A stretch of DNA of 64,000 nucleotides. Origin: Tubulanus polymorphus. Lineage: Eukaryota; Animalia; Nemertea. Position 1 is the first letter of the stretch, and each line of letters opens with the position of its first letter. This document shows positions 1 to 64,000 of this stretch, one piece after another. Made by a program: the position numbers and the translations under genes. The DNA is taken from the NCBI RefSeq assembly GCF_964204645.1, contig NC_134027.1, positions 12,122,485-12,186,484 on the forward strand. The letters run 5' to 3'. Under the pieces are notes generated by a model. That model was not told the DNA's origin and ran no database searches. It was given only the letters and a program-made list of their open reading frames with translations.

Positions 1-100
1 TGGCGTGTGGTTCAATCAAGGAAAGCCAAGGTATGGTGCAATTCATTTCCCCCAATAGTATGACTGTAGTGAACAGATATAAATCTCTGTAGTTAACGAA

Positions 101-278
101 TAAAAACCCACCGTAGATTTGTAGAAATAGTTTATTTCCTGATGGTTTCGAGCTTAAAACTAAACTTCAGAGTCTCAGCTTCAGGAGGAACAGTTTCCTG
201 TTTCTCTGAAGATGAGGTTTATTAAGCTCGAAACCGTCAGGAAATAAACTATTTCTACAAATCTACGGTGGGTTTTTT
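101..278. repeat. Long inverted repeat with Penelope-like hammerhead-ribozyme-type cores
   Basis: aaaaacccaccgtagatttgtagaaatagtttatttcctgatggtttcgagctt (~102-156) is almost perfectly inverted at ~222-278; the right arm reads CTGAAGA...CGAAAC.GTC. Confidence 0.6.
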
Positions 279-512
279 CATTTGTTCTCCCAATAATCTC
301 GACTTTATAAAAGCAATAGCCAAGGGCCTATGATTAAATTTAGAAATGCATTAGCCTAACATGGTTTGAGCCTATTTTGAGTGAAAATTCGCAATTGATA
401 AACTGAGAAAATGAAAACTTACCAATGAGAGAATCATCTAGTATCACTGGCGCCTGGCTTTCCACACCACCACCAGGGATACCGTTCCAAGAAGGATTTC
501 CACTGAAGAGCT

Positions 513-854
513 CTATGATTCTCTCATCCGTCTCTGAGATGTCTGTTTGCTATCTCTCGCTTGGGTTATTGACTTTTTCTTAGCCTCTGCTTGCATCGTT
601 TTCCATTTTAATTTGATGTCGTTCACCTCCCTCCGACAAACCCCAATACTATTTACTGCATCAGTAATTCTTCTCCAGACCTCTTGCTTTGATTTAATTG
701 TCACATCATTATTCAACGTTGATCGCAATAATGAGGCATTCTCTGAACACAGCTCCAAAATTATGCTGATTTCTTTCTGGGAGAAATTTGTGCCTCTCTT
801 CCTCGATTTTGCAGGAAGAGGAGCTTTATTTTCAACATTCATCTTGTCATTCAT
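513..854 (-). pseudogene. Myb/SANT-like (MSANTD) DNA-binding protein of a PIF/Harbinger transposon, truncated
   Basis: RKRGTNFSQKEI...KQEVWRRITDAVNSIGVCRREVNDIKLKWKTM is the Myb_DNA-bind_5-type pattern; a Harbinger-like terminus lies upstream. Confidence 0.75.
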
Positions 855-959
855 TCTGAATTTTCGTCTGGAATGGTTGTTGTTGTTTCTATTGTCTCAT
901 AGCAACGAAATGAATTATGGGATAAATTTTGTGAGGATCTGAGTTTCCATGACATTGAA

Positions 960-1145
960 CCTAATTAGCATATCTTATTGCTAGGATCAAATATATTCCC
1001 TGGGAATAGTTATTGCTAGCAACAAAGTTTGTCTATGAAACAGAAATTTGGTGCTAGCACTAACTATTCCCAGGGAATATATTTGATACCCAGAATAACC
1101 CTTATTGCTAGCACCAAATTATTCCATGTCTATGAAACCGGCCCC
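960..1145 (-). mobile_element. PIF/Harbinger terminus with TIR and subterminal repeats
   Basis: Terminus ctatgaaaccggcccc (reverse complement GGGGCCGGTTTCATAG); repeated ttattgctagc and tattcccagggaata motifs. Confidence 0.6.
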
Positions 1146-3532
1146 TGGTCTTCACAAATGAACCACACCTAGTAGAGGAAGTTAAACACCTTGCCCCAAT
1201 CGGCTCAAGCCACCATGATTGTCTCCTATTCCACATTGAAAATGTCAGCAAGCTCCACACTGCTATGAAATTAGGAAGAAAAAATTATAATAGAGGAAAC
1301 TACGAAAGCTTAAGACAATTCCTCAGGAATAATTTACTGGAGAATAACCTGGCTGAAATGAGTCTGGATGAATGCTGGGACCATATAAAAGAGAAAATAA
1401 AATGCGCAGAGGCAGAGCACATCCCTCAATATCACGCACCTCGCTGGAAACAACACTCTCCACTATGGATGACTAGCAACGCGATGTGTGAAGTCAAGAA
1501 AAAACACGCAGCATGGAAAAGGTATCTCGAACATAAAACCCCTGAAAATTACAGAAATTACCAAATAGCCAATAACTGCAGCAAAAAGCGAATCCAGAAA
1601 GACTGTCAGAGAGTACGAAAAGAACCTGTCACATGAAGTGAAAACAAACCCAAAGGCTTTCTGGAGGTATTGCAAAAGCAAAACTAGTGTCAGAAGTAGA
1701 ATTCCCGACCTACAGATACAAAACGCGGAACTGATAAATGACAACAAGCAAAAAGCAGACTCTTTCAACAAGTACTTTTCGGAAGTATTCAATATTGAAG
1801 ATGTAAGCAACATTCCTGATCCAATCATTACAAGGGAAAACACACAATAAGTACTCGACGAGATAACAGTGACTCGCGACATAGTCAAGAAGAAACTACT
1901 TGGACTCAAAGTCAATAAAAGTATGGAGCCAGACAATATCCACCCAAGAATCCTAAAAGAGGCAGGAAACGAACTGGCTGGTCCTTTAACTACTCTCTTC
2001 AAGAAATCATTGAACGAAGGAAGAATTCCAGAGGACTGGAGGTCTGCAATCGTGACCCCAATACCCAAAAAAGGGCCCAAGAACAAAACTGAGAACTACA
2101 GGCCAATAAGCCTGACGTGTATAGCATGCAAGATTTTAGAATCAATCATCAGAGATCAAATCATGTCCCACCTTGTAAAACGTGATTTGATCTCAGAATC
2201 TCAGCATGGTTTTGTTCAAGGTAGATCAACTACAACACAACTATTACAGACTCTTGAAGACTGGACAAAATCCAATGACCAAGACCTGGCCGTCAATGTG
2301 ATTTTCTTAGATTTTCAGAAGGCATTTGACAAAGTACCACACTGTAGACTAATGAAGAAATTAAAAGCTAATGGTATCAGCGGAAAACCTTACATATGGA
2401 TCAATGACTTCCTGAAAGACAGAAAACAATCAGTCAACATTGAGGGCTCACTTTCAGACTGGGAGCGAGTAACAAGTGGAGTGCCAAGGCAGTGTACTGG
2501 GACCGCTCCTATTTGCGATTTATATCAATGACCTACCCGAGGGAATAAGGAGCAAAATAATCATGTACGCAGATGATACAAAGATATACAGAACGATAAA
2601 AACACGCAATGATGCCCTGGAACTCCAAGACGATTTGAGCAGGCTCTGCAATTGGTCAGAGAAATGGTTAATGCATTTCCATCCTGACAAATGCGTAGTA
2701 ATGCATATCGGGAAGAAAAACAACCGTCACAACTATAGCATGATAGTCCACAACACCAACCACCAGCTCAGAGCAGTAACCGAAGAAAAAGACTTAGGCG
2801 TGACAAACGACGAAATGTTAACATTTCAAGCACAGCATACCTCAGTTGTAAACAGAGGACATAGAATGACTAGAGTTATCAAGAGATCCTTTGAGCACCT
2901 TGATAAAAAAACGTTCAACCTTCTGTACAAAGCACTTGTTCGTCCAATATTGGTGTATGCGATTCCAGCCTATAGTCCCTACCAGATGAAAGACATGGAT
3001 TCCTACGAAAAAGTCCAAAGTTGAGCAACAAAGTTAGTCCCCACTCTAAAAGACTCATCATATCAACAACGGATGAAACAACTCAAACTACCATCGCTGA
3101 GTTACAGACGTTCACGTGGTGACATGATCACCGTCTACAACTGCCTACACGGGAACTACCGTCTCAACTCTGAGAGACTAATACCACAGAACCACAACCG
3201 TAGAACTAGGGGGCACTCACTGAAGCTGGCAAAATCCCGATCAAGGAAAAACATCAGGAAGAACTTTTTCAGTCAACGTGTTGTAAATAACTGGAATAGC
3301 CAAACAGAAGATAGTTAATGCACCCAGCATTGACAGTTTCAAAGCGCGACTAGATAACTTCTGGCAACACAAACAGTACGAACAACGACCACAATAGCAG
3401 AATCCAGGCTTTCAAAAACTGTATTCCGCAGCTGGTTTCAAACCTAGCAACTATCAACAAGTGACACAACGAGACAACCTAGAAATAGGCATATAATGCC
3501 TCCCGTTGGTTGTAACCGATACGATACGATAC
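1146..3532 (+). mobile_element. 5'-truncated, frameshifted CR1/L2-clade LINE (reverse transcriptase)
   Basis: ORFs 1265-3318 carry NYRPISLT, QHGF, FLDFQKAFDKVPH, QGSVLGPLLF, YADDTK, EKDLGV, RTRGHSLKL, FFSQRVVNNWN; ends in a (CGATA)n tail at ~3517-3532. Confidence 0.93.
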
Positions 3533-3806
3533 CTTGATCGAGAGCATGTGGATGCATTCAATTCCTAAATGGACAGATCTTGTGGTCCCTAATACCACCT
3601 AATATATCTTTTGGTGGCATACCATATAACTAGCATTTGTTGGTACAATCATATGTACCACCTTGAATATTTTTGTACCAACAGGCCTACCATCTAAGAG
3701 ATATACCACTTAACATCGATTTGTTAGTACGTCCGAACGGACGGACGACGAAGGGACGGAAAGTGAACGCAATAGCCCGCTAGGACTAAAGTCCCAAGTG
3801 GGCTAA

Positions 3807-5116
3807 ACTAGGGGTCCAGGGACACCATGCCCACTTGGGAAGTGGTTTCAAATGCTCAACAATCTAACAATTTCAATATTCAATGCCCCCTGGTGACCAT
3901 TTACAAAAACCAATGACCTTAAAACTCACCACAATCATAGAACATGTCAGCAGCTACGATTTTGTAATTGATTGTGATAACAAAATATGCCTCGTTACCA
4001 ATTTTATATGGAAATACTAAGTCATTCTACTATTCAATGCCCCCTGGTGACCATATTCAAAACCCAATGACCTCGAACCTCACCACAATCATAGAACATG
4101 TCATGAACTACAACTTTGCAATTGATCATGGTAACAAAATATGCCTAGGTACCAATATAATAAGGAAATACTAAGTTATTCTACTATTCAACGCCCCCTG
4201 GTGACCATATAGAAAAACTTATGTCCTTAAAACTCGCAACAATCAAAGATGATGTCATGAGCTACAACTTTCCAATTGATTGTGGTTACAAAATACGAAG
4301 TACGAATATAATAAAGAAATGCTAAGATATTGTATTATTCAACACCCCCTGGTGGCCACATACGAAATCCAATTACCTTGAAACTCACCACAATCATAGA
4401 ACACGTTATGAGCTACAACTTTCTAATTGATTGTGGTATCAAAATACGCTTAGGTATCAATATAATGTGGAAAAACTTTTTCCCACTTACGAATAAGTAC
4501 TGGTGACACCAAGATGGCCGCCAATTGCGTCATAATTGGCTGATGAAAAATACCTGTCTCAGGTATAAAACATCCCTTTCCAAAGAACACCCATCACAAA
4601 TTGTAATGAGAAATGGCAAACCAGTAGGAAGCTACAGGACTCAGAATTCGGGCCAAAATTAACATTTTTGGGCACTAAAAAGGTCATAGGACGGCCATCT
4701 TGAGTCGACCGACCCAATTTTTGTTATGTTGATGGGCCCTGGGGGGATTCACATATATCCGAAAGATAAAGGTAATTGATCAAAGCGTCTTCAAAATTTC
4801 CCTCAAAAAGTTCAAAAATGTGTAAAAAGTGCTGATTTTGGCGAACAATAATGGCTGCCAGTCGGCCATCTTGATTCTGACAGGGCCAGTTTTTGGGCTG
4901 AAGATGTGTCTAGGGTAGATACATGTGTAACCCAGTAATATCAAGACGTTACCTTGAAGCGTCTTCAAAACTTCCCAAAATGACTGGATTCCGTCTACGG
5001 ATGGAAGGACGACGGACGAAAAGTGAACGCAATAGCCCGCTGGGACTAAAGTCCCAAGTGGGCTAAAAAAGTGAACGCAATAGCCCGCTAGGACTAAAGT
5101 CCCAAGTGGGCTAAAA
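3807..5116 (-). mobile_element. Helentron-associated non-autonomous element (HINE family A) with internal ~150-bp tandem repeats
   Basis: Ends actaggggtccagggacaccatgcccacttgg and GGAC-microsatellite...gtcccaagtgggctaaaa; short subterminal inverted repeats gcccacttgg/ccaagtgggc; near-identical copy at 13249-14493; terminal ~47 bp duplicated at 5020-5116. Confidence 0.8.
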
Positions 5117-5829
5117 ACATGGCTTCACACTCATGTTTTGACGAAAAGTTAAGGCTTAGATTTATCGATTGTTTTTGGTTCTCTAACCAATCTAATAACT
5201 AGGACCAAATCAACTAACACAATAAAAGAAAGTACTGTAGGGGCTATAGGTTTACTGATCTCATTCTATCACAACAGTACTTAAAGGGAAAGCGACACTT
5301 ATAAGAGAATACTTAGTGAACAGGTTAATCATAATTAACTTACATGAATAGATAATTAACTAGTATGTTGCAATGCCACATTTGTCTCCCCGGGGTATGA
5401 CCTTTTGGTTCTCTACAGTACCTCTTATACAGAATGCATTTTCTACAGGGAACATTCACGGAACTAATCTTCTTGTTTGTTTCATGATGATTAGAAAGGT
5501 ACTTCTAGAATGATGATCTCAAAAACTGCCTGGACATTTTACCTATAATCTACTTTTAACCCTTTCAGGACTCGGCTTTATATTGCTGATACCCCAGAAG
5601 TAATTTCGTGAAAAGCATGTAGCTTCAATACCAGATGGCAGCACCAATGGGTTTAATTTGAACTCATGTTGAAAATTAAATTTTTTGATCTCTTACACTT
5701 AATTCTAGTCAGGAAAATAAACGTTTATCTTGTCAATCAACTATTTGATATATTCTGTTAATCATTAAAAAAATTTTGCGGAGAAAATAAATTATATCTC
5801 ATCTCAAGAAGATAATAAATGATTTTTAC

Positions 5830-8800
5830 CTTGTACATTGTGAACTCTTTCCACTGTCACTAATTTTAGTTGTCTGTGTTTACTGCGACGTAGAGCTCTA
5901 CGTATTCGTTGCACCTGATCACGATATGGAGCAACGACGGCTATTGTCTCCGCTTGTCTCTCTCCCCACTCAGTCACCGGCCAGCATTCGTACAACTCTT
6001 CAACTCGAGCAACAACCTCGTCGATCTCTGCCGTGTTATAGAACGACGTACTGTCCGTCAGCTGAATCTCCCGCCCTCGGGTCGTATAAAACATCATCGG
6101 CGCCGGAATTTTACCGGATGCAATCGTTGTCGAAGTTTCGTTGCTACACGCGATCAATTGTTCAGGTCCCCCGTAGAACACCGCCGATATGAAACGTAGA
6201 ATTTCCATCTTCGTGCGGTAATTAAACGTCAACAGGATTTTCAAACGCGAAGCATTTCTTTTTTCGAGTTGCTGAGCATTCGATTCGTAATGGTTATAAA
6301 GACGCTCGAGCAGGGATTGGTGGAAACCTTGTTCCCTCACCTCTTTGCTATAGATCTTCGGACTCATTTGCATATAATCACCGGTGATGACTGTGCATGT
6401 TTCATTTGTTGCAAGGACGAGAGGCATTATAGTTTCACACTCCATCGCCTGAGCTGCCTCATCCAATAGAATATGAGTGAAGTGACCGCATATGTTCCGT
6501 CGAATAAGATACGGCGCCATACTCATTGTTGCAATGACAACTTTACATTCGAGTAATTGTTCCTGTGTCGGGTGGATGAAACTACGTCGATCGGGACTCA
6601 GAAAACAATAACGTAATACCTGTTAGAAACAAACACACAATATTACAAACTACGGGCTAGGGGCTCCATTTCCTATCTGCCGGGTAAACACAAGTTTAAT
6701 TTCAAAATAAGAGAAGGATACAGTCCCACAGTTCTAGACCCAAGAAGAAAGACACTAAATATTTGGCTGGATATATGAAAGCTGAGGGTACTGGAGTGTG
6801 CAATGGGTAGTGTAGTGTGATCTGTGTGCATTCGTGGCCAGCACACAGATCACATTGTTCATTGGGGTTTGGTCCAGGACTCGCGAGATTTTCAACAACA
6901 CGGAAGTAACGCTTAATAAATGATGACTTGAATTGCATGACTACCTACCACCCCTCATTATTGTTGGAAAACTAAACGTTCCGCACAGACTAAAAATTAG
7001 TAATAACATTTTAGAAATGGCCAGAATTTCAACTTAGGTTTCATTTTTATTTTACGATTGCGATTGGTATAATTTTTTTTTAAACGGCCGCTAAAGCTTC
7101 ATGTTTTGTCTGCAATTCACTGCAAATAGTTACGCAACTACACACATTTCAGTGTTTTTGGCAGCTGTACACTCAATCGGCACCGTTCGTGACTAGCTTC
7201 ACTGCGGAATTATCATTAATTAACATCGCCATATCACATCATCAACTTATATTGTGCCTTAAAACCCTAACAGCTGAAATAATTGAAATGCACACGCGAT
7301 TTCAATCATTGAAAATTGTGAGTGGCCATGTTTGTGTGCTGCTGCTTCGCGTAAATACCGCGCGGTGGCGCAACCGCGTGGAGTGGGGCCGATACATCCA
7401 GTTTCACAGTTTTGAACTAAGTTCTACAGATATCATCCAGTTCTACAGTTCTCAGTTAAAATTTGACTATGGATGTATAACACTGTATATGAACTAATCT
7501 CATCTTGAGTCAAACTTTAACTTCAACTGTCAAGCTGGATCCTCAATCACATTGACATCTTACATCTTCATGGACAGTTTCGACTCTTCGAGTTGTTTGA
7601 ATTAAACGGCAGATTTTAATCGTTGTTTTCTGTTCATTTTGAATGAATTTGTGTAAATGTTTCAGTACATAGAGATCCGCAGCGCTGTAATAAATACAGA
7701 AAACATTCCAAAATAAATCTTAAACAACGTTTCATACAGTATACAGTCAATCATCAGATAAGTGACTTCATTACTGAGGTCCCCTCTATTGTTTAGTCCC
7801 CATTTGTATTTGAAATCCAATATATAATTTAGAAAAGTCATTGACATAATGATTAAGTCTGATGATTTAACCCGAGTCTGACCGTATATTACCTGTTTGA
7901 ATGAGTACTGATAAGAATTCGAACATCTGGTCGCTGTTTCAGCAGTAACATTACACCCTGAGCGATAGTTTCTGTTTTGCCTGTACCAAATGGGCCGTAG
8001 ATGATTAGCGGGGCTGTATAGCCCATTCTAGAATTAATCATCTGATCCACTGCATCCAACTGATCTTTATTTAATACACTAGAACTAAAAAGTATTAAAC
8101 ATATATCTGAATTTACTTAAGTACATGAAAAAAACTCTGCCAAGGAAAAGTCACCAATCATGAAAAGGTAGTTAGTACTTTTTTTAACCCCAAGTTGGAA
8201 ATCCAGAGGCTCTTATGGGATTTCTATAGGCCCTCAAAATTTTGAGTGCCCTATTTCAAACTTAAAGGTACTTTGTCAAAATTTCTTTCAGAAATAGGCA
8301 AGATATAAGGCAGATATATTATATGAACGAATATGATGCTGAAATGACCAAAGATTGCTGCATTTTCTCTTTTCTCGTCCTATTCCTATTTACCCGTCCT
8401 GAAAAATTGGTGTAACTTCTCAAACTTTACCCGTGGTACGGGCCCTGACTTAATAGTTTAATAACTACCGGTATGTTACATTTGTACAAGATAACAATAC
8501 ATACTCGAGTTGAAACTGTTTTACATTGGTCCAGCGAGGAACTATTTTATGAATATCCGGATAAACAATGTCGGTATCAACGAGTTGATCTAGTGTGTAA
8601 TGCATCAAACAGAAATGAGAACGATTCATCTGAAACTGTACTTCCAAATCAACCTTAAAAATGTGATAAAATCAGTCAGTCCGAAATTGTACTTCCACAT
8701 CAACATTAAACATGGAATAAAAACAATCAGCCTAAAATTGAACATCCACATCAACAGAAACAGAAATTGTCAGAGCAAGATTGTACTTCCAAATCAACAT

Positions 8801-11800
8801 AAAAAAATCAAAAATTGTTAATTTGATATGTATGATTTTATCTCATCGAATCCCGTGAGTTTCCATGCAATAAAATACAAAAAAACTTGCATACCATATT
8901 ACCAGCTACTAGACCACATTGTTTTACACATTGTTGTGAAAGACAGATGTAGATATATTCTCGGCCTTTTCCATCATAACCGAAATTCTCTTTCTCCACT
9001 AACATTGATTCAAACACTTTATCCGGGCTTTTGTTTGTCACATCTACAGCAACCAGAACATGTCTACAAATAATAGAATCAATCAGTTGATCAGATAAGT
9101 CCCATGAGGTCAAGTAAGCAGTCTACTGAAGTTGAAATCTGATACCGCCCCACCCCCATTAATAAGTCCGGTTATAAAAGCTTTCTTCTTATCTAAATAT
9201 GTTCAAACTCACGAGACTGATGTAAGAATGAGGTGCCCAGCATCAGTATCAGATATGAGATCATCTTCCAACGGAATGCAAACAAATAATTCGTTAGGAT
9301 TTGAATATAGATAAGTTTCCTCTTCAATAACCGACAACAATTCAACTTTCACTTTCACGTTAAAACTGAAAATATAACAACGTTGTCATTCACATGGCTA
9401 CTGCAGCAAACAAGGTCCAGCCAAGATCTACCAGAAGGAGCTAGTTGTTAGATGCTTGGTTTTCTGCCCTTCAATTTTTCCTATAGGCCTATTTCAATTA
9501 AAAGTAAATCAACTTTTCTCTTCAGTAAATCAATGTTCAATGAAAAGTTTACCAAACCCTGAGCGTAGAAAAGTGAATCTTATATCTATTTGAGACTTGT
9601 TTCAAAATATTTTGATTCATGAGCCTATTACTCCAGTTTAAATTTCATTAACTAGGGGTCCAGGGATACCATGCCCACTTGGTGAAACGCTTGACAATCT
9701 CGGAAATTCAATATTCGACACCCTAATGAACACGCAGTAATTAATGACCTTGAAACTTACCACAATCTTAGAACATTTCATGAGCTACAATTTTGTAATA
9801 GATTGCGGTTACAAAATATGCCTAGGTATCAGTATATATGGAAATACCTTAATATTACACTATTCAATGCCCCTGTTGAAAATCTACAATAAAGGACTAT
9901 GGGTTTAGTAGGATCAACTGAGTATATTTTATTTTTGAGCAAAAAATCAATTTGTTCTGGGATCTGCAATAACATAAGATGAAATCATGGTGTACAACAC
10001 CACTGTAGCAGGCAGGTTCACGCGATACATAATAGGTTTTCCAAATGATTTACTAGTGTATGGCAGAACAATCAACACTATGTTTGTTCTATATATATAC
10101 ATCGAACATGAATGCTGAAGGGTTCTTCCAGTGATGTCATCATCAAGGAACAAAGTCATTCAACAATTAGCAAAATGGGAAAAAATTCAATGAAATTTTG
10201 CTCTCATTTTCTACCAGAACTTCCATATTGTTAAGAGCTGCCGGAAAAAATAATTTCAGACACCTATTTTCCTCCTAATAACAAAATATCAGCAGTGTAT
10301 ATCCAGTGGTTACAATTTGTGCCACCAAGAGCAAAGAGAAAGTAGCTCTCAGCACCATTCTGTAAAAGTTACTCTTAGAACCATCCTAAAGATGTGTAAA
10401 AAGTGTTGTGATTGAACAACAATAGCCACCAGTCAGCCATCTTGAGTGTGATCGTACCAGCTTTTGGCTGCAGATGCATTCAGGGTAGATATACCAAATA
10501 CTGGTATCAAGATAATCCATTGAAGCATCATCAAAACTTTTAAATCCAAGGAGCCTATCTGCTTATATAACTCCGCTGTGTAATTTGAAGAAATAAAAGC
10601 TGCATACCTAAGGGTGCCCCCTTTTGGCCAAATCAAAAAAGGATCTGCACTTTGTAGGTATTGGTCCATGGAAAATCCATACCAAATTTGGACTTGATCT
10701 GATTAAAACTGTAGGACTAATAGCAAATTGAAATAAAAAATCCACCCCCATGGGCGCCCGCTGGTGGCTGAATCCAAAAAATGGCTCTGTAACTTCATAG
10801 GCCATGGTCCATAGAACATTCATACCAAATTTGGAATTGATCAGATTAAACTGTAGGACTAGTAGCAATTTGAAGAAATAGAACTCCACTCCAGGAGCGC
10901 CCCCTGGGGGACGAATCCAAAAAATCTGTAACTTTGTAGGCCAAGGTCCATAGAACATCGATAGGGCCTACGAAATTTGGAATTGATCTGATTAAAACTG
11001 TAGCATTAGTAGCGATTTGAAGAAATAGAAACTCCACCCCCAAGGGTGCCCCCTGGGGGACAAATCAAAACAAGAGCCCCATGGGGCTTGACGCAGCAGC
11101 TTCACAAATTATAAATGACTTGTCTTTCAATCAATTTCAAATTTCAATATGCTAGAGGGGCATTTTTACGATGGATCCACGGATCCATGAACATTGAAAA
11201 GACCAAGTTAAGTATCCATGCAGACAAAACAAGGGTTTAAAAATATGAATTTCGGTGCAATCTTATACAATTTCTAGGTACTGGAGACATCTTATTAGTT
11301 GCTGGTGGAAAAAGTGTCCTGAAAAAATATTGCCACCTAGTATTTTCAAAAAGGCATAGGGAAATATATTGCGACAGGAGCACGTGCGCGTTGTGTTCCA
11401 GTCTGAATCTGCCACCGAGGTCTTTTCCTATGAAAATCTGTCAAATGTAACGATCTCAGCATTATACACGTAATAATCACACACAACTGCACGACTCATC
11501 ATGAATATTAAAGTGGTAGTGGGTTTTCACCAATGACTCAAATAGACATGCTCCGTACAACATAAACCGCTGATGTTGGATGATTTCTTTTATGTATAAC
11601 ATACACTGTGTATGGAATTAAAATGAAGTTTGTTAGACAATTTATTGTTATAAATTGAACAATTGTCAAGATTCATTCCTCTTTTTAGATTTCAACATAT
11701 TTTGTTTATTTAGCCAATCAGCGCGCATTAAAAAATATTCAGCCCGGGCGCGCTTGGTGCGGAGGCTTTCTCTAACACACTTCACAGAGGTTCATACTCG

Positions 11801-14800
11801 GAGAAAAAAAACATTTCCTCAATTGACGATTTTTTTCACTCTCACACATGGAACCTGGGCAATTCTACCTTCAATCATCAGGGTCGGGCCTACCCAACCA
11901 ATGTTTGCTTCCGATGCTTCTGTTTAGATGAGTGTTCTTTGATCACAGGTGCGTCGACGTGTATCACATATACCTTCGGTCACAGCGGAGCTAACTAGGG
12001 GTCCAGGGACACCATGCCCACTTGGCAAGTGGTTTCAAATGCTCAACAATCTTACAATTTCAATATTCAACACCCCCTGGTGACCATATACACAAACCAA
12101 TGACCTTGAAATTCACCACAATCATAAAACATTTCAACAGCTAAGATTTTGTAATTGATTTTGATAACAAAATATGCCTCGTTACCAATTTAATATGGGA
12201 ATACTTAAGTTATTCTACTATATATACGGAACCAGCTGACGGCGTAGCGATTTCGGGGGGTTTGTGGGTCCTCCCCCAAGAAAATTTTAGAAATTAAAAA
12301 GCGTTTTCCGAGCACTTAGAGCGATCTTGACCCCATGAACGACTATTATATTTTGGAAGGTAATGGCTAGTTCCAATGTGGTACATCCTCATTCGATGAC
12401 ATTCAGCATCTCATGCATTACGGGTCGAGTCCTGAATTATTGCAGTTAAAACGTGCCGATGGATGCTCACTAAAAATCACCACCCAGTAGTGTATAATGT
12501 CCGAAGACGTTCGCCACACACACGCGGCAACAGTAAGTAGGCCTATAAACATTACTACTGTTGCCACGCGCGCGTGTCTGCAACCGATCGATAAAATAAA
12601 TACACACTCATCATAGTAGATACAAAATCAGTGTTGCAATGAATATGCATTGAAGTGCGATACTTTTAATTACGCGACGATAAGTAAAACAGGCGCTGAA
12701 CGCTTTTACGGTTCACCTGATTACCGATCGCCCCAGACCAATTGAATGAGATCATCACCCCCCCCCCATACTTTTACATCATTTTTGAACTATTTGGAAA
12801 ATTGATATTTTTCAATACCAAAAATCCGTGGGGAATTCTCATCCCTGTAAAAAGGTCATAGGACGACCCCTTTGAGTCCGATCGACCCAATTTTTCTTAT
12901 GCTGATGGGCCCTTGGGGGATTTAAAATATACACAAAAGATCAAGGTAATTAATCAAAGCGTCTTCAAAATTTCCCTCAAAAACTTCAAAAATATGTAAA
13001 AAGTGCTGATTCTGGCGAACAACAATGGCTGCCAGTCGGCCACCTTGATGCTGACAGGGCCAGTTTTTGGGCTGAAGATGTGTCTAGGGTAGATACATGT
13101 GTAACCCAAATATCAAGACATTACCTAGAAGCGTCTTCAAAACTTCCCGAAATAACTGGATTCCGTCTACGGTGGTGATTAGATTTCAATGTCAATTTCA
13201 ATTTACTTCATAAGAAAGCATGCTTTGAAAATTTTGACACACAAAACAACTAGGGGTCCAGGGACACCATGCCCACTTGGGAAGTGGTTTCAAATGCTCA
13301 ACAATCTAACAATTTCAATATTCATCGCCCCCTGGTGACCAATTACAAAAACCAACGACCTTGAAACTCACGACAATCATAGAACATGTCAGCAGCTACG
13401 ATTTTGTAATTGATTGTGATGACAAAATATGACTCGTGGCAATACTAAGTCATTCTACTATTCAACGCCCCCTGGTGACCATATTCAAAACCCAATGACC
13501 TCGAACCTCACCACAATCATAGAACATGTCATGAACTACAACTTTGCAATTGATCATGGTAACAAAATATGCCTAGGTACCAATATAATAAGGAAATACT
13601 AAGTTATTCTACTATTTAACGCCCCCTGGTGACCATATAGAAAAACTAATGTCCTTAAAACTCGCAACAATCATAGATGATGTCATGAGCTACAACTTTG
13701 CAATTGATTGTGGTTACAAAATATGCATAGGTACGAATATAATAAAGAAATGCCAAGATATTGTATTATTCAACACCCCCTGGTGGCCATATACGAAATC
13801 CAATTACCTTGAAACTCACCACAATCATAGAACACGTTATGAGCTACAACTTTCTAATTGATTGTGGTAGCAAAATACGCTTAGGTATCAATATATGTGG
13901 AAAAACTTTTTCCCACTTACGAATAAGTACTGGTGACACAAAGATGGCCGCCAATTGCGTCATAATTGGCTGATGAAAAATACCTGTCTCAGGTATAAAA
14001 CATCCCTTTCCAAAGAATACCCATCAAAAATTGCAATGAGAAATGGCAAACCAGTAGGAAGCTACAGGACTCAGAATTCGGGCCAAAATTAACATTTTTG
14101 GGCACTAAAAAGGTCATAGGACGGCCATCTTGAGTCCGACCGACCCAATTTTTGTTATGTTAATGGGCCCTGGGGGGATTCACATATATCCGAAAGATCA
14201 AGCTAATTGATCAAAGCGTCTTCAAAATTTCCCTCAAAAAGTTCAAAAATGTGTAAAAAGTGCTGATTTTGGCGAACAACAATGGCTGCTAGTCGGCCAT
14301 CTTGATTCTGACAGGGCCAGTTTTTGGGCTGATGATGTGTCTAGGGTAGATACATGTGTAACCCAAATATCAAGACGTTACCTTGAAGCGTCTTCAAAAC
14401 TTCCCAAAATAACTGGATTCCGTCTACGGACGGACGGACGGACGGACGACGGACGAAAAGTGAACGCAATAGCCCGCCCAAGTGGGCTAAAAATTATAAT
14501 CATAGAATAAAATCGAGACGAGATAAACTGACCTTGAGATAAGGGCGTGTCTCGTAAATTCCTCTAATTGTAACATTTCATGTAATTTATGAACATAATT
14601 ATGTTTATTGAGAGTTTCAGTGAATACTCTTTGATTGATGACAGTCTCTACTGCTGTGGCAGCCTGAAAGTATTCAATCAACCATACCATAACCACGATG
14701 ACTCAAAATCATCAAATTTGTGGAACCTCATTTCAACAAATTCAGTTAGTTATAATTAGGTAACTGAAAATTTCGTAACGAACAGAATGATTTGCTTAAT

Positions 14801-17800
14801 TTCAATGATCCATCAGTTGTTATGAACACAGATTAACTTACTGCTGAAAAAAGAACCAAAAATCGATTTATTTCAAATGGGACATGACTAATACCAGTTA
14901 TAATGAACAGATTTTCTTGTGCCCTGTACTATGTTGAAGCGAGGTTTCACTTAAAGAACTATCGGTTATAACAAACAGATTTTCTGGCGCCCTGGGGCCA
15001 GTTTTATAGACTGGCATTTTATCTTTTATTGGGGAATAACTCTAATTCATTTTCAATTGAGTTTACCCCAGGGTTAAAGATAATATCAGTCTATAAAACC
15101 AGGCCCTAAAGTTTGTTGTAACCAGTTCCACTATAATACAAACATTGTTCATTTTCGAAGCCCCTAAAAATAAATCTGGTTCAACAGTTCTTAGTTAAAT
15201 TCAAATCTACAATTAAAATGAATTAATTTTCAGTGTTTTGGCTGTCGAGTCAATAATAATGGAGAATGCTGTAGCTGGGTCTGGCGTCTACCGACACTAA
15301 GGACTGATAGTAGATATACATTGTAACTGTACCTTGTAACGCCTTAACTCAGTTTCATCAAGGACACTCTGGAACCCTCGTCCACAACGAACAATTTCAC
15401 AATTCTCTGACGTCCATCGTTCGAACTTCAATTTATCGCTGACTTTCTTCACTCTCTCATTAACCGCCTTCGAACCGACTTCGACGAGTAGTTTACGAAC
15501 GAGAACGGGCCGCGATCCGAAATCGAATATCAACCACTGAGAAAACGAACCAAACATACTGCCCTGAAACTTCACTTCTACTCCATACGCTCGAACAACT
15601 TCATTCTGAAATAATTGGAGACTGATAAAGTATCTATTTACGGTAAAATATCGACCAGGAATTTATGAAGTATGAATTCAGAAAAATACAACATAGGCCT
15701 AACAGCCAACTAAACTGGGTCCACAAAACTGGGTTCTACTGAACTTAGGAACTGGCTCTTGATTTGATATTTTCAATCCATAATGTTTTTACAAACCCCG
15801 TATGGTTCGTCTTGAAATATTTCACCAGATGCGAGTTGTGAACTTTGGTCTAAATCTGGTCCAGAAATGGAAAAATGAAGTCGATCTTTATTTTGCAGAA
15901 GAGCAACTTTCTCTAGCTTTACATCTTTCTACAATAAAACGAGGAAAGTTCATAATAAAATGCCATCGGATACCTCCTAACTTAACTGGTGAGGTTACCG
16001 ACCACACAAATCTATGATAACTCACCAAACACTTAATCTGGAAGCGCCACATATGTTTATCAGATTTTTTCAATTTAAACACCCTCAGTTGACTGTCAAC
16101 AGTTACATCTATATCTCGCAGATTTTCACAAATCTGCAAGAAAAATACAAAGATCAGTAACAAATCATGTTTTGAAAATAATTCTAATTAAAATAGAACC
16201 CTATTCAGAATCAGTCAATTCAACCAAGAACTCTGGGACTGGGTTCTCAGGAACACTGCAGACCTAAATCCTCAGAAACACATTGGAACTGAGGCTTAAG
16301 GAACACTATAATACTGGATCCTCAGGAAAGCTGTAGATACATGTAAAATTCAAATTCCCTACTTACGACATGTTTGGCTGATTCTGCCTGCATGTACTGC
16401 TCAGTTAATGTGTCCATGTACGAGAACAATCCACTCCTCATAGCCATCTGTTTCTTCAACTGGCGCCACTTATATCGTTCTATCCACTCGTCTAGTTCCT
16501 CTTGCGTGTGAGCGAATGTACAACTGTTGTACATGTCAGCTACATTTGAATAACGACACAGTCTTCCTGAATGATGCCTAGAAATAAATCAATCGAAACA
16601 AATTATCTAAATAAGCTATATTTTACAGGTCCAACAAGTAAATATTAATATCATAGTACTTAGAAAAATCTCAAACAAGCAGCATGTTGGCTGATATAGC
16701 TCTGCTGTGTTTTTAACTTCATTATTCTGTTCGTCGCCTATTGGCCCCACCTCTAAGGGAACCCTAACAGGATCAAATCAAGAGCAGGTATGTAACAGTA
16801 GCTGGCCAATGGGACATCCATACTCAATATGGTATAGATTTGATAAACACTGTAAGACTTAACTGTAAGAAAAGTGAACGCATTTGGCCTACTTCGGAGC
16901 TATGCGCCAAGCAGGCTCATAAAAGTTGAGACACTTACCAAGAGCAGAGTTTATAGCGCCCTTGCCACACGCCCCATGGTGGTTGGCGATAATTCCACTG
17001 ACGTTCCTTATCAGAATTCATATTAAATGAGTGAGCATCAGACGAACGATGAAGTTCCCATTGCGACGAGCCATGACACCGCACTGTACAGTACTGACAG
17101 TAAAACTCATCCTGATATCTTGCCCCGACAGCAGGTGACGCCGTCGGAAGCGCTGTCGATTTCTTAGCCGTTACGATCGAATTCCCGCTTTCGATATTCT
17201 GTTTCTCCCGTGGCGAAAACGCTTCGACGCTCAGTTCGACCAGTTGCGTTAGTGTCTGGATTTTATTCGTCGCCATCCACGACCAGATCAATCTCTCCTC
17301 CTCACTGTGAGCGAACGTGCAAATACCCACACACTGACAGTTCATTCTTTTATTCATCGTATTGCACATAACGAATTTTGTGTTCATAACATGTGGTTTG
17401 GGATTGATAATCTTCCTCGAAGGAAACGACATTACTTTTTTATTTATATTGAAATTCTCGTGGGCTCCGCGACACTTATTAGAATTTGGATGTTTTTCAT
17501 TGACGATTCCCTTCTTCCAACATAACTCGCAAATAAACACCACCTGGAACGGACAAGCCGATGATTTCTTCGTCTGCGGTTTTTGTTTCATATTTTGCGG
17601 TGTACTAACAGAGGCAGTCGTTATTCCTCCTGGAGTTGAAATTCCTCCTGGAGTTGAAATTCCTCCTTGAGTTGTAATTCCTGCCGGAGTTGTAATTCCT
17701 CCCAGGTTCGCTTCCTCCTGGAGTAACTGCCTCCAACGAGTCGTGATTTTGTCGTGTGTCAAACGCAGATCTCGTGCCAACGTCCACAAATCCCGTTCGA

Positions 17801-20800
17801 CAATACTATGCGCGTCGATGCAGTAGCCACGCATACGTTTCTCGCACAGCTGCATCTTGTAACAGATTTTGAACGGAGACGCGTCGAGGCCGAAGGGAAG
17901 CGGGAATATCAGCGTTATTCCGCCGACATCGGAGTAGTGCGACAGAATACGACTCTCCGACCACACGTGCAACTCCATGTGACAATATTCACTGCTATGA
18001 GATTTATGAACGACTTGATGCATATAATAGCAACGCAAACAAATAAACCCTAACCCTCCTCGATGTTTCCGAAATAATATTTCAATTTGGTTGCCATTGG
18101 CAGCGTTCCTATTTCCGGATGCACCGCCACTGCTGCTGCTGCGGTGAGTGCGAATAAACTCACTCACCGAGAATGTTCCTTCATCTTTCTCCAAAGTCCA
18201 TAGATGGCACTCCGGTTCGTTATGGACAAATCGGCAAGCGGCAATTCCTACGCGACACCGGGATCCGTTACAGAAATGATTACAGTACGAGAATTTACCA
18301 CGGAATTCGAAGAAACTATTGCGCTCTCGAACGTGCAGCCACCTATTATCGGTTCGTTTCGTCACAGCGAGCAACGATTCATCGCATTCATGTTCGAAGT
18401 TACGTAAATTCCATTCTCCTAATTTCGACGCCGGTTGAAAACATTTCGAACAAACAAGTTTCCACAAATAATCATCCAAAGGAAAGCCGGCCGCCGATTG
18501 ATCAGTTCTGTAATCGGTTGTTGTCGCTGATGAAGGGTGAGGTCTGGTAGATACTGCCGCTGCTGGCAACAATGGAGTTAGGGGTACCGGTAACTTAAAT
18601 TGAGGGGTTGATAATAAAGCCGGCCTCGACGAAGCGGTAAATCTTAGAATGTTATTATCTGTAAATTTGCAAATGAGAATTAGAAACATGAAACAAAAAT
18701 AATACCGAGGATAATGATGAAAATAAATTATCAAAATGATAAAACTTGTAGGATACTTGCTATTTTCATTGATTTGTCGCTTTCTCGCAATAAATTCACT
18801 GATATTAAACGCCCCAAGGCGATCTTGATCCCAGAACATTGTTTCTAAATCTGAATGGCTGAATGTGCAGTTGTTATCACCGATCATACACGGGCTGCCT
18901 TCTTGAAATTGCTGACATAATTTATACGTTCCTTTAAAATTCTGTAAAGAAACGAATAATAAATTCAGTTGAGGTCAAATAAAATTTACGCGAAGGAGCA
19001 AGGAATAGCTAAAATCTAAACTTTTTGTATGAGTTCCACATTTGTCGGTTAAAATTTGATATTAAAACATATTAAACTAATTTCACAAAACGAGTGTCAA
19101 ATCTAACTGACTAAGTTGTGGAATGGTTTTCTTAATTAAATTAGATTAATTCGATTAGATACAGAGTAAACAGTGCAACTTGTGGCATGTGCATATGTGT
19201 AGAAGGCTATTTATAAATACAACTATAACTAGTGAGCATGGGGTTAGTTAGTTCACGTACATCACGCATGTTCACAGGTCGAGGTCGGATTTTCAACCAG
19301 GCAGCATTATCATTCTGTGCTGATTGTTGATTTATGTTTCTGACGAGTAGATATTTCTGTTGACAGTTGTGTATAAATTCCTGTTTTAATTCGCAGCCTC
19401 CTTTCCCTTCATTATGCTTCACGTAGCAGATCTCACACGCGAAACGATATTCATAATTCGCAAACGGTGCCGGTAGAAATTGTACATTGTTATCGGTAGT
19501 GGCTGCTGATTTTGTCTGTTGGGGAGAGGATTCGCTTGTAAATTGCACCCAAACACTTCGCCCTTCTTGATCTTCATTTAACAGAGATGGAATCTCAAAA
19601 TCGTCCAAGGCGGTAACGTCATCATAACTCAAATCCGCCGACACAACTGTTGGGATAAACAAGAATGAAATTTCTCATTAGGATGGTTCCAGTCATTGTT
19701 GATTTGGTCTGATATCATTGATTCAAAGATGCATGAACAATAATGACAGAATCGATCTCATAGTCATCCTCCTTCGGCAGGGATTTGAACCCGATGGCAT
19801 CGCTACACTCAGCCATGGCACGAAACCCTGCCACACTAGACCGGGTGCGCAGGTACATGCGCAGGTTTACTGCGTGAAAACTTGCAGCAACAATCAGATT
19901 GCTCATTGTATAATAGCTGAGGCAAATTTCACGTAAGAACTATGAATGGGAAAACCCGGGCTATAAAACAGGATATCTGATTGGCTTATATTAATAATGA
20001 TATCTTCTAAGCTGCGCGTGTAGCTGCGCACTCGGTCTAGTGTGGCAGGGCTTTGTACCGTGGCAATCTCGATGCCATCAGGTTCGAATCCCTGCCAGGG
20101 GAGGATGTCTTATTTACCAATTACTCATTTTATTGCTATAATGTTTCATACTGAAATTTCTATCCATGTGAATAAAGAATTGAATTGTTTCATGCTTTGT
20201 GGCAATAAAATCTAATCTAATTGAATCAGCATGTAAGACTGGTTGCTGGCAAACAGTCTATCAGTAGATTTGAATGACAAGAAGTGTTGTGTTAACATAT
20301 TCGCTGCCGGCTACGAATATACTCGTACTTCCAGTTCTAACACCACTGCCAGTTACGAATATATTCATAGCTGATTTTTCCTATTTACAGTTAGATAGTT
20401 GCCCTCCGGCACACGGGAAAAACACAGTTCCTGAGTGGCTGGCAATATGAACTAACTCAGCTTCGTACTCAATGATAATTGGTCAATTTCGAGCAAAGGC
20501 TATGTAACAGCTCTAGAGCCGACTACGAGTATATTCCTGTGGCACTTGGGGGCAGCACCGTATTATCAAGCCGGCAGTGAATGTTAAATACCCGATCAAA
20601 ATCAATCAAATTTGTTGCACATATTTAGGCATACATTATCATAACTCAACTCTTTCAAGAAGATCAGCAGCAAATGAAATAATCATGTTATATGACAAAA
20701 ACTATGCTATTAGAAGCGTGATGATGGCAGAAATATTTTATCGTGATATGGTCCAGGTGAGGGACAGTCACAAAACCTCAGAAACAGAAACTCAGGAAAA

Positions 20801-23800
20801 CTTGCTATAACCGTGTGATTTTAGAATATGGACTAAAAATTGTCCATGAAAGAGAACAAGAAATAACCTTTTCCTTGGGATAGTCCCAGTCACAGTTGGT
20901 TTGCCCGATTTCATCAATTCAAAGCCTAGCTGTAGCCATGAATCTTAATTGAATCTGCAGATGTGACTGACAAGAAGTTGTGTTAGGGTTAGGGTCAAAA
21001 TCAACAAAGTTTGTTACATGTACCCACTTAAGGGTTAAATGAACGTTAATGTTGTATGACAAAACTGAGAAAGTTTCAGACAGTAAGGTGCCTAAATCGG
21101 ACGTTATCCTGTCATTTGTGAACTGTTCATTAAAACGATAGTAAGTCCCAGTGGGACGATCCTAAATTGCATCATAATGAAGCTAGGGGTCCAGGGACAC
21201 CATGCCCACTTGGTAAGTGGTTTCAAATGCTCAACAATCTAACAATTTCAATATTCAAGGCCACCTGGTGACCATATACAAAAACAAATGACCTTGAAAC
21301 TCACCACAATCATAGAATATGTCAGCAGCTACGATTTTGTAATTGATTGTGATAACAAAATATGCCTCATTACCGTATTTTCCGGCCAATAAGCCGAGGG
21401 CAGTTTTTTAGCCTAAAATACATGGATTTCATAAAGCTTCGCCCAATAAGCCGAGGCCCTCCATCAGAGATTTTAATTCACTGATTTGTCAATTAGTTCG
21501 TCTAAATTGACGATTTAAGAGGCTGACAGTAGCGCCCGCCGATGTGTGAGAGTGCTGTGTATACTATCATCGCCGAGTGACTGTGCTATATATAGACTCA
21601 CTCAGCTGATTACTATACACACAGCCATACACGCAGTACGCGGCTCACTGCTGATTTGCATATATACTAATGTATGAACTGACACGTGGTAGTACGATGA
21701 ACTCGCGCGTTTTATAAATGTATACCATTGCCGCTGTGCGGTGATGGAACAATCAAAATAAAAATAAAATAGTTCAAAATAGATTATAATTGGTAGTAAA
21801 TAATGACCTCAAATAAATATCGACCACTTTTCTTGATTTTGACGATCATTGAGAGCATTAGAGTGGCATAGATCAGGAAGTGATTTTTTAGGTCAGATCG
21901 TATCCGCCCAATAAGCCGATCACGATATTTTGGGTAAAAATCTGAGGCTAGAAAATCGGCTTATTGGCCGGAAAATACGGTAATCTAATATAGAAATACT
22001 AACTTATTCTACTATTCAACGCCCCCTTGTGACTTTACTACAAAACCCAATGACCTTGAAACTCACAACAATCATAGAACATGTCATGAACTGCAACTTT
22101 GCAATTGATTATGGTAACAAAATATGCCTAGGTACCAATCTAATAAGGAAATACTAAGTTATTCTACTATTCAACACCCCCTGGTGACCATATAGAATAA
22201 CTAATGTCTTTAAAACTCACTACAGTCATAGACAATGTCATGAGCTACAACTTTGCAATTGATTGTGGTAACAAAATATGCTTAGGTATCAATATAATGT
22301 GGAAAAACTTTTTCCCACCTACGAATGAGTACTGATAACACCAAGATGGCTGCTACGAATATATTCATAGCTGATTTTTCCTATTTACAGTCTACGGATG
22401 GACGGACGGACGAAAAGTGAACACAATAACCGGCTGGGACTAAAGTCCCAAGTGGGCTAAAAAGGGAATAACAATTAGTTTTCTGCCGAATCGTCAGAAA
22501 AAGCGATAAAATCAAATCATTATCAAAATTATATGATAACTTGTGGGATACTTGCCGTTATTTTCATTGCGATTAATTCGTCCCTTTCTAGCGATAAATT
22601 CACTGATATTAAACGCCCCGAGGCGATCTTGATCCCAGAACTTTGTTTCCAAATCTGAATGGCCGAATGTGCAGTTGTTATCCCCGATCATACACGGGCG
22701 GCCATCTTGAAATTGTTGACATAATTTATACGTTCCTTTAAAACTCTGTAATGAAACAGGCAATAAATAGGTAACGATCTAATAAGAAAATACTAAGTTA
22801 TTCTACCAGTCAATGCCCCCTGGTGACCATATAGAATAACGAATGTCCTGAAAACTCACCATTACATAGAGGATGTTATGAGCTACCACTTTGCAATCGA
22901 TTGTGGTAATAAAATATGTATAGGTACAAATATAAAATTGAAATACTAAGTTATGTATTATTCAACGCTCCCTGGTGGCAATATACAAGAAAATTAATTT
23001 TAGAAAATTATTTGACGCCTGCGAAAAAAATGTATAATTTCTGGGCTAAGCCAATGTGGAATTGCAAATTTGAAATCAAAGTTTTAAGAAATTTGGGGAA
23101 TGATGAGATTTGGCGATTGGGTAGATGATACAGCGGGTCTTCGACTCTAGTAGTGGTTTAAATTTTTTTATTGAAAATTCTCAATAATTGATCACGAACT
23201 TGCGACCGACTTCATTTACCTATGCCTCTAAGCTGGTCTGCAACTTCATTGCCTCCATGGTTGAAGAACGAGCTCTTCTAATGTCTGCTTCATCATGACT
23301 TCTAGCATATCGTGTGGCCTAGCCAGCCGGCCCGGGCCACGGGTTTGGCTGTCACTCGATATCCTAGAGTCTTGAGTCTGGGTGGGTTGAAGTAGACATT
23401 GTCATTTAAAATAACATGCTTATGTTGTTCTGTATGAATTACCCGTGTGTCATGTATGTTGTATTAATTTATTTTAAAATTTGTATTTATTGAATTTGGG
23501 AATTTTATCCCGAAATTTCAATGTAATAAGGATCAATAAAGAATTGAATTGAATTGTCACCTAATACACATGCCATCAGAGGACGCGGAGCCGTATATGA
23601 TAGCTATGCTATTATAAATTGCTAATCTCACGAAACCTGCATACTCCTAATATCAAACATATTTTCTAAAACGTTTGAATATTGAAATTATATGTTTACA
23701 CATTTTCATATTGACCGCTTGTAGCCGCTGATGAAATTCACGCCGGCCCTACACACATCGTAGATAGCTTCGTCATTCCACCGGCATGCCCACGTCAGGG

Positions 23801-26800
23801 TCTGACTTTTATATCAGACTTCCAAATCGTGTATACATCCGCCATTTAACCGAATAATCCGATTTACTTATCATTTCTATTTATGCCTGCCGCTTCTGAT
23901 ATAATCATACATCCTTTACTATTACAATACGTCTTCTAATGATATTCAATGCAATAAAACATTTCGACGTTCAAATATAGGTCATTATATAATCACAGGA
24001 AGCCATTCTACATCTATGTCAATAATATTTTGCCAGATAGCTTGTTTGTGTACACATAGACCTGTAACGTTTTGCACATCGATTTACGGCTGTCATTTGT
24101 AAAATGACGCTGAATGGTTAACATTGTTTAGGTTTCATAATGGTAACGTTTTATAAGGCGTCAAAAAACCAATGACCATGAAACTCACCAAAATCATAAA
24201 AACACGCTATGAGCTACAACTATCCAATTGATTGTGGTGACACAATATGCTTAGGTATCAATATAATGTGGAAAAACTTTTTCCCACCTACGAATGAGTA
24301 CTGATGACACCAAGATGGCTGCCAATTGCGTCATAATTGGCTGATCAAAAATACCTGACTCAAGTAGGCCTATAAAACATCCCTTTCCAATGAATACCCA
24401 TCACAAATTGCAATGAGAAATGGCAAACCAGTAAGAAGCTACAGGACTCAGAATTTGGGCCAAAATTGCCCAATTTTTGGGCACTAAAAAGGTCATAAGA
24501 CAAAACTTAAGTACCAAGTGGGCTAAAAAGTGTGTTAAAAGTGCCTGTTCTGGCAAACAACGATGGCTGCGAGTCAGCCAGTTCGATTCTGATTGGCCCA
24601 GTTTTTGGGTTGCACATGTGTCTACAGTAGAAACATTTGTAAACCAATCAAGAAAATCGATTAAGGCGTCTTCGAAACTTTCCAAAATAAGTGGATTCCA
24701 TCTATGCATAGAAAAATGAACCGGTAGAATAAAAGCGAATGCAACCGCCCCACTGAAACTAAGGTCACAAGAGCGTAAAAACCTAACTATGACTGGTGAG
24801 AATGGGCTAGTTTACATACATCACGCATGTTCACCGGTCGAGGTCGTATTTTCAACCAGGCAGCATTATTATTCTGTGCTGATTGTTGATTTATGTTTCT
24901 GACGAGTAGATATTTCTGTTGACAGTTGTGTTTAAATTCCCGTTTCAATTCGCAGCCTCCTTTCCCTTCATTATGCTTCACGTAGCAGATCTCACACGCG
25001 AAGCGAAATTCATAATTCGCAAATGGTGCCGGTAGAAAATGTCCACTGTTATTGGTAGAGGCTGCTGGTTTCGTATGTCGAGGAGGGGATTTTTTTGGAG
25101 ATTTTACGCGAACACTTTTCCATTCTTTATCTTCGTTTAAGAGACGAGTCGGAATCTCGAAATCATCCAAGACCGTAATATCCTCATAACTCAAACCTAC
25201 GGATACAAAATGTAATAATTAGGAATCAAATTATATCAGGACCCAGTTTCATAGATTGCTGGCTACGTATCCATGAGGGCAGGGGTAAATCAGCAAAAAT
25301 TGGACAATACTCCATATGTTACAGCCAGAGTCCCTACAGCCCTCAAATCCCTCTAAAAACCCGCAAATTCCTTAATTCTATTTTGAGGGTACGGTCATTG
25401 ATGGTATATCAGGATGTTTTGCTATTGTCTATAGGAATGTACGTACTACAGAAAACGTTGGTGGTTGGCGGCATGCGAGAGGCATTTCATCAGGATTTTC
25501 ATGGTACATTTTGGATACAAATGGAACTGGCGGTATATCGAGACATGACTGCAAAAATTTCTGAGGTAAAAATTCCTCAAGCCAGTGAGTGAATACATTG
25601 CATCTTCGGTAATTGTTTTATTTATGGTGAACACGATGCCAGTCTAGACTTATTTCCGGAATTATTGCGAAGAGCTTACTCAATTGCGAAGGGCGGAATA
25701 GATATATATGGGGATTTATCCATCCACCCCTTTGTCGCGAACTGTCATAGTCACCAACGGTGATCCGTGTCAACAACTGATCAACCGAATCGCATTTTTC
25801 AGTGCTTATTATAAATATCTTGTCATGTATACTATTTTTGGTATTAATGTCATATCTATCGTACTCTACACACTGTTGTCTGTTCTGTGGTGGTTTTTGG
25901 TCGGGCGTCGCTGTCGCCGCACAATTTGGAGTCGTTCCTTTCGACATTTTGGTCCCTCGAACCATGGCAGTACCGAATGGTAGTGATACAGCATCTTCAG
26001 ACTGGCGATCTGCTGCTGCTGCTGGTGCCCTGGAAATTCGTCGGATTCAACGCGGTCAATTTACGAAGTTGGTTAAGAAATGTGAAATTGCAGTCGACAA
26101 AAACAACGCAGTACTGGGTACGTGTCTATCAAACTCTCAAACGCAAATGGCAAGAACTGAAAAATTTAGATAGTGAAATTCTAGAGAATTTAGATTTGAG
26201 GGGCAAACACCGCAAATTGTCTGAATTAGACTTCACCGTTAATGAACTTATCTGTAGTCAACAATCGAATCCTCAAATCAAATCACAACCGAGTGCCTCT
26301 AATAGTTCAGTTTCGAAAATGTGTCTTCCGAAATTACAATTGCCACTTTTTTCCGGTGACATTATGCACTGGCAATCGTTTTTGGACCTTTTTAACGCGT
26401 CGATCGAAAAGTTCAGCCACCTAAAATGTCATTTGTCGGGTGTGGCTAGAATCTATCGAAGGATTACCCTTAACAGCACCTAATTATGCGAAGGCTAGGT
26501 CGATACTAGAACGTAGGTTCGGCCGAACAGACCAAATTTCCGAGGCCTATATGAACTCATTAGTTAACATCAAGGGTCCGGATAAATCGGTCAAATCGTT
26601 GTGATGTTTTCATGACAGCATGGAGGTTAAAATTAGGAGTTTGGAGTCATTAGGAATTGAATCCGATACGTACGGTTCAATGCTGGTGCCGATTATTCTC
26701 GGGAAATTGCCTAATGATGTCAGGTATAACAATACGAAACTTCAAAGTGGTATGCAGTGGGATTTTCATCATTTGCGCGACGCGTTACTCCGAGAAATTG

Positions 26801-29328
26801 AAATCCTAGAATGGTGTCAACCAGCTAATTCGTCAGAGTCGTTCGAGATTTCGTCGCACAGTACAGCTGAAGCCTTGCTGAGCCAAGTTAAGAAACAAAG
26901 GTGCTTATTTTGTAACAATAATCATCATGTTAACGACTGTAAAATAGTTTCTGAAATTTTCATGCAAAACATGTCATAATAAACATCACACTAGTTTATG
27001 TGGCACACCAATGTTTAGACGCTTAGGTTCTAACAGTGCGAGTTTAACAAACAATGAGTATTAGAATAATCATAAGTGCGCTGACACTCAAACTGATCTT
27101 CATTCGAGTGATTCGGGTTTGACTGAGGCCAAGTCAGTTGAAACTCTCTTAACCGAGATCAAAGACAAATCTACCTTACTGAAATCGGCCGTGGCCTTAG
27201 TTAATTCGAACAACTCAAGTATACTGTCTAATATATTGTTCGATGACGGCTCGCAAAGAACCTTCGTTACAAGTGATTTTGTTCACCGTTTGAATTTAAT
27301 TCCAATCAGACATGAAACGTTAAATCTAGCTGGGTTTGGGGTAATCGGTGCAAAAACCCGGCAGGTAGAGATTGTTGAACTGTCCGTTCTTTGTGACGAT
27401 AAGTCGATTATTCAAGTCCATGCTATTGTTGTTCCTGTCATTACACAACCACTAGATGTAAGCACTACTGACATTTCAGCATTTCAGCATTTAAAGTTGG
27501 CTCATTCATCTGAATATCGCTCCGATTCATTTAATGTAGAAATTCTAGTTGGGTCGCATGACTATTACAATTTCATGATTGACAACGAATTCATAAAATC
27601 CGAAAGCGGTCCAGTTGCCGTACCTAGTAAGCTAGGCTATATTATATGTGGTCCAGTTCAATCCAATGATACGACCAATCTACTATGCACTTATAGTTTG
27701 TCGACTGGGACTGAGAAGTTAGATCTTCAGGATTTCTGGTCACTTGAGATGTTAGGTATTGAAACTCCGGGGCCTTTGAATTCTAATTCCGCATTTCTAG
27801 ACAGCTACTGTGACAGCCACATTACAAGAGGTGATGGAATATACTTAGCTAAGCTTCCATGGAAGGAAAATCATGATTCTTTACCTACAAATTATGGTGT
27901 AGCTTTCTCAAGGACAAGATCTTTGGCTCGTCGATTGTCCAAAGATTCCAATTTGCTGATCAAATACAATGGTATAAATAGATATCAATTAGAACGTGAC
28001 TTTATAGAAAAGGTTGAAGAGCCAAGTGTCTTGTTGTTTGGGAAAGAGCACTACATTCCTCACCACGCAGTTTTTAAGGAGTCAATAACTACTCCCGTAT
28101 GGATAGTTTTTGACTGTAGCTGCAAGTCATCTAAAGATTCGCCCTCACTCAATGATTGTTTGGAGGCAGGACCTCTACTTTTAAATGACATTACGTCAAT
28201 CTTGATGCGTTTTTGGCTGTTTCCTTACGCGTTAGATACTGATATCGAGAAGGCATTTTTGCATGTTGGTTTGGATCCTTGTGATCGTGATGTAACCAGA
28301 TTTTTCTGGTTGAGTGATTTTGATGATCCTGAAAGTGAAATGGATGTTAATAGGTTTAAATGTGTACTTTTTGGCGCAACATGTTCGCCATTCATGTTGA
28401 ATAGCACTCTTATCTATCATTTATGCAATTTTGGTGGAGTTTATGCCGATAAATTATTACGAGATGTTTATGTAGATAATGTCTCCACTAGTTTCGTAAA
28501 TGAAGATCAGTTAGTTGATTTTTACAAGGAATCGAGATTACTCAAAACGGAGGCAAATTTCAATTTCAGAAGTTGGGCATCCAACTCTAGTAAATTAGAA
28601 TCCCTAGCTCAAACAGATGGGATCTACGATAATTCTTGTGTTGTTAAGATACTTGGGCTTTTTTGGGAAGTATCGTCGGATCCGTTGAAATTTCCAAAAC
28701 GTGTAGTTTACGACATCAATGAGAGTCTAAAAACTAAATGGTCGATTTTGAAGAATACAGCTGCTGTGTATAATCCTCTTGGTTTTGTTACTCCGGTTAC
28801 CGTTAGGGCTAAATAATTGATGCATTAGGATCACCCACACAGCGTTGTATGGGCAGACGTACTAGAACCTGTGTACCTACAACTAATGCGTTACTTCCAG
28901 CCTAAAATCATCAAACCTACTGAGCCGGATTCTACTTCACAAAACGTTGTCATTGAATCTAGGCTTTCTAACAGTTCCCAGGTACAAGGGCCCTGTGCTA
29001 GTCTTATTGAAAAACATGATATTAGGACAAGGAGTGGGAAAATATCCAAGCCTCCTGATAAATTTAAGGAATATGAAACATAGTAGGGTATTGTGTTTCT
29101 TTGTAATCATGAAGTATTGCTTTATGCATTTTTTTTGTATTAATCCTAAGGAAGGGGGATGTAATGTACTGCGCATGGATTTCCAATAAAAGTAGTTCTC
29201 GTCAGCATGTCCATCATGTTGGTTACAGTCGATTGTTTCGGCATTTAAAGATTCTGATTAGATATCGTACAGGACAAAACAAGAGTCAGTAGTTCATTAC
29301 TAGGCTTACCTGGGGTGAACGAAGCCAT
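5830..29328 (-). CDS. HELZ-like SF1B (UPF1/MOV10-type) RNA helicase with multiple CCCH zinc fingers; multi-exon, 3' end not seen in window
   Basis: Inferred exons 29310-29328 (ATG), 24820-25196, 22556-22745, 19261-19646, 18761-18941, 16939-18658, ~16366-16577, ~16024-16134, ~15332-15605, ~14533-14663, ~9117-9365, ~8869-9066, ~8497-8653, ~7893-8080, ~7565-7684, 5830-6619. Motifs YGPFGTGKT, HSNSAADLY, LLDEAAQAME, GDYMQMSP, SLLERL, NYR, FYNTAE, VAPYRDQV, VHNVQG and repeated C-x-FAH CCCH fingers. Confidence 0.85.
8631..8815. repeat. Four degenerate ~50-bp tandem copies of an exon/acceptor junction
   Basis: ttgtacttccaaatcaac-like core at ~8636, 8687, 8738 and 8781. Confidence 0.6.
10546..11994 (-). 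mobile_element. HINE family B element with ~120-bp tandem repeats
   Basis: Ends ...tatataactccgctg (~10565) and ccttcggtcacagcggagcta (~11973-11993) match the ends of 29748-30624; tandem units at 10600-11060. Confidence 0.65.
11994..13172 (-). mobile_element. Partial HINE family A copy with internal replacement/insertion
   Basis: Starts actaggggtccagggacacc; 12850-13172 matches 4675-5000. Confidence 0.7.
13249..14493 (-). mobile_element. HINE family A copy
   Basis: Near-identical to 3807-5070, including both termini and the (GGAC)n microsatellite. Confidence 0.85.
14994..15106. mobile_element. Small hairpin MITE, Harbinger-like TIRs
   Basis: ggggccagttttatagactg ... cagtctataaaaccaggccc with a palindromic interior. 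Confidence 0.6.
17620..17705 (-). repeat. 18-bp coding minisatellite (GGI[ST]TP repeats) in the helicase gene
   Basis: ggagttgaaattcctcct-type units; protein GGITTPAGITTQGGISTPGGISTPGGITT. Confidence 0.85.
19765..20107. repeat. Cassette of two divergent tRNA-like units flanking a CCAAT-containing spacer (copy 1)
   Basis: Each unit reads TGCGC...GGCAGGG...RTGGC-loop-GCCAT-CRGGTTCRAATCCCTGCC; the whole cassette recurs inverted at 32377-32715. Confidence 0.7.
20296..20583. mobile_element. MITE with TTAA target duplication (piggyBac-like)
   Basis: TTAA-catattcgctgccggc ... gccggcagtgaatg-TTAA. Confidence 0.65.
21183..22463 (-). mobile_element. HINE family A copy interrupted by a MITE
   Basis: Same termini and tandem units as 3807-5116. 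Confidence 0.75.
21373..21980. mobile_element. pogo/Tc1-mariner-type MITE
   Basis: TA-ccgtattttccggccaataagccga ... tcggcttattggccggaaaatacgg-TA; perfect 25-bp TIR with TA duplication. Confidence 0.85.
25733..28816 (+). mobile_element. BEL/Pao LTR retrotransposon, 5' part, degenerate (LTR, PBS, gag, protease, RT)
   Basis: LTR TGTCG...CGACA 25733-25946; PBS tggtccctcgaacc; LPKLQLPLFSGD (DUF1759-type gag); LFDDGSQRTF protease; HYIPHHAV, SLNDCLEAGP, DIEKAFL, FGATCSPF, YVDN RT; KILGLFW. Confidence 0.9.
28860..29227 (+). mobile_element. 3' end of an LTR element (Gypsy-like C-terminus, PPT, short LTR-like unit)
   Basis: RTRSGKISKPPDKF motif; PPT aaggaaggggga; TGTAA...TTACA 29160-29227 containing AATAAA. 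Confidence 0.6.
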
Positions 29329-29747
29329 TGTTGAAATTGTTAAATCAGGCCTAACTCGCTGGATGAATCAGAGATTAGGTTACAACTGATTTTTGGTTCC
29401 ATGTACTGAAATCAAAAGTATAACATTACTTTGACATGTCGAGTAATAGGTCAAAGCCTAATCACAGATTGAGCTATAGGTCTTGGCTAAATATAGCTTC
29501 TAGGCAACAGAAATGAACCTAGCAAAACATTTAACTTCAACTAGAAGTTTTAGATGTTTGAGGCCCTGACGGGTCTCTTCATCATTCCGATTTTTTCTAA
29601 ATGCATGAATTCATAGCGTTTATAATCAACAATGCCTAAGTTTGTACAATTCATTTAGGCAATGAATTATGCCTACAGGACAGTTTGTCAGAAAACAAAT
29701 TAACAGGGTACCAGTGTCCTACTGAATAATAGACCTACCCTGTCCAT

Positions 29748-30624
29748 GAAACAAGAAGCCTGTCGGCTTATATAGCTCCGCTGTCTTTGTTGTGGCTTGG
29801 AGCATAGACTATCACATCAGTATCTATTTGAAACTAGATGTTCAGGGACATTATAGCCACTTGGAGAAGGGCCACAATACCAATAATCATACTAACATAC
29901 TCTAAACTGACAAACTGGAGGAGTAGCGATTGAAAGGAAAATCTAAAAAAGGCCTAATTTGCATAATTTATGCAAAATCAAAAATATGGCTCTATACTTT
30001 TGTAGGCACTCCCCAATAGATCATTCATATGAAGTTTGGTTGAAATCTACTGAAAACTGGAGTAGAAGTAGCAATTTAAGTGAAAATCTAAAAATAGCCC
30101 TAATTTGCATAATTTATGCAAAATCAAAAGTATGGCTCTATACTTTTGTAGGCACTCCCCCATACATCATTCGTACCAAGTTTGGTTGATATCTACTGAA
30201 AACTGAAGTAGAAGTAGCGATTTAAGTGAAAATCTAAAAATAGCCCTAATTTGCATAATTTATGCAAATCAAAAATATGGCTCTGTACTTTTGTAGGCAC
30301 TCCCCCATAGATCATTCATACCAAGCTTGATTGAAATCCGCTGAAAATCGATGGAGGAGTAGCGATTTTAGTGAAAATCTAAAAATAGCCCTAATTTGCA
30401 TAATTTATGCAAAATCAAAATCAAAATCAAAATTATGGCTCTGTACTTTTGTAGGCACTCCCCCATAGATCATTCATACCAAGTTTCATCAAGATCCCAT
30501 CAGAACTGTAGGACTAGTAGGGATATAAAGAAAAAGTTGACGCCGGACACCGAACACCGGACGACGACGACGAACCCCCTAACCCATCAGCTCCGCTGAC
30601 CTTCGGTCACAGCGGAGCTAAAAA
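29748..30624 (-). mobile_element. HINE family B, non-autonomous derivative of the Helentron at 54823+
   Basis: 29900-30624 is the near-identical reverse complement of 54823-55560; subterminal repeats agctccgctg/cagcggagct; ~119-bp tandem units. Confidence 0.85.
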
Positions 30625-31170
30625 TAGGCCTATTCACATTTGCCGAATTGTACCTCGCTCAATCATCCTGGACTACCTGTGGACTGGTGGTGATTGAGGT
30701 CCTCAAAAATGATAGAACTTAACTACAACAATGCCTGGAATGGTATACCTAGGCTAGCCTATAGGCCTATATGGTCCACATTAGTTCCGTTCCCATATCT
30801 CTCCTACCAATAAAATGCTCTGGGAATGGGATATATCCGCAATTTTTCGCTTATGTCAGCAGCTAGTGTGTAACTTGCAATGCCAGGTAATGATATTTTA
30901 ATGGGGAAAACCCAAGGCATGTACGTGGTAAACAGTTGACATTTATGCGCACATGCCCACACACCACCATGCCATGCCAGAACTATTCTCAGTTCACCAT
31001 TTCTGTGCAGTGTTTCTATTTGTATCGGTCTATTTAATTCTTATAGGCTAATCCGAGGAGATCCTGGCTCGGACTTTCTTTTTTGCCGCCCGTCCAGGCC
31101 AGGTCGTCGTCGATCCCGGGAAAAAAGTTGACATTGGCCACAGAAACCAATCTAAAACCTTTAATTTTTA

Positions 31171-31656
31171 GGGCCAATTCCACAAAACAATCCTTGAAAA
31201 AAAGTTTCATACTCTACCATAGAGACTGAACATTGTTTGGAGCGATTTAATTCGACTTGTCATCACCTTATCCATCTTTAAAAATATTTAGCTGCCACCA
31301 TAGATCTATTAACCAGCTGTGGCAAGTGTGTACTGGTGTGACATCGGTTCGAGCCCCGAGTTTTTCCTCGCGATGTCATCCTCGCTTGCCAGGGCCACCT
31401 TCGGTGCCTACTTAACGAAACCGAATGTCCATTAGTCGGAACTATATTCCGGAAATAGTTCAAAAATCAAGCGTATTCGGTTGTTAGTTCCGACCACTAG
31501 TAGCTACGAAAACCGAATTTGGCCCAGGGCTTAAAAAAGTTAAACTCAAATTTTTGGTGTGGGCCTAATCGCCATTGGTTACTTCTTTTGTTTTCAATGT
31601 GGCGATAATTCAAACTTAACCATTGTAGGCATAAATTTGTTCGTGAAACTGGGCCC
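31171..31656. mobile_element. Harbinger-like MITE(s), possibly nested
   Basis: gggccaattccacaaaac ... gttcgtgaaactgggccc; internal segment 31413-31526 resembles 33110-33304. Confidence 0.45.
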
Positions 31657-31792
31657 ACGGGTGTAATTGCTAAAATCGTTTACGCGGGATTCCCTAGTGA
31701 CATCATCTTCACCCGTCAAGGGATTCGAACCCACTCTGCTAAAGCTGTTCGCCGAACCCCTTGACCTCACGAGTCGTTGGAGTCGTTACTAG

Positions 31793-32136
31793 AGGCGTTT
31801 TTACGAGCATCCGATTTTTGCGATCGATCGTAGGAACGCATTTACGAGCACCGATTTTTGCGATCGATTTCACGATCGGCGTTTTTACGAACACGATTTT
31901 CCGATCGATTTTTGAAATCGACCAACTCGCTCGGCGAGCGATTTGGCGATTTGATTTCCAAGATGGCGGCACCGGGTAGTTCAAAACCATACATTTTTTT
32001 CCTCAACGTCGCCATATTTATGTCATGTGATTAGCCAAATCCATCGTCATTTTTACGAACATTCGATTCGATCGTACGATCGGAGCAAATCGTTCACGTA
32101 ATCGATCGCAAAAATCGGATGCTTGTAAAAACGCCT
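31793..32136. mobile_element. MITE with 3-bp TAG duplication (PIF/Harbinger-type), inserted in a tRNA-derived sequence
   Basis: TAG-aggcgtttttacgagcatccgatttttgcgatcgat ... atcgatcgcaaaaatcggatgcttgtaaaaacgcct-TAG; B-box GGTTCGAATCC on the minus strand at ~31721-31731. Confidence 0.8.
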
Positions 32137-32376
32137 TAGCCGACCAGAATCCGGTCGTACCAATCACAGCGCTTGTAACAAATGACTTTAGGCTTCTATT
32201 GGTTTTCCCGTTAAATAGACCAATCAGCGAACGTTTTACTGAACAAGGAAGTATTTCGCAAATCGATATATGACGTCATGCGCAACAGCGCCCGTAATGA
32301 AATCGCGCTTCGTGAGGCCATGGGGCTGGTGGAAGGGAGTTCGGGAGTGATACCTGACCCCTGGCAAGCGAGGATG

Positions 32377-32715
32377 CATCCTCCCCCGGCAGGGATTCGA
32401 ACCTGATGGCATCGAGATTGCCACGGTACGAAACCCTGCCATAATCGACCGTGTGCGCAGATACATGCGCAGTTCAGATGATGTGATTTTTAGCCAATCA
32501 GAAATCCCGTTTTATTTTAACCCGGGTTTTCCCATTTATAGTTCTTCCTTGAAATTTGCCTCAACGATTATACAACGAGCAATCTGATTGGTGCCGCCAG
32601 TGTTCGTTCGGAAAGCTGCGCATGTACCTGCGCACCCGGTCTACTGATGCAGGGGTTCGTGCCGTGGCTGAGTGTAGCGATGCCATCAGGTTCGAGTCCC
32701 TGCAGAGGGAGGATG
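32377..32715. repeat. Divergent tRNA-like cassette (copy 2, inverted relative to copy 1)
   Basis: Reverse complement aligns end to end with 19765-20107, including the spacer gaggcaaatttca...tgggaaaacccggg. Confidence 0.7.
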
Positions 32716-34099
32716 GCGAGGATGTAGTGACATATGATGGTGAAAATGATTATCTCTTTTTCTGTGGCGTGGAAACGAAATATTTTTTGATAGAACGAAA
32801 TAATCTTTTCATTCGAAAGAAATTTTAGTAGGCAATTTCTGACCGCTGACTCATCCATGGAGGTGGTCAAGACAGTGGGCTGGAGGACAGCAGTCTATAG
32901 ACCGACTGAATCCATCAATCCTCCTTATCTGCGTAGAATAAACCCTACGTAGGGTAGGCCTATAGAAATAGGCAAAAGTATAATTCTCATCATTCCATAC
33001 CACATGCTGGAACCAGACAGGATTAGTAACCTTGCTACACATATGTGTATCAAGGTCAATAATCCTGGGCGAACTTACGGTTATCGGAGTTAGTCGACTA
33101 TAGTCGAACTAAACGAAACCGAATGTCCGTTCGGAACTATGGTCCTGAAATGGGCGACCACGCGATTGAGCGCGGTAGCTATTAGTTCCGACCCATTTCC
33201 AAGATGGCCGACACTGTGATGTTACGACCGATCTATAACACGTTAGTGCGTTTGGTCGTTAGTTCCGACCACTAGTCGCTAGATACGAAAACCGAATTTG
33301 GCCCTAACTGGTTCCAGCACATGGCACGCCGGTTGGAGAGCGCCACGCTGTTGTTGATGCGGCACACATTATTTTAGTCGTTCGAACGAAGTAATCATTT
33401 CATTCGAACGACTAAAATAATTTTTGGCGGGAACGAAATAATTTCGTAAAGATTATTTCGTTCGAACAAAAAAATATTTATTTATTTCTCACCATGTCAC
33501 CTCCGGGGCTCCGTATCTTGATTCTTATAGGGGCCTTATTTCAGAAATCCCATCAGGATTTGCGCGCACTCAAAAGACTTGCCAACTACACGCCCGTGCG
33601 TATAGGGAGGGGGGTTCGGGGTTCGGACGAACCCCCCCCCAGTGGTGAAAGTGCCCTTTTTCAAATTTTGACGTATAGGAAATTGATTGATTAGATCAAC
33701 TGTGGGTTTGCTCACTAAAACAATTAACAATAGTGATACAAGATGATGCCGAGCCTGAGTTTTCTCTGGAAAGATTTACAATATAAAAAATACATGTACA
33801 TTCTTCATGAATTTTTTTATGTGGGCTATATGTTTTCCAGACATAACAAATTCTCCCCCCTATTGGGCCGACCCTGCAGATATAAAGGATGGTCGATTGG
33901 AATTCGATGGTTTACCATTTACGAATCGGCTAATACCAGGCTAGAGATGCATTGTCATCACGGTCCTGACCGTAAAACGAGCGTTAAAGCAAAATACAAT
34001 GATAAACGCAATGTAAGCTTTATTCAACGCTGAGTAAACGAATCAAGATTGGCCTATTGTCGTTACAATCCTATATGATCAGAAGCGGAAATTGCCAAC

Positions 34100-34656
34100 A
34101 TTATTTATACTTTGAAATTCTAGAACAACAGTGACCATTATTACAAAAAACGTTCAATTACATGTATTACAAAAAAAACCATTATTGCGAAAATCGGATG
34201 TCATAAAGGCGAAATGAATTATTATGACACTTGATACAACGGAAAAATTACGTCATTAGAAATCATTTGATTAGAAAAACAAGTCGCTTCGATTTATTTT
34301 GTGAAAGATCCGAAATAGTGATAAACATCCAACCAGTTCAGCAACGGTAGTGATTGCGGCGTCTTATGTAGCAATCGCTTCCTTTAGTGACGGGAATTTT
34401 GTTTGGACAAGAAGTTCGAAAAACTATTTACGATTAGAAGAAAATTAGAAACCATCTTATAGAATGTTTGAGGAAAAAGAAAATGTCACCATTCCCAGAA
34501 ATCGGGGAAAAGAGATATACAAGAATACAGTATCATCGCAAAACAATGCAGCTGTATTGTTCTTGTAGAATGCCTTGGCATCCAGTCGACTCGCTAAACC
34601 CAGATTTTTTTATGGCAGAATGTGAACATTGTAATAAATGGTATCTAGGAGCCTAA
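34100..34656 (+). pseudogene. Ulp1-like protease / PHD-finger remnant of a DNA transposon
   Basis: Degenerate Q-x-NGSDCGV at ~34335-34365 and LYCSCRMP...MAECEHCNKWY. Confidence 0.5.
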
Positions 34657-34849
34657 AGTTTGTATACTCATGATATCCTTATGATGTTCCACAATAATAA
34701 ATTGGATATATGTATAAATATTATGAATCAATTGACCTTAAGGAGGAGGATTTTTACCTACTTTGAAGAATTGGGGATTTTTACCGAGGGGATTTATACC
34801 GCTAACCGGTTTAGTGGGCTAGTAAATAATTTAGGATATCGAAACTTTT

Positions 34850-36912
34850 CCTGCAGTTTTCCTATTTCCAGATTCCATTTTCTCTTCTCAAAATCAAGAG
34901 TTTCCACCACATGAACTCATTTCGAGACATATTGATTCGCTTAATTTCATCTTGTGACAAATCTTGCGTATCGTAGATCTTCTGCATTTCATCTTTTTCT
35001 TGCATTGCTCGAACTATTTCCATTTCTAAACACAGTTCAAAAAGAGCGTTGATAAATTCAAACCTTCAGATGATATGATCTTCGATACATGGTGTTAGAT
35101 AGAAATATCATGTGATATATAAAGGGTCACATAGAGAACATGGATGCCTCGATGTGCATATTTTGAGTGAATTAAAAGCTATGTTTAAGGTTACAAGCTA
35201 TGTTGGGTAAGGGGTGGTTACATACCAATGTTTTCTTTTTGATGCACAAATCACGGAATTCTTTATCTTTTTCAAACTGTCTTCTATTGAGCTCTTCAGT
35301 CTGATCGGTCAGTTGTTTTAATTCGACTTGGTATTTATTTCGCGTGGCCGTCAGATATTCAAGATTATCCTGAATCATTTACAATATTGAAAACTCTATT
35401 AACTTGATCAGTTCAACGGTCATTGTTTAGGTTTCTTTCTCTCTTGAAGGAAATTGGTTCATTTTTCCCTCATTTACAAATTATCTGAGTTCTTTTTATT
35501 TTTCCAAGATATATAATACGAAATTCCCCGAGTAAATCTGCTGCAGGTGATTGGGGAAATTTCTTCACTTATCATTAAAAATGTTTTATTGATGTGATAA
35601 TTAGAATTCACTGGTTCATTCTCAAGATTGTTTGAGTCTTGTTTGAGTCGGACTCTTTCGATTTGTAGTGATTTAAAGTTCATCGGTTTATCATCGTGTA
35701 AACATTCTGTGAACATAAAATGATGAATTTTTAAGATACGCACAATAAACATTTAAATGGAAAAAAACATAAACTTGAAACTTACCTTGTTTTTTTCTGT
35801 AAAGTTCATCCTCCTCGACAAATTCACCTTTTCCATCCTTGAACGCCTTGTACGTATTGATGAAGTACTGATATCTAATCAACAATCATTCAACAGATAT
35901 CTATGAGGTGAATTGATATGAAGTTATTAAATTCACTAGAACCAAAATGATCTATGACTGGTCTTGAAGTATTACTAGCCCCAGGAGTTCTATCTAAAAG
36001 TTTTTTTTTTACGAACCAGTTCTTCAGTTTCTGAATCATCAAATCTATCATTTCTTGAGAACATCATTTTGAAAATATCGAATTGAAAAGATGACTTGAA
36101 ATAAAAGGCATAAAAAAAAAAAAGAATTTTTGTTGAACGACTAAATAAATAAAGAGTATATTGAATCTACACTTACTTCAATGTAATCACCGAGCCAGGA
36201 AAGTGCGCCGAGTAGGTGAGGCCAAACATGAGGTGCTCGCACAGTGAATAACATGTTCTTCGATATAAGAAATGGATACCCGAGATCCTTTAGCAGACGT
36301 GGTATCTGCTCTTCGTGTTTACTGTCTAGACGAAATTTGGCATCGACGATTTTCAACATGAACTGAAAAATAACGAAGAAATAAATCATTAAGTGATTTT
36401 CTATAAGAGGATATTTGAACGCGTAATAAATACCTAAATGATTTTGAGGAAATCTTTAGTAGTCGGAGAATGTAAGATCTTCACGCTGAGTTTTTTGCGA
36501 ATCACCTTTTTTCAGACAGAAACTGAAAAATAAATCAGAATGTAATTGAGAAAACTTTAATGACCGATCTGAAACAAACAGGAATTTGCAACACTAAACA
36601 TTACTGGATAAAGTTTCCACAGGTTTCTTTAGTTTGTATACAGATTTGAATTTGTTCATTTCCATTTTTTAACCCTCGTGTCAAATTCTACCCACGGAAC
36701 TGCGGAACTTGGTATTAATTACTAGGAGCATAGATGCTATAATTGGGTAATTAACAATTACCATCAATAAAGATTAAGAATTCTCGTGTGTTGTATGTGA
36801 TATATTTACCTCAATAAATCTTCTGATACTTAGTTCTTTAAAGGAGCGATCGCTGAGGTGTCTCGGATCTTTCATCGCGTCACTTTTAGATCTTCCATAC
36901 ATTCTACTACGA
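34850..36912 (-). pseudogene. NDC80: Kinetochore protein NDC80/HEC1, degenerate multi-exon copy
   Basis: Exon 36810-36912 gives MKDPRHLSDRSFKELSIRRFIE; next exon gives FLSEK..LSVKILHSPTTKDFLKI with frameshifts and a stop; exon ~36175-36363 gives EEQIPRLLKDLGYPFLISKNMLFTVRAPHVWPHLLGALSWL (Ndc80 CH domain); coiled-coil exons continue to ~34850. Confidence 0.82.
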
Positions 36913-36989
36913 CTGTTAATTCAAAATTTCAAATGTTACGGTTTTTTCAAATTGTCACCGCTGATGGTAAAGTAGGTAAAATATCAATG

Positions 36990-37080
36990 AGTAATTGGAA
37001 AAGTGGGCTTTCAGATCAGAGGACGAGAGGACGAGACACCACTCATCACCACAAGTAATTTCTTTTCCTAATAAATGGGA
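36990..37080 (+). repeat. Left terminal inverted repeat of the Polinton
   Basis: Perfect match to the reverse complement of 53254-53325 over ~72 bp; imperfect extension to the first ATG. Confidence 0.95.
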
Positions 37081-37400
37081 GATAGAAAAGCATTCTTAGC
37101 AACAATTAATAACAGAATAAAACCAGCAAAAAACAATTTGAAATAAAAAAGTTAGTTGATGTAACAAAAGAAATTGAACATAAAATATTGAAATTAGAAA
37201 AGATAGAAACTAAATATGGAGAGAAAGTATCCGCTAATTTAAGCTACTGTAATGTTAGTACATCGCGAGAATTTAAAGTATTTTTACCTGATAAATGGGT
37301 TTCATTGAGTACAGAGGAATTAAAAGATTTAGAAGGATTTAAAATAATCTATCATGGAAAAAATGAAGATGGCCATCATGATTTAGAAATTGTTGATTAA
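37075..37400 (+). CDS. Small Polinton protein, possibly an OB-fold ssDNA-binding protein; frameshift in an A-run at ~37130
   Basis: TAAATG start at 37075 joins ORF 37188-37400 (ETKYGEKV...KVFLPDKW) with a 1-nt shift; the fold assignment is a guess. Confidence 0.5.
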
Positions 37401-37561
37401 ATTTAAAAAAATAAATTAATAAAAATAATGAATATTAAGAATCCGAAATAACTTATCTGGACAATTTAATTGCTCCGCATAGATAGACAAAAGTAGTGAG
37501 ATATTCAATTAATATTCAATTAATTAAAAAAAAATTATTTTTTTGCTTTTTTTCTAAAATA

Positions 37562-37915
37562 TTAATCCATTTTTTTTATTGTCAATTTTGGAATTTCAGA
37601 ATTATTTTCATTTTTGATAGCAGTTGTTTCAGAATTATTAATATCATGAATTTTATTTGATTTCTTATACCAATTACACCCAATCAAAATGAATACAATT
37701 ACAAATCCAACTGTAAAATATAGACATTTATCAAATATTCTATTATTAGAAGGAGTAGAAATAACAATATTTTCACCATTTTTATTAACATTTTTATTAC
37801 TTATTTTTTCTTTTACAGCTTTTTTATATTCTTGTGATTTAATTCCTAATTGCCGAGACCATTCAATTTGTTTCTGTGATCTCGGTTTTTTCTTCACTTC
37901 TTCCACCTCGCTCAT
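37562..37915 (-). CDS. Polinton membrane protein, unknown function
   Basis: TAAATG start; one TM segment LYFTVGFVIVFILIG. Confidence 0.75.
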   Translation of the reverse strand: MSEVEEVKKKPRSQKQIEWSRQLGIKSQEYKKAVKEKISNKNVNKNGENIVISTPSNNRIFDKCLYFTVGFVIVFILIGCNWYKKSNKIHDINNSETTAIKNENNSEIPKLTIKKMD

Positions 37916-38438
37916 TTATTATAGAAATATTTTTATTTTCAATATTTGAAAATGTTATAACCCCAGTTGATAATAATGTCATAAATCCACCTAATTGAAA
38001 TGATAAATATCCAATCCATTTATTTAATTCAGTCATAACTAAATAATCATTTTTTAAATCGGAATATAATCTATTTTCATCTTCAATTGGTAGTATATAA
38101 TTACATAATTTACTATAACCTTTTACTACATTTTCTGATATCGCGTCATTAATTCTAGCTGTTCTCGCGGCTTCATAAATCTTAAATAATCTGATAATTT
38201 CATCTGATTTCATTGTATCTAATTCATTATAAGTTAAATTTTTACATTTTCCAGATGCTATTAATATTTCTAATTGATGTTTACAATAAAGATAATATTC
38301 ATAATTATTATTTGTTGTAACATTATTTAAAGCACCATCATCTGGAATTAATTTGTTTTCTGTTATTCCTAAATCATCTAAAGTTTTTTCAATTGGAACA
38401 TCACCATTTTTAGATTTTATTTTCATTTCACCTACCAT
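37863..38438 (-). CDS. Polinton protein with hydrophobic C-terminal segment, unknown function
   Basis: TAAATG start; WIGYLSFQLGGFMTLLSTGVITF. Confidence 0.75.
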   Translation of the reverse strand: MVGEMKIKSKNGDVPIEKTLDDLGITENKLIPDDGALNNVTTNNNYEYYLYCKHQLEILIASGKCKNLTYNELDTMKSDEIIRLFKIYEAARTARINDAISENVVKGYSKLCNYILPIEDENRLYSDLKNDYLVMTELNKWIGYLSFQLGGFMTLLSTGVITFSNIENKNISIINERGGRSEEKTEITETN

Positions 38439-38469
38439 TTATATAACAAAAAAATTATTTGTGATGTTG

Positions 38470-38742
38470 CAACTAGAATTCAACTAGAATGTTACTAGAA
38501 TTCAACTAGATTAACAAGCTAGTTGAAATATTGTTGTTTTTGTTTATTTCTTGTTAAATCTAGTTGATTTTTGTTCCAACTACCAATAACTCGAATTCAA
38601 CTAGAATGTAACTAGAATTAAACTAGATTAACAAGCTAGTTAAAATATTGTTAAATCTAGTTGATTTTTGTTACAACTACCAATAACTAGAATTCAACTA
38701 GAATGTAACTAGAATTCAACTAGATTAACAAGCTAGTTGAAT
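38470..38742. repeat. Non-coding CTAG-rich tandem/inverted repeat array inside the Polinton
   Basis: About 3 units of caactagaattcaactagaatgtwactagaattmaactagattaacaagctagtt. Confidence 0.85.
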
Positions 38743-39351
38743 TTAAATAAATTCATATTTAAATGGGTGTTGTAATCTAAATAGTAATTTTGATCTTTTA
38801 ATATTTTTCAACTTATCCATATATTCATTATGTAAATCATGTGGAATTATATCATTTTCCTCAAGTGCATTTTTCATCGATTTTCTATCTTTATTGTAGA
38901 ATAAAACTAGAAATCTAATGTTTTCTCTAAAGTCTTTAACAATTGAATTATATTTTTGATTTAAAACCCAAGTTGTTATCCCAAAATGTCTGCCAGAAAA
39001 AGCTAAATAGCATAACTCACTTTCTCTAACTTTTGAATCATGTAGACTAGCACAATCATCTATAATGAATAATGTATTTGATCCTTTATAAATATCAATT
39101 GCTATTTTAATACAATTATCTAAATTTTCTTCTACTGTTTTAGGATCTAATATAATAAATTTATTATTTCTAGTAATATTTCTATCATAAGTTTGATTAA
39201 ATTCATATGTTGGGCAAAATAATACTATATTATCAAAATAGTTTTCATAAACAGTTTCTAATAAATTTAATATAAAATAAGTTTTTCCACAATTTGTTAC
39301 GCCAGATATTAACATATTATGCGGCTCAAATATAAATAATTCTTTATTCAT
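38743..39351 (-). CDS. A32-like (FtsK/HerA) genome-packaging ATPase
   Basis: Walker A ISGVTNCGKT, Walker B LFIIDD, GRH motif, VLNQ. Confidence 0.92.
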   Translation of the reverse strand: MNKELFIFEPHNMLISGVTNCGKTYFILNLLETVYENYFDNIVLFCPTYEFNQTYDRNITRNNKFIILDPKTVEENLDNCIKIAIDIYKGSNTLFIIDDCASLHDSKVRESELCYLAFSGRHFGITTWVLNQKYNSIVKDFRENIRFLVLFYNKDRKSMKNALEENDIIPHDLHNEYMDKLKNIKRSKLLFRLQHPFKYEFI

Positions 39352-40477
39352 TTATATATTTTTAATTTTACTTGATAATATCCATTCATTGAATTTATCT
39401 GGCCATCCAACCCATTTTACTAAAGAATATTTTTTTCTTTTAATAGTTTTTGTTTTTAATACTTTTTCAATTTTATATTCTTGTTCTAGATTTTCAGTAG
39501 TTAAACTTAATTCTTCTTCGTAAAAGTAGCCATCAACTTCTTCACCATCTAAATCTTCTAATTTATAGACATATGGTTTTGTTGTTATTACCTTTTTTAT
39601 TTTATATATTTCTCTAGTAAAATTTCGATCGTATCCTTTATCAAATATCTTTTTATATCTTTTTATAACATTTTGACCAACTTTAAATTTAGGTTCACCT
39701 AAATCATCTACAAGAAATGCTCCATATAAATTATTCCAAACAATTTCAGCATTTTCAGGTTTTCTAGCATCAATAGGTTTCATTCCAATAGAAGAATGAT
39801 AAGAATTATTATATCCTTCTATCAATTTTGGTAAAACATCAATCCATTTAAAAGTATTATTTGCTGTAAAATATTTCCACATTCTTGTTCTTAATGTTCT
39901 ATTAAATCGTTCAACAACTGCTGCTTTTTTATCTGATATTGTTGAAAAATATCTAATATTATGATTGTCTAAGAGTTCATGAACAAGTGAATTATCAAAT
40001 TCTTTTCCATCATCAAATTGTATTTTTTCTGGTTTCAGTTTATCATCCGAAAGAAATTTTCTTAAAACATTTGATGTTTGTACAGCATCTTTTCTATAAA
40101 GTGGGAAGCTCCATACATAACGACTAAAAATATCAATTATATTCAATAACCACCAATAATCATCATTATCTTTCTTAACATTTTTCATATCAATTAAATC
40201 TCCTTGCCACTGTTGATCTACATAACTTACCATAGTTTTACGAGTTTTATATTTTCTAACAATTTTTTTATGTGTTGTGTATGTTGGTTGTTCTAACATA
40301 AATTCATTTATATCTTTATATTTAACTAAATTTTGTGGGATTATCTTATCTAATTTATCTTGTTTTACTTGACGCCATATATTTTTGGTAGAAGAAAAAG
40401 CAACCGAACTCTCAGGGTTGTAATATAAATTTCTTAAATATTGTTCTTTAGTATTAGGAGTTTTTTTTACCACCCAT
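39352..40477 (-). CDS. Retroviral-type (rve) integrase with C-terminal chromodomain
   Basis: WQGDLIDM, IDIFSRY, FDDGKEF, KAAVVERFNRTL, YNNSYHSSI, YKIEKVL..VKWVGWPDKFNEW; true start is probably TAAATG at 40477 with a 1-nt indel in the 40461-40468 homopolymer. Confidence 0.95.
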
Positions 40478-40507
40478 TTATATATCCTTAATTTTAACCT
40501 TATATTT

Positions 40508-41764
40508 CTAATATTGAACATTATCTAATTGTGAATTTACAATATCTAATTATGCGTCAGATATAATATAAATGTGCATTTTAAAATTTTTGATTCCTTT
40601 ATTCTTTGTCATGAATAATTGTATTCCATCTTTAGTGTTCTGTGATTTCTTCCCAGAACCATGTAATGAATTATCCTCTGTTGTTCTAAAATCTAACCAT
40701 AATGCATATTTATTACCGGTATAATAATCAATTTGATTAATGTTACAATTTTCAGATGATTTCACTTTTTCATTCATAAAATGTTTTCTAATTTCTGGCC
40801 ATTGATCAATCATTCTCATTCCTTGACAAAATATTTTATTTGCTATTCCTTCGATAGTTATTTCTACTTTTGTTATTTCAGGATTATAATAATTATCTAC
40901 CTTTATTGCTCCATTAGAATATGTTGCAATGGTAAAAAATATTAATATACCTTTAATAGATCTTCTTGGGAAGTTAATATTCTCATTAATTATTTCATCA
41001 TTTGCATTAATAGTTACAGTTTTAAATTTACTAATATAATCATATAATAATGAAAATCCTTGATTGTATTGAGTTTGAATTTTGCTAGCAATATTTTCAT
41101 TAGTTACTGTGTCATATTCTAAACATATATTCGATAATTTATAACCCATATCTTTAACAACGCTAGATAATACAATTTCATTTACAGGAGCAAATGTTAT
41201 CTCAAATATAATATCTTCTTGAATTGCGTATTTATATAAAGGTGCATTATTATTTATCAATTCAAAGTAATTATCAATTAATGGAATTTTATATTTGCTT
41301 CCATAAATCTTTTTAATCAAATTATCTACAGCATTAGTTACTATTGCGTCATTAGCTCCTGATCTTAATTTATTATGGTTTTCCGATTGAATACCCTGAA
41401 ATATCATATTATTTCTATTTTCTTTAGTTAACCATAAATCTTTATAATGCATAAATAAATTATAATCATCTAATGAGAATACTTTTTCTGGACCAATCTT
41501 TATTGTTAACTTTTTAATCAAATATCTTCCAACATTATCAACAACATAATTATTATCATTACCGGTTACTTGTATATCGGCTGATAATAAAATACTATTT
41601 GGAACATAAAAAGTATTTTGTGTTAATCGAGGAATTCTAACGTATAAAGTTTCATCAGGATTAATATTAGAAGGGTTATGAGTAATTATATGATGAGATC
41701 TTTCTGCTTTAATAGCATTAGATATTCTATGATTCTTAGAAGGATTGATATAACTCCCACTCAT
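40508..41764 (-). CDS. Major capsid protein (divergent double jelly-roll), premature TAA at 40550-40552
   Basis: ~417-codon beta-rich ORF next to the integrase and ATPase; reading through the stop gives IISDA*LDIVNSQLDNVQY; assigned from size, pattern and context. Confidence 0.72.
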
Positions 41765-41784
41765 TTATTTAACAAAAAAATTAA

Positions 41785-43209
41785 TTATTTATTTTTTATC
41801 ATGTTTACTAGCCCAAAAATAATTGCACTTACAACTGTAATTAAAAATAAAATAATATGTTCAGCAGCAAAGTTAATAATGTTTCCTGCAGATTTCAATA
41901 TGAAACCAACAATTGATGCAATAACTCCTGGTAATGCTGCAGCAGATTTTTTAGATAGTTCCCATAAATATTTTGCTAATTTCTTTAAACCATCCTTAAC
42001 TTTATCTTGTATAGAATTATTACCTGGGGGTTTATCTGGTTTATTGGGAGTAGGAGTAGATTTCAAAGCATTAGATATTGCTAAACCTATTGTTGTAAAT
42101 AACATAGTTACAGCTGTTAGAATTGAAAGAATTGTTATTCCTTCAAATTTAAATAATAATTCTATTCTATCTTTTAATGATATTTCAGAATTCGGTTTAA
42201 TCAACAAATCTTTAAAAATAACTTTTAATCTATTTATATTATAATCATATGATTTTAACAATAATTTAATTTCTTCTTTCTGTACATCTAAATTATCTTT
42301 TAAATTATTAATTTGTTTTTCTAAACGTAATTCTTTTTGCCTATATTCTATTTCATCAATTACTTGATGATCTAAATCAGACTTTAGTTGTTCTATTTCT
42401 TTATTTGCATTAGTTAATTCTTTTTCCAAATACATAATTTTTTGATCTCTTATACTTTTATTATGTGCAATTTTATCAGCTTCATTTCTTATACTAATAA
42501 TTTCTCTAATTGCTTCATCAGAAAATATATTTAAATCTTCTAATTGTTGATCTGTTGCATCAATTAATCCATTCGGTAAAAGTGTTTCAATTGAAACTTT
42601 ATTTGATTTAAGTTTACTAGTTTTGGAAGTTATATTCTGTTCAGATGTTGTTTCTGTTTCTGATTTCTTTTTGATTATTTCAAATAATTCATTAATTCTT
42701 TATTTAAATACGTCTATATCATTATCAGTTAATTCTTGTTTTATAACATCAGTTATTACATTACTATTACTAATTCTTTTAATTCTATCTGGATCTAATT
42801 TTCTCAAAGTTAATTTTGTTATTATTTTTTTTTTATAAGTGATATCAATATAATAATCATCTTTCAAACGATAATAACATTTACCATTATCTAAAAATTT
42901 TAATTGATCTGCTAAAAGTCCAACGTCTTCATCATTTATGTTAAGTTTAGATTTTTCAATTAAATCTTCTAATTTAGGTATTTTGTTTAAATTATCTAAA
43001 TCTTGTTTTACTAAACCTGGGTCTAAATTTTCAGGATTTAATTGTGATTCTGCATTTTTAATATAATCGGGCATATTTAAAGTATTATTATATCCTGGCT
43101 CATTACCGTCATTAGAACTTGTTTCACTAAAATCAGGTTGTTGTTCATCAGTTATGCCAGGTTCATCAAAAGGATCCATTCCAATATGTTCTCCACCTTC
43201 TACATCCAT
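41785..43209 (-). pseudogene. Coiled-coil protein with C-terminal TM helices, broken by an in-frame stop (~42700) and a frameshift
   Basis: ORFs 42700-43209 and 41785-42435 are bridged by an open frame ~42436-42680; a single TAAATG start at 43209. Confidence 0.7.
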
Positions 43210-43225
43210 TTATATAATAAAAAAA

Positions 43226-44524
43226 TTAAAATTTAAAATATAATATTCCTCCTATAACAATTCCTATATAAGTTAAAGCTAATTTAGTATTTTCATGTAA
43301 TTTATTATCATTATCAGTTTTAATTATATCATGTTGAATATCATCAGTTTTAATATTTTCTGTAGTATTATAATCCGGTTTAGAATCATTATTTAATTTA
43401 ATATTTTTAGTTTTAGTTTCTGTTGATTGAATACGTTTTTTATTTTTTTCACCTTCCATTAATTTTGGAGCAGTGATAATCTTTTTATTTATATCATTCA
43501 ATCCAAATGAATTATTTATTGTTGCGGTTTTAATTAGATTATTATAACCAATTATGTTTCCCATCTTTAATACTAAATCATTAGAAATAATAAATAGATT
43601 AGGGCCTATACAATAATTTAATCTAATATGTGATTTATCTAAATAATTTTGATATCTTACAATGTTTTCCGGAATCGATCTATTTTTATCATTATGAATT
43701 GAATCTTCAAATAATACTTTGAATTGTTTCTGCGCATCGAATGAAGTGTTATCATTTCCAATTATTGGGGATCTTGTTTCAACTTGCGCACCTAGAATAC
43801 ATATCAAATAAGTTCTAATAGATTGATTTATTCTTTGTATACCTGATTTTGTAAAACCTTCACCATTTTCTAAAATGAAATTAACCCAACCATTATTATT
43901 ATCAATGTTATAATTATGATAAGCTGAAATTCTATGCATATAATCAATTCTTTTTATTTCAAACTCTTCACCAACACCTTGCAATTTACCATGCGCTCTA
44001 AAATCGGAATTAATATTTATATTAAATTCATTACATATTTTATAAAACTTAGATAGATTAATATTATTATCCAATTCTTTAAAATATTTAGACCCGGGTA
44101 AAGGACATTCTAATTCATTTAATATTATTCTGATTTGAAAATATGTGTGAAATCTAAATATTGTGTGAATTAATTTTAAATCAGAATACTTCAAATTTTT
44201 ATCTAAGTTATTTAAATGATCATTCCAACTTATTCCGCATCCTGTTGTTGCACAATAAACAGCAAAATCTAATTGGTTCTGCCAATATTTCATATTAGAT
44301 TTTACTTTATATATATGATATTCATCTCGAGTAAAAGTAACTTCATATGTATTAAATATATTTTCCATTTTAGAAATAAAAAACTGTGATTCAGTAACAT
44401 AAATTTCTAAATTAGTTAATGAATTTAAAACTACATTTTTATATGTAATATTTTTTTTTAAATCTATTGCAGGAATATTATATTTAATTGATTTATTATA
44501 TTGGAAAGCTTTTGGAAACCCCAT
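43226..44524 (-). CDS. Polinton protein with C-terminal TM anchor, unknown function
   Basis: 432-aa ORF, TAAATG start, AVYCATTGCGISW motif, terminal ALTYIGIVIGGILYF. Confidence 0.8.
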   Translation of the reverse strand: MGFPKAFQYNKSIKYNIPAIDLKKNITYKNVVLNSLTNLEIYVTESQFFISKMENIFNTYEVTFTRDEYHIYKVKSNMKYWQNQLDFAVYCATTGCGISWNDHLNNLDKNLKYSDLKLIHTIFRFHTYFQIRIILNELECPLPGSKYFKELDNNINLSKFYKICNEFNININSDFRAHGKLQGVGEEFEIKRIDYMHRISAYHNYNIDNNNGWVNFILENGEGFTKSGIQRINQSIRTYLICILGAQVETRSPIIGNDNTSFDAQKQFKVLFEDSIHNDKNRSIPENIVRYQNYLDKSHIRLNYCIGPNLFIISNDLVLKMGNIIGYNNLIKTATINNSFGLNDINKKIITAPKLMEGEKNKKRIQSTETKTKNIKLNNDSKPDYNTTENIKTDDIQHDIIKTDNDNKLHENTKLALTYIGIVIGGILYFKF

Positions 44525-44540
44525 TTATATAATTAAAAAA

Positions 44541-44975
44541 TTAATAATTAACTAATTCTTTTAATAATTTATCTTGTTCTTCAACTGTTATATGGCCATT
44601 TAAATTTATTATATAATCTAGTGTATTCTTTAATTTATTAATTTCTTTTATATTAGTTTTAATTTTTTCTTTATTACTTTTTATATTTAATTTTGAACTT
44701 ATACCAGTTAAAACACTTGAACTTAATCCTAATACACCAATTGATATAGCTAAAGGTGTTAATGGACTGAATATTGCTAGAAATGTTATTAGAGAACTAA
44801 TTGTAACCGAACCACTTATAATCAAATAATATATAATTTTACTTTTTAAATATTTTTTCTTTTTTATCTTTAAGTCACTTTCAAATTCTAATATTTGTTT
44901 TTCTAAATATGTTTTTAATTTAGTTTTATTTATATCATGAGGAATAATATCAATATTATCAACTTTATCTTCCAT
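44541..44975 (-). CDS. Two-TM membrane protein
   Basis: TAAATG start; hydrophobic hairpin IIYYLIISGSV...AISIGVLGLSSSVL. Confidence 0.75.
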   Translation of the reverse strand: MEDKVDNIDIIPHDINKTKLKTYLEKQILEFESDLKIKKKKYLKSKIIYYLIISGSVTISSLITFLAIFSPLTPLAISIGVLGLSSSVLTGISSKLNIKSNKEKIKTNIKEINKLKNTLDYIINLNGHITVEEQDKLLKELVNY

Positions 44976-44995
44976 TTATTTAGCAAAAAAAATTA

Positions 44996-45418
44996 CTAAT
45001 TAGTAAACTTATAAGCAACAAATATAACAATAACTGTTCCACCTAAAATCAAAATTATTTCATATTTCTTCTGTTCATTACTTGGGGTATAATAATCTGA
45101 TAATTTAGGTTTGTATAGATGTAATTTTTCTTTATTGGTTTCCGCGTTATATAAACTCATTGCATCATCAACTGATTGAAAATCTCTGTGTGAAATCTTC
45201 TGATCATATAATTCTTTATTGATGTAATCCATATAGTTTTGTCTCTTTTCTCTATATTCTTCAGCTGCTTTATTGTATTTCTCTAATGCTAAGGTATGTC
45301 TTTTTTGTTCTGTAAATGAACCATTTTTATCAATATGCTTGAATAAATAACCACCACCAGTAAATGCTAAAGCGTTAACAATTGCCGATCCTATAATAGT
45401 TATAATTGCAGAAGCCAT
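44996..45418 (-). CDS. Membrane protein with N- and C-terminal hydrophobic segments
   Basis: TAAATG start; IITIIGSAIVNALAFTGG and IILILGGTVIVIFVAY. Confidence 0.75.
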   Translation of the reverse strand: MASAIITIIGSAIVNALAFTGGGYLFKHIDKNGSFTEQKRHTLALEKYNKAAEEYREKRQNYMDYINKELYDQKISHRDFQSVDDAMSLYNAETNKEKLHLYKPKLSDYYTPSNEQKKYEIILILGGTVIVIFVAYKFTN

Positions 45419-45442
45419 TTATTTAGTAAAATAATTACGCAT

Positions 45443-45664
45443 TTATATGGGAGGAATATATTTTTGTTTTTCCAAATAATCAATAGTTAAATTAGATAAA
45501 GTAACTGCTAATGTTAATTTTAAGAAATCATTTATATCAAATCTATCAACATTAACACTTCCCATTTTGAATACTTTTTTTAATACCATTGAATAACCAA
45601 CTGTTCCAACTGATAGTAATGCGCCATTATATAATCCAGTTATTATCCACTTATTATCACTCAT
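45443..45664 (-). CDS. Small hydrophobic Polinton protein
   Basis: TAAATG start; tightly packed with its neighbours. Confidence 0.65.
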   Translation of the reverse strand: MSDNKWIITGLYNGALLSVGTVGYSMVLKKVFKMGSVNVDRFDINDFLKLTLAVTLSNLTIDYLEKQKYIPPI

Positions 45665-45667
45665 TTA

Positions 45668-46021
45668 TTAATCAAAAAATTTACTATCTTCAAAATATTT
45701 AGTTATCTTAGTGATGATTATTTCAACATTTATTTTATTACTAGTTTCATTTGTATATATTTCAATTATTATTTTTTTAATATCATCGATGATAAAATCT
45801 TCATCTAATTCATAAAATCTTAAAGATTCTCTAATTAAATTAGTAATCTTTTCTACATTTAAAGTTTCTTTATCTATTGTTTTTTCATACTCAAATGTTG
45901 TTTCATTAGAAAATGCAATATTTTTAATATGTGTAATTACATCATTAATGTTAAATTTCATTTCTTTCTTACGTTTAAAATCAAAACCAAAACATATACT
46001 CGGTCCTACTGTTATATTCAT
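45668..46021 (-). CDS. Polinton protein, unknown function
   Basis: TAAATG start; tightly packed with its neighbours. Confidence 0.65.
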   Translation of the reverse strand: MNITVGPSICFGFDFKRKKEMKFNINDVITHIKNIAFSNETTFEYEKTIDKETLNVEKITNLIRESLRFYELDEDFIIDDIKKIIIEIYTNETSNKINVEIIITKITKYFEDSKFFD

Positions 46022-46037
46022 TTATATAGTGAAAAAA

Positions 46038-46796
46038 TTACTCTTTACATCTTATAACTAATTCATAAATTACGGGGAAATTATTTAAATCAATTAAGTG
46101 CCCATTATGATTTCTTATTTCTAATTTAAAATTATTAAATTGAGGAATACAAGGTTTAAAATCACATTCAGCTAAATTATAATTTATTTGCGTTCCAAAT
46201 TGTTTGACATTTTTCAATGGTAAAATATTTAATATACTAGAATGACAAATTGTATCTTTAGTTGCTTCAAATGTTTTTGTAGGATCGATTAAATTGCAAT
46301 AAATATAGAAATGTGTGTAAGGTATAATATTTGAATTACCGTCTACGTTTCCTGTAACAGTTTGTGGTTTAATTCCTAACAGTTTAGCTAAAGGTTTCCT
46401 TACCATAAATGCATGTTTGCTTTCATCATCTAACTTTATTTTGATTTTATCAGAACTATCACTTTTTATAAATTTAATTGAAAATTTATCTTCACTTTTA
46501 AGTTTTAATCGTGCTTTCCGATTAATTTCTTGGGCTAATGTTTCTAAATTATATAACCCTGGTTTTAACATTAGATAAAACCATTTATTTTTATTTTTCA
46601 TATGAATTGCAAAACCTCTATGTTCGAAAGTTTTATCCGATATATTATAAAAAGAATTACATAAACTTATATTTACTAATTTTAAATCTACACAATTCTT
46701 AAATTCTCTATTTAATTGAACTAGTAAATTATGTGATTTATAATTTGTAAGTTTTCTAGAATCAACAAATATTCTGTATTCTTTTAATTCTACCAT
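46038..46796 (-). CDS. Minor capsid (penton, single jelly-roll) protein
   Basis: IFVDSR..., NSFYNIS, LKPGLYN, FYIYCNLI, LEIRNHNGHLIDLNNFPVIYEL pattern typical of Polinton/virophage pentons. Confidence 0.8.
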   Translation of the reverse strand: MVELKEYRIFVDSRKLTNYKSHNLLVQLNREFKNCVDLKLVNISLCNSFYNISDKTFEHRGFAIHMKNKNKWFYLMLKPGLYNLETLAQEINRKARLKLKSEDKFSIKFIKSDSSDKIKIKLDDESKHAFMVRKPLAKLLGIKPQTVTGNVDGNSNIIPYTHFYIYCNLIDPTKTFEATKDTICHSSILNILPLKNVKQFGTQINYNLAECDFKPCIPQFNNFKLEIRNHNGHLIDLNNFPVIYELVIRCKE

Positions 46797-46864
46797 TATT
46801 TATAACATAAAAAAATTACCGCTCATCACTAAAAATCAATTTTAATAAAATTTTTCCTAAATAA

Positions 46865-48182
46865 ATGGATGAGAAGATAGCATGCGAAATTTGTGGTGAA
46901 CTTCTAAGAAAAAGTAATATGGCTCGACATATGAAAAAACATGATGAAAATTATAAACCCCCTAAACTAAACTGTCCAAAATGTAATAAATTATTCTCAA
47001 GAAATTATGTTAAAAAAACATTCAAAGAAGTGTAAAATTAATGGCGCAACGGCTAATGTTGATAGTAATGAAAGTAATAGTAATTCTGTTGAAGTTGAAC
47101 CTGAAGGTATTTGGAAAAGACCTTTCTTATTCTATGATAAGGATAATATAAAAGATCATATCTGTGAGCCTTGTCAAGTAAAATATAGCCCTGAAAATAT
47201 AGAAGATTGGGAGAATCATCAATTTCGTAAAGCACATATAGATAAAATTTCTAATAAATTTGAAACTGAATTCAATAAAAGAAAAGATAATTTATTAGAA
47301 AAAATAAAATATGAGAAAACGTTACCAGATAATAAAGAAACAGTTGAAAAGTTAGAAAAACAATATAATGAATTAACAAGAAAAACATATCATTGTAAAT
47401 ATTGTAAATTGATTATTAAAACAAGTAATTCAAATCTACATAATAGAACAATAAAACATAAAGAAAACGTAAGAAAATACCAGGAACTTAATGAAGATCT
47501 ATTACCAATAAATTATAAACGAAAATGTCCACAATGTAGTTATGCGACCTTAAGACAAGAAGGTACTGTGTTATTTTGTAATGAATGTGGATGGCAAAAG
47601 AATTTATGGAGTGAAGAAAAAACTAAAAATTTTCTCATAGATCCAAAATTAAATTATCTAGATGAAATTTTTAAAATATTTTCTATAGAAGATCATACAC
47701 CAGAATATATGCAATGGCTTGAAAAAATGAAAATAATAGAAAATAAAAATGGTGAAATAACTAAAAAAGATATTATAAAAACAATTATTCCGTCAACATT
47801 TAACACAAAACAAAAGAAAATGTATTTATATTTATTATTTAACGATTATTATGAAAAACCTAAATTAACAGAAGAAGATATGAAAAATATAAAAAAAATA
47901 TTCAAACAAATATTAATGTATCATTTGGAAAATAGAATAACAGATTCAATAAATTATGAATTCTTTTTAAATAAGATTGTAAATTATTTAAACCTAGATA
48001 TTATAATTCCATTTGATGAATTAACAAACAAAAAGAAACAAAGAGAGCGAGATGAAATGTGGAACAAGATAGAACTTTATTTAAATGAGAAAAATGAAAT
48101 GGAAGAAGAACCTAAACAATTAAATGAAAATGAAGAAGCCAATAGTGATTTCGAGAATGACGATATTGATTTTATGTTTTAA
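46865..48182 (+). CDS. Zinc-finger protein with C-terminal poxvirus A2/VLTF-3-like late transcription factor domain; frameshift in the A-run at ~47012-47018
   Basis: TAAATG start at 46865 (CEIC..HMKKH, CPKC); CPQC-x13-CNEC ribbon, KNFLIDPKLNYL, IKKIFKQI..SINYEFFLNKI..DEMWNKI match vaccinia A2 as recalled. Confidence 0.78.
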
Positions 48183-51100
48183 TGACCATAAGGTAATGTT
48201 TTTATACCATCATCTAAAATATGCCTTTTATCATCAAATGGATTCAAACTAGTTTTTTCAACTTCATTAATGTATATCTCGTGATATTCTGATCTTAAAC
48301 AATTCATTTTGTGTTTCATTACAATTGAGTTATATAAACACTTTATATAATCTTGAAATTCTATATGTTTATCAACCACATGTTTTGTTATTCCTTTTAA
48401 CTTTTTAGCTTCATGATCTTTTGTTCTATAACTATGCATTTTACTTCTTATCCCAACAAATTCAATCATTTCATCACCCCCTAATTCATCTTTAAACTTA
48501 CCAGGAATCTTTTTATTATCATTGCTAAATAGTTCATGATCTTTGGGATAATTGCTAAAATCAAAATGATGTTTTAATGTTTTTAAGTCTTTTGTTATAT
48601 CATTTGTCTTGATTTTTAGTATATACGCATCCGTATTGAAGCAAATTAATGGAAATCCACAGTTAAATAAACCATCTTCAGTTGATAAATCATAAACATA
48701 ATCTGATGGGTTATGTATTTCAAATAAATCTTTAACCTCTTCAGTTAAATCTTTTTCTGTGTGGCTTAGCTTAAAGCAATTTGGTTTAGATTTAATCAAT
48801 CCAATATTCATATTGAAGCCTAATGAATTACATAATATATTTAACCCTGATATAGCAACTTTTCCTTTCTGTGCAAAGGTTATCTTTTTATCTTTTGTAA
48901 ATTTTTTAGCACCATCTGCTGCATAGAATCCAATGAAGAACCATTTTCTTAAATTATTTTTTGCATTTAATACATAATCTGGAACTATCTTTTCTTTTGT
49001 TGAAGTATTACTTTTCACTATTGCATGAATATAGAATTCATCATTATATTTTATAGCAAAATCTTTAGGATTATTTATAAGTATTCTATAAACTGCTGAT
49101 GATTTCATAACATCCATGATTCTAAATGTTTTATGTGAATAAACTTCTTCACAGAATTTCTTAATTCTTTCTAATAATTTTAAGTCTTGATTGCATAAAT
49201 ACCAACAATATTTATTACCCCAAACATAATTATACACACCTGCTGAACCATCTCCCATGAAAAATCCTTTGATAAAATATTCTTTTTCTTCTAATGTTTC
49301 GGTTTCTATGTTATAAATATTATCAATTATTTCATCAAATGACATATGATTCATTCTTTGGAAAAATCTTTTATGTAATAATTCATCTCCAATTTTTATA
49401 TCAGTTGGTTTTATTTCATTACCATTTCGTTTAATTAAACTATGATCTTCTGTAACATCTACAAACCCTAATTTAGTTCTAACTCTATAAATTTTCTTAT
49501 TTGTTTTATGCCTAATAATATTCTTTAATTTTTTCCATCCATTTCTTGTCCAAACATCCATTAAACCATTTATTTGTATTAATTCTTTTTCACCATATGA
49601 AATATAACATTCATTTTGTTTTGGAATTATTTCTGAAATTCTTCTTACCAATATTTTATTATTACATTTTAATAATATTGGGGTGTCAGCTGTTACAGAA
49701 TCAAAATATAATATTTCAATATGCTTTTCCCCAAAAAGTGGTTGTAAAACATTATAATAAAAATCATACATTAATAATTTTGATACTTCTAAAACAGTTG
49801 AACCAATGAATATAGGTTTATCAAATTTCATTGACGTTCTTTTTAATTTAACTGCTGTTAAATAATCTTCAAATCTTTTATTTCCTAAATGTCTAGGACT
49901 TGATTGTAAATGTCTTAATCTTTCAGAATTATTTACTAATTCAATATCATTTCTATTTCTAATATTTTCACATGTTTTACAATAAAAACTATTGTTCATT
50001 AATTTAAAAAAATCTTTTTCAAAATCTGTTTTTGATATGGTACTCTGTTGAGTATTAAAATCTATATATTTTTCTAACCACTTCGATTGATTAAATTCAA
50101 TATATCTATGTACTTTCTTTAATTTCATTCCTTGTTTCAGATAAAATTTTAACATTCTATAATGAACAATATAATTGTATTTATTATTTTGAGTAAGTAT
50201 TAATTTTTCTGTAAAAACATGATCTTTCGGTTTTATTTTCTTCTGGTATTCACTTAAATAACTATCATCTACAGTTAAATGTTCTGGGCAATAAGGTAAG
50301 TTTCTTGTTTTAACCTTTATATTTTCAGGATATTCTAAATCAACTACAAAGAAATAACCAATTGGTGCTTCATCTTTTAAACTCGCAATTGCGCTTTCCC
50401 AATCAGTTTTATCATCATTTTCAACTTCTGTTAATATAAAATTTTTATATGGTTGAGGTTGCATCATTGCCCAACCATATAAATTATTGGTGTCAATATA
50501 TAATAATTTATATTAATCATTTGCTGTAAAATACCTATCTCCCATAACACCACTAATTCCACCTCTAATTGATTTTTCAAATAATAAAACCATATCTGGT
50601 TCTTTTAATAAATCTAATTCTACATTTGTATATTTTAAACCACATTGCCAGGTTAAACCAGGACTTGAATAACAATAACAAGGATCAACATTAAAATGAT
50701 TCAAATTAACTTCTCTAAATTTTTCAAATATGTCAGCCAATATCATAACATCTGATTTTAAATATAAATCAACTAATTCACCATGATTTTTCATCTTAAA
50801 ATGGTTCCAAATATTTAATTTTCTATTAAACACTTCGTCTTTCACATACTCCTCTTTTAATTGATCATAAAATTGATCTTTTAATAATTCTGTTACATTA
50901 AAATCATTGTGTGTTTTATAAAATGAATAAGGAATTGCGCCTTTATATCTCAATAATTTAAAATCTTGTTCATTTGGATAATAATATCGAGTTATAACAA
51001 AATCATTATCAACTAAACTTTTTGATAAATTATCTAATGAACTTGCTAGAAATCTATAAGAATCTAAAAATCTAATGCAACCAAATTGAAATGAAATATA

Positions 51101-53241
51101 ATTTTCAGATGTTTTAGCTAATAGTTTAAAATCATATTTTCTTACATTTACACCATTCATAGCATTATATTCTTCTATTTCTTGATTAATTGTACCCAAT
51201 TTCTTTGATAATTGTTTTATAAATAGATGGGTATCATAGCCTGATAAATTATGAAATAATATTGGTACGAAATTAACTTTCTTAGCTTGTAAATTGCAAT
51301 CTTCATGAGCAGCTCCACGATATTTTGAATTTAAATGATCATGATCTCTAACTTTTTTATCAAATGAATAAAAACGTTTTTCACAATAACAACAATGAGT
51401 TGCATAATTAAAATCAATTTCATCTTCTTTTGTCATAACTATTCTTTTATTTTTGTTTAATAATTTTGCAAAATCACTTTCTAATTCAATCATTTTATCA
51501 CAAAAAGCATTAACTACATTTTCACCTCTAAAAAAATATATTGACTTTCATATAATTCGGGATAATTTGATTTGATGTAAATTCCATAAGCAGCAGCTCT
51601 TTGATGAACTTTTTTAATTGTATTTATAATTGGTGGGTCTTGTATTGTGTCTTCATTTAATTCATTTCCTTTATCCATTGATTTTAATAATTGCTTTTTG
51701 TTATATATTTCTTTTCTATCTTGATCAGTTAATTCTTTATTCAACGATTCAAAATCCCCATAAATTACAAATGGAACAATATTCTTAAATTTATGATTAG
51801 TAAATTTCAATTTATAATCTTTTTCTGTTGGCATTATTAATTTGCAAAAATCTTTATTATCACATAATTCTTTATGTTTTAATAATGTATTCTCTGTCAT
51901 AAATTTAGATAAACATTTTCTACATAGATAAATTTTATGATGATGATCACTTTCTGTTCTAAAGAATAAATCAATTTGTTTTAACCACATATAATGTTCA
52001 TTTTCATCTTTTTTGTAATATAACAAATCTATAGCATTTTCATCATCATAATATTCTGTTAAATATAAAGCTTCCAATGTATAATCTTTAATATTTTCAC
52101 CTTTTGTCTTTGGTAATTGCATTAATTCAAATACATTTATTTTTAACTTATTAATTTTTTCTATTTTGGGTATCATTTTTATAGTTACTGGATATTGATC
52201 AATTTTATATAATGTTTCATATTTCCGATAATCTGTTATTCTACAAACATTTTCCTGTGTTGGATGTGAACAACTAATAATTGACCATAGAAAACATTTA
52301 TTATCTTCATTTTGAACATTTATTACTGCTTTTGTTGTAAATGGTAATTTAATATAAGATGATGCTTTAATATCCTTTTCTGTTGTAAAGTTTGAATCAT
52401 TTTTAAACATTTTATTACTTTTTGATGTTTTATTCCTTATTGTATTGTAAACATTTAAATCTAAATATATAATTTCATTCAATGTTAAGCCAGAACCCTC
52501 AAAATATCTTTCTTCAATATGACGTTTAAATTCATTGAATATTTTTTCTAACTTCTCTTTTATTTGCGTTTTTGAAATTATTTCTTCAGAGAGTGTTTGA
52601 ATATTATAATCCATTTTTTCTTCTGACTTTATAAAACTTACTTTCCCAGAGATACTAATTTTTGGATATTCAACATCTGTTATCAAATCTAGTATTTTTT
52701 CTATTATTTCATTAAATTTACTATAATCTTCTATTGTTGTACCTTTAAAAAATCTAAATATAATAGCTGCAGGACCAATTTTACTATGTAATGTTTCTAA
52801 AATTTCAATTGTATCTTTTATTTCTAGTGAATCAATATAATTTCTAACATTTTCCATGTAAGGTTTATTTGAAATGGATTTAGTTTTTGAATTTGGTTTT
52901 TTTACTTTTTGAGGTTTATCGTTAAAATAATCTTTTCCTAAAACATTATTACTCAAATTTTGGTGGTGTTTTTGTGATTCGAGATGTCTATTATAATTCC
53001 TTTTTACTATAAATTCATTACAAACTTCACATTTTATTTCATCCACATTCATATTTTCTAATCTTTCTTTTCTTTCATTGGAATTTTCTGGAGTTTCAAA
53101 ATCTATTACATTTTTTATATGATTTGCAGTTTTTTCATGTCGTGTTTTATTAGATCTATCCACGTATTTTTTACAATATGTGCAATAATATTGATTTTTA
53201 TTAACATTATTGTTTTCTGGCTGGTGTTCATTCTCCCCCAT
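48179..53241 (-). pseudogene. Protein-primed family B DNA polymerase (pPolB) with intein; one frameshift (~51530) and one in-frame TAA (50513-50515)
   Basis: YGDFES (exo I), FHNLSGYD, FLDSYRFL, YLKSDV, YIDTNNLYGWAM (motif A, read through the stop), KLMNNSFY.K (motif B), YFD/TDA (motif C split by the intein), GKFKDE, KLKGI, DDKR. Confidence 0.95.
48635..49699 (-). mobile_element. Intein (355 aa) with LAGLIDADG homing endonuclease inserted in pPolB motif C
   Basis: YFD|SVTADTPILL...VTEDHSL (block B TxxH)...FIKGFFMGDGS...FFIGFYAADG...YVYDLSTE...LICFN|TDA; removing it restores YFDTDA. Confidence 0.95.
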
Positions 53242-53325
53242 TTATTAGGGAAAAAATTACTTGTGGTGATGAGTGGTGTCTCGTCCTCTCGTCCTCTGAT
53301 CTGAAAGCCCACTTTTCCAATTACT
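53236..53325 (-). repeat. Right terminal inverted repeat of the Polinton
   Basis: Reverse complement of the left TIR; followed by TSD TCAATG. Confidence 0.95.
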
Positions 53326-53337
53326 TCAATGAACTAC

Positions 53338-54194
<857 letters not shown>

Positions 54195-57093
54195 GAACCC
54201 GTGCAGCTGGATGCTTTTTAATTAATTTTGCAAGGTGGATTGTAGGATTAGCTACGCTACCACCAGCGTCATCTATCGAACATAAATTGAAGCTTTAGCC
54301 AGCTTATAGAGCCAAATATCATTGGACTTTATTTAAGCTTTTTGGCTTTGCTAATTTCGTGACTCATAATAATGAATAATGAAAAAAACCCTCATCAACT
54401 TTTGATATTTGAGTGAGGTGACGGTAAACTGATACCTTAATTCCATAGGCCCACAACGGCAACCCGATGTGGGACCGTGTTACGTTAGGCGTAATGCACG
54501 TGGAGTGAGGGAGCGAGGACCAATCCACCCAATCGCATAATCACGATTCACAGTGAATCAATTTGTGCCCAACAACGGCAGCACCACAAAAAAGTCAGCA
54601 GAGAAAGAAAGAAGAATGACAAGTCAGTCAAACGTTAAAAAACACACGGACCGCGGAGGGAAAATCATATAATCAACTGAGTTGGTACAATATTAATAGA
54701 TACATTAAAGTCGCGTACCTCTAATAACTACCAGTAAGAATCCAGTTTTGATTTTTCGGGATGGTTTCGCCTTTTTTCGTTATTTTGCTTGTACTAAAAA
54801 CCGTCAGGAAATTAAAATACAGTTTTTTAGCTCCGCTGTGACCGAAGGTCAGCGGAGCTGATGGGTTAGGGGGTTCGTCGTCGTCGTCCGTCCGTCCGTC
54901 CGTCCGTCCGTCCGTCCGGTGTTCGGTGTCCGGCGTCAACTTTTTCTTTATATCCCTACTAGTCCTACAGTTCTGATGGGATCTTGATGAAACTTGGTAT
55001 GAATGATCTATGGGGGAGTGCCTACAAAAGTACAGAGCCATAATTTTGATTTTGCATAAATTATGCAAATTAGGGCTATTTTTAGATTTTCACTAAAATC
55101 GCTACTCCTCCATCGATTTTCAGCGGATTTCAATCAAACTTGGTATGAATGATCTATGGGGGAGTGCCTACAAAAGTACAGAGCCATATTTTTGATTTTG
55201 CATGAATTATGCAAATTAGGGCTATTTTTAGATTTTCACTTAAATCGCTACTTCTACTTCAGTTTTCAGTAGATATCAACCAAACTTGGTACGAATGATG
55301 TATGGGGGAGTGCCTACAAAAGTATAGAGCCATACTTTTGATTTTGCATAAATTATGCAAATTAGGGCTATTTTTAGATTTTCACTTAAATTGCTACTTC
55401 TACTCCAGTTTTCAGTAGATTTCAACCAAACTTCATATGAATGATCTATTGGGGAGTGCCTACAAAAGTATAGAGCCATATTTTTGATTTTGCATAAATT
55501 ATGCAAATTAGGCCTTTTTTAGATTTTCCTTTCAATCGCTACTCCTCCAATTTTCAGCGGATTTCAAACTTAGTATGAATGTTTGTATAGGGGATTGTCT
55601 AAACCAGTATAGAGCCATATTCTAGATTATGCATAAATTTTGCAAATTAGGGATAATTTTTTTAGATTTTCACTTAAATCGCTACACCTTCTTCAGTTTT
55701 TATCAAATTTGAATTAAAGTTTTTATGAATGATCTATGGGATGATGCCTACATAAGTATAGAGGATGTTTTGCAAATTAGTTCTATTTATAGATTTATCT
55801 TGTTAAATGACTGCTTCTTCGGTTTTCAAACCGAACTTGGTATAAATGAACAATGGATGGGAGAGCCATATACTATAGCCTACTTCATTTGCAATAGTTT
55901 TTCAATTTCTAAAACTTTTGTGCTATAATATTATCGGTATAAATAAATTCAAATGCCTTTTATCGTAAGTAAGGATACAAGATGGACTGCAAGTTGGACC
56001 GTTCAGCATTGCCATTATTTGAAGTAAGTTTCTGAAGAAGCCTACACTAGTTCTAACCATATAAGTAATCATTTATTGCATTTCGTGTTGACTTTTGTTT
56101 GTGATTCTGGCAAATTTTCTTAGAAAAAAGCATTGAGATTGCACTAGGGCCTATTACGTGCAGAACATCTAGAGTCAATTTATATAAAAGATGAACATGG
56201 ACATTATAAAATCAAAATTTTATTTGATAACTAATTTCTTTATTGTGATGTAATTAACATATTATATGTGATGAGTTTACTAGTAGTTCCACATAAAATG
56301 TTACGGTTTATTTCTAACTAAATGTGCACAACAGTTAGTGCATGTTAAACTTTTACACCCTGCATGGTTTTGTTTTTGTTAAAAATAAATATGCATTTAT
56401 TGAACTAATCAAAATAACAACAATACAGATATTAAAGGTTTTTTGTCTATGTAGCCATTGTCTGTTTCTGTATGATAGCTGTGATTGATTGAATTCTGTG
56501 TGTTTAAAAAGTAGCTGGTACAGCAATTAGGCCTAATTTTGTATGATTCTGCAATGTATGATTCTGCAATTGAAAGAAACAGGCGTTTGAATATGTTTGT
56601 TCACTGTTACTAATTACATTTTTGTTTTACAGATTGCTGTGTAATATAAAGGTTTTTAGGTATGATAATCATAGGGCACACAAAATCCAGAAGGATTTAG
56701 CAATATAAGTGAAATGCATTTTCATATTTGTATGAACTTGCTTGTTTTTTGGAGTTTCAATACTATGTATTTCCTTCTGTATCATTTTGTTGCACGATGT
56801 AATTTAATTTTCTCACATTGTGAATAAATTTTATGATTGAGTTAAGATTTTGTGTGCCAGATTTACTAACAACTAACAATTTTATTACCATGAACATTAA
56901 ATTACTTGGTATTCTCATCACATGTATTGGTTTTCTCTTGAATTATATCATGATAATTGCTTTTGTTTACTTATATTCGAGAAGATCTTTGTAATATGTC
57001 AAACTAATCCTATACTTCATGTGTATCTTAATATTATTGTTCTATTTTCAGTGAATTTAGTAGTACTTATATGTAGTGATATAAATTCGCAAA

Positions 57094-60000
57094 ATGCCAC
57101 GTAAAACGAAAAGGCTTAAACAATTGTGCAGTGCCAGACAGACAGCCAAGGTATTAATTGTAATCTAGTAATAATATATTTAATTAATAAGCATTATTAT
57201 TCATTTTTTTTTAGACTTCAAAACTACACTTGATATTTTGGTTCATACTCCGCAACTATGTAAATGATATTAAATTTAGTTGCATTCTCTTGTAGGTTAA
57301 GGCACATACAGAACCAGAGCCGATAGCCAGCGATGCCAATCCATTGGAGTATCATCTCCACAAACAAAATGAGACTGAGGAGTATCCTCTCCCTAATAAA
57401 AAAAAGGAGTGTGTGGAGTATCCTCTCTGTGAAAAAAAGGAGTGCTTAAAGACATGCTCAAAGACATGCTTAAAGACATCTAAAGATTTTTGCTTGCCGA
57501 AACTCGTGAATGTATCTGATGCTTCTTCCTCAGAGAAGTGTATTAATACAGATAAATTCAGTAATGTAAGTTCAGAAATTGTTTCGAGATTCTCACCTTA
57601 TGCTATGTGCGTGAGAGGTCATTTTCACCAAGGTGATACAAAGTTATTTAGTGCATTATCAGTTGGAAACCAGTGTACATGTAATGCATTAGTCAGTCTT
57701 TGTAAACTACCATCTTTGAGTAGGGTAACAGCTAATGATATTGACCAGGTCCTCTTTCAAGGTGACTCTTTGTACATTAGTGTCAGAATGAATCAGTCCA
57801 ACAGATATTTAAGTTTTGATGAACTGCCATTATTTATACCAGTTGATAGACCTAAGTACAGAATAAATAGGCTTTCTAGCTACTATGTGAGTTATGACAA
57901 CATAGAAAAGGCACATGGGATATTTCATTCTCTTTGTGCTGCTATAACTCAATCATTATCTGATTCTATAACGGTTCTTGTCATGATTGGTGAATTTGCA
58001 ATAGCAATATACAGTTTAAGTGGAATGTATTTTGTATTTGATTCTCATAGTCGAGACAATTATGGAAACTTTGTTGATGACAGTACAGGTACAGCAGTTT
58101 TACTAAAGTTTCCTAACTTGGATGAAATAAAGAAGTATTTGAGATATTATATTTTAACCTGCTGCAGTCAACAGCATCGTTCTTGTGAATTTTTACCGAT
58201 CAAAATTGAAAATGTCGAGGAGAGTAAAAATGAATCTAGTCTAGCAAATTATGTATTCGATCAGAAGATAAAAAGACAGGAGTATATTCGTCTGTATAAG
58301 CAGAAACAGAGACAAGATGAGGCATTTAAAACAAATGAAAGAACTTGTAAACATAAAGCTAGAATGATCCCTGAGAAAAGAGCGAGTGAACAGATCCAAG
58401 GTAGACAAAGTAAGCAAAGAGCTAGAGCGATACCTGAAAAAAAAGCAGCTGATCAGCTTAGTAAGCAAAAAGCTAGAGCGACACCTGAAAAAAAGGCAGC
58501 TGAACGAATTCACAGTAGATTAAGTAGGCAAAGAGCTAGAGCGATACCTGCAAAAAAAGCAGCTGAACACCTTAGTAAGCAAAAAGCTAGAGCGACACCT
58601 GAAAAAAAGGCAGCTGAAAATATTCACAGTAGATTAAGTAGGCAAAGAGCTAGAGCGATACCTGCAAAAAAAGCAGCTGAACAGATTCACAGTAGATTAA
58701 GTAAGCAAAGAGCTAGAGCGATACCTGAAAAAAAGGCAGCTGAAATGATTCACAGTAGATTTAGTAAGCAAAAAGCTAGAGCGATTCCTGAAAAAAAGGC
58801 AGCTGAACAGATTTACAGTAGATTTAGTAAGCAAAAAGCTAGAGCGATTCCTGAAAAAAAGGCAGCTGAAATGATTCACAGTAGATTAAGTAAGCAAATA
58901 GCTAGAGTGATTCCTGAAAAAAGAACAGCTGAACAGACTCTGGACAAATTAAGGAAGCAAAAGAAACGAAATGAAAGCAGTTTCAGACAAAATGAAGTCA
59001 AACAAAAACGAAAGACTAGAGAAAGTGACCTATATAAAGAATTTGAAAGAGAAGCTAAAGCCGCAAAAAGAGCATTATTTAGAGAAAATGAAATAAATTT
59101 TGCGAATGCAGAAGATATCAGCTCTCAGTGTTCGACAAATTCGAATTTTGCTACCAAGCGAAAATGTGATTTAATGAAAGTCATTGATAAATTTCATGAA
59201 AAGATTTCAATTGGTCCAATATATGTGTGCACATGCTGTCACCAGACCTGGTTCCAACATTCAGCACAGAAATCTTCATTATTAACCTCTAAGTTATCTG
59301 ACAAACTAAAAGAAAAATGTATTACTGGAAAGATTTCAGTTAATGATGAACAATGGCTGTGTGTAACATGTGCAGAATCATTGAAAAAGAATAATGTGCC
59401 AAAGCTATCTGTGGCCAATGGATTGTCATTCCTGGAAAAACCAAAAGAATTGGAATTATTTCTTAGAATTCCTTTTATGAGTTTGTATGAATTACCGAGA
59501 GGTGGTCAATATCAGCTGCAGGGATCTGTTGTGAATGTTCCAGTTGACATTGCTCCGACTGTTCAGTCATTGCCAAGAAATGTTGACACAGCTGCTACAG
59601 TTCCAATAAAGTTAAAACGCAAGCTCAGTTACAAAACAGCAGTATTACAACAGAATGTTAGGCCTTTAGCTGTATTAGCTGCTCTACACTATTTGATGAG
59701 AACCACTCTGTATAAAAATGCAAACATAAACATTGATGAGAACTGGTTGAACACAGTTTGTGAAGAGCAAGGTATCATACCACCATCTGAACCTGAAAAT
59801 GATTATGCCAGTGATAGTGATTCTGATGCTTTTAGTGAAATAGACCCAGATGAGAATCCAACAGGAAATCAGGATACTATGTTAGATGAAGCAAGCATTG
59901 ATTCTGTAAGGGTTTTGACATATGCTCCAGGTGAAGGTCAGAAACCATTGAGTCTGTTCCAAGATAAAGATGCCGAATATTTATCATTTCCCACAATATA

Positions 60001-63000
60001 CTGTGGAGAACGTAGAAAGTGTGATCAGAATGAAAATAAATTGCATTACAGTGATATATGTAAATGGGAACTGCGTGCTGAAGATCGCCGGGTTGCAAAT
60101 TCTGTACCCAACATATTTTATAAAGCCAAGAAACTGCAGATTAAACAAGTTGCTGATAAGGGAACACTGGCTATGAAAAGAGTACAAACCAAGCATAGAC
60201 AGTATACAGCTGGTCAAATGGTACATGAATCTACACAGAATGACATAACAAAATTAGATGAAGGGTACAGGATATTCAGAACAATAAGAAATTCTCCACC
60301 ATACCTTGAACACTGTAAAAAAGATATAATGGCAATGATAAGGCAACTGGGTTTGCCAACTTGGTTCATGTCACTTTCAGCTGCTGACACGAGATGGAAT
60401 GATTTGATAATTATGCTAGGAAAGTTAAATGATCACAAAGATTATACCGATGATCTGTCTCAGGGAAGATTGTCACATAATGATATAAACAGATTAATTA
60501 GCTCAGATCCTGTGACATGTGCTAGGTATTTCAATGACAGAGTTCAGAGTTTCTTAAAAATGGTTGTTCAGAGTGATAGTCATCCTCTGGGTGAATGGAA
60601 AGACTATGTTTACGGAGTAGAGTTCCAGCACCGGGGATCAGCTCATATACATTTATTAGCTTGGGTAAAAGATGCTCCGCAGTACGGAGAGTCTGATGTA
60701 TCAGAAATCATCGAATATGTTGATAAACATGTTTCTTGTTCAAAGGATGAACCTGAACATATGCAAGATTATGTTAAGATGCAAACCCATAAGCATAGTC
60801 GATCATGTAGAAAAGGAGGCAAGGCAATATGCAGGTTTGGATTTCCCATTCCTCCGTTACCTAAGACTGAACTTATAGAACAGTACGATGGCGAAGATGA
60901 TCATCGAAAGCATTATGAAACTTTGTTTCAGTCTATTAGGAAAGAATTGGAAAAGCTTAATACTCAGACTGAATGCTTGACATTCACACAATTTTTGCAA
61001 CTTCTCAATTGCTCTTATGATGATTATCTTAAAGCTCTGCAGACATCTGTAAAAGGCCCTACTATCTTTCTCAAGAGGGATTTATCTGAGACACGTATTA
61101 ATGCTTATATGAAATTGCTACTTTATGCCTGGAAAGCAAATCATGACATACAGTTTGTCCTAGATCCATATGCATGTGCTATTTATATTACTAATTACAT
61201 AAGTAAATGTGCCAAAGGAATGTCTTCATTGTTGCACAATACATGTAAGGAAGCTCGAAAAGGAAATGATGACTTGCGAAAACAGGTTCGGTTCATTGGA
61301 AACCAGTTTCTTAATGCCACAGAAATTTGTGCTCAAGAAGCTGTTTATTTAGCACTTCAGTTACCACTGATTAAGAAAACAAGACAAGTCGTATTTATTA
61401 ATACTTCACCACCAGATGATAGAACCAGACTACTCAAATCTAATGAAGTTCTAAAAGAATTGCCCGAGGGTTCCACAGATATATTCTCATCTAATGAGAT
61501 GACCCGATATGCTTCAAGGCCAAAGCAGCTAGAGAACTGGTGTTTAGCTGACTATGTTTCTGAATTGTCAATTCATTATAAGGATAAGTTGAAAACTATT
61601 GATCCTTTTCAGGACAATTGTGAAGATGAACTGATTGAAGTTTATGAATCTGAGAATGGTCAGCAGGGCATGATTGATGTGACACTTGCTAACGGCATGA
61701 AAATTAAGTCCAGATCAAATCCTAGGGTTATCAGATATGTCCGCTATAATGCTGAAAAAGATTATGAAAATTTCTGTCGTGAACAGCTACTCTTGTTTCT
61801 CCCATGGAGAGATGAGTCTTGTGATTTACTAGAAAATGGAAGGTTTTCTTCTTATTCTGAACATTATGAGAAGAAAAAAAGCATTATCGACAATAAAAGA
61901 AAGAAGTATGACTTTAAAAGTCAGGAGCTTTATAATGCATTACAGCAGGTGGAGACACTGGCTCAGGATGATGAACTTGAGATGCATTCAGTAGCACCAA
62001 ATACTGAGCAGCAAGAGGCAGATGATGAAGAAACTGGAGTAAGAGAAAGTTTACAGTATGCGTTCTTTGACCCAAAAAGATCATCTCAGCATGAAAACTA
62101 TGATATTGGCTATGACATACATGCTCCATCGAAAGTCAGTGATGAACTACTAAAAGGATGTATTCCTGATTCAGAATTCCTAGAAATTCTCAGGAAACTC
62201 AATGAAAAGCAAAGAGAAATATTTCTACATGTCATACACTGGGTAAAAACCAAAGATATACCACTAAGACTGTTCATATCAGGTTCAGGGGGTGTTGGCA
62301 AGAGTGTTGTGATACGCGTCTTGTTCCAAGCCTTGCATAGGTATTATTTATCTAAAGCTGTTGACAATTTAGACAATATACGAGTAATGAAATGTGCCCC
62401 TACTGGAACCTCAGCATTTAATATTGGAGGAAATACTATTCACCATGCCTTTGGTATTCCAGTTCAGCAAAACTTTGATAGTTTAAGCGCAGAAAGATTG
62501 AATAGTTTAAGAAATAAATACCAAGATTTGAAATTTGTTATAATTGATGAAGTGTCACTCATAAGTAACGAGTTGCTACGTCGTATTAATGTACGCCTTC
62601 AACAGATGAAAGGTAATGCTGAGCCTTTTGGTGGAGTTCACATAGTATTTGTTGGTGATCTGTTTCAGCTAGAGCCAGTGTCCTATTCATGGATCTACAA
62701 GAACCTGGCAACAGGACATACACCTCTTGCTACAAATTTGTGGAAAGAATACTTTTATATGTATGAGCTTACTGAAATTATGAGACAAAAGGATGACCTG
62801 GATTTTGCCCAGTTATTGAACAGACTGCGTGAAGGAATCCATACAAATGCTGATATAGAGTTACTGAAGTCTAGAATTATATCAAGAGATGATCCTTCTT
62901 ACCCAGTCAATATACCACACATGTTTCGGACCAATGCAGAGGTGAATGCTTTCAATGAGTCTGCTTTTGAACGAGCTCAAACAGAAAAAGCCATAGTCAC

Positions 63001-63888
63001 AGCTTTAAATACTGTATTAGGGGATGTTTCTGATGATGTTAAGGAACGAACTTTACTTCATTTAAAAAACTGTAAGAAGTACATGGTTCATACAGAAACT
63101 GGAGGGTTAATATCTCAATTGAGATTGGCAATAGGATTACAGTATGACACAACGGTTAATATTGATGTAGATGATGGCATTACAAATGGTACATCATGCA
63201 TATTGAAAAAAATTGAGTACAGACAAGGTGTTTGTAGGCCAGCAATACTTTGGGTTGCTTTCACTGATCCAAAAATAGGAAAAGACTGTCGAAGCAAAAA
63301 TAGACATTTTATCATAAAGGTGTAAATAGATCATGGACTCCAATCTTTGCTATAATAAGGACTTTCACTGTGAACCGAGCATATGTAAATAGACAACAAT
63401 TCCCTATGTGTCCTTCAGCTGCAAAAACAATTCACAAGTGTCAAGGATATACATTAAAAGAAGCTGTTATCCACATGGGCACCAGGAAATTAGCACAGTC
63501 ACATTATACTGCTCTAAGCAGAGTTACAAATCTGAACAAGCTTTACATTCTTGAACTGAATGAAGGAAAGATATCCGTGTATGATTCAACCTTGGAGGAA
63601 ATGGCTAGATTGCGTTCAGAGAGAACTGTTCAATTATGCTATACACCTGTTTATCAGTTGCCTTTGAATGATCATCGCCTCATATTTCAAAATGTGAGAT
63701 CATTGAATTTACACTTTTCTGATATTGTATGTGATAAAAATTATTTGACAGCAGATGTGATAGGATTTGTTGAAACTTGGTTAATAGATACAGATTCTAG
63801 TGAATGCTATGAAATTGAGGGATTTACTATGATCCGCATGCTCCACATGGTTCATGTAGACCACACCACGGTATTGCTTTGTATGTGA
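57094..63888 (+). CDS. Helentron Rep/helicase polyprotein: herpes-tegument-like cysteine peptidase, basic repeats, Zn finger, HUH Rep, PIF1 helicase, AP-type endonuclease; frameshifts at ~63310 and ~63850
   Basis: Exon 57094-57150 spliced to 57296; GHFHQGD..GNQCTCNA..FDSHSR; GLPTWFMSLSAAD; EFQHRGSAHIHLL; YITNYISK; SGSGGVGKS; IIDEVS; GDLFQLEPV; MRQKDD; TIHKCQG; YTALSRV; FQNVRSL..FVETWL. Confidence 0.93.
58355..58940 (+). repeat. ~54-66-bp coding tandem repeat (RARAIPEKKAAEQIHSRLSKQ-like)
   Basis: About 9 units visible in both DNA and protein. Confidence 0.9.
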
Positions 63889-64000
63889 AGAATAACTATA
63901 TTATTGAAAAGATTCAGCATTTTTCTTCCATTGCTATTGAATATAGTTATGTCAAACTCTTCAGCGAGATAAAGAAAACACCATCCATTCAGATTGTTAT

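What the first reader, a model, noticed from the sequence alone, without database searches (positions are those of the whole stretch)
36990..53325. Integrated Polinton that looks wired for a poxvirus-type cytoplasmic transcription machine (candidate virophage-like hyperparasite of a pox-like virus)
Seen in sequence: a complete element with TIR/TSD, extreme AT-richness, no introns, a uniform T-run...TAAATG signal at gene starts, an A2/VLTF-3-like factor, an NCLDV-like PolB intein and no RNA polymerase of its own. Known: TAAATG is the poxvirus late initiator; the virophage mavirus shares late promoters with its helper CroV; Polinton-like viruses accompanying insect entomopoxviruses have been described. 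Inference: this is a germline-integrated satellite that is activated by, and may defend against, an unknown pox-like virus of a non-insect invertebrate.
Basis: partly seen in the sequence, partly recalled or inferred. Interest (0 to 1): 0.93.

Follow-up and report, generated by a model that had tools for sequence, protein, structure and literature searches.

The report
Ribbon-worm Polinton with poxvirus-style promoters
A virus-like jumping element in a ribbon-worm genome starts almost all its genes at poxvirus-style promoter sequences and carries a relative of a poxvirus transcription factor, so it likely multiplies by borrowing the machinery of a pox-like virus that we found no record of in this animal group.

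Summary
Confirmed: a 16.3-kb Polinton (75-bp inverted ends, 6-bp target duplication, 23.7% GC) lies in an intron of a decayed Ndc80 duplicate; the host exon is 98% identical to the ribbon worm Tubulanus polymorphus. 14 of 15 gene starts are TAAATG (7.9% of all ATGs are), 12 of 15 with a T-run 5-7 nt upstream, which matches the vaccinia late promoter. The signal is inherited: 38 of 44 starts in its capsid clade (19-44% GC), against 0 of 106 in 25 other relatives. The VLTF3-like factor shares a motif found only in poxvirus A2 among 117 viral loci and groups with A2, though that placement leans on the motif. No RNA polymerase or protease was found. Against a pox-only reading: VLTF3-like genes also occur in relatives without TAAATG, and the intein's relatives are in non-pox polymerases. 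This copy is broken in about six genes but has many sister copies. No helper virus, expression or defence is shown. The scan reported the same idea in another animal genome (e1-8580207). Verdict: probably a satellite of a pox-like virus; new variant of a known kind.

The parts
36984..36989 (.). Left target-site duplication (6 bp)
   Evidence: Identical to 53326-53331
36990..37064 (+). Left terminal inverted repeat; its inner end runs into an inward-facing T-run/TAAATG signal (TAAATG at 37072)
37075..37400 (+). Broken small gene of unknown function, shared with relative L001
   Evidence: 71% identity to L001:125-469; no Pfam hit
37562..37915 (-). Small conserved gene with a hydrophobic stretch, TAAATG start
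37863..38438 (-). Conserved family gene (191 aa), T7 run plus TAAATG start
   Evidence: Relatives in 22 of 80 loci
38470..38738 (.). Non-coding 97-bp tandem repeat built of 11-bp units
38743..39351 (-). A32-type packaging ATPase; TAAATG start with A-rich core
   Evidence: Pox_A32 E=4e-13
39352..40477 (-). rve integrase with chromodomain; frameshifted near its 5' end
   Evidence: rve E=3.5e-10, Chromo E=9e-4
40550..41764 (-). Major capsid protein gene (likely double jelly-roll); in-frame stop about 11 codons short of the relatives' end
   Evidence: Capsid_N in 17 of 34 aligned members, best E=7e-4; 128 homologues
41785..43209 (-). Conserved gene with C-terminal hydrophobic helices, split by an in-frame stop at 42700-42702
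   Evidence: One 485-aa ORF in L001 aligns across both parts
43226..44524 (-). Conserved 432-aa gene; no sequence or fold match
   Evidence: 15 of 80 loci; model pLDDT 68.5; no Foldseek hit at E<=0.001 and no VIA Z>=5
44541..46021 (-). Four small genes (144, 140, 73, 117 aa), three with hydrophobic stretches, all with T-run/TAAATG starts
   Evidence: (weak SLATT hit for the 144-aa gene)
46038..46796 (-). Likely minor capsid (penton) gene; TAAATAATG start. The label is inferred from size and Atlas neighbours
   Evidence: Atlas score 0.98 to an unnamed viral cluster, commonest phylum Preplasmiviricota
46865..48182 (+). Zinc-finger protein ending in a zinc ribbon plus VLTF3/A2-like domain (about 47508-48125); frameshifted near 47007-47035; T5/TAAATG start
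48179..53241 (-). Protein-primed DNA polymerase B in three ORFs (frameshift near 51514-51547, in-frame stop at 50513-50515); its start signal lies at the inner end of the right repeat
   Evidence: DNA_pol_B_2 E=4e-10, Endonuclease_7; collinear with the 1176-aa polymerase of L022
48635..49699 (-). 355-aa intein with LAGLIDADG endonuclease at polymerase motif C
53251..53325 (-). Right terminal inverted repeat
53326..53331 (.). Right target-site duplication (6 bp)
34773..36917 (-). Host context: downstream exons of a decayed Ndc80 duplicate; the upstream exon lies at about 53340-53458, so the element sits in an intron
   Evidence: Ndc80_HEC E=4e-19; 98% and 91% to two Tubulanus polymorphus NDC80 proteins; exon map with frame breaks

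Best explanation
This is a decayed copy of a multi-copy, protease-less Polinton whose genes start at poxvirus late-type promoter sequences, and whose intact ancestors were likely transcribed by the RNA polymerase of a co-infecting pox-like virus, making the family a likely integrated satellite of that virus. Shown: element boundaries, gene set, promoter architecture, its inheritance across relatives, absence of a recognisable RNA polymerase, an A2/VLTF3-like factor, many sister sequences in the host's DNA runs. Inferred: the element sits silent in the nucleus; on infection, helper late-transcription proteins reach it; RNA starts within the AAA of TAAATG and gains a 5' poly(A) leader; integrase, polymerase, capsid and ATPase then excise, copy and package it; its own A2-like factor would recruit or divert the helper polymerase. 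Defence of the host is a further, untested step.
For: 14 of 15 starts TAAATG, 12 of 15 with a T-run and 5-7 nt spacer, 13 of 15 with T at -10; this is the published vaccinia late promoter (PMC5294985 passages; PMC11980589 passages). The T peak falls at -11 to -9 in the element's clade and at -10 to -8 in 84 poxvirus TAAATG starts. 38 of 44 conserved starts in a 12-member capsid clade (support 100/99, GC 19-44%) against 0 of 106 in 25 other rows of the 43-row tree, so it is not a by-product of AT-richness. 8 of 11 head-to-tail spacers are 0-24 nt; a TATA-like run abuts the ATG in several starts, so RNA polymerase II would begin inside the ORF, and T at -3 is a poor animal Kozak base (established knowledge). 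Both terminal repeats end in an inward-facing copy of the signal. The factor aligns over residues 5-197 with poxvirus A2 at 21-27% identity, shows no pairwise match to one non-pox VLTF3, and is sister to 15 pox A2 rows in a 31-row tree (96/98). Of 117 viral loci carrying its 10-residue motif, 38 are pox A2 and none is a non-pox VLTF3. Zinc-ribbon-to-motif spacing is 141, against 144 in 14 pox rows and 148-165 in 11 others. Precedents: mavirus promoters match CroV late promoters and the provirus is induced by CroV (10.1101/068312 passages); PLVs occur in entomopoxvirus occlusion bodies (PMC11296320).
Against: No helper genome was found: the promoter-pattern scan of viral contigs gave 28 loci, none pox-like or Polinton-like. 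With the motif masked or removed, the factor scores about equally against pox and non-pox profiles (9.0 vs 8.9 bits; 14.3 vs 11.7), identity is 16-22% vs 15-24%, and it lies outside both groups on a long branch; entomopox, egovirus and asfarvirus factors were not sampled. VLTF3-like genes occur in three relatives without TAAATG (L012, L017, L044). The intein's relatives are in YGD/TDS family-B polymerases, 17 of 37 viral loci being giant-virus bins, none recognised as a poxvirus, with 0 of 145 ORFs having the T-run/TAAATG signal. Some non-pox giant viruses have TAAATG at 6 of 13, 5 of 16 and 4 of 9 starts. Only 13 of 84 poxvirus TAAATG starts have the full T4 run, so the element's signal is more stereotyped than the poxviruses' own. 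Coral Polintons are reported as expressed in control colonies (PMC11131425 passages). How a cytoplasmic polymerase reaches a nuclear provirus is not shown.
Confidence: 0.6

Rival explanations
1. It is a satellite of a large DNA virus, but the helper is not a poxvirus: an irido-, asfar- or egovirus-like virus whose late promoters also end in TAAATG supplies the polymerase.
For: The intein is shared with non-pox giant-virus polymerases. Three giant-virus loci with PCNA and AAA ATPase genes or their relatives have TAAATG at 6 of 13, 5 of 16 and 4 of 9 starts. Two clade members carry a deoxynucleoside kinase. Sister lineages L012/L017 have a T-run 10-14 nt before a TATA near the ATG (16 of 20 starts), which resembles the ASFV late promoter. 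No poxvirus of nemerteans turned up in searches.
Against: In those giant viruses the motif floats (TAATA, TAAAA, TATA before ATG) and lacks the fixed T-run spacing; the factor's motif occurs only in pox A2 among 117 loci.
Confidence: 0.17
2. The element is autonomous in the nucleus: host RNA polymerase II, perhaps redirected by the element's own A2-like factor, reads TAAATG as a compact TATA/initiator.
For: Several starts contain TATATAAA; the family carries its own VLTF3-like factor across promoter types; a reference title in PMC5294985 says TBP targets vaccinia intermediate and late promoters (title only); coral Polinton genes are expressed in control samples.
Against: The factor's own gene has the same late-type start, so it could not start the cascade; no room for 5' leaders or 3' processing in 0-24 nt spacers; AATAAA is not avoided inside the genes (74 seen, 69 expected), although most other clades do not avoid it either.
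Confidence: 0.15
3. The signals are a relic: an ancestor used a pox-like helper, but the family in this worm now spreads only as a transposon or is dead.
For: This copy has about seven breaks; sister sequences range from 99%+ to under 90% alike.
Against: The signal is still present at 14 of 15 starts and in relatives 50-75% identical in capsid sequence; the terminal repeats differ at about 1 of 75 positions and 1201 of 4014 laid contigs in run X1 are 99%+ alike, which suggests recent spread.
Confidence: 0.08

Closest known systems
Mavericks/Polintons (Polintoviricetes; adintoviruses of Starrett et al., PMC8502044)
   Same: pPolB, rve integrase, A32 ATPase, capsid genes, AG...CT inverted ends, 6-bp target duplication, animal genome.
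   Different: No adenain/Ulp1 protease found; short 75-bp ends; pox-type start signal at nearly all genes; A2-like factor; intein in pPolB. Its place among Group 1/Group 2 was not tested for lack of reference sequences.
Entomopoxvirus-associated PLVs AHEV_PLV1/2, CBEV_PLV1 (Barth et al., PMC11296320)
   Same: Polinton-like elements proposed to parasitise poxviruses.
   Different: Those are about 12 kb, from insect occlusion bodies, encode a protease and phospholipase, and have a tyrosine recombinase or no integrase; that paper's main text has no occurrence of 'promoter', 'TAAATG' or 'VLTF3'. This one is integrated in a nemertean, has rve, and the link is through promoters.
Mavirus/CroV and Gezel-14T/PgV (10.1101/068312; 10.1101/2022.07.28.501842)
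   Same: Small integrating DNA virus without RNA polymerase whose genes carry the promoter motif of a large virus.
   Different: Protist hosts, mimivirid helpers, helper known and dependence shown; here the host is an animal and the helper is only inferred.
Stony-coral polintoviruses with VLTF3 (Stephens et al., PMC11131425)
   Same: Marine-invertebrate Polintons, some with a VLTF3-like gene.
   Different: No promoter analysis in that paper ('promoter' 0 occurrences); whether they are the same capsid lineage was not tested.
Vaccinia late promoter and A2/VLTF-3 (PMC5294985, PMC11980589)
   Same: T-rich core, 5-7 nt spacer, TAAATG overlapping the start codon; zinc ribbon plus VLTF3 domain with the same core motif.
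   Different: The element has one factor only, fused to extra zinc fingers, with no A1, G8, polymerase or capping enzyme found; identity to A2 is only 21-27%.

Membership tests
Polinton/Maverick (Polintoviricetes) | Protein-primed PolB | tested here: met
   DNA_pol_B_2 E=4e-10; collinear with L022 polymerase; broken in this copy
Polinton/Maverick (Polintoviricetes) | rve integrase | tested here: met
   rve E=3.5e-10
Polinton/Maverick (Polintoviricetes) | A32/FtsK packaging ATPase | tested here: met
   Pox_A32 E=4e-13
Polinton/Maverick (Polintoviricetes) | Terminal inverted repeats with AG...CT ends and 6-bp target duplication | tested here: met
Polinton/Maverick (Polintoviricetes) | [quoted passage not shown] | tested here: met
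   Weak support: Capsid_N in 17 of 34 members, below the Pfam cut-off; not folded; no PDB sequence match
Polinton/Maverick (Polintoviricetes) | [quoted passage not shown] | tested here: inconclusive
   252-aa candidate with unnamed viral Atlas neighbours; not folded
Group 1 Mavericks / adintoviruses | Adenain/Ulp1 cysteine protease gene | tested here: not met
   No protease family among 19 window ORFs or 54 accessory ORFs of relatives; several ORFs remain unassigned
Entomopoxvirus-associated PLVs (Barth et al.) | Protease plus phospholipase genes, no rve integrase | tested here: not met
   against PMC11296320
Entomopoxvirus-associated PLVs (Barth et al.) | Capsid protein in the same lineages; found in poxvirus occlusion bodies | not testable with these tools
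   Reference sequences not held; short-motif search of that paper's supplement found nothing
Virophage-like satellites (mavirus, Gezel-14T) | No own RNA polymerase | tested here: met
   ORFs cover about 93% of the element; largest unknown protein has no polymerase fold match
Virophage-like satellites (mavirus, Gezel-14T) | Promoters shared with the helper virus | tested here: inconclusive
   Match to the poxvirus late promoter, but no helper is known for this host
Virophage-like satellites (mavirus, Gezel-14T) | Replication depends on, and inhibits, the helper | not testable with these tools
   Needs infection experiments
Poxvirus late promoter | TAAATG overlapping the start codon, T at -10, 5-7 nt spacer after a T-rich core | tested here: met
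   14, 13 and 12 of 15 starts; definition
Poxvirus late promoter | Initiation within AAA with a non-templated 5' poly(A) leader | not testable with these tools
   Needs 5'-end RNA data from infected tissue
Poxvirus A2 (within VLTF3 family) | VLTF3 domain preceded by a zinc ribbon | tested here: met
   PF04947 above cut-off; ribbon aligns with A2
Poxvirus A2 (within VLTF3 family) | Falls with poxvirus A2 rather than other NCLDV VLTF3 | tested here: inconclusive
   Sister to pox A2, 96/98, but outside both groups and tied in score once the motif is removed

The most novel reading that the evidence does not exclude
A widespread lineage of animal Polintons are integrated satellites of large DNA viruses, and their promoters record the helper: this clade is tuned to an undiscovered poxvirus lineage of marine worms and carries an A2-like factor to divert its polymerase, while sister clades carry asfarvirus-like late promoters. 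Such elements could act as inherited antiviral defence in animals, as mavirus does in a protist.
Probability: 0.35. Interest if true: 0.92.

Novelty: new variant of a known kind. Interest (0 to 1): 0.74.

Why it matters
How animal Polintons are transcribed and whether they need a helper virus is an open question. A fixed poxvirus-type start signal gives a direct test: a short natural promoter in front of a reporter should work only in poxvirus-infected cells. It also predicts pox-like viruses in ribbon worms, where our searches found none on record, and suggests that Polinton promoters can be read as a record of which large viruses infected an animal lineage.

Tried and rejected
Expression: no RNA holder listed; the one possible RNA run laid nothing; no evidence either way. 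No joint skipping exactly the intein among the 15 joints shown, 59 not shown. Homologue searches for the A2-like domain by shared words failed; its single-sequence model was poor (pLDDT 55.7) and the fold search empty; no PDB match. The capsid alignment found nothing in viral contigs and one locus in prokaryote genomes. The 432-aa protein has no fold match. Poxvirus early terminator T5NT: mildly scarce in the genes (12 seen, 18 expected) but scarce in all seven groups tested, so not diagnostic; AATAAA and CpG counts also did not separate the groups cleanly. Stop-start coupling rejected: only the ATPase start uses the upstream gene's stop codon; other spacers are 3-24 nt or more, and three starts have no upstream ORF. 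Trans-splice acceptor rejected: no AG follows the T-run. AT-richness rejected. Short-motif searches of two supplements found nothing, so the capsid lineage is unplaced among named Polintons; bioRxiv supplements could not be seen and may hold the reference sequences. The deoxynucleoside kinase of L001 gave one distant viral locus, not followed.


Full report
Boundaries and host. The element runs from 36990 to 53325, with 75-nt inverted ends at 99% complementarity, AG...CT termini and a 6-bp target duplication. GC is 23.7% against 39.2% in the left flank. A flanking exon matches Ndc80 and is 98% and 91% identical to two NDC80 proteins named Tubulanus polymorphus, 2 hits among 4 candidates, so the host is this ribbon worm or a close relative. 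Exons lie on both sides of the element and show frame breaks against the full-length protein, so the site is an intron of a decayed duplicate.

Genes. Pfam finds an A32 ATPase, an rve integrase with chromodomain, a pPolB, an intein and zinc fingers among 19 ORFs. The capsid gene has 128 homologues and weak Capsid_N support in 17 of 34 members. No protease or RNA polymerase family was hit, and no DxDGD motif exists in six frames. The largest unknown protein folds at pLDDT 68.5 with no match. This copy carries in-frame stops or frameshifts in pPolB (two), integrase, the capsid gene end, the 41785-43209 gene, the zinc-finger/A2-like gene and the left-end gene. Three DNA runs of one study hold the family: 4014, 970 and 1197 contigs were laid on 46800-53440, from 99%+ to under 90% alike, some at depths 5-28 times those of the flank contig. 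That indicates many copies but is not a count, and one run may be the assembly's own source.

Start signal. 14 of 15 starts are TAAATG, 12 of 15 have a run of 4 or more T ending 5-7 nt before it, and 13 of 15 have T at -10. Only 52 of 657 ATGs follow TAA, and 4 of 38 internal TAAATG have the run. Two starts were picked by the motif; of the other 13, 12 are TAAATG. Both terminal repeats end in an inward-facing copy. Published vaccinia late promoters have a T-rich core, a 5-7 bp spacer, TAAAT(G/A) and a conserved T ten bases upstream (PMC5294985 and PMC11980589, passages). In 84 distinct TAAATG starts from 24 viral loci, 23 of them A2-bearing and two confirmed as poxvirus by Pfam, T peaks at -10 to -8; in the element's clade it peaks at -11 to -9, and more strongly.

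Inheritance. 80 of 121 confirmed relatives were fetched from metagenomes; 43 rows including the window had enough capsid sequence for a tree. The window's 12-row clade (100/99) has TAAATG at 38 of 44 conserved starts over 19-44% GC. Six further rows in three lineages have it at 19 of 21, and 25 rows at 0 of 106. Over all loci the split is 64 of 71 against 4 of 133, with groups drawn after seeing the counts and 7 near-duplicates left out. Other lineages often have TATA within 16 nt of the ATG (54 of 133 against 28 in shuffles); L012 and L017 show a T-run 10-14 nt before TATA in 16 of 20 starts, like the ASFV late promoter. L018, L022 and L024 show it in only 2 of 21.

The factor. The C-terminal domain of 47007-48182 passes the Pfam VLTF3 cut-off and has VLTF3 neighbours in the Atlas. 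Recalling poxvirus A2, I scanned viral contigs with a 10-residue motif from the window protein: 117 loci, 38 of them pox A2, none a non-pox VLTF3, the other 79 mostly short chance ORFs. The window domain aligns with A2 from zinc ribbon to C-terminus at 21-27%, has A2-like spacing and is sister to pox A2 in a 31-row tree, 96/98, on a long branch. The pox rows were selected by that motif. Without it the scores tie and the protein lies outside both groups. I read this as moderate support for a pox-side origin. VLTF3-like genes also occur in L012, L017 and L044, which lack TAAATG and do not group with pox A2; VLTF3 in some Polintons is known (PMC11131425, section 8).

The intein. It sits at polymerase motif C, 355 aa, with a LAGLIDADG domain. 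Of the best 150 of 2116 relatives, one shares the Polinton extein (72% in the intein, 84.5% in the extein); the other 149 do not match the element's exteins and mostly show YGD/TDS family-B contexts. 17 of 37 viral loci are giant-virus bins and none was recognised as a poxvirus. It shows contact with large DNA viruses but does not point to poxviruses.

Mechanism. The most economical reading is a satellite: no polymerase of its own, promoters with no room for polymerase II leaders (8 of 11 spacers are 0-24 nt), T at -3 where a poxvirus A-leader would supply A (established knowledge; A-leaders also in the listing of PMC12722222), and a factor that would act on a viral polymerase. Mavirus and Gezel-14T are precedents for helper promoters (10.1101/068312 and 10.1101/2022.07.28.501842, passages). 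I give 0.6 to a pox-like helper, 0.17 to another large virus (looser TAAATG use in giant-virus loci), 0.15 to host transcription and 0.08 to a relic. Nothing here shows a helper, expression or defence.

What is in print. I read parts 1-2 of 8 of PMC11296320, sections 7 and 10 of PMC8502044, section 5 of 10.64898/2026.06.19.733378, and passages of 10.1101/2024.03.23.586382, 10.64898/2026.10.13.758929, PMC11161782, PMC7805220 and PMC5923455. Searches listed no paper on poxvirus-type promoters in animal Polintons. This is weak: one search showed 25 of 373 papers and would rank a two-term match low, and most subscription journals are not held. The scan itself reported the same idea in another animal genome (e1-8580207); I did not check that element, and it is not independent proof. 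New here: a nemertean host, inheritance of the signal across a clade, the A2-type motif, and a second, asfarvirus-like promoter type in sister lineages.

Noticed in passing
L012:623-9361 and L017 (whole locus): [quoted passage not shown]
   Followed up: partly
L001:10340-10981 and L006:2898-3380: Two members of the TAAATG clade carry a deoxynucleoside kinase gene, absent from the window copy.
   Followed up: partly
window 43226-44524: A 432-aa protein conserved in 15 of 80 related loci folds with confidence in its core but matches no known structure.
   Followed up: partly
window 38470-38738: The only long non-coding stretch of the element is a 97-bp tandem repeat of 11-bp units with partial inverted symmetry; function unknown.
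   Followed up: no
window 53459-54194: 245 perfect CTG units lie inside the first coding exon of the Ndc80 duplicate, about 130 bp from the element's right end.
   Followed up: no
window 57296-63885: A 2009-codon open frame on the + strand followed by a helicase-like ORF, possibly a Helitron-type element (label recalled).
   Followed up: no
window 26000-29080: ORFs resembling a Bel/Pao-type retrotransposon (label recalled).
   Followed up: no
P0046 cluster: A capsid protein 54% identical to the window's is filed under several Bartonella genome records on short contigs, probably animal DNA carried into those assemblies; it hints that the clade also occurs in non-marine hosts.
   Followed up: no
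L142, L148, L149: Giant-virus loci with TAAATG or TAATAATG-like signals at a third to a half of gene starts.
   Followed up: partly
L065 (whole locus): A relative with a third upstream pattern, TTTAAAAA about 25 nt before an A-rich start.
   Followed up: no

Follow-up and report, generated by a model that had tools for sequence, protein, structure and literature searches.

Two things have long been asked about the Polintons resident in animal genomes: by what route they are expressed, and whether they should be seen as transposons, as autonomous viruses or as parasites of bigger viruses. In an insertion within the 64,000-nucleotide stretch of Tubulanus polymorphus DNA analysed here (the window) a 20-nt motif at the gene starts opens the mode of expression to direct testing. 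The element carries the hallmarks of a Maverick/Polinton with polymerase and integrase (pPolB, RVE integrase, TIRs, 6-bp TSD, A32 ATPase and double jelly-roll major capsid protein, MCP; Table 1); an adenain-like cysteine protease, a character of Maverick/Polinton group 1 (Polintoviricetes), was not matched by Pfam in its 17 ORFs, several of which are without assignment and may yet encode one. The TIR arms comprise 75 nt that are 99% complementary, and the match runs on through the motif with one small indel, the motif being situated at both TIR ends and in spacers of 16-24 nt. The element likely sits within an NDC80 gene of lophotrochozoan type, in one of its introns. T-run + TAAATG also occurs outside the element, at 29601, 35378 and 35752, which suggested that an endogenous giant virus surrounds it; this was rejected, the flank being an exon-intron NDC80-like gene. 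At least six genes are broken in the present copy, and present-day activity is therefore unlikely.

Table 1. The element, its boundaries and its genes, in window coordinates.
Feature	Coordinates	Strand	Basis and start context
Polinton-type insertion, full-length but decayed	36990..53325	.	TIRs, TSD, composition; 16,336 bp, GC 0.24
Left TSD, 6 bp TCAATG	36984..36989	+	
Right TSD, 6 bp TCAATG	53326..53331	+	
Left TIR	36990..37079	+	inner end is T-run + ATAAATG of the 37075 gene
Right TIR	53237..53325	-	inner end is motif of the pPolB gene (53241)
Gene, function unassigned	37075..37400	+	ATAAATG, T4; frame break about 37120-37145
117-aa protein with hydrophobic segment	37562..37915	-	ATAAATG; no T-run of 4
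191-aa family-conserved protein	37863..38438	-	T7 + ATAAATG
A32-like packaging ATPase	38743..39351	-	PF04665 E 4e-13; ATAAATG, no T-run
RVE integrase with chromodomain	39352..40477	-	PF00665 E 4e-10; ATAAATG at 40477, frame break shortly downstream
Double jelly-roll MCP	40510..41764	-	T7 + ATAAATG; in-frame stop at codon 405
Family-conserved protein, C-terminal hydrophobic segments	41785..43209	-	T7 + ATAAATG; in-frame stop at codon 170; L001 485-aa orthologue
432-aa family-conserved protein, C-terminal hydrophobic helix	43226..44524	-	T6 + ATAAATG; alignment, model
144-aa protein with hydrophobic segments	44541..44975	-	T8 + ATAAATG
140-aa family-conserved protein	44996..45418	-	T4 + ATAAATG
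73-aa family-conserved hydrophobic protein	45443..45664	-	T6 + ATAAATG
117-aa ORF	45668..46021	-	T6 + ATAAATG; L001 orthologue matched by first 24 aa only
252-aa protein	46038..46796	-	T7 + ATAAATAATG variant; L001 orthologue 44% identical, TAAATG start
Zinc-finger protein	46865..48182	+	zf-U1; T5 + ATAAATG, divergent from 46796; frame break about 47000-47030
pPolB gene	48179..53241	-	PF03175 E 4e-10; in three ORF pieces; homologues in L023, L059, L250
LAGLIDADG intein, 355 aa, in polymerase motif C of pPolB	48635..49699	-	

The AF2 model of the MCP (pLDDT 88.8) matched PBCV-1/NCLDV capsids in Foldseek (E 8e-16), and its fold matches comprised NCLDV, unnamed, adintovirus and MELD capsids at 8-15% identity, a spread that assigns it neither to the mavpol capsid clades (Polintoviricetes) nor to Aquintoviricetes. 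An Atlas search with the MCP returned only unnamed viral clusters and DJR families, and MCP searches of IMG/VR found no relatives. The 252-aa protein is, we presume from its sequence pattern, the minor capsid (penton) protein, while the 432-aa protein, considered as a transcription or entry factor, gave a model with pLDDT 67 and no fold match (best E 0.16; best Z 3.7), an outcome that speaks against no family.

The earlier note had held that every gene of the element starts in a T-run followed by TAAATG. Fourteen of the 15 starts read ATAAATG and the remaining one, at 46796, reads ATAAATAATG, and TAAAT(G/A) overlaps the start codon in 15/15 genes when this TAAATA variant is counted. The universal claim thus stands for the initiator, with one variant, but not for the T-run: a run of at least four T within -25..-7, centred at -14..-11, precedes 12/15 starts and is missing at 37915, 39351 and 40477. 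T was found at -14..-11 in 12-14 of the 15 starts, TAATTT at 9/15 and TTTTTNT at only 5/15. Because TAA-ATG is always a first ATG, the starts were compared with the 434 other sites inside the element (GC 0.24) that are the first ATG after an in-frame stop, which removes this bias. ATAAATG occurred at 15/434 of these sites (Fisher p = 9e-18) and TAAATG at 38/434 (Fisher p = 2e-13), or at 38/642 of all other ATGs. The 15 starts had been picked with the motif in mind, so counts independent of that choice matter. A mechanical ORF caller gave the motif at 11/17 window ORFs, with six misses, five of them downstream fragments of broken genes and the sixth 46796, and in the syntenic relative L001 the motif stood at 15/17 ORFs. 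Orthologues also bear out the proposal that the motif marks the true starts of broken genes, and it yields correct gene starts for annotation: the L001 orthologue of the 37075 gene is 71% identical and its N-terminal part fits the frame of 37075, integrase orthologues align from 40467-40479 (start at 40477), and the L001 zinc-finger orthologue aligns from 46868 (start at 46865).

The motif is also kept in relatives. Across the window's MCP clade (metagenomic relatives; support 0.999), TAAATG was present at 46/55 genes versus 64/1119 other first ATGs, and at 16/18 genes of the members with GC 0.32-0.44; among the 46 TAAATG starts, T reached 93% at -12 and 78% at -13. Base -3 is T in 47/55 genes of this clade and a purine in 26/31, 29/36 and 16/16 genes of three sister clades. 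Sister clade D is enriched in TATAG/ATATA (11/31 genes, p 1e-10), and sister clade H has AAAATG at 9/16 genes; the TATA-type starts resemble the late initiator of ASFV and pacmanvirus, which is TATA/TATATA.

The layout is, as had been proposed, that of vaccinia late genes: TAAAT(G/A) lies over the ATG, and the conserved T at -12 to -14 compares with a T 10 nt upstream of TAAAT, i.e. at -13, in vaccinia (PMC11980589). The vaccinia late initiator is TAAAT(G/A) (PMC5294985), which also covers the 46796 variant. To the poxvirus late pattern the element's motif adds TAA at -19..-17 and A at -4, and, unlike a poxvirus late promoter, it heads all genes including polymerase and integrase; the element further differs from a poxvirus in being 16 kb long, integrating and without detected RNA polymerase. 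The attribution to poxviruses was upheld as to layout but not as to exclusiveness, and it is not proven because iridovirus-like genomes also use T-run + TAAATG.

Since the start signal agrees with poxvirus late promoters and recurs in relatives, the element likely borrows the transcription machinery of a large DNA virus, one that would infect this animal as well. Our preferred reading, to which we give a probability of roughly 0.65, is that T-run + ATAAATG functions as a 'late' (post-replicative) promoter for the RNA polymerase that a large cytoplasmic DNA virus brings in upon co-infection, with the element as a virophage-like satellite. A poxvirus relative is the most likely helper and the first candidate; a pox-related helper, itself still tentative, takes the largest share of that probability, an iridovirus-related one a clearly smaller share and any other helper a minor remainder. 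The element would be largely silent in the host chromosome; upon helper infection, viral late factors would attach to the T core (positions about -12 to -14), and the polymerase would start within the AAA and slip, so that a 5' poly(A) leader would directly abut the AUG. Ribosomal scanning is poorly served by T at -3 when no slippage leader takes its place. Such a leader would substitute A for this T, and we propose that each gene would thereby have its own message without a templated 5' UTR. As in mavirus and Sputnik, replication of the helper DNA would precede a joint activation of all genes, polymerase and integrase included, and the sister clades, with their TATA-type or AAAATG-type starts, would be matched to different helpers. 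Pfam detected no RNA polymerase or capping family among the 17 element ORFs, and the six frames of the element contain no DFDGD motif. Some nine ORFs are without an assigned function and may include a transcription factor encoded by the element itself.

The same satellite mechanism might be served by an invertebrate iridovirus or ascovirus relative (Pimascovirales) instead of a poxvirus, in which case the 'poxvirus' label falls; we hold this, which is counted inside the probability given above, to be possible but rather unlikely. The starts of L190, a locus with MSV199/DUF3627 genes, are almost identical to those of the window in their T-run + ATAAATG (TAAATG at 4/5 starts, two with a T-run), although this sample is five genes only. 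Two iridovirus-like bins carry TAAATG at 15/41 (G001) and 9/22 (G002) starts, and the G002 capsid is closest to a grouper iridovirus MCP (E 9e-117); furthermore, late transcription of iridoviruses is probably cytoplasmic and viral (PMC5923455). G001, however, mixes TAAATG with AAAATG (11/41), the sharp T at -12/-13 is missing from both bins (0.47/0.53 in G001 and 0.44/0.56 in G002, vs 0.93/0.78 in the window's relatives), and iridovirus promoters, where mapped, are located 5' of the start site and give templated leaders. In three IMG/VR motif scans (68 loci analysed in one set and 160/240 in another, 80/240 being too short), none of the high-scoring loci inspected among the matches listed was poxvirus-like; those matches included candidates, iridovirus-like ones and others, but no candidate had a link to this host. 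The pPolB intein, missing from the pPolB of L023 and L059, has tree relatives that otherwise occupy the same site of RNA-primed PolBs, including that of a named mimivirid, a kinship consistent with past co-residence with such viruses. TAAATG stands at only 48/337 starts of giant-virus loci with related inteins (L081-L112); the intein thus does not point to the helper.

That the element is an autonomous Polinton of the nucleus, transcribed by host Pol II, with the motif as a TATA/initiator-like element, an A-rich translation context or the AATAAA poly(A) signal of the upstream gene, appears improbable to us. The integrase with its chromodomain and the perfect TSD mean that the element reaches the nucleus, most motif copies include AATAAA or TATAAA, and some PLVs are autonomous nuclear viruses (TsV). 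The motif nevertheless overlaps the ATG at a fixed position, which leaves no room for a Pol II 5' UTR, its T at -3 runs counter to the purine preference of the sister clades, and neither its copies at 24 divergent starts nor those in the two TIRs have a gene upstream whose transcript could be polyadenylated there.

Less probable still is that TAA-ATG is a stop-start coupling or reinitiation signal on polycistronic RNA, with the T-runs as terminators. In the window and several relatives the integrase stop is fused to the ATPase start (gap 0), the TAA within the ATPase ATAAATG (39351) being the integrase stop codon, and in three cases the upstream stop codon is the TAA of TAATTTTTT. T5 runs are mildly depleted on coding strands (25 vs 36.7 expected, p 0.007), as is TTTTTNT (9 vs 14.8 expected, p 0.02), and ASFV terminates at poly(T). 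Upstream stops, however, mostly lie 16-32 nt off rather than adjoining. The suggestion that the T-runs might act as terminators found no support as regards their main role: in relatives motif and T-run are equally common at divergent (10/24) and tandem (15/36) starts, both TIRs carry T-runs without any gene upstream, and the vaccinia early terminator TTTTTNT, present in only 5/15 upstream runs, also occurs in 11 copies inside genes on the coding strand. The T-runs appear to behave as promoter cores and not terminators, and T7-T8 runs may have a secondary terminator role.

That the signal reflects no more than 76% A+T composition and a choice of starts guided by the motif, as the 52 TAAATG copies in the element (38 of them not gene starts) might suggest, is ruled out by the matched first-ATG control, by relatives that keep the motif up to GC 0.44, by equally AT-rich sister loci that lack it (e.g. 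L032, 0/16 at GC 0.33) and by internal TAAATG at the expected level (25 vs 24.2).

To our knowledge, no poxvirus of lophotrochozoans has been described. The satellite reading, if true, predicts a large cytoplasmic DNA virus of lophotrochozoans together with its late-promoter signature. We offer as a doubtful extension that an undiscovered poxvirus or close relative infects marine lophotrochozoans, that heritable integrated Polinton-type virophages with every gene on its late promoters are the animal counterpart of mavirus-style inducible antiviral defence, and that the start motif (TAAATG, TATA-type, AAAATG) switches with the helper. A clade-wise motif switch would allow Polintons to be paired with helper classes by sequence alone, and if the motif switches as elements change helpers, Polinton promoters would report on the large viruses still missing from the invertebrate virome.

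Among known systems, the yeast elements pGKL1/2 share linear DNA replicated by pPolB and a TAAAN initiator, which in these cytoplasmic elements gives poly(A) leaders through slippage (PMC6211774); pGKL2, however, lacks capsid and integrase and supplies a capping enzyme and a poxvirus-like RNA polymerase of its own, whereas the present element has capsid and integrase and no detected polymerase. Animal Maverick/Polintons, including those with Aquintovirus-like ATPases, have the same pPolB, RVE, A32 ATPase, DJR capsid, TIRs and 6-bp TSD, and no virions of them have been seen (bioRxiv 10.64898/2026.06.19.733378); promoter motifs are absent from the discussion of that study (0 matches). Unlike them, the element has no detected adenain-like protease and has several membrane-type proteins and a pPolB intein. 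PLVs occur in entomopoxvirus occlusion bodies (Barth et al. 2024, PMC11296320), and they are animal PLVs proposed as poxvirus hyperparasites, with one lineage near PgVV and Nematostella Polinton-3/N1A capsids; they differ from our element in their insect hosts, in having the cysteine protease and in lacking an RVE integrase. The main text of PMC11296320 has 0 matches to promoter, motif or TAAAT and contains no promoter analysis. In the literature searched we found no report of helper-matched promoters in animal Polintons. Such promoters are already known in the protist virophages Gezel-14T, mavirus and Sputnik. Mavirus has RVE and pPolB and integrates. The pairs mavirus/CroV, Sputnik/mimivirus and Gezel-14T/PgV are alike in that a small jelly-roll capsid element carries its helper's promoter motif, but the protist systems have mimivirid helpers and TCTA or AAAATTGA motifs, whereas the present element has an animal host, a motif of pox-late type and a helper that is only postulated.

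The earlier note's start coordinates in the Polinton-type element all proved correct on checking: as it stated, 14 of the starts read ATAAATG and the one at 46796 reads ATAAATAATG. The start-motif observation was thus confirmed: TAAATG was enriched at gene starts relative to other ATGs lying first after an in-frame stop (38 of 434 control ATGs; p 2e-13), as was ATAAATG (15/434; p 9e-18). Among the 15 starts, A occupied position -4 (counted from the ATG) in all, T/A/A occupied -19/-18/-17 in 12, 13 and 13, and T occupied -14 to -11 in 14, 13, 12 and 13. The T-run described ahead of most starts was found as runs of at least four at 12/15; TAATTT was present at 9/15 and TTTTTNT at 5/15. In addition, each terminal inverted repeat (75-nt arms, 99% complementary) ended on its inner side in a copy of the motif, and these copies serve the two outermost genes.

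The element was flanked by an exact 6-bp target duplication, TCAATG, and its genes included an A32 ATPase, an RVE integrase with a chromodomain, a DNA polymerase B (pPolB) of the protein-primed type with an intein, and a capsid protein modeled as a double jelly-roll (pLDDT 88.8; Foldseek E 8e-16 to the PBCV-1 capsid). Orthologues back the 15 genes; frame breaks or in-frame stops disrupt at least 6 of them in this copy. The element lies between exons of an NDC80-like kinetochore gene of the host and was likely inserted in an intron of that gene; the closest named proteins to the flank were nemertean, with 85-90% identity (only 2 matches, 75 candidates), so the gene is described here simply as lophotrochozoan-type.

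Features of the window and of metagenomic loci with their coordinates
Feature	Location	Strand	Remarks
Polinton-type element	window 36990-53325		AT-rich island, 16,336 bp; GC 0.24 vs ~0.38 in surroundings
NDC80-like flank	window 36913-36989 and 53326-53460	-	element apparently 6 nt past splice donor of ~83-nt intron
Spacer between converging genes	window 37400-37560		T7-T9 runs on both strands, candidate poly(T) terminators
Spacer between ATPase and 191-aa genes	window 38439-38742		304 nt; CTAG/AACTAGAATT-rich repeats of 97 nt and 11 nt
LAGLIDADG intein, full-length	window 48635-49699	-	in pPolB motif C
Perfect (CTG)245 repeat	window 53459-54194		just beyond the element's right end
Intact-looking 1906-aa ORF	window 57605-63325	+	Helitron Rep/Pif1 helicase; N-terminal Herpes_teg_N-like domain
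Deoxynucleoside kinase gene	L001:10340-10981	-	PF01712, E 2e-31; same start motif
Distant Polinton-type contig	L250:143-8035		pPolB; ATPase of 25% identity; longer, chromodomain-bearing integrase
Iridovirus-like record	L190:336-8032		MSV199/DUF3627 genes

Relatives were collected by a metagenome scan with a major capsid protein (MCP) alignment, which yielded 123 loci, and starts were counted per locus in all 80 retained. The closest relative, L001, was syntenic with the window, apart from an inverted central block of 12 genes, and carried TAAATG at 15/17 ORFs. An MCP tree (FastTree) of the 45 loci, among the 80, whose MCP stretch was unbroken placed L001-L011 and L016 together with the window (support 0.999); its deep branches were poorly supported. 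Pooling by clade drew on 44 of 80 loci, once near-duplicates had been set aside together with most of those that were short, broken or unplaced. TAAATG headed 46/55 genes in the window's clade versus 64/1119 other first ATGs, and members with a GC content of 0.32-0.44 still carried it (16/18), confirming that the motif extends beyond the window's element to the whole clade. It was likewise frequent in clade B (L031, L038 and L060; 13/13), in clade C (4/7) and in three unplaced loci (11/14), and was counted at 0/31 starts in clade D, 0/36 in E, 2/59 in F, 0/5 in G and 0/16 in H. Clade D starts showed TATAG and ATATA (11/31 each), the latter signal being weaker in clades E, F and G, and clade H starts showed AAAATG (9/16). 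Sister-clade loci of the same capsid family with TATAG/ATATA-rich or AAAATG starts in place of TAAATG were L013, L018, L032, L056 and L058, and L042, L055, L063, L073 and L046. Because all six ORFs of the distant contig L250 began in TAAATG, the motif is also present beyond the window's clade. Divergent promoters stood back to back within 15-30 nt in L007-L011, L031, L038 and L060, and two divergent starts overlapped by 22 nt in L031/L038.

The proposed likeness to vaccinia late promoters was borne out by the layout. Those promoters place TAAAT(G/A) over the start codon (PMC5294985) and conserve a T at -13, ten bases upstream of TAAAT (PMC11980589), and TAAATG is taken as a marker of late genes even for salmon gill poxvirus (PMC4542343); the relatives' TAAATG starts (n = 46) had T at -12 in 93% and at -13 in 78%, versus -13 in vaccinia. 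Base -3 was T in 47/55 genes of the window's clade and a purine in sister clades (26/31, 29/36 and 16/16). Polymerase slippage on template TTT places a poly(A) leader directly before the AUG in vaccinia and in yeast pGKL elements (PMC6211774), and the T at -3 would fit such slippage.

We favor, with a probability of 0.65, a reading in which the motifs are late promoters and the element's genes would be transcribed by the late-promoter machinery of another virus, the helper. No RNA polymerase or capping family and no DFDGD motif were found in the element, so that, if the promoters are of the pox-late type, the enzyme would have to come from another virus, as it does for Gezel-14T, mavirus and Sputnik (10.1101/2022.07.28.501842); that host Pol II reads these genes instead appears unlikely. 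Improbable, too, is the reading that stop-start coupling or termination explains the motif and T-runs, since T-runs of at least four preceded 10/24 divergent and 15/36 tandem TAAATG starts in relatives, independently of any upstream gene, and since 11 TTTTTNT lie on coding strands, including those of the MCP, ATPase, integrase and polymerase. Distances between the ATG and the stop upstream of it were, in the window, 0, 16, 16, 16, 20, 20, 24, 32 and 304 nt. The earlier suggestion that the T-runs might act as terminators is not supported as a primary role, but they may have a secondary one as poly(T) terminators, as coding strands were only mildly depleted (TTTTTNT, 9 vs 14.8 expected, p 0.02; T5, 25 vs 36.7 expected, p 0.007).

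For the helper-read promoters, a pox-related helper is the first, tentative candidate and an iridovirus-related one a less probable candidate. IMG/VR motif scans were screened for loci with TAAATG heading most genes (68 loci in one screen, 160 of 240 in another), and no pox-like record was among the high-scoring loci inspected from the matches listed. Two iridovirus-like giant-virus bins, G001 and G002, carried TAAATG at 15/41 and 9/22 starts without a sharp -12/-13 T, mixed with AAAATG in G001; the G002 capsid was closest to grouper iridovirus, and the G001 capsid resembled it by visual comparison alone. Starts of the T-run + ATAAATG kind were seen in the iridovirus-like records L173 (8/17), L179 (6/12) and L190 (4/5). 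Of the four TAAATG starts in L190, two had a T-run, and its MSV199/DUF3627 genes are typical of invertebrate iridoviruses. Passages on iridovirus promoters in two reviews (PMC5294985, section 9; PMC5923455) give upstream AAAAT elements and do not include the T-run + ATAAATG layout. Egoviruses, pox relatives in marine sediment, have exchanged genes with Polintons (10.1101/2024.03.23.586382), in a text that contains no promoter analysis.

The pPolB intein had 314 relatives. A tree built from 115 full-length matches, limited to the best 60, placed it in an 11-member clade (support 0.999) among inteins of RNA-primed PolBs at the same site, which suggests an ancient transfer between polymerases of the giant-virus type and protein-primed ones; three of the 10 other members carry PF03175. 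Insertions of homing endonucleases into the pPolBs of Polintons have been noted before (PMC11071308). Giant-virus loci with related inteins had TAAATG at only 48/337 starts, and the intein is therefore no guide to the helper.

In the literature searched, with most subscription journals outside its scope, we found no animal Polinton reported to have promoters of the pox-late type. PLVs (Polinton-like viruses) in entomopoxvirus occlusion bodies are known (PMC11296320), in a text that mentions no promoter, motif or TAAAT and whose supplements may bear on the point, as are animal elements with Aquintovirus-like ATPases (10.64898/2026.06.19.733378), where no mention of promoters was found, supplements aside; none was found in the passages searched in 10.64898/2026.10.13.758929, PMC11071308 and PMC12220804 either. 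Promoters matched to the helper are already known in protist virophages and PLVs. The TATA-type sister clades, in turn, match the late initiator of ASFV (TATA; PMC7163114) and the initiator of pacmanvirus (TATATA; PMC11788076).

Follow-up and report, generated by a model that had tools for sequence, protein, structure and literature searches.

The window analyzed here is a 64,000-nucleotide stretch of the Tubulanus polymorphus genome (NC_134027.1, positions 12,122,485 to 12,186,484). It contains a Polinton/Maverick element of 16,336 bp (16.3 kb; 36990..53325), which harbors a gene encoding a VLTF3-like protein fused to zinc fingers. The left terminal inverted repeat (TIR; 36990..37064) is 75 nt long and begins AGT, and the right TIR (53251..53325) is 99% complementary to it. 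A 6-bp target site duplication (TSD) is present at 36984..36989 and again at 53326-53331, so that the TIRs beginning AG and the 6-bp TSD that characterize Polintons were both found. An inward-facing TAAATG adjoins the left TIR, and the TAAATG of the protein-primed PolB (pPolB) gene is the next feature inward from the right TIR. The GC content of the Polinton is 0.24 versus 0.38 in its flanks. The element sits inside an intron of the animal Ndc80 gene; parts of Ndc80/HEC1 (Pfam Ndc80_HEC, E = 2e-17) were recognized on the minus strand at 36180-36920 and 53326-53460. This intron is short and lies near the 5' end of Ndc80, with the insertion approximately 6 to 12 nt from the apparent donor site. 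Immediately upstream of the apparent first exon is a run of about 245 perfect CAG/CTG units (53459-54194). Elsewhere in the window we noted a remnant of a BEL/Pao retrotransposon (27119-28816, plus strand) and a Helitron carrying a Herpes_teg_N domain (57344-63888, plus strand).

Pfam analysis of the element identified pPolB (48179..53241), an rve integrase with a chromodomain (39352..40521), and an A32 packaging ATPase (38743..39351; Pox_A32, E = 4e-13), all on the minus strand and all above the Pfam cut-off. The pPolB gene is in three pieces separated by two breaks. It encodes N-terminal U1-type fingers and a 355-amino-acid intein-like insert (48635..49699, minus strand), comprised of Hint halves and a LAGLIDADG domain, within PolB motif C. 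The first residue of the insert is Ser and the last is Asn, and the splicing ends still are recognizable; intein invasions of Polinton pPolB genes have been inferred from homing-endonuclease inserts (PMC11071308). A putative major capsid protein (40550..41764, minus strand) gave a weak Capsid_N match (E = 0.007) under the cut-off and is 74 to 75% identical to its counterparts in L323, L324, and L325. A two-TM gene (44541-44975, minus strand) has a weak SLATT match (E = 0.004) and 78% identity in L323. Between two of the element genes lies a noncoding array of short, partly palindromic repeated units (38477-38743). Among the 18 element open reading frames (ORFs) scanned, several of which still are unannotated, there was no Pfam match to a protease, and no RNA polymerase was detected in the element by Pfam. 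A profile search of 401 open stretches revealed no homologue of poxvirus A1 (best E = 0.3). The VLTF3-fusion gene is the sole long plus-strand gene of the element and is convergent with pPolB. A recent transfer of this gene alone was rejected, as its GC and GC3 agree with those of the other element genes.

The VLTF3-fusion gene occupies two overlapping plus-strand frames, 46865-47035 (56 amino acids) and 47007-48182 (391 amino acids). The N-terminal piece encodes finger 1 (C2H2; Pfam zf-C2H2, E = 2.2e-6) and the first half of finger 2 (C2HC); the main piece encodes the end of finger 2, fingers 3 and 4, a zinc ribbon, the VLTF3 helical domain, and an acidic tail. The frameshift falls in the overlap of the two pieces and splits finger 2. 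The original prediction described about four N-terminal C2H2-like fingers. Four are indeed present, but only the first two are of the classical C2H2/C2HC kind; finger 3 (47163..47237, plus strand), which is conserved in two relatives (P0033 and P0037), and finger 4 (47394..47459, plus strand; Pfam zf-U1, E = 5.7e-5) are of the U1/matrin type (H-x5-H). In many cases, the ligand of such fingers is RNA or protein and not DNA. Finger 4 resembles one of the N-terminal fingers of pPolB (blastp, E = 4e-4) and finger 1 resembles the other (E = 5e-4), which suggests that the finger-VLTF3 fusion arose within the element. Downstream of the fingers are an A2-type zinc ribbon, CxxC-x13-CxxC (47526..47588, plus strand), and the VLTF3 helical domain (47604..48080, plus strand), which has a predicted cyclin/TFIIB-like fold. 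The tail (48078..48179, plus strand), with 13 D/E among 34 residues, is acidic and extends beyond A2, as had been proposed.

The identification of the C-terminal 200 or so residues as a homologue of the poxvirus late transcription factor A2/VLTF-3, originally made by eye, was upheld by profile searches. The C-terminal 95 residues matched Pox_VLTF3 (PF04947) with an E value of 2.5e-7 and 31 bits (cut-off, 25), and a 163-residue C-terminal piece scored 27.8 bits against the same cut-off. Pfam missed the domain when a 195-residue piece or the whole ORF was scanned, and A2L_zn_ribbon (PF08792) gave no match at an E value of ≤10. The domain is collinear with seven chordopoxvirus A2 proteins over approximately 190 columns at 22 to 23% identity, and identity to any poxvirus A2 is 22 to 26%. 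The CxxC-x13-CxxC ribbon, the KNF/SNF-to-KL.[HY]L block, the INY.FFL.KI motif, and the final W are all in register, so that the motif matches given in the original prediction were correct. Against a profile of 27 chordopoxvirus A2 sequences the domain scored 29.6 bits, whereas 200 shuffled versions peaked at 8.5, and chance resemblance to A2 was rejected. Of 30 matches in the ESM Atlas, 27 belonged to Pox_VLTF3 clusters, the best at 0.96; recognition was under the reliable range of that resource. When IMG/VR was scanned with a motif from the gene, the 120 matches listed included poxvirus A2 genes but not any other kind of VLTF3. Neither the ORF nor the domain gave a match in word-indexed protein searches, and a sequence search of the PDB gave nothing meaningful (best E = 0.015).

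We modeled the structure from a 49-row alignment that included 20 poxvirus and 28 giant-virus-type rows (pLDDT, 82.5). Foldseek returned four matches at an E value of ≤1e-3, namely, cowpox virus A2 (TM score, 0.61), a 278-residue protein, and two entomopoxvirus late factors. Giant-virus VLTF3 proteins came next, from 1.5e-3, and African swine fever virus (ASFV) B385R had an E value of 0.45. Some circularity attends the match of this predicted model to VLTF3 in general, and less attends the ranking. When the model was built from the single sequence (pLDDT, 62), no Foldseek match reached an E value of ≤1e-3, yet several VLTF3 proteins ranked high. The best matches among solved structures were Orc6, cyclins, and TFIIB/Brf, with Z scores of 5.8 to 6.8 and root mean square deviations of 3 to 4 Å over 84 to 102 residues; Z scores below 8 are weak by the calibration of the tool. 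A literature search found no prior report of a link between VLTF3 and TFIIB.

In order to compare poxvirus and giant-virus affinity, 120 loci were listed for a giant-virus-type VLTF3 set, of which 77 were usable and were reduced at 75% identity to 27. On the giant-virus-type profile the domain scored 13.6 bits (shuffle maximum, 6.6), compared with 29.6 on the poxvirus profile, and pairwise medians were 29.1 for poxvirus and 9.6 for giant-virus-type sequences. A profile of three fusion domains gave medians of 50 and 15, respectively. Counting against poxvirus affinity, one giant-virus-type sequence reached 45 bits on the fusion profile, inside the poxvirus range of 41 to 57. A ribbon spacer of 13 residues was found in 27 of 27 chordopoxvirus A2 proteins and in none of the 27 giant-virus-type VLTF3 proteins; spacers are variable in more distant proteins, and one giant-virus-type match has 13.

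Phylogenetic analysis placed the protein less simply. In a 42-row tree the query fell outside the chordopoxviruses, and its nearest rows by path were of the giant-virus type. In a 48-row tree, built from subsets of the two reference sets and leaving out P0038, P0059, P0061, and P0063 as fragments or short sequences, the fusion proteins formed a clade (support, 100/99) outside a poxvirus-containing clade (96/96) made up of chordopoxviruses, an entomopoxvirus, and further pox-like proteins; this placement carries a long-branch warning. Neither tree included an asfarvirus or egovirus sequence. Forcing the fusion clade together with the chordopoxviruses or with the entomopoxvirus-containing clade was disfavored but not rejected by the AU test (P = 0.055 and 0.063), and grouping with the basal proteins P0054, P0056, and P0057 was not rejected (P = 0.27). 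The VLTF3 domains appear to branch deeply on the poxvirus side, with the best tree placing the clade outside the sampled poxviruses. Approximately two dozen pox-type A2 proteins from public assemblies (P0034-P0058), many of which group with an entomopoxvirus, would represent a pool of undescribed poxvirus-like viruses.

A HMMER search of 1.84 billion representatives with a profile that included the query gave 35 matches, of which 33 were new. Two of these 33, P0033 (697 amino acids) and P0037 (446 amino acids), have the same four fingers ahead of VLTF3 in one frame, and all four fingers thus are kept in order in three lineages that share less than 50% identity. The finger 2 region is continuous in L323, P0033, P0065, and P0037. 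P0065, a cluster-mate of P0033 on a 16,883-bp contig, is 98.6% identical over 143 residues to a truncated ORF with which L323 ends, and because L323 is a Polinton with 14 ORF-level matches to the window element, P0065 is tied to a Polinton. The possibility that the fusion is an artifact of the window copy was rejected on the strength of the intact orthologues P0033, P0065, and P0037. L323 also carries a deoxynucleoside kinase gene (10340-10981, minus strand; Pfam dNK, E = 2e-31), which starts at a TAAATG and points away from the VLTF3-fusion gene of L323. VLTF3 was not found in the assembled parts of L324 and L325, and the gene order of L324 is unlike that of the window element. L324 encodes a 408-residue protein with U1-type fingers (2461-3687) and an HNH-like gene (5568-6083), both with TAAATG starts. 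No relatives were recovered when viral contigs were scanned for patterns of the domain, capsid, PolB, and integrase.

The original prediction drew attention to the frameshift at an A run. Raw reads from another individual (X5) indicate that the break is not common to most copies, since it was absent from 132 of the 194 reads at the site. Depth at the break was approximately 200 in 12% of the X5 run, measured without a single-copy control, and the element family therefore has many copies. We listed 40 differences between reads and window, with 141 more beyond these; 27 of those listed fall in reading frames. Among the listed differences, those nearly fixed against the window were 1 synonymous to 9 nonsynonymous, and those varying among copies were 8 to 9, where approximately 25% synonymous would be expected. 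pPolB and other element genes also are broken in the window copy. These sequence data are weakly consistent with the window copy being a decaying member of a family under selection, although an assembly error at the break site is conceivable. The window copy being broken, any function applies to the intact copies of the family. That the gene lies in a Polinton, that this copy appears to be decaying, and that VLTF3 in animal Polintons already has been published (PMC11131425) are all additions to the original prediction.

The element's TAAATG promoters, also predicted originally, were confirmed by counting. Fourteen gene starts were counted after short overlapping ORFs and the internal fragments of broken genes had been set aside. 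At 12 of them the ATG is part of a TAAATG, as against 40 of the remaining 643 ATGs (P = 3e-13), and at one of the 12 this TAA also is an upstream stop codon. T occupies each of positions -11 to -8, including -10, in 11 of the 12, and a thirteenth start has TAAATA with the same spacing. The late-type promoter of the VLTF3-fusion gene (46851..46867, plus strand) has a T tract at -11 to -7 and TAAATG over the start codon. When antisense, internal, and truncated ORFs were disregarded, TAAATG was found at 15 of 15 starts in L323 (T at -10 in 14; background, 5.7%) and at 7 of 7 in L324 (T at -10 in only 3; background, 4.3%). The genome-wide count of TAAATG was not enriched (100 versus 92 expected); only its placement at starts is. 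Counts of the T5NT early terminator were uninformative. In T tract and spacing these promoters match the vaccinia virus late promoter and consensus as described in PMC11980589 and PMC5294985, while the latter describes other promoter motifs for ASFV and mimivirids. The counts cover only the window element, L323, and L324, so TAAATG starts may be spread more widely than this lineage. An A-rich block also lies approximately 12 to 22 nt upstream of TAAAT in the window (46840-46861), at the starts 565 and 11054 in L323, and at the start 2461 in L324. It resembles the described core of intermediate promoters and possibly marks a second temporal class.

Initiation that overlaps the ATG leaves no 5' untranslated region, and the poxvirus polymerase adds one by slippage (PMC6211774). 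As transcripts initiated inside TAAAT would lack a leader unless poly(A) slippage supplied it, a poxvirus-like polymerase is the likely transcriber. Judged by its sequence, the element has two of the properties of a virophage: no RNA polymerase of its own was detected, and its promoters appear to be of the helper type. We consider it probable that the element depends on a putative helper virus. Our explanation, to which we give an even chance, is that the gene encodes the Polinton's own late factor, that the element lives as a virophage-like satellite on a poxvirus-like helper, and that the fingers tether the factor to element DNA. The helper's RNA polymerase would transcribe the element genes from the TAAATG late-type promoters, and the A2-like domain would enter the helper's late initiation complex. 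The four fingers would likely hold the factor on element DNA and so could bias the helper polymerase toward element promoters. The deoxynucleoside kinase of L323 was counted in favor of this explanation. Against it count the position of the fusion clade outside the poxvirus-containing clade, the U1/matrin type of fingers 3 and 4, and the lack of VLTF3 in the assembled parts of L324 and L325. The promoter of the gene itself also is of the late type, which does not account for the first activation of an integrated nuclear copy. A bolder form, which we put forward tentatively and judge somewhat doubtful, is that a lineage of animal germ line Polintons consists of provirophages of undiscovered invertebrate poxviruses. 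Each of their genes would be driven by the poxvirus late promoter, and their DNA-tethered, A2/TFIIB-like factor would redirect the helper polymerase to the element itself. If this is true, TAAATG promoters together with the VLTF3-fusion gene would flag hosts of unknown poxviruses.

Several alternatives bear on the identity of the helper and on the fingers. The basal tree position outside the sampled poxviruses, the identity of just 22 to 26% to any poxvirus A2, and the existence of the basal lineages P0054, P0056, and P0057, grouping with which the AU test permits, would suit another pox-side helper (for example, an egovirus- or asfarvirus-like virus) or an ancient, pre-poxvirus VLTF3 kept by the Polinton. 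We regard this as unlikely, as nesting within the poxviruses was not rejected either, ASFV B385R was a poor structural match, and the promoters follow the vaccinia virus late consensus, from which those of ASFV and mimivirids differ (PMC5294985). The four fingers are kept in order across three divergent lineages, and fingers 1 and 2 are adjacent and of the C2H2/C2HC kind, which argues against their binding RNA or protein (such as double-stranded RNA or pPolB/terminal protein) while the A2 domain merely supplements the helper's late factor. This reading, which is less likely again, draws on the zf-U1 type of fingers 3 and 4 and on a wide spacing unlike that of a tandem DNA-reading array. Similar fingers on pPolB and on another gene of L324 also favor it, since they suggest that the element uses such fingers as an all-purpose module.

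Two further readings we hold to be improbable, to about the same degree. An autonomous element might use a TFIIB-like factor to steer host RNA polymerase II to its promoters in the nucleus. The predicted ribbon and cyclin-type fold, with its matches to Orc6, cyclins, and TFIIB/Brf, and the many copies in the host genome are in keeping with this, but those Z scores are weak, and the promoter, in which the ATG lies within the initiator, reproduces the consensus of a viral polymerase. Alternatively, the protein might act as a dominant-negative decoy, impairing late transcription by the helper and protecting the host, as its strong divergence from poxvirus A2, its extra fingers and acidic tail, and a report of Polinton-like viruses (PLVs) that inhibit giant viruses (PMC12945077) could suggest. 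Such a decoy also would silence the element's capsid, ATPase, and polymerase genes, which share the late promoter, and the ribbon cysteines and core motifs are conserved.

It is debated whether animal Polintons live as transposons, as autonomous viruses of the nucleus, or as satellites of larger viruses, and a Polinton with its whole gene set on a poxvirus late promoter offers a direct, testable answer for one lineage. The promoter and gene signature could be used to scan other genomes. A satellite with its own version of the helper's core late factor would have a new way to compete for the virus factory, and the predicted ribbon and cyclin fold hints at the role of A2/VLTF3, which almost all large DNA viruses encode.

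VLTF3 in animal Polintons and PLVs associated with poxviruses already are in print. VLTF3-bearing polintoviruses are described in stony corals (PMC11131425, citing Krupovic and Koonin 2016), and MELD viruses have a "mimivirus VLTF3-like" gene (PMC8502044). Both are like the window element in having a VLTF3 homologue in an animal Polinton; poxvirus affinity, a zinc-finger fusion, and promoter analysis are absent from the relevant passages, and the word "promoter" does not occur in either main text. VLTF3 also is reported from protist PLVs (10.64898/2026.06.19.733378), while PMC11253617 treats it as confined to Nucleocytoviricota. The Polinton TAAATG promoter set and the finger-VLTF3 fusion apparently are new, no prior report having been found in the titles and abstract openings searched, which included few subscription papers. 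By the terms searched, the accessible text of 10.1101/2024.03.23.586382, PMC12220804, PMC11579359, PMC11071296, and PMC4542343 had no bearing on the topic. The entomopoxvirus-associated PLVs AHEV_PLV1/2, CBEV_PLV1, and Ca_PLV1 (PMC11296320) also are of the Polinton type and are proposed poxvirus hyperparasites in animals. They differ in having an adenovirus-type protease and either no detectable integrase or a tyrosine recombinase instead; "VLTF," "transcription factor," and "promoter" do not occur in the main text. The yeast cytoplasmic virus-like elements pGKL (PMC6211774) share with the window element a linear, pPolB-encoding genome and a poxvirus-like TAAA initiator, and their polymerases also slip, adding a poly(A) leader. 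They have genes for an RNA polymerase and a capping enzyme, neither of which was detected in the window element. The late motif of mimivirids is TCTA (PMC5294985).

Poxvirus A2/VLTF-3 itself (vaccinia virus A2L; PF04947, PF08792) is alike in its x13 ribbon, collinear helical domain, INY.FFL.KI motif, final W, and predicted fold (TM score, 0.61). The element protein differs from it in its 22 to 23% identity, four extra fingers, acidic tail, lack of an A1 alongside, and outside position in the tree. To our knowledge, Mavirus has no VLTF3 of its own. Mavirus and CroV differ from the proposed pair in having a protist host and a mimivirid helper, but Mavirus is an integrating element with pPolB and rve genes that uses the late promoter of its helper, as we propose for the window element.

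What the first reader, a model, noticed from the sequence alone, without database searches (positions are those of the whole stretch)
48635..49699. Full-length homing-endonuclease intein in a Polinton polymerase inside an animal genome
Seen in sequence: a stop-free 355-aa insert splits motif C (YFD|TDA); it has Ser1, TEDH, two LAGLIDADG-like helices retaining their acidic residues, and terminal Asn followed by Thr+1 (penultimate Phe rather than His). Known: the Mimivirus PolB intein occupies the equivalent YGD|TDS site and, as recalled, shares SVTxDTPI, IRHKTxKKIYRV, DVTEDHSL, GFFMGDGS, MKSSxVY, YAADG and DYVYDL. Inteins are essentially absent from metazoan genes. Inference: the intein moved between an RNA-primed giant-virus PolB and a protein-primed PolB during co-infection, which is a footprint of shared virus factories.
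Basis: partly seen in the sequence, partly recalled or inferred. Interest (0 to 1): 0.9.

Follow-up and report, generated by a model that had tools for sequence, protein, structure and literature searches.

The report
Homing intein family in animal Polintons
A virus-like jumping element (Polinton) integrated in what is probably an animal genome carries, inside its DNA polymerase gene, a protein segment predicted to splice itself out and to copy itself into empty copies; related segments sit at the same spot in many other Polintons and likely came from giant-virus-type polymerases, although such segments are described as absent from animal genomes.

Summary
Confirmed and wider than reported. 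48635-49699 (-) is a 355-aa LAGLIDADG intein at the motif-C D|TD site of a Polinton protein-primed polymerase (pPolB): family hits, fold, and 31 reads that skip exactly these 1065 nt. It is one of 16 distinct pPolB inteins. Filled and empty alleles coexist here (about one third filled) and in three other clusters. Intein status changes at least 7 times on the polymerase tree, and the nearest polymerases are empty, which points to homing between Polintons. The clade lies among RNA-primed PolB inteins of ChoanoV1-like giant viruses and T4-like polymerases. Mimivirus is a relative (rank 101 of 376), not the donor. The shared-factory route is unproven, but 11 of 15 element genes start at a poxvirus-type TAAATG initiator. 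This copy's polymerase is broken in two places. The host is only inferred to be an animal. I found no Polinton intein described in the papers searched, and the scan's earlier notes hold none; one note saw poxvirus-style promoters in another genome's Polinton.

The parts
48635..49699 (-). Class-1-type intein, 355 aa: Hint splicing domain (about aa 1-110 and 320-355) around a two-helix LAGLIDADG endonuclease (helices aa 136-150 and 248-262)
49700..50467 (-). pPolB N-extein part in the same ORF (motif B, ends in YFD of motif C)
48179..48634 (-). pPolB C-extein (starts TDA)
50513..51493 (-). middle piece of the broken pPolB gene (PF03175, endonuclease VII-like insert)
51514..53241 (-). N-terminal piece of the broken pPolB gene; starts at a TAAATG next to the right terminal repeat
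36990..53325 (.). whole Polinton, 16.3 kb, about 23% GC against about 38% in the flanks
36990..37064 (.). left terminal inverted repeat (begins AG); target-site duplication TCAATG at 36984-36989
53251..53325 (.). right terminal inverted repeat (ends CT); target-site duplication TCAATG at 53326-53331
38743..39351 (-). A32-type packaging ATPase
   Evidence: Pfam Pox_A32 E=4e-13
39352..40521 (-). retroviral-type integrase with chromodomain
   Evidence: Pfam rve E=3.5e-10, Chromo E=9e-4
40550..41764 (-). probable major capsid protein
   Evidence: weak Pfam Capsid_N E=0.007, below cut-off; size and position
37562..53275 (-). repeated gene-start motif AATT(W)TTT...TAAATG before most element genes

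Best explanation
This is a full-length LAGLIDADG intein inserted between the two aspartates of motif C in a Polinton's protein-primed DNA polymerase; it is predicted to splice itself out of the polymerase and likely spreads by homing between Polinton copies and lineages, after a likely ancient jump from the same site of an RNA-primed, giant-virus-type PolB. Shown: the insert, its ends, its fold, filled and empty alleles side by side, and disagreement between intein and polymerase trees. Inferred: (1) class 1 splicing (Ser1 ester, Thr+1 branch, Asn355 cyclisation, without the penultimate His, as in over half of this family); (2) the endonuclease cuts the empty D|TD site of sister Polintons and repair copies the intein in, sometimes with flanking sequence, while some empty alleles drift to altered sites that may resist cutting; (3) the first entry into Polintons was a rare event guided by the short shared core around D|TD, most likely while a Polinton ancestor replicated in a cell infected by a Nucleocytoviricota virus. 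The copy in this window is a decayed one: its polymerase is broken upstream of the intein, so its own intein is probably not translated.
For: Intein identity. Empty alleles in the same species: 31 reads skip exactly the intein and 54 more skip it with slightly different flanks; mean depth 217 inside against 639 in the four deepest flank bins, ratio 0.34 (one run, X6, 12% read). A family: 16 pPolB inteins under 90% identity, all 16 with both LAGLIDADG aspartates and Asn|Thr ends; they form a 100/100 clade of 12 rows in a 60-row tree, plus a separate pair. Horizontal spread: at least 7 changes of intein status, all forced by starred branches, on a 50-row polymerase tree (50 of 88 rows); the nearest polymerases (P0296, 86%) are empty, while the nearest intein (63%) sits in a polymerase only 55-58% alike, and P0006 has a 47% intein in a polymerase that does not align (E=0.36). 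Local footprints: in the P0003 cluster, filled and empty copies differ at 13 of 65 positions around the site against 13 of 1126 elsewhere (p=7e-11); in the P0398 cluster all 3 differences in 1256 aa lie at -3, +4, +5. Origin: 324 of 382 parsed family members sit at YGD|TDS of RNA-primed PolB; the Polinton clade shares a shortened C-terminus (G[FT]PLI.KN type) with ChoanoV1-like and GVMAG PolB inteins, support 89/94. Route: TAAATG at 11 of 15 gene starts against 41 of 642 other ATGs, p=3e-10, the vaccinia intermediate/late initiator consensus being TAAAT (PMC6211774, passages).
Against: No splicing or cutting was measured. Both assisting histidines (G:6, F:13) are missing in this copy. The sister-group support is under 95 and dissolves into a polytomy with T4-like PolB inteins under the mixture model (quick tree only). 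The AU test does not reject one origin for all 14 pPolB inteins tested (p=0.269), so 'two invasions' is not shown. Patchy presence can also come from repeated loss; the P0008 cluster has an empty allele with identical flanks (0 differences near the site), which fits precise loss as well as homing from a near-identical donor. Insertion-site DNA of giant-virus PolB and this pPolB shares only 11-15 of 24 nt (15 loci), too little for ordinary homing. The intein's GC3 (0.15) matches the element (0.12-0.17), so the first jump is old. TAAATG points to poxvirus-type transcription, while the nearest giant-virus inteins are Mimiviridae-like. The host's animal nature is inferred only.
Confidence: 0.8

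Rival explanations
1. One old insertion inherited vertically, with repeated precise loss and no homing among animal Polintons.
For: Intein composition is fully adapted to the element; an empty allele with identical flanks exists (P0145); changes on a tree cannot tell gain from loss; a single origin is not rejected.
Against: P0006 carries a clade-member intein in an unalignable polymerase, and the intein is more conserved than its polymerase in the window/P0002 pair; both catalytic aspartates are kept in 16 of 16; differences cluster at the site.
Confidence: 0.12
2. The intein reached Polintons without a shared virus factory: from endogenous giant-virus DNA or a host Pol delta intein in a protist nucleus, or from a phage-type PolB, and came into animals later inside an already invaded Polinton. 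This rivals only the route of entry.
For: The same family occurs in a Pol delta named for Chloropicon primus (P0104), in T4/RB69-like PolBs and in topoisomerase II; viral-like intein-bearing polymerases on algal nuclear scaffolds are reported (PMC10710043, passages); the donor branch is unresolved.
Against: The Chloropicon and Top2 inteins fall far from the Polinton clade; the T4-like inteins are 3 rows inside a group of mostly Mimiviridae-like hosts; the element's gene starts suggest use of a large-virus transcription system.
Confidence: 0.4
3. The element is not part of an animal genome: the contig is from a protist or another eukaryote, or is a chimeric assembly.
For: No genome or organism name was available; taxon look-ups failed for technical reasons.
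Against: Clean 6-bp target-site duplication into a repeat-rich flank with a Helitron, a Pao/BEL remnant and satellites; reads of an independent study of the same species label hold the family at high depth; one relative (P0012) is filed in a bin named after a symbiont of the clam Ctena orbiculata; other relatives lie on contigs up to 1 Mb. The flanking helicase looks like metazoan HELZ (recalled, not tested).
Confidence: 0.07
4. The insert is a dead or non-splicing Hint/endonuclease remnant that inactivates the polymerase.
For: This copy's polymerase has two breaks and a Gly-to-Cys change in motif B (1 of 42 rows); penultimate Phe.
Against: All 19 columns invariant in 76 family members include this sequence; Phe is penultimate in 20 of 382, Lys in 139, His in only 176; full-length open pPolB-intein frames exist in relatives (P0002, P0003, P0006, P0013, P0014, P0398).
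Confidence: 0.06

Closest known systems
Mimivirus (APMV) PolB intein and allied Nucleocytoviricota PolB motif-C inteins (PMC549080, part 1 of 3 of the text read)
   Different: Host protein is a protein-primed polymerase that does not align with APMV PolB; host element is a 16-kb integrated Polinton; a shortened C-terminus is shared with ChoanoV1-like inteins, not with APMV.
Polintons/Mavericks (Polintoviricetes, adintoviruses; PMC8502044 and PMC10748475, passages)
   Same: Terminal inverted repeats, 6-bp target-site duplication, pPolB, rve integrase, A32 ATPase, probable capsid gene.
   Different: Described pPolB inserts are HNH or VSR nuclease domains without splicing parts; the word intein does not occur in either main text. 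PMC11071308 only suggests that such nuclease inserts 'result from intein invasions'.
Inteins in endogenous viral-like DNA polymerases on algal and labyrinthulid nuclear scaffolds (PMC10710043, passages)
   Same: A viral intein-bearing polymerase inside a eukaryotic nuclear genome.
   Different: Those hosts are not animals, and the passage read calls the proteins viral-like DNA polymerases without naming Polintons; here the carrier is a multicopy family with filled and empty alleles.
Polinton-like hyperparasites of entomopoxviruses (PMC11296320, abstract and term search)
   Same: Small integrating viruses tied to a large cytoplasmic DNA virus of animals, the setting the co-infection idea needs.
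   Different: The terms intein, promoter and TAAAT do not occur in that text; no helper virus is known for this element.

Membership tests
Class 1 intein | Ser/Cys at position 1 | tested here: met
   Ser1, invariant in 76 rows
Class 1 intein | Block B Thr-x-x-His | tested here: met
   T83, H86
Class 1 intein | C-terminal Asn followed by Cys/Ser/Thr+1 | tested here: met
   Asn355|Thr; boundary confirmed by reads
Class 1 intein | Assisting residues: block F Asp (F:4), His at G:6 and F:13 (usual, not obligatory; PMC4031507, passages) | tested here: inconclusive
   D337 present; both histidines absent, as in APMV and many relatives
Class 1 intein | Hint fold with in-frame insertion in a conserved motif and an empty allele | tested here: met
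Class 1 intein | Protein splicing activity | not testable with these tools
   needs expression
LAGLIDADG homing endonuclease | Two LAGLIDADG helices ending in acidic residues, and the fold | tested here: met
   D150, D262; Pfam PF14528 above cut-off; I-DmoI-like fold matches
LAGLIDADG homing endonuclease | Cleavage of the empty site | not testable with these tools
   indirect footprints only
Nucleocytoviricota PolB motif-C intein family | Phylogenetic nesting among RNA-primed PolB inteins at YGD|TDS | tested here: met
   exact sister lineage unresolved
Polinton/Maverick | Terminal inverted repeats and 6-bp target-site duplication | tested here: met
   72 nt perfect repeat, AG...CT, TCAATG on both sides
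Polinton/Maverick | pPolB plus rve integrase plus A32 ATPase | tested here: met
   pPolB broken in this copy
Polinton/Maverick | Major and minor capsid proteins, maturation protease | tested here: inconclusive
   weak capsid hit only; no Pfam protease hit among the 17 element ORFs scanned
Virophage-like dependence on a large DNA virus | Helper-type promoters | tested here: inconclusive
   TAAATG enrichment is strong but transcription starts and polymerase are untested
Virophage-like dependence on a large DNA virus | Replication only with the helper virus | not testable with these tools
   no helper identified

The most novel reading that the evidence does not exclude
Animal germlines carry a live intein system: a homing intein that left giant-virus PolB, invaded Polintons that are transcribed by a large virus's machinery in shared factories, and now sweeps through Polinton populations, driving escape changes in the polymerase's catalytic motif.
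Probability: 0.4. Interest if true: 0.92.

Novelty: new variant of a known kind. Interest (0 to 1): 0.82.

Why it matters
Reviews state that inteins are absent from metazoan genomes (PMC5784728, passage; PMC8529194, abstract listing). A multicopy, polymorphic intein in Polintons changes that statement, at least for mobile DNA. It is also an intein allele shared by polymerases that do not align, which shows that the short D|TD core can be enough for a jump. Because homing needs donor and recipient DNA in one compartment, the intein is a marker of where Polintons replicate and whom they meet, an open question since no Polinton virion has been seen (PMC10748475, passage). Filled, empty and altered-site alleles in single clusters give a ready natural system for testing homing, co-conversion and escape.

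Tried and rejected
No whole genome is held. No RNA holder was listed; this says nothing on expression. DNA around the related pPolBs could not be found: scans with P0002, P0003 (metagenomes), P0013, P0012 (genomes), P0018 and the capsid gene (viral contigs) returned nothing, so their Polinton context and hosts rest on protein type and contig length. Two intein scans of viral contigs gave 37 and 32 loci; none of those that could be parsed had a pPolB host (21 of the 32 parsed). GenBank phages gave one weak match (28%). The ESM Atlas did not answer, so no taxa came from it. 'Two independent invasions of pPolB' is not claimed (AU p=0.269). 'Mimivirus as donor' is rejected. 'Penultimate Phe means dead' is rejected. 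Introns as the cause of the three pPolB ORFs are unlikely: an intact relative aligns straight across both breaks. TTTTTNT counts were uninformative because coding strands are A-rich. The careful mixture-model tree did not finish; one search is the quick tree. Six misparsed rows were dropped before the trees (382 to 376). Literature: searches intein+polinton (18 papers, 15 listed), intein+maverick, intein+adintovirus, intein+pPolB, polinton+LAGLIDADG showed no description of a Polinton intein; I read passages of three of the listed papers and judged the rest by listing. Subscription journals, Repbase, InBase and all supplements (for example the viral intein table of PMC5784728 and the alignments of PMC10748475) were not seen and could hold such a record.

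Full report
Observation. ORF 48179-50467 (-) holds a 355-aa stop-free insert, 48635-49699, between YFD and TDA. It passes the cut-offs of TIGR01445 (intein N-terminus) and Pfam LAGLIDADG_3 and scores E=1.5e-7, below cut-off, on Intein_splicing. The best PDB sequence match is the intein PI-PkoII. A model from a 76-row alignment has pLDDT 93.9 and matches endonuclease-bearing inteins (7qsu E=3e-17, 2cw7, 1dq3, 1vde) and I-DmoI. Ser1, T83/H86, D150, D262, D337 and Asn355|Thr are present. The penultimate Phe is not unusual: of 382 parsed family members 176 have His, 139 Lys, 26 Ser, 20 Phe.

Setting. The gene lies in a 16.3-kb, 23% GC element, 36990-53325, with 72-nt perfect terminal repeats and a TCAATG duplication, encoding an A32 ATPase, an rve integrase and a probable capsid protein: a Polinton. 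Its pPolB is in three ORFs; an intact 1336-aa relative aligns across them with one frameshift near 51530 and one in-frame stop before 50512, so this copy is decayed. Most reads laid over these two breaks read differently from the window there, so other copies probably do not share them. The flanks hold a Helitron, a Pao/BEL remnant and satellites. No call named the host; an animal is likely, not shown.

Filled and empty alleles in this species. In run X6 (same species label, another study; 12% of the run read), 31 reads join 48634 to 49700, skipping exactly 1065 nt, and 54 more skip the intein with slightly different flanks. Mean depth is 217 inside and 639 in the four deepest flank bins, so about a third of related copies carry it. 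For a genome of 0.5-2 Gb (unknown) that would be roughly 55-225 filled copies.

A family, not a single case. A search with the intein gave 290 longer proteins (120 listed), and 2116 cluster representatives (150 listed); two searches with the ORF added more. After parsing, ranks 2-22 of 376 inteins are all in pPolBs; the first other host is a GVMAG PolB; APMV is rank 101. Sixteen pPolB inteins differ by more than 10%, and all 16 keep both LAGLIDADG aspartates; partial ones were left out. In a 268-row FastTree and a 60-row IQ-TREE (rows chosen by me from the first tree) the main pPolB clade has 99 and 100/100 support and joins, at 95 and 89/94, a group of RNA-primed PolB inteins sharing a shortened C-terminus. 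Of 14 such rows, 11 are in ChoanoV1/Mimiviridae-like PolBs and 3 in T4/RB69-like PolBs. Under a mixture model the group is a polytomy (quick tree). A second pPolB pair (P0299, P0398) falls elsewhere, but one origin is not rejected (AU p=0.269).

Evidence for homing. On a polymerase tree of 50 of 88 rows, intein status needs at least 7 changes. The window's nearest polymerases (P0296 86%; P0297, P0400, P0403) are empty. The nearest intein (P0002, 63%) is in a polymerase 55-58% alike, and P0006 has a 47% intein in a pPolB that does not align with the window's. In the 136-member P0003 cluster (15 listed), 7 filled and 6 empty copies are mostly 98-99% alike, yet differ at 13 of 65 positions around the site against 13 of 1126 elsewhere (P0132; p=7e-11), with 10 differences fixed between -7 and +44. 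In the P0398 cluster the only 3 differences in 1256 aa are at -3, +4, +5, and there the filled copy keeps the common FTD|TDS motif (39 of 69 empty rows) while the empty copy is altered. These tracts fit co-conversion from a diverged donor or escape from cutting; I cannot separate them. Against: the P0008 cluster has an empty allele with identical flanks, and loss alone gives patchiness too.

Mechanism. Shown: position, ends, fold, allele mixture, tree conflict. From established knowledge (PMC4031507, passages): Ser1, Thr+1 and the terminal Asn are the class 1 nucleophiles. Inferred: the intein must leave to rebuild motif C; its endonuclease cuts empty sister elements and is copied in by repair. 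The first jump from an RNA-primed PolB had little homology to use (11-15 of 24 nt at the site, 15 loci) and is old (intein GC3 0.15, element 0.12-0.17). The same family also reached topoisomerase II and PolB motif B, so such jumps recur.

Route. A separate observation bears on it: 11 of 15 element genes start at TAAATG (41 of 642 other ATGs; p=3e-10), 9 of 15 with an upstream T-rich box absent from the flanks. TAAAT is the vaccinia intermediate/late initiator (PMC6211774, passages), and Polinton-like viruses have been found in entomopoxvirus occlusion bodies (PMC11296320, abstract). An earlier unchecked note (e1-8580207) reports poxvirus-style promoters in another genome's Polinton; I had seen its summary before noticing the motif here, and I tested the motif only on this window. 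The motif could also serve an element-encoded factor and host polymerase, and the nearest giant-virus inteins are Mimiviridae-like, not pox-like. I put the factory route at about 0.45.

Known and new. The intein type and site are known from Mimivirus (PMC549080, first third read). [quoted passage not shown] Inteins in endogenous viral polymerases of algae are reported (PMC10710043, passages). Polinton pPolB papers describe HNH and VSR inserts and do not use the word intein; one paper only suggests past intein invasions. Five searches found no description of a Polinton intein, within a library that lacks most subscription journals, Repbase and InBase; supplements were not read. The scan's earlier notes hold no match by sequence, words or place.

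Verdict. A real intein (0.98), one of a family in Polinton pPolBs (0.95), spreading by homing (0.8), derived from the giant-virus-type PolB intein pool (0.75), in an animal host (0.9, inferred), by way of a shared factory (0.45). New variant of a known kind; interest 0.82.

Noticed in passing
window 37562-53275: 11 of 15 element genes start at TAAATG and 9 of 15 have an upstream AATT(W)TTT box; the composite motif occurs 12 times in the element and 0 times in 47.7 kb of flank. It resembles the vaccinia intermediate/late initiator; each terminal repeat also leads into a TAAATG.
   Followed up: partly
P0003 cluster (P0128, P0130-P0132, P0134, P0135) and P0398 cluster (P0479, P0485): All 6 listed empty copies of the P0003 cluster have altered motif-C surroundings (YFD|TDA, YTD|CDS, YGD|TDA) while all 7 filled copies have YMD|TDS; 15 of 136 members were listed. 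Possible homing-escape alleles.
   Followed up: partly
P0016, P0018, P0019, P0167: T4/RB69-like PolBs (best PDB match E=1e-55; one on a 236-kb contig) carry inteins of the same sub-clade as ChoanoV1-like viruses and Polintons.
   Followed up: partly
P0009, P0105, P0113, P0194, P0282; L059-L066: The same intein family sits at a D|TD-like site of topoisomerase II, and in some PolBs at motif B (N|S), so it has colonised several unrelated sites.
   Followed up: partly
P0104: A protein named Pol delta catalytic subunit of Chloropicon primus, with its C4 zinc finger, carries this intein family at YGD|TDS.
   Followed up: no
P0012: A Polinton-type polymerase with the intein is filed in a bacterial bin (Ca. 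Thiodiazotropha ex Ctena orbiculata); probably host DNA in the bin.
   Followed up: partly
window 46865-48182 (+): The only plus-strand gene appears split: a 56-aa zinc-finger ORF starting at a TAAATG precedes the 391-aa ORF in another frame, a further sign of decay in this copy.
   Followed up: no
window 57344-63325 (+): Intact-looking 1993-aa Helitron Rep/Pif1 ORF with a herpes-tegument-like deubiquitinase domain and 63-nt repeats.
   Followed up: no
window 29912-30624 and 54824-55763: 146-nt repeat arrays in inverted orientation, up to 99% alike over 364 nt, about 25 kb apart and enclosing the Polinton.
   Followed up: no
window 5804-6526 and 16935-18887 (-): Pieces of a UPF1-like helicase gene with zinc fingers, interrupted by repeats; resembles HELZ (recalled).
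   Followed up: no
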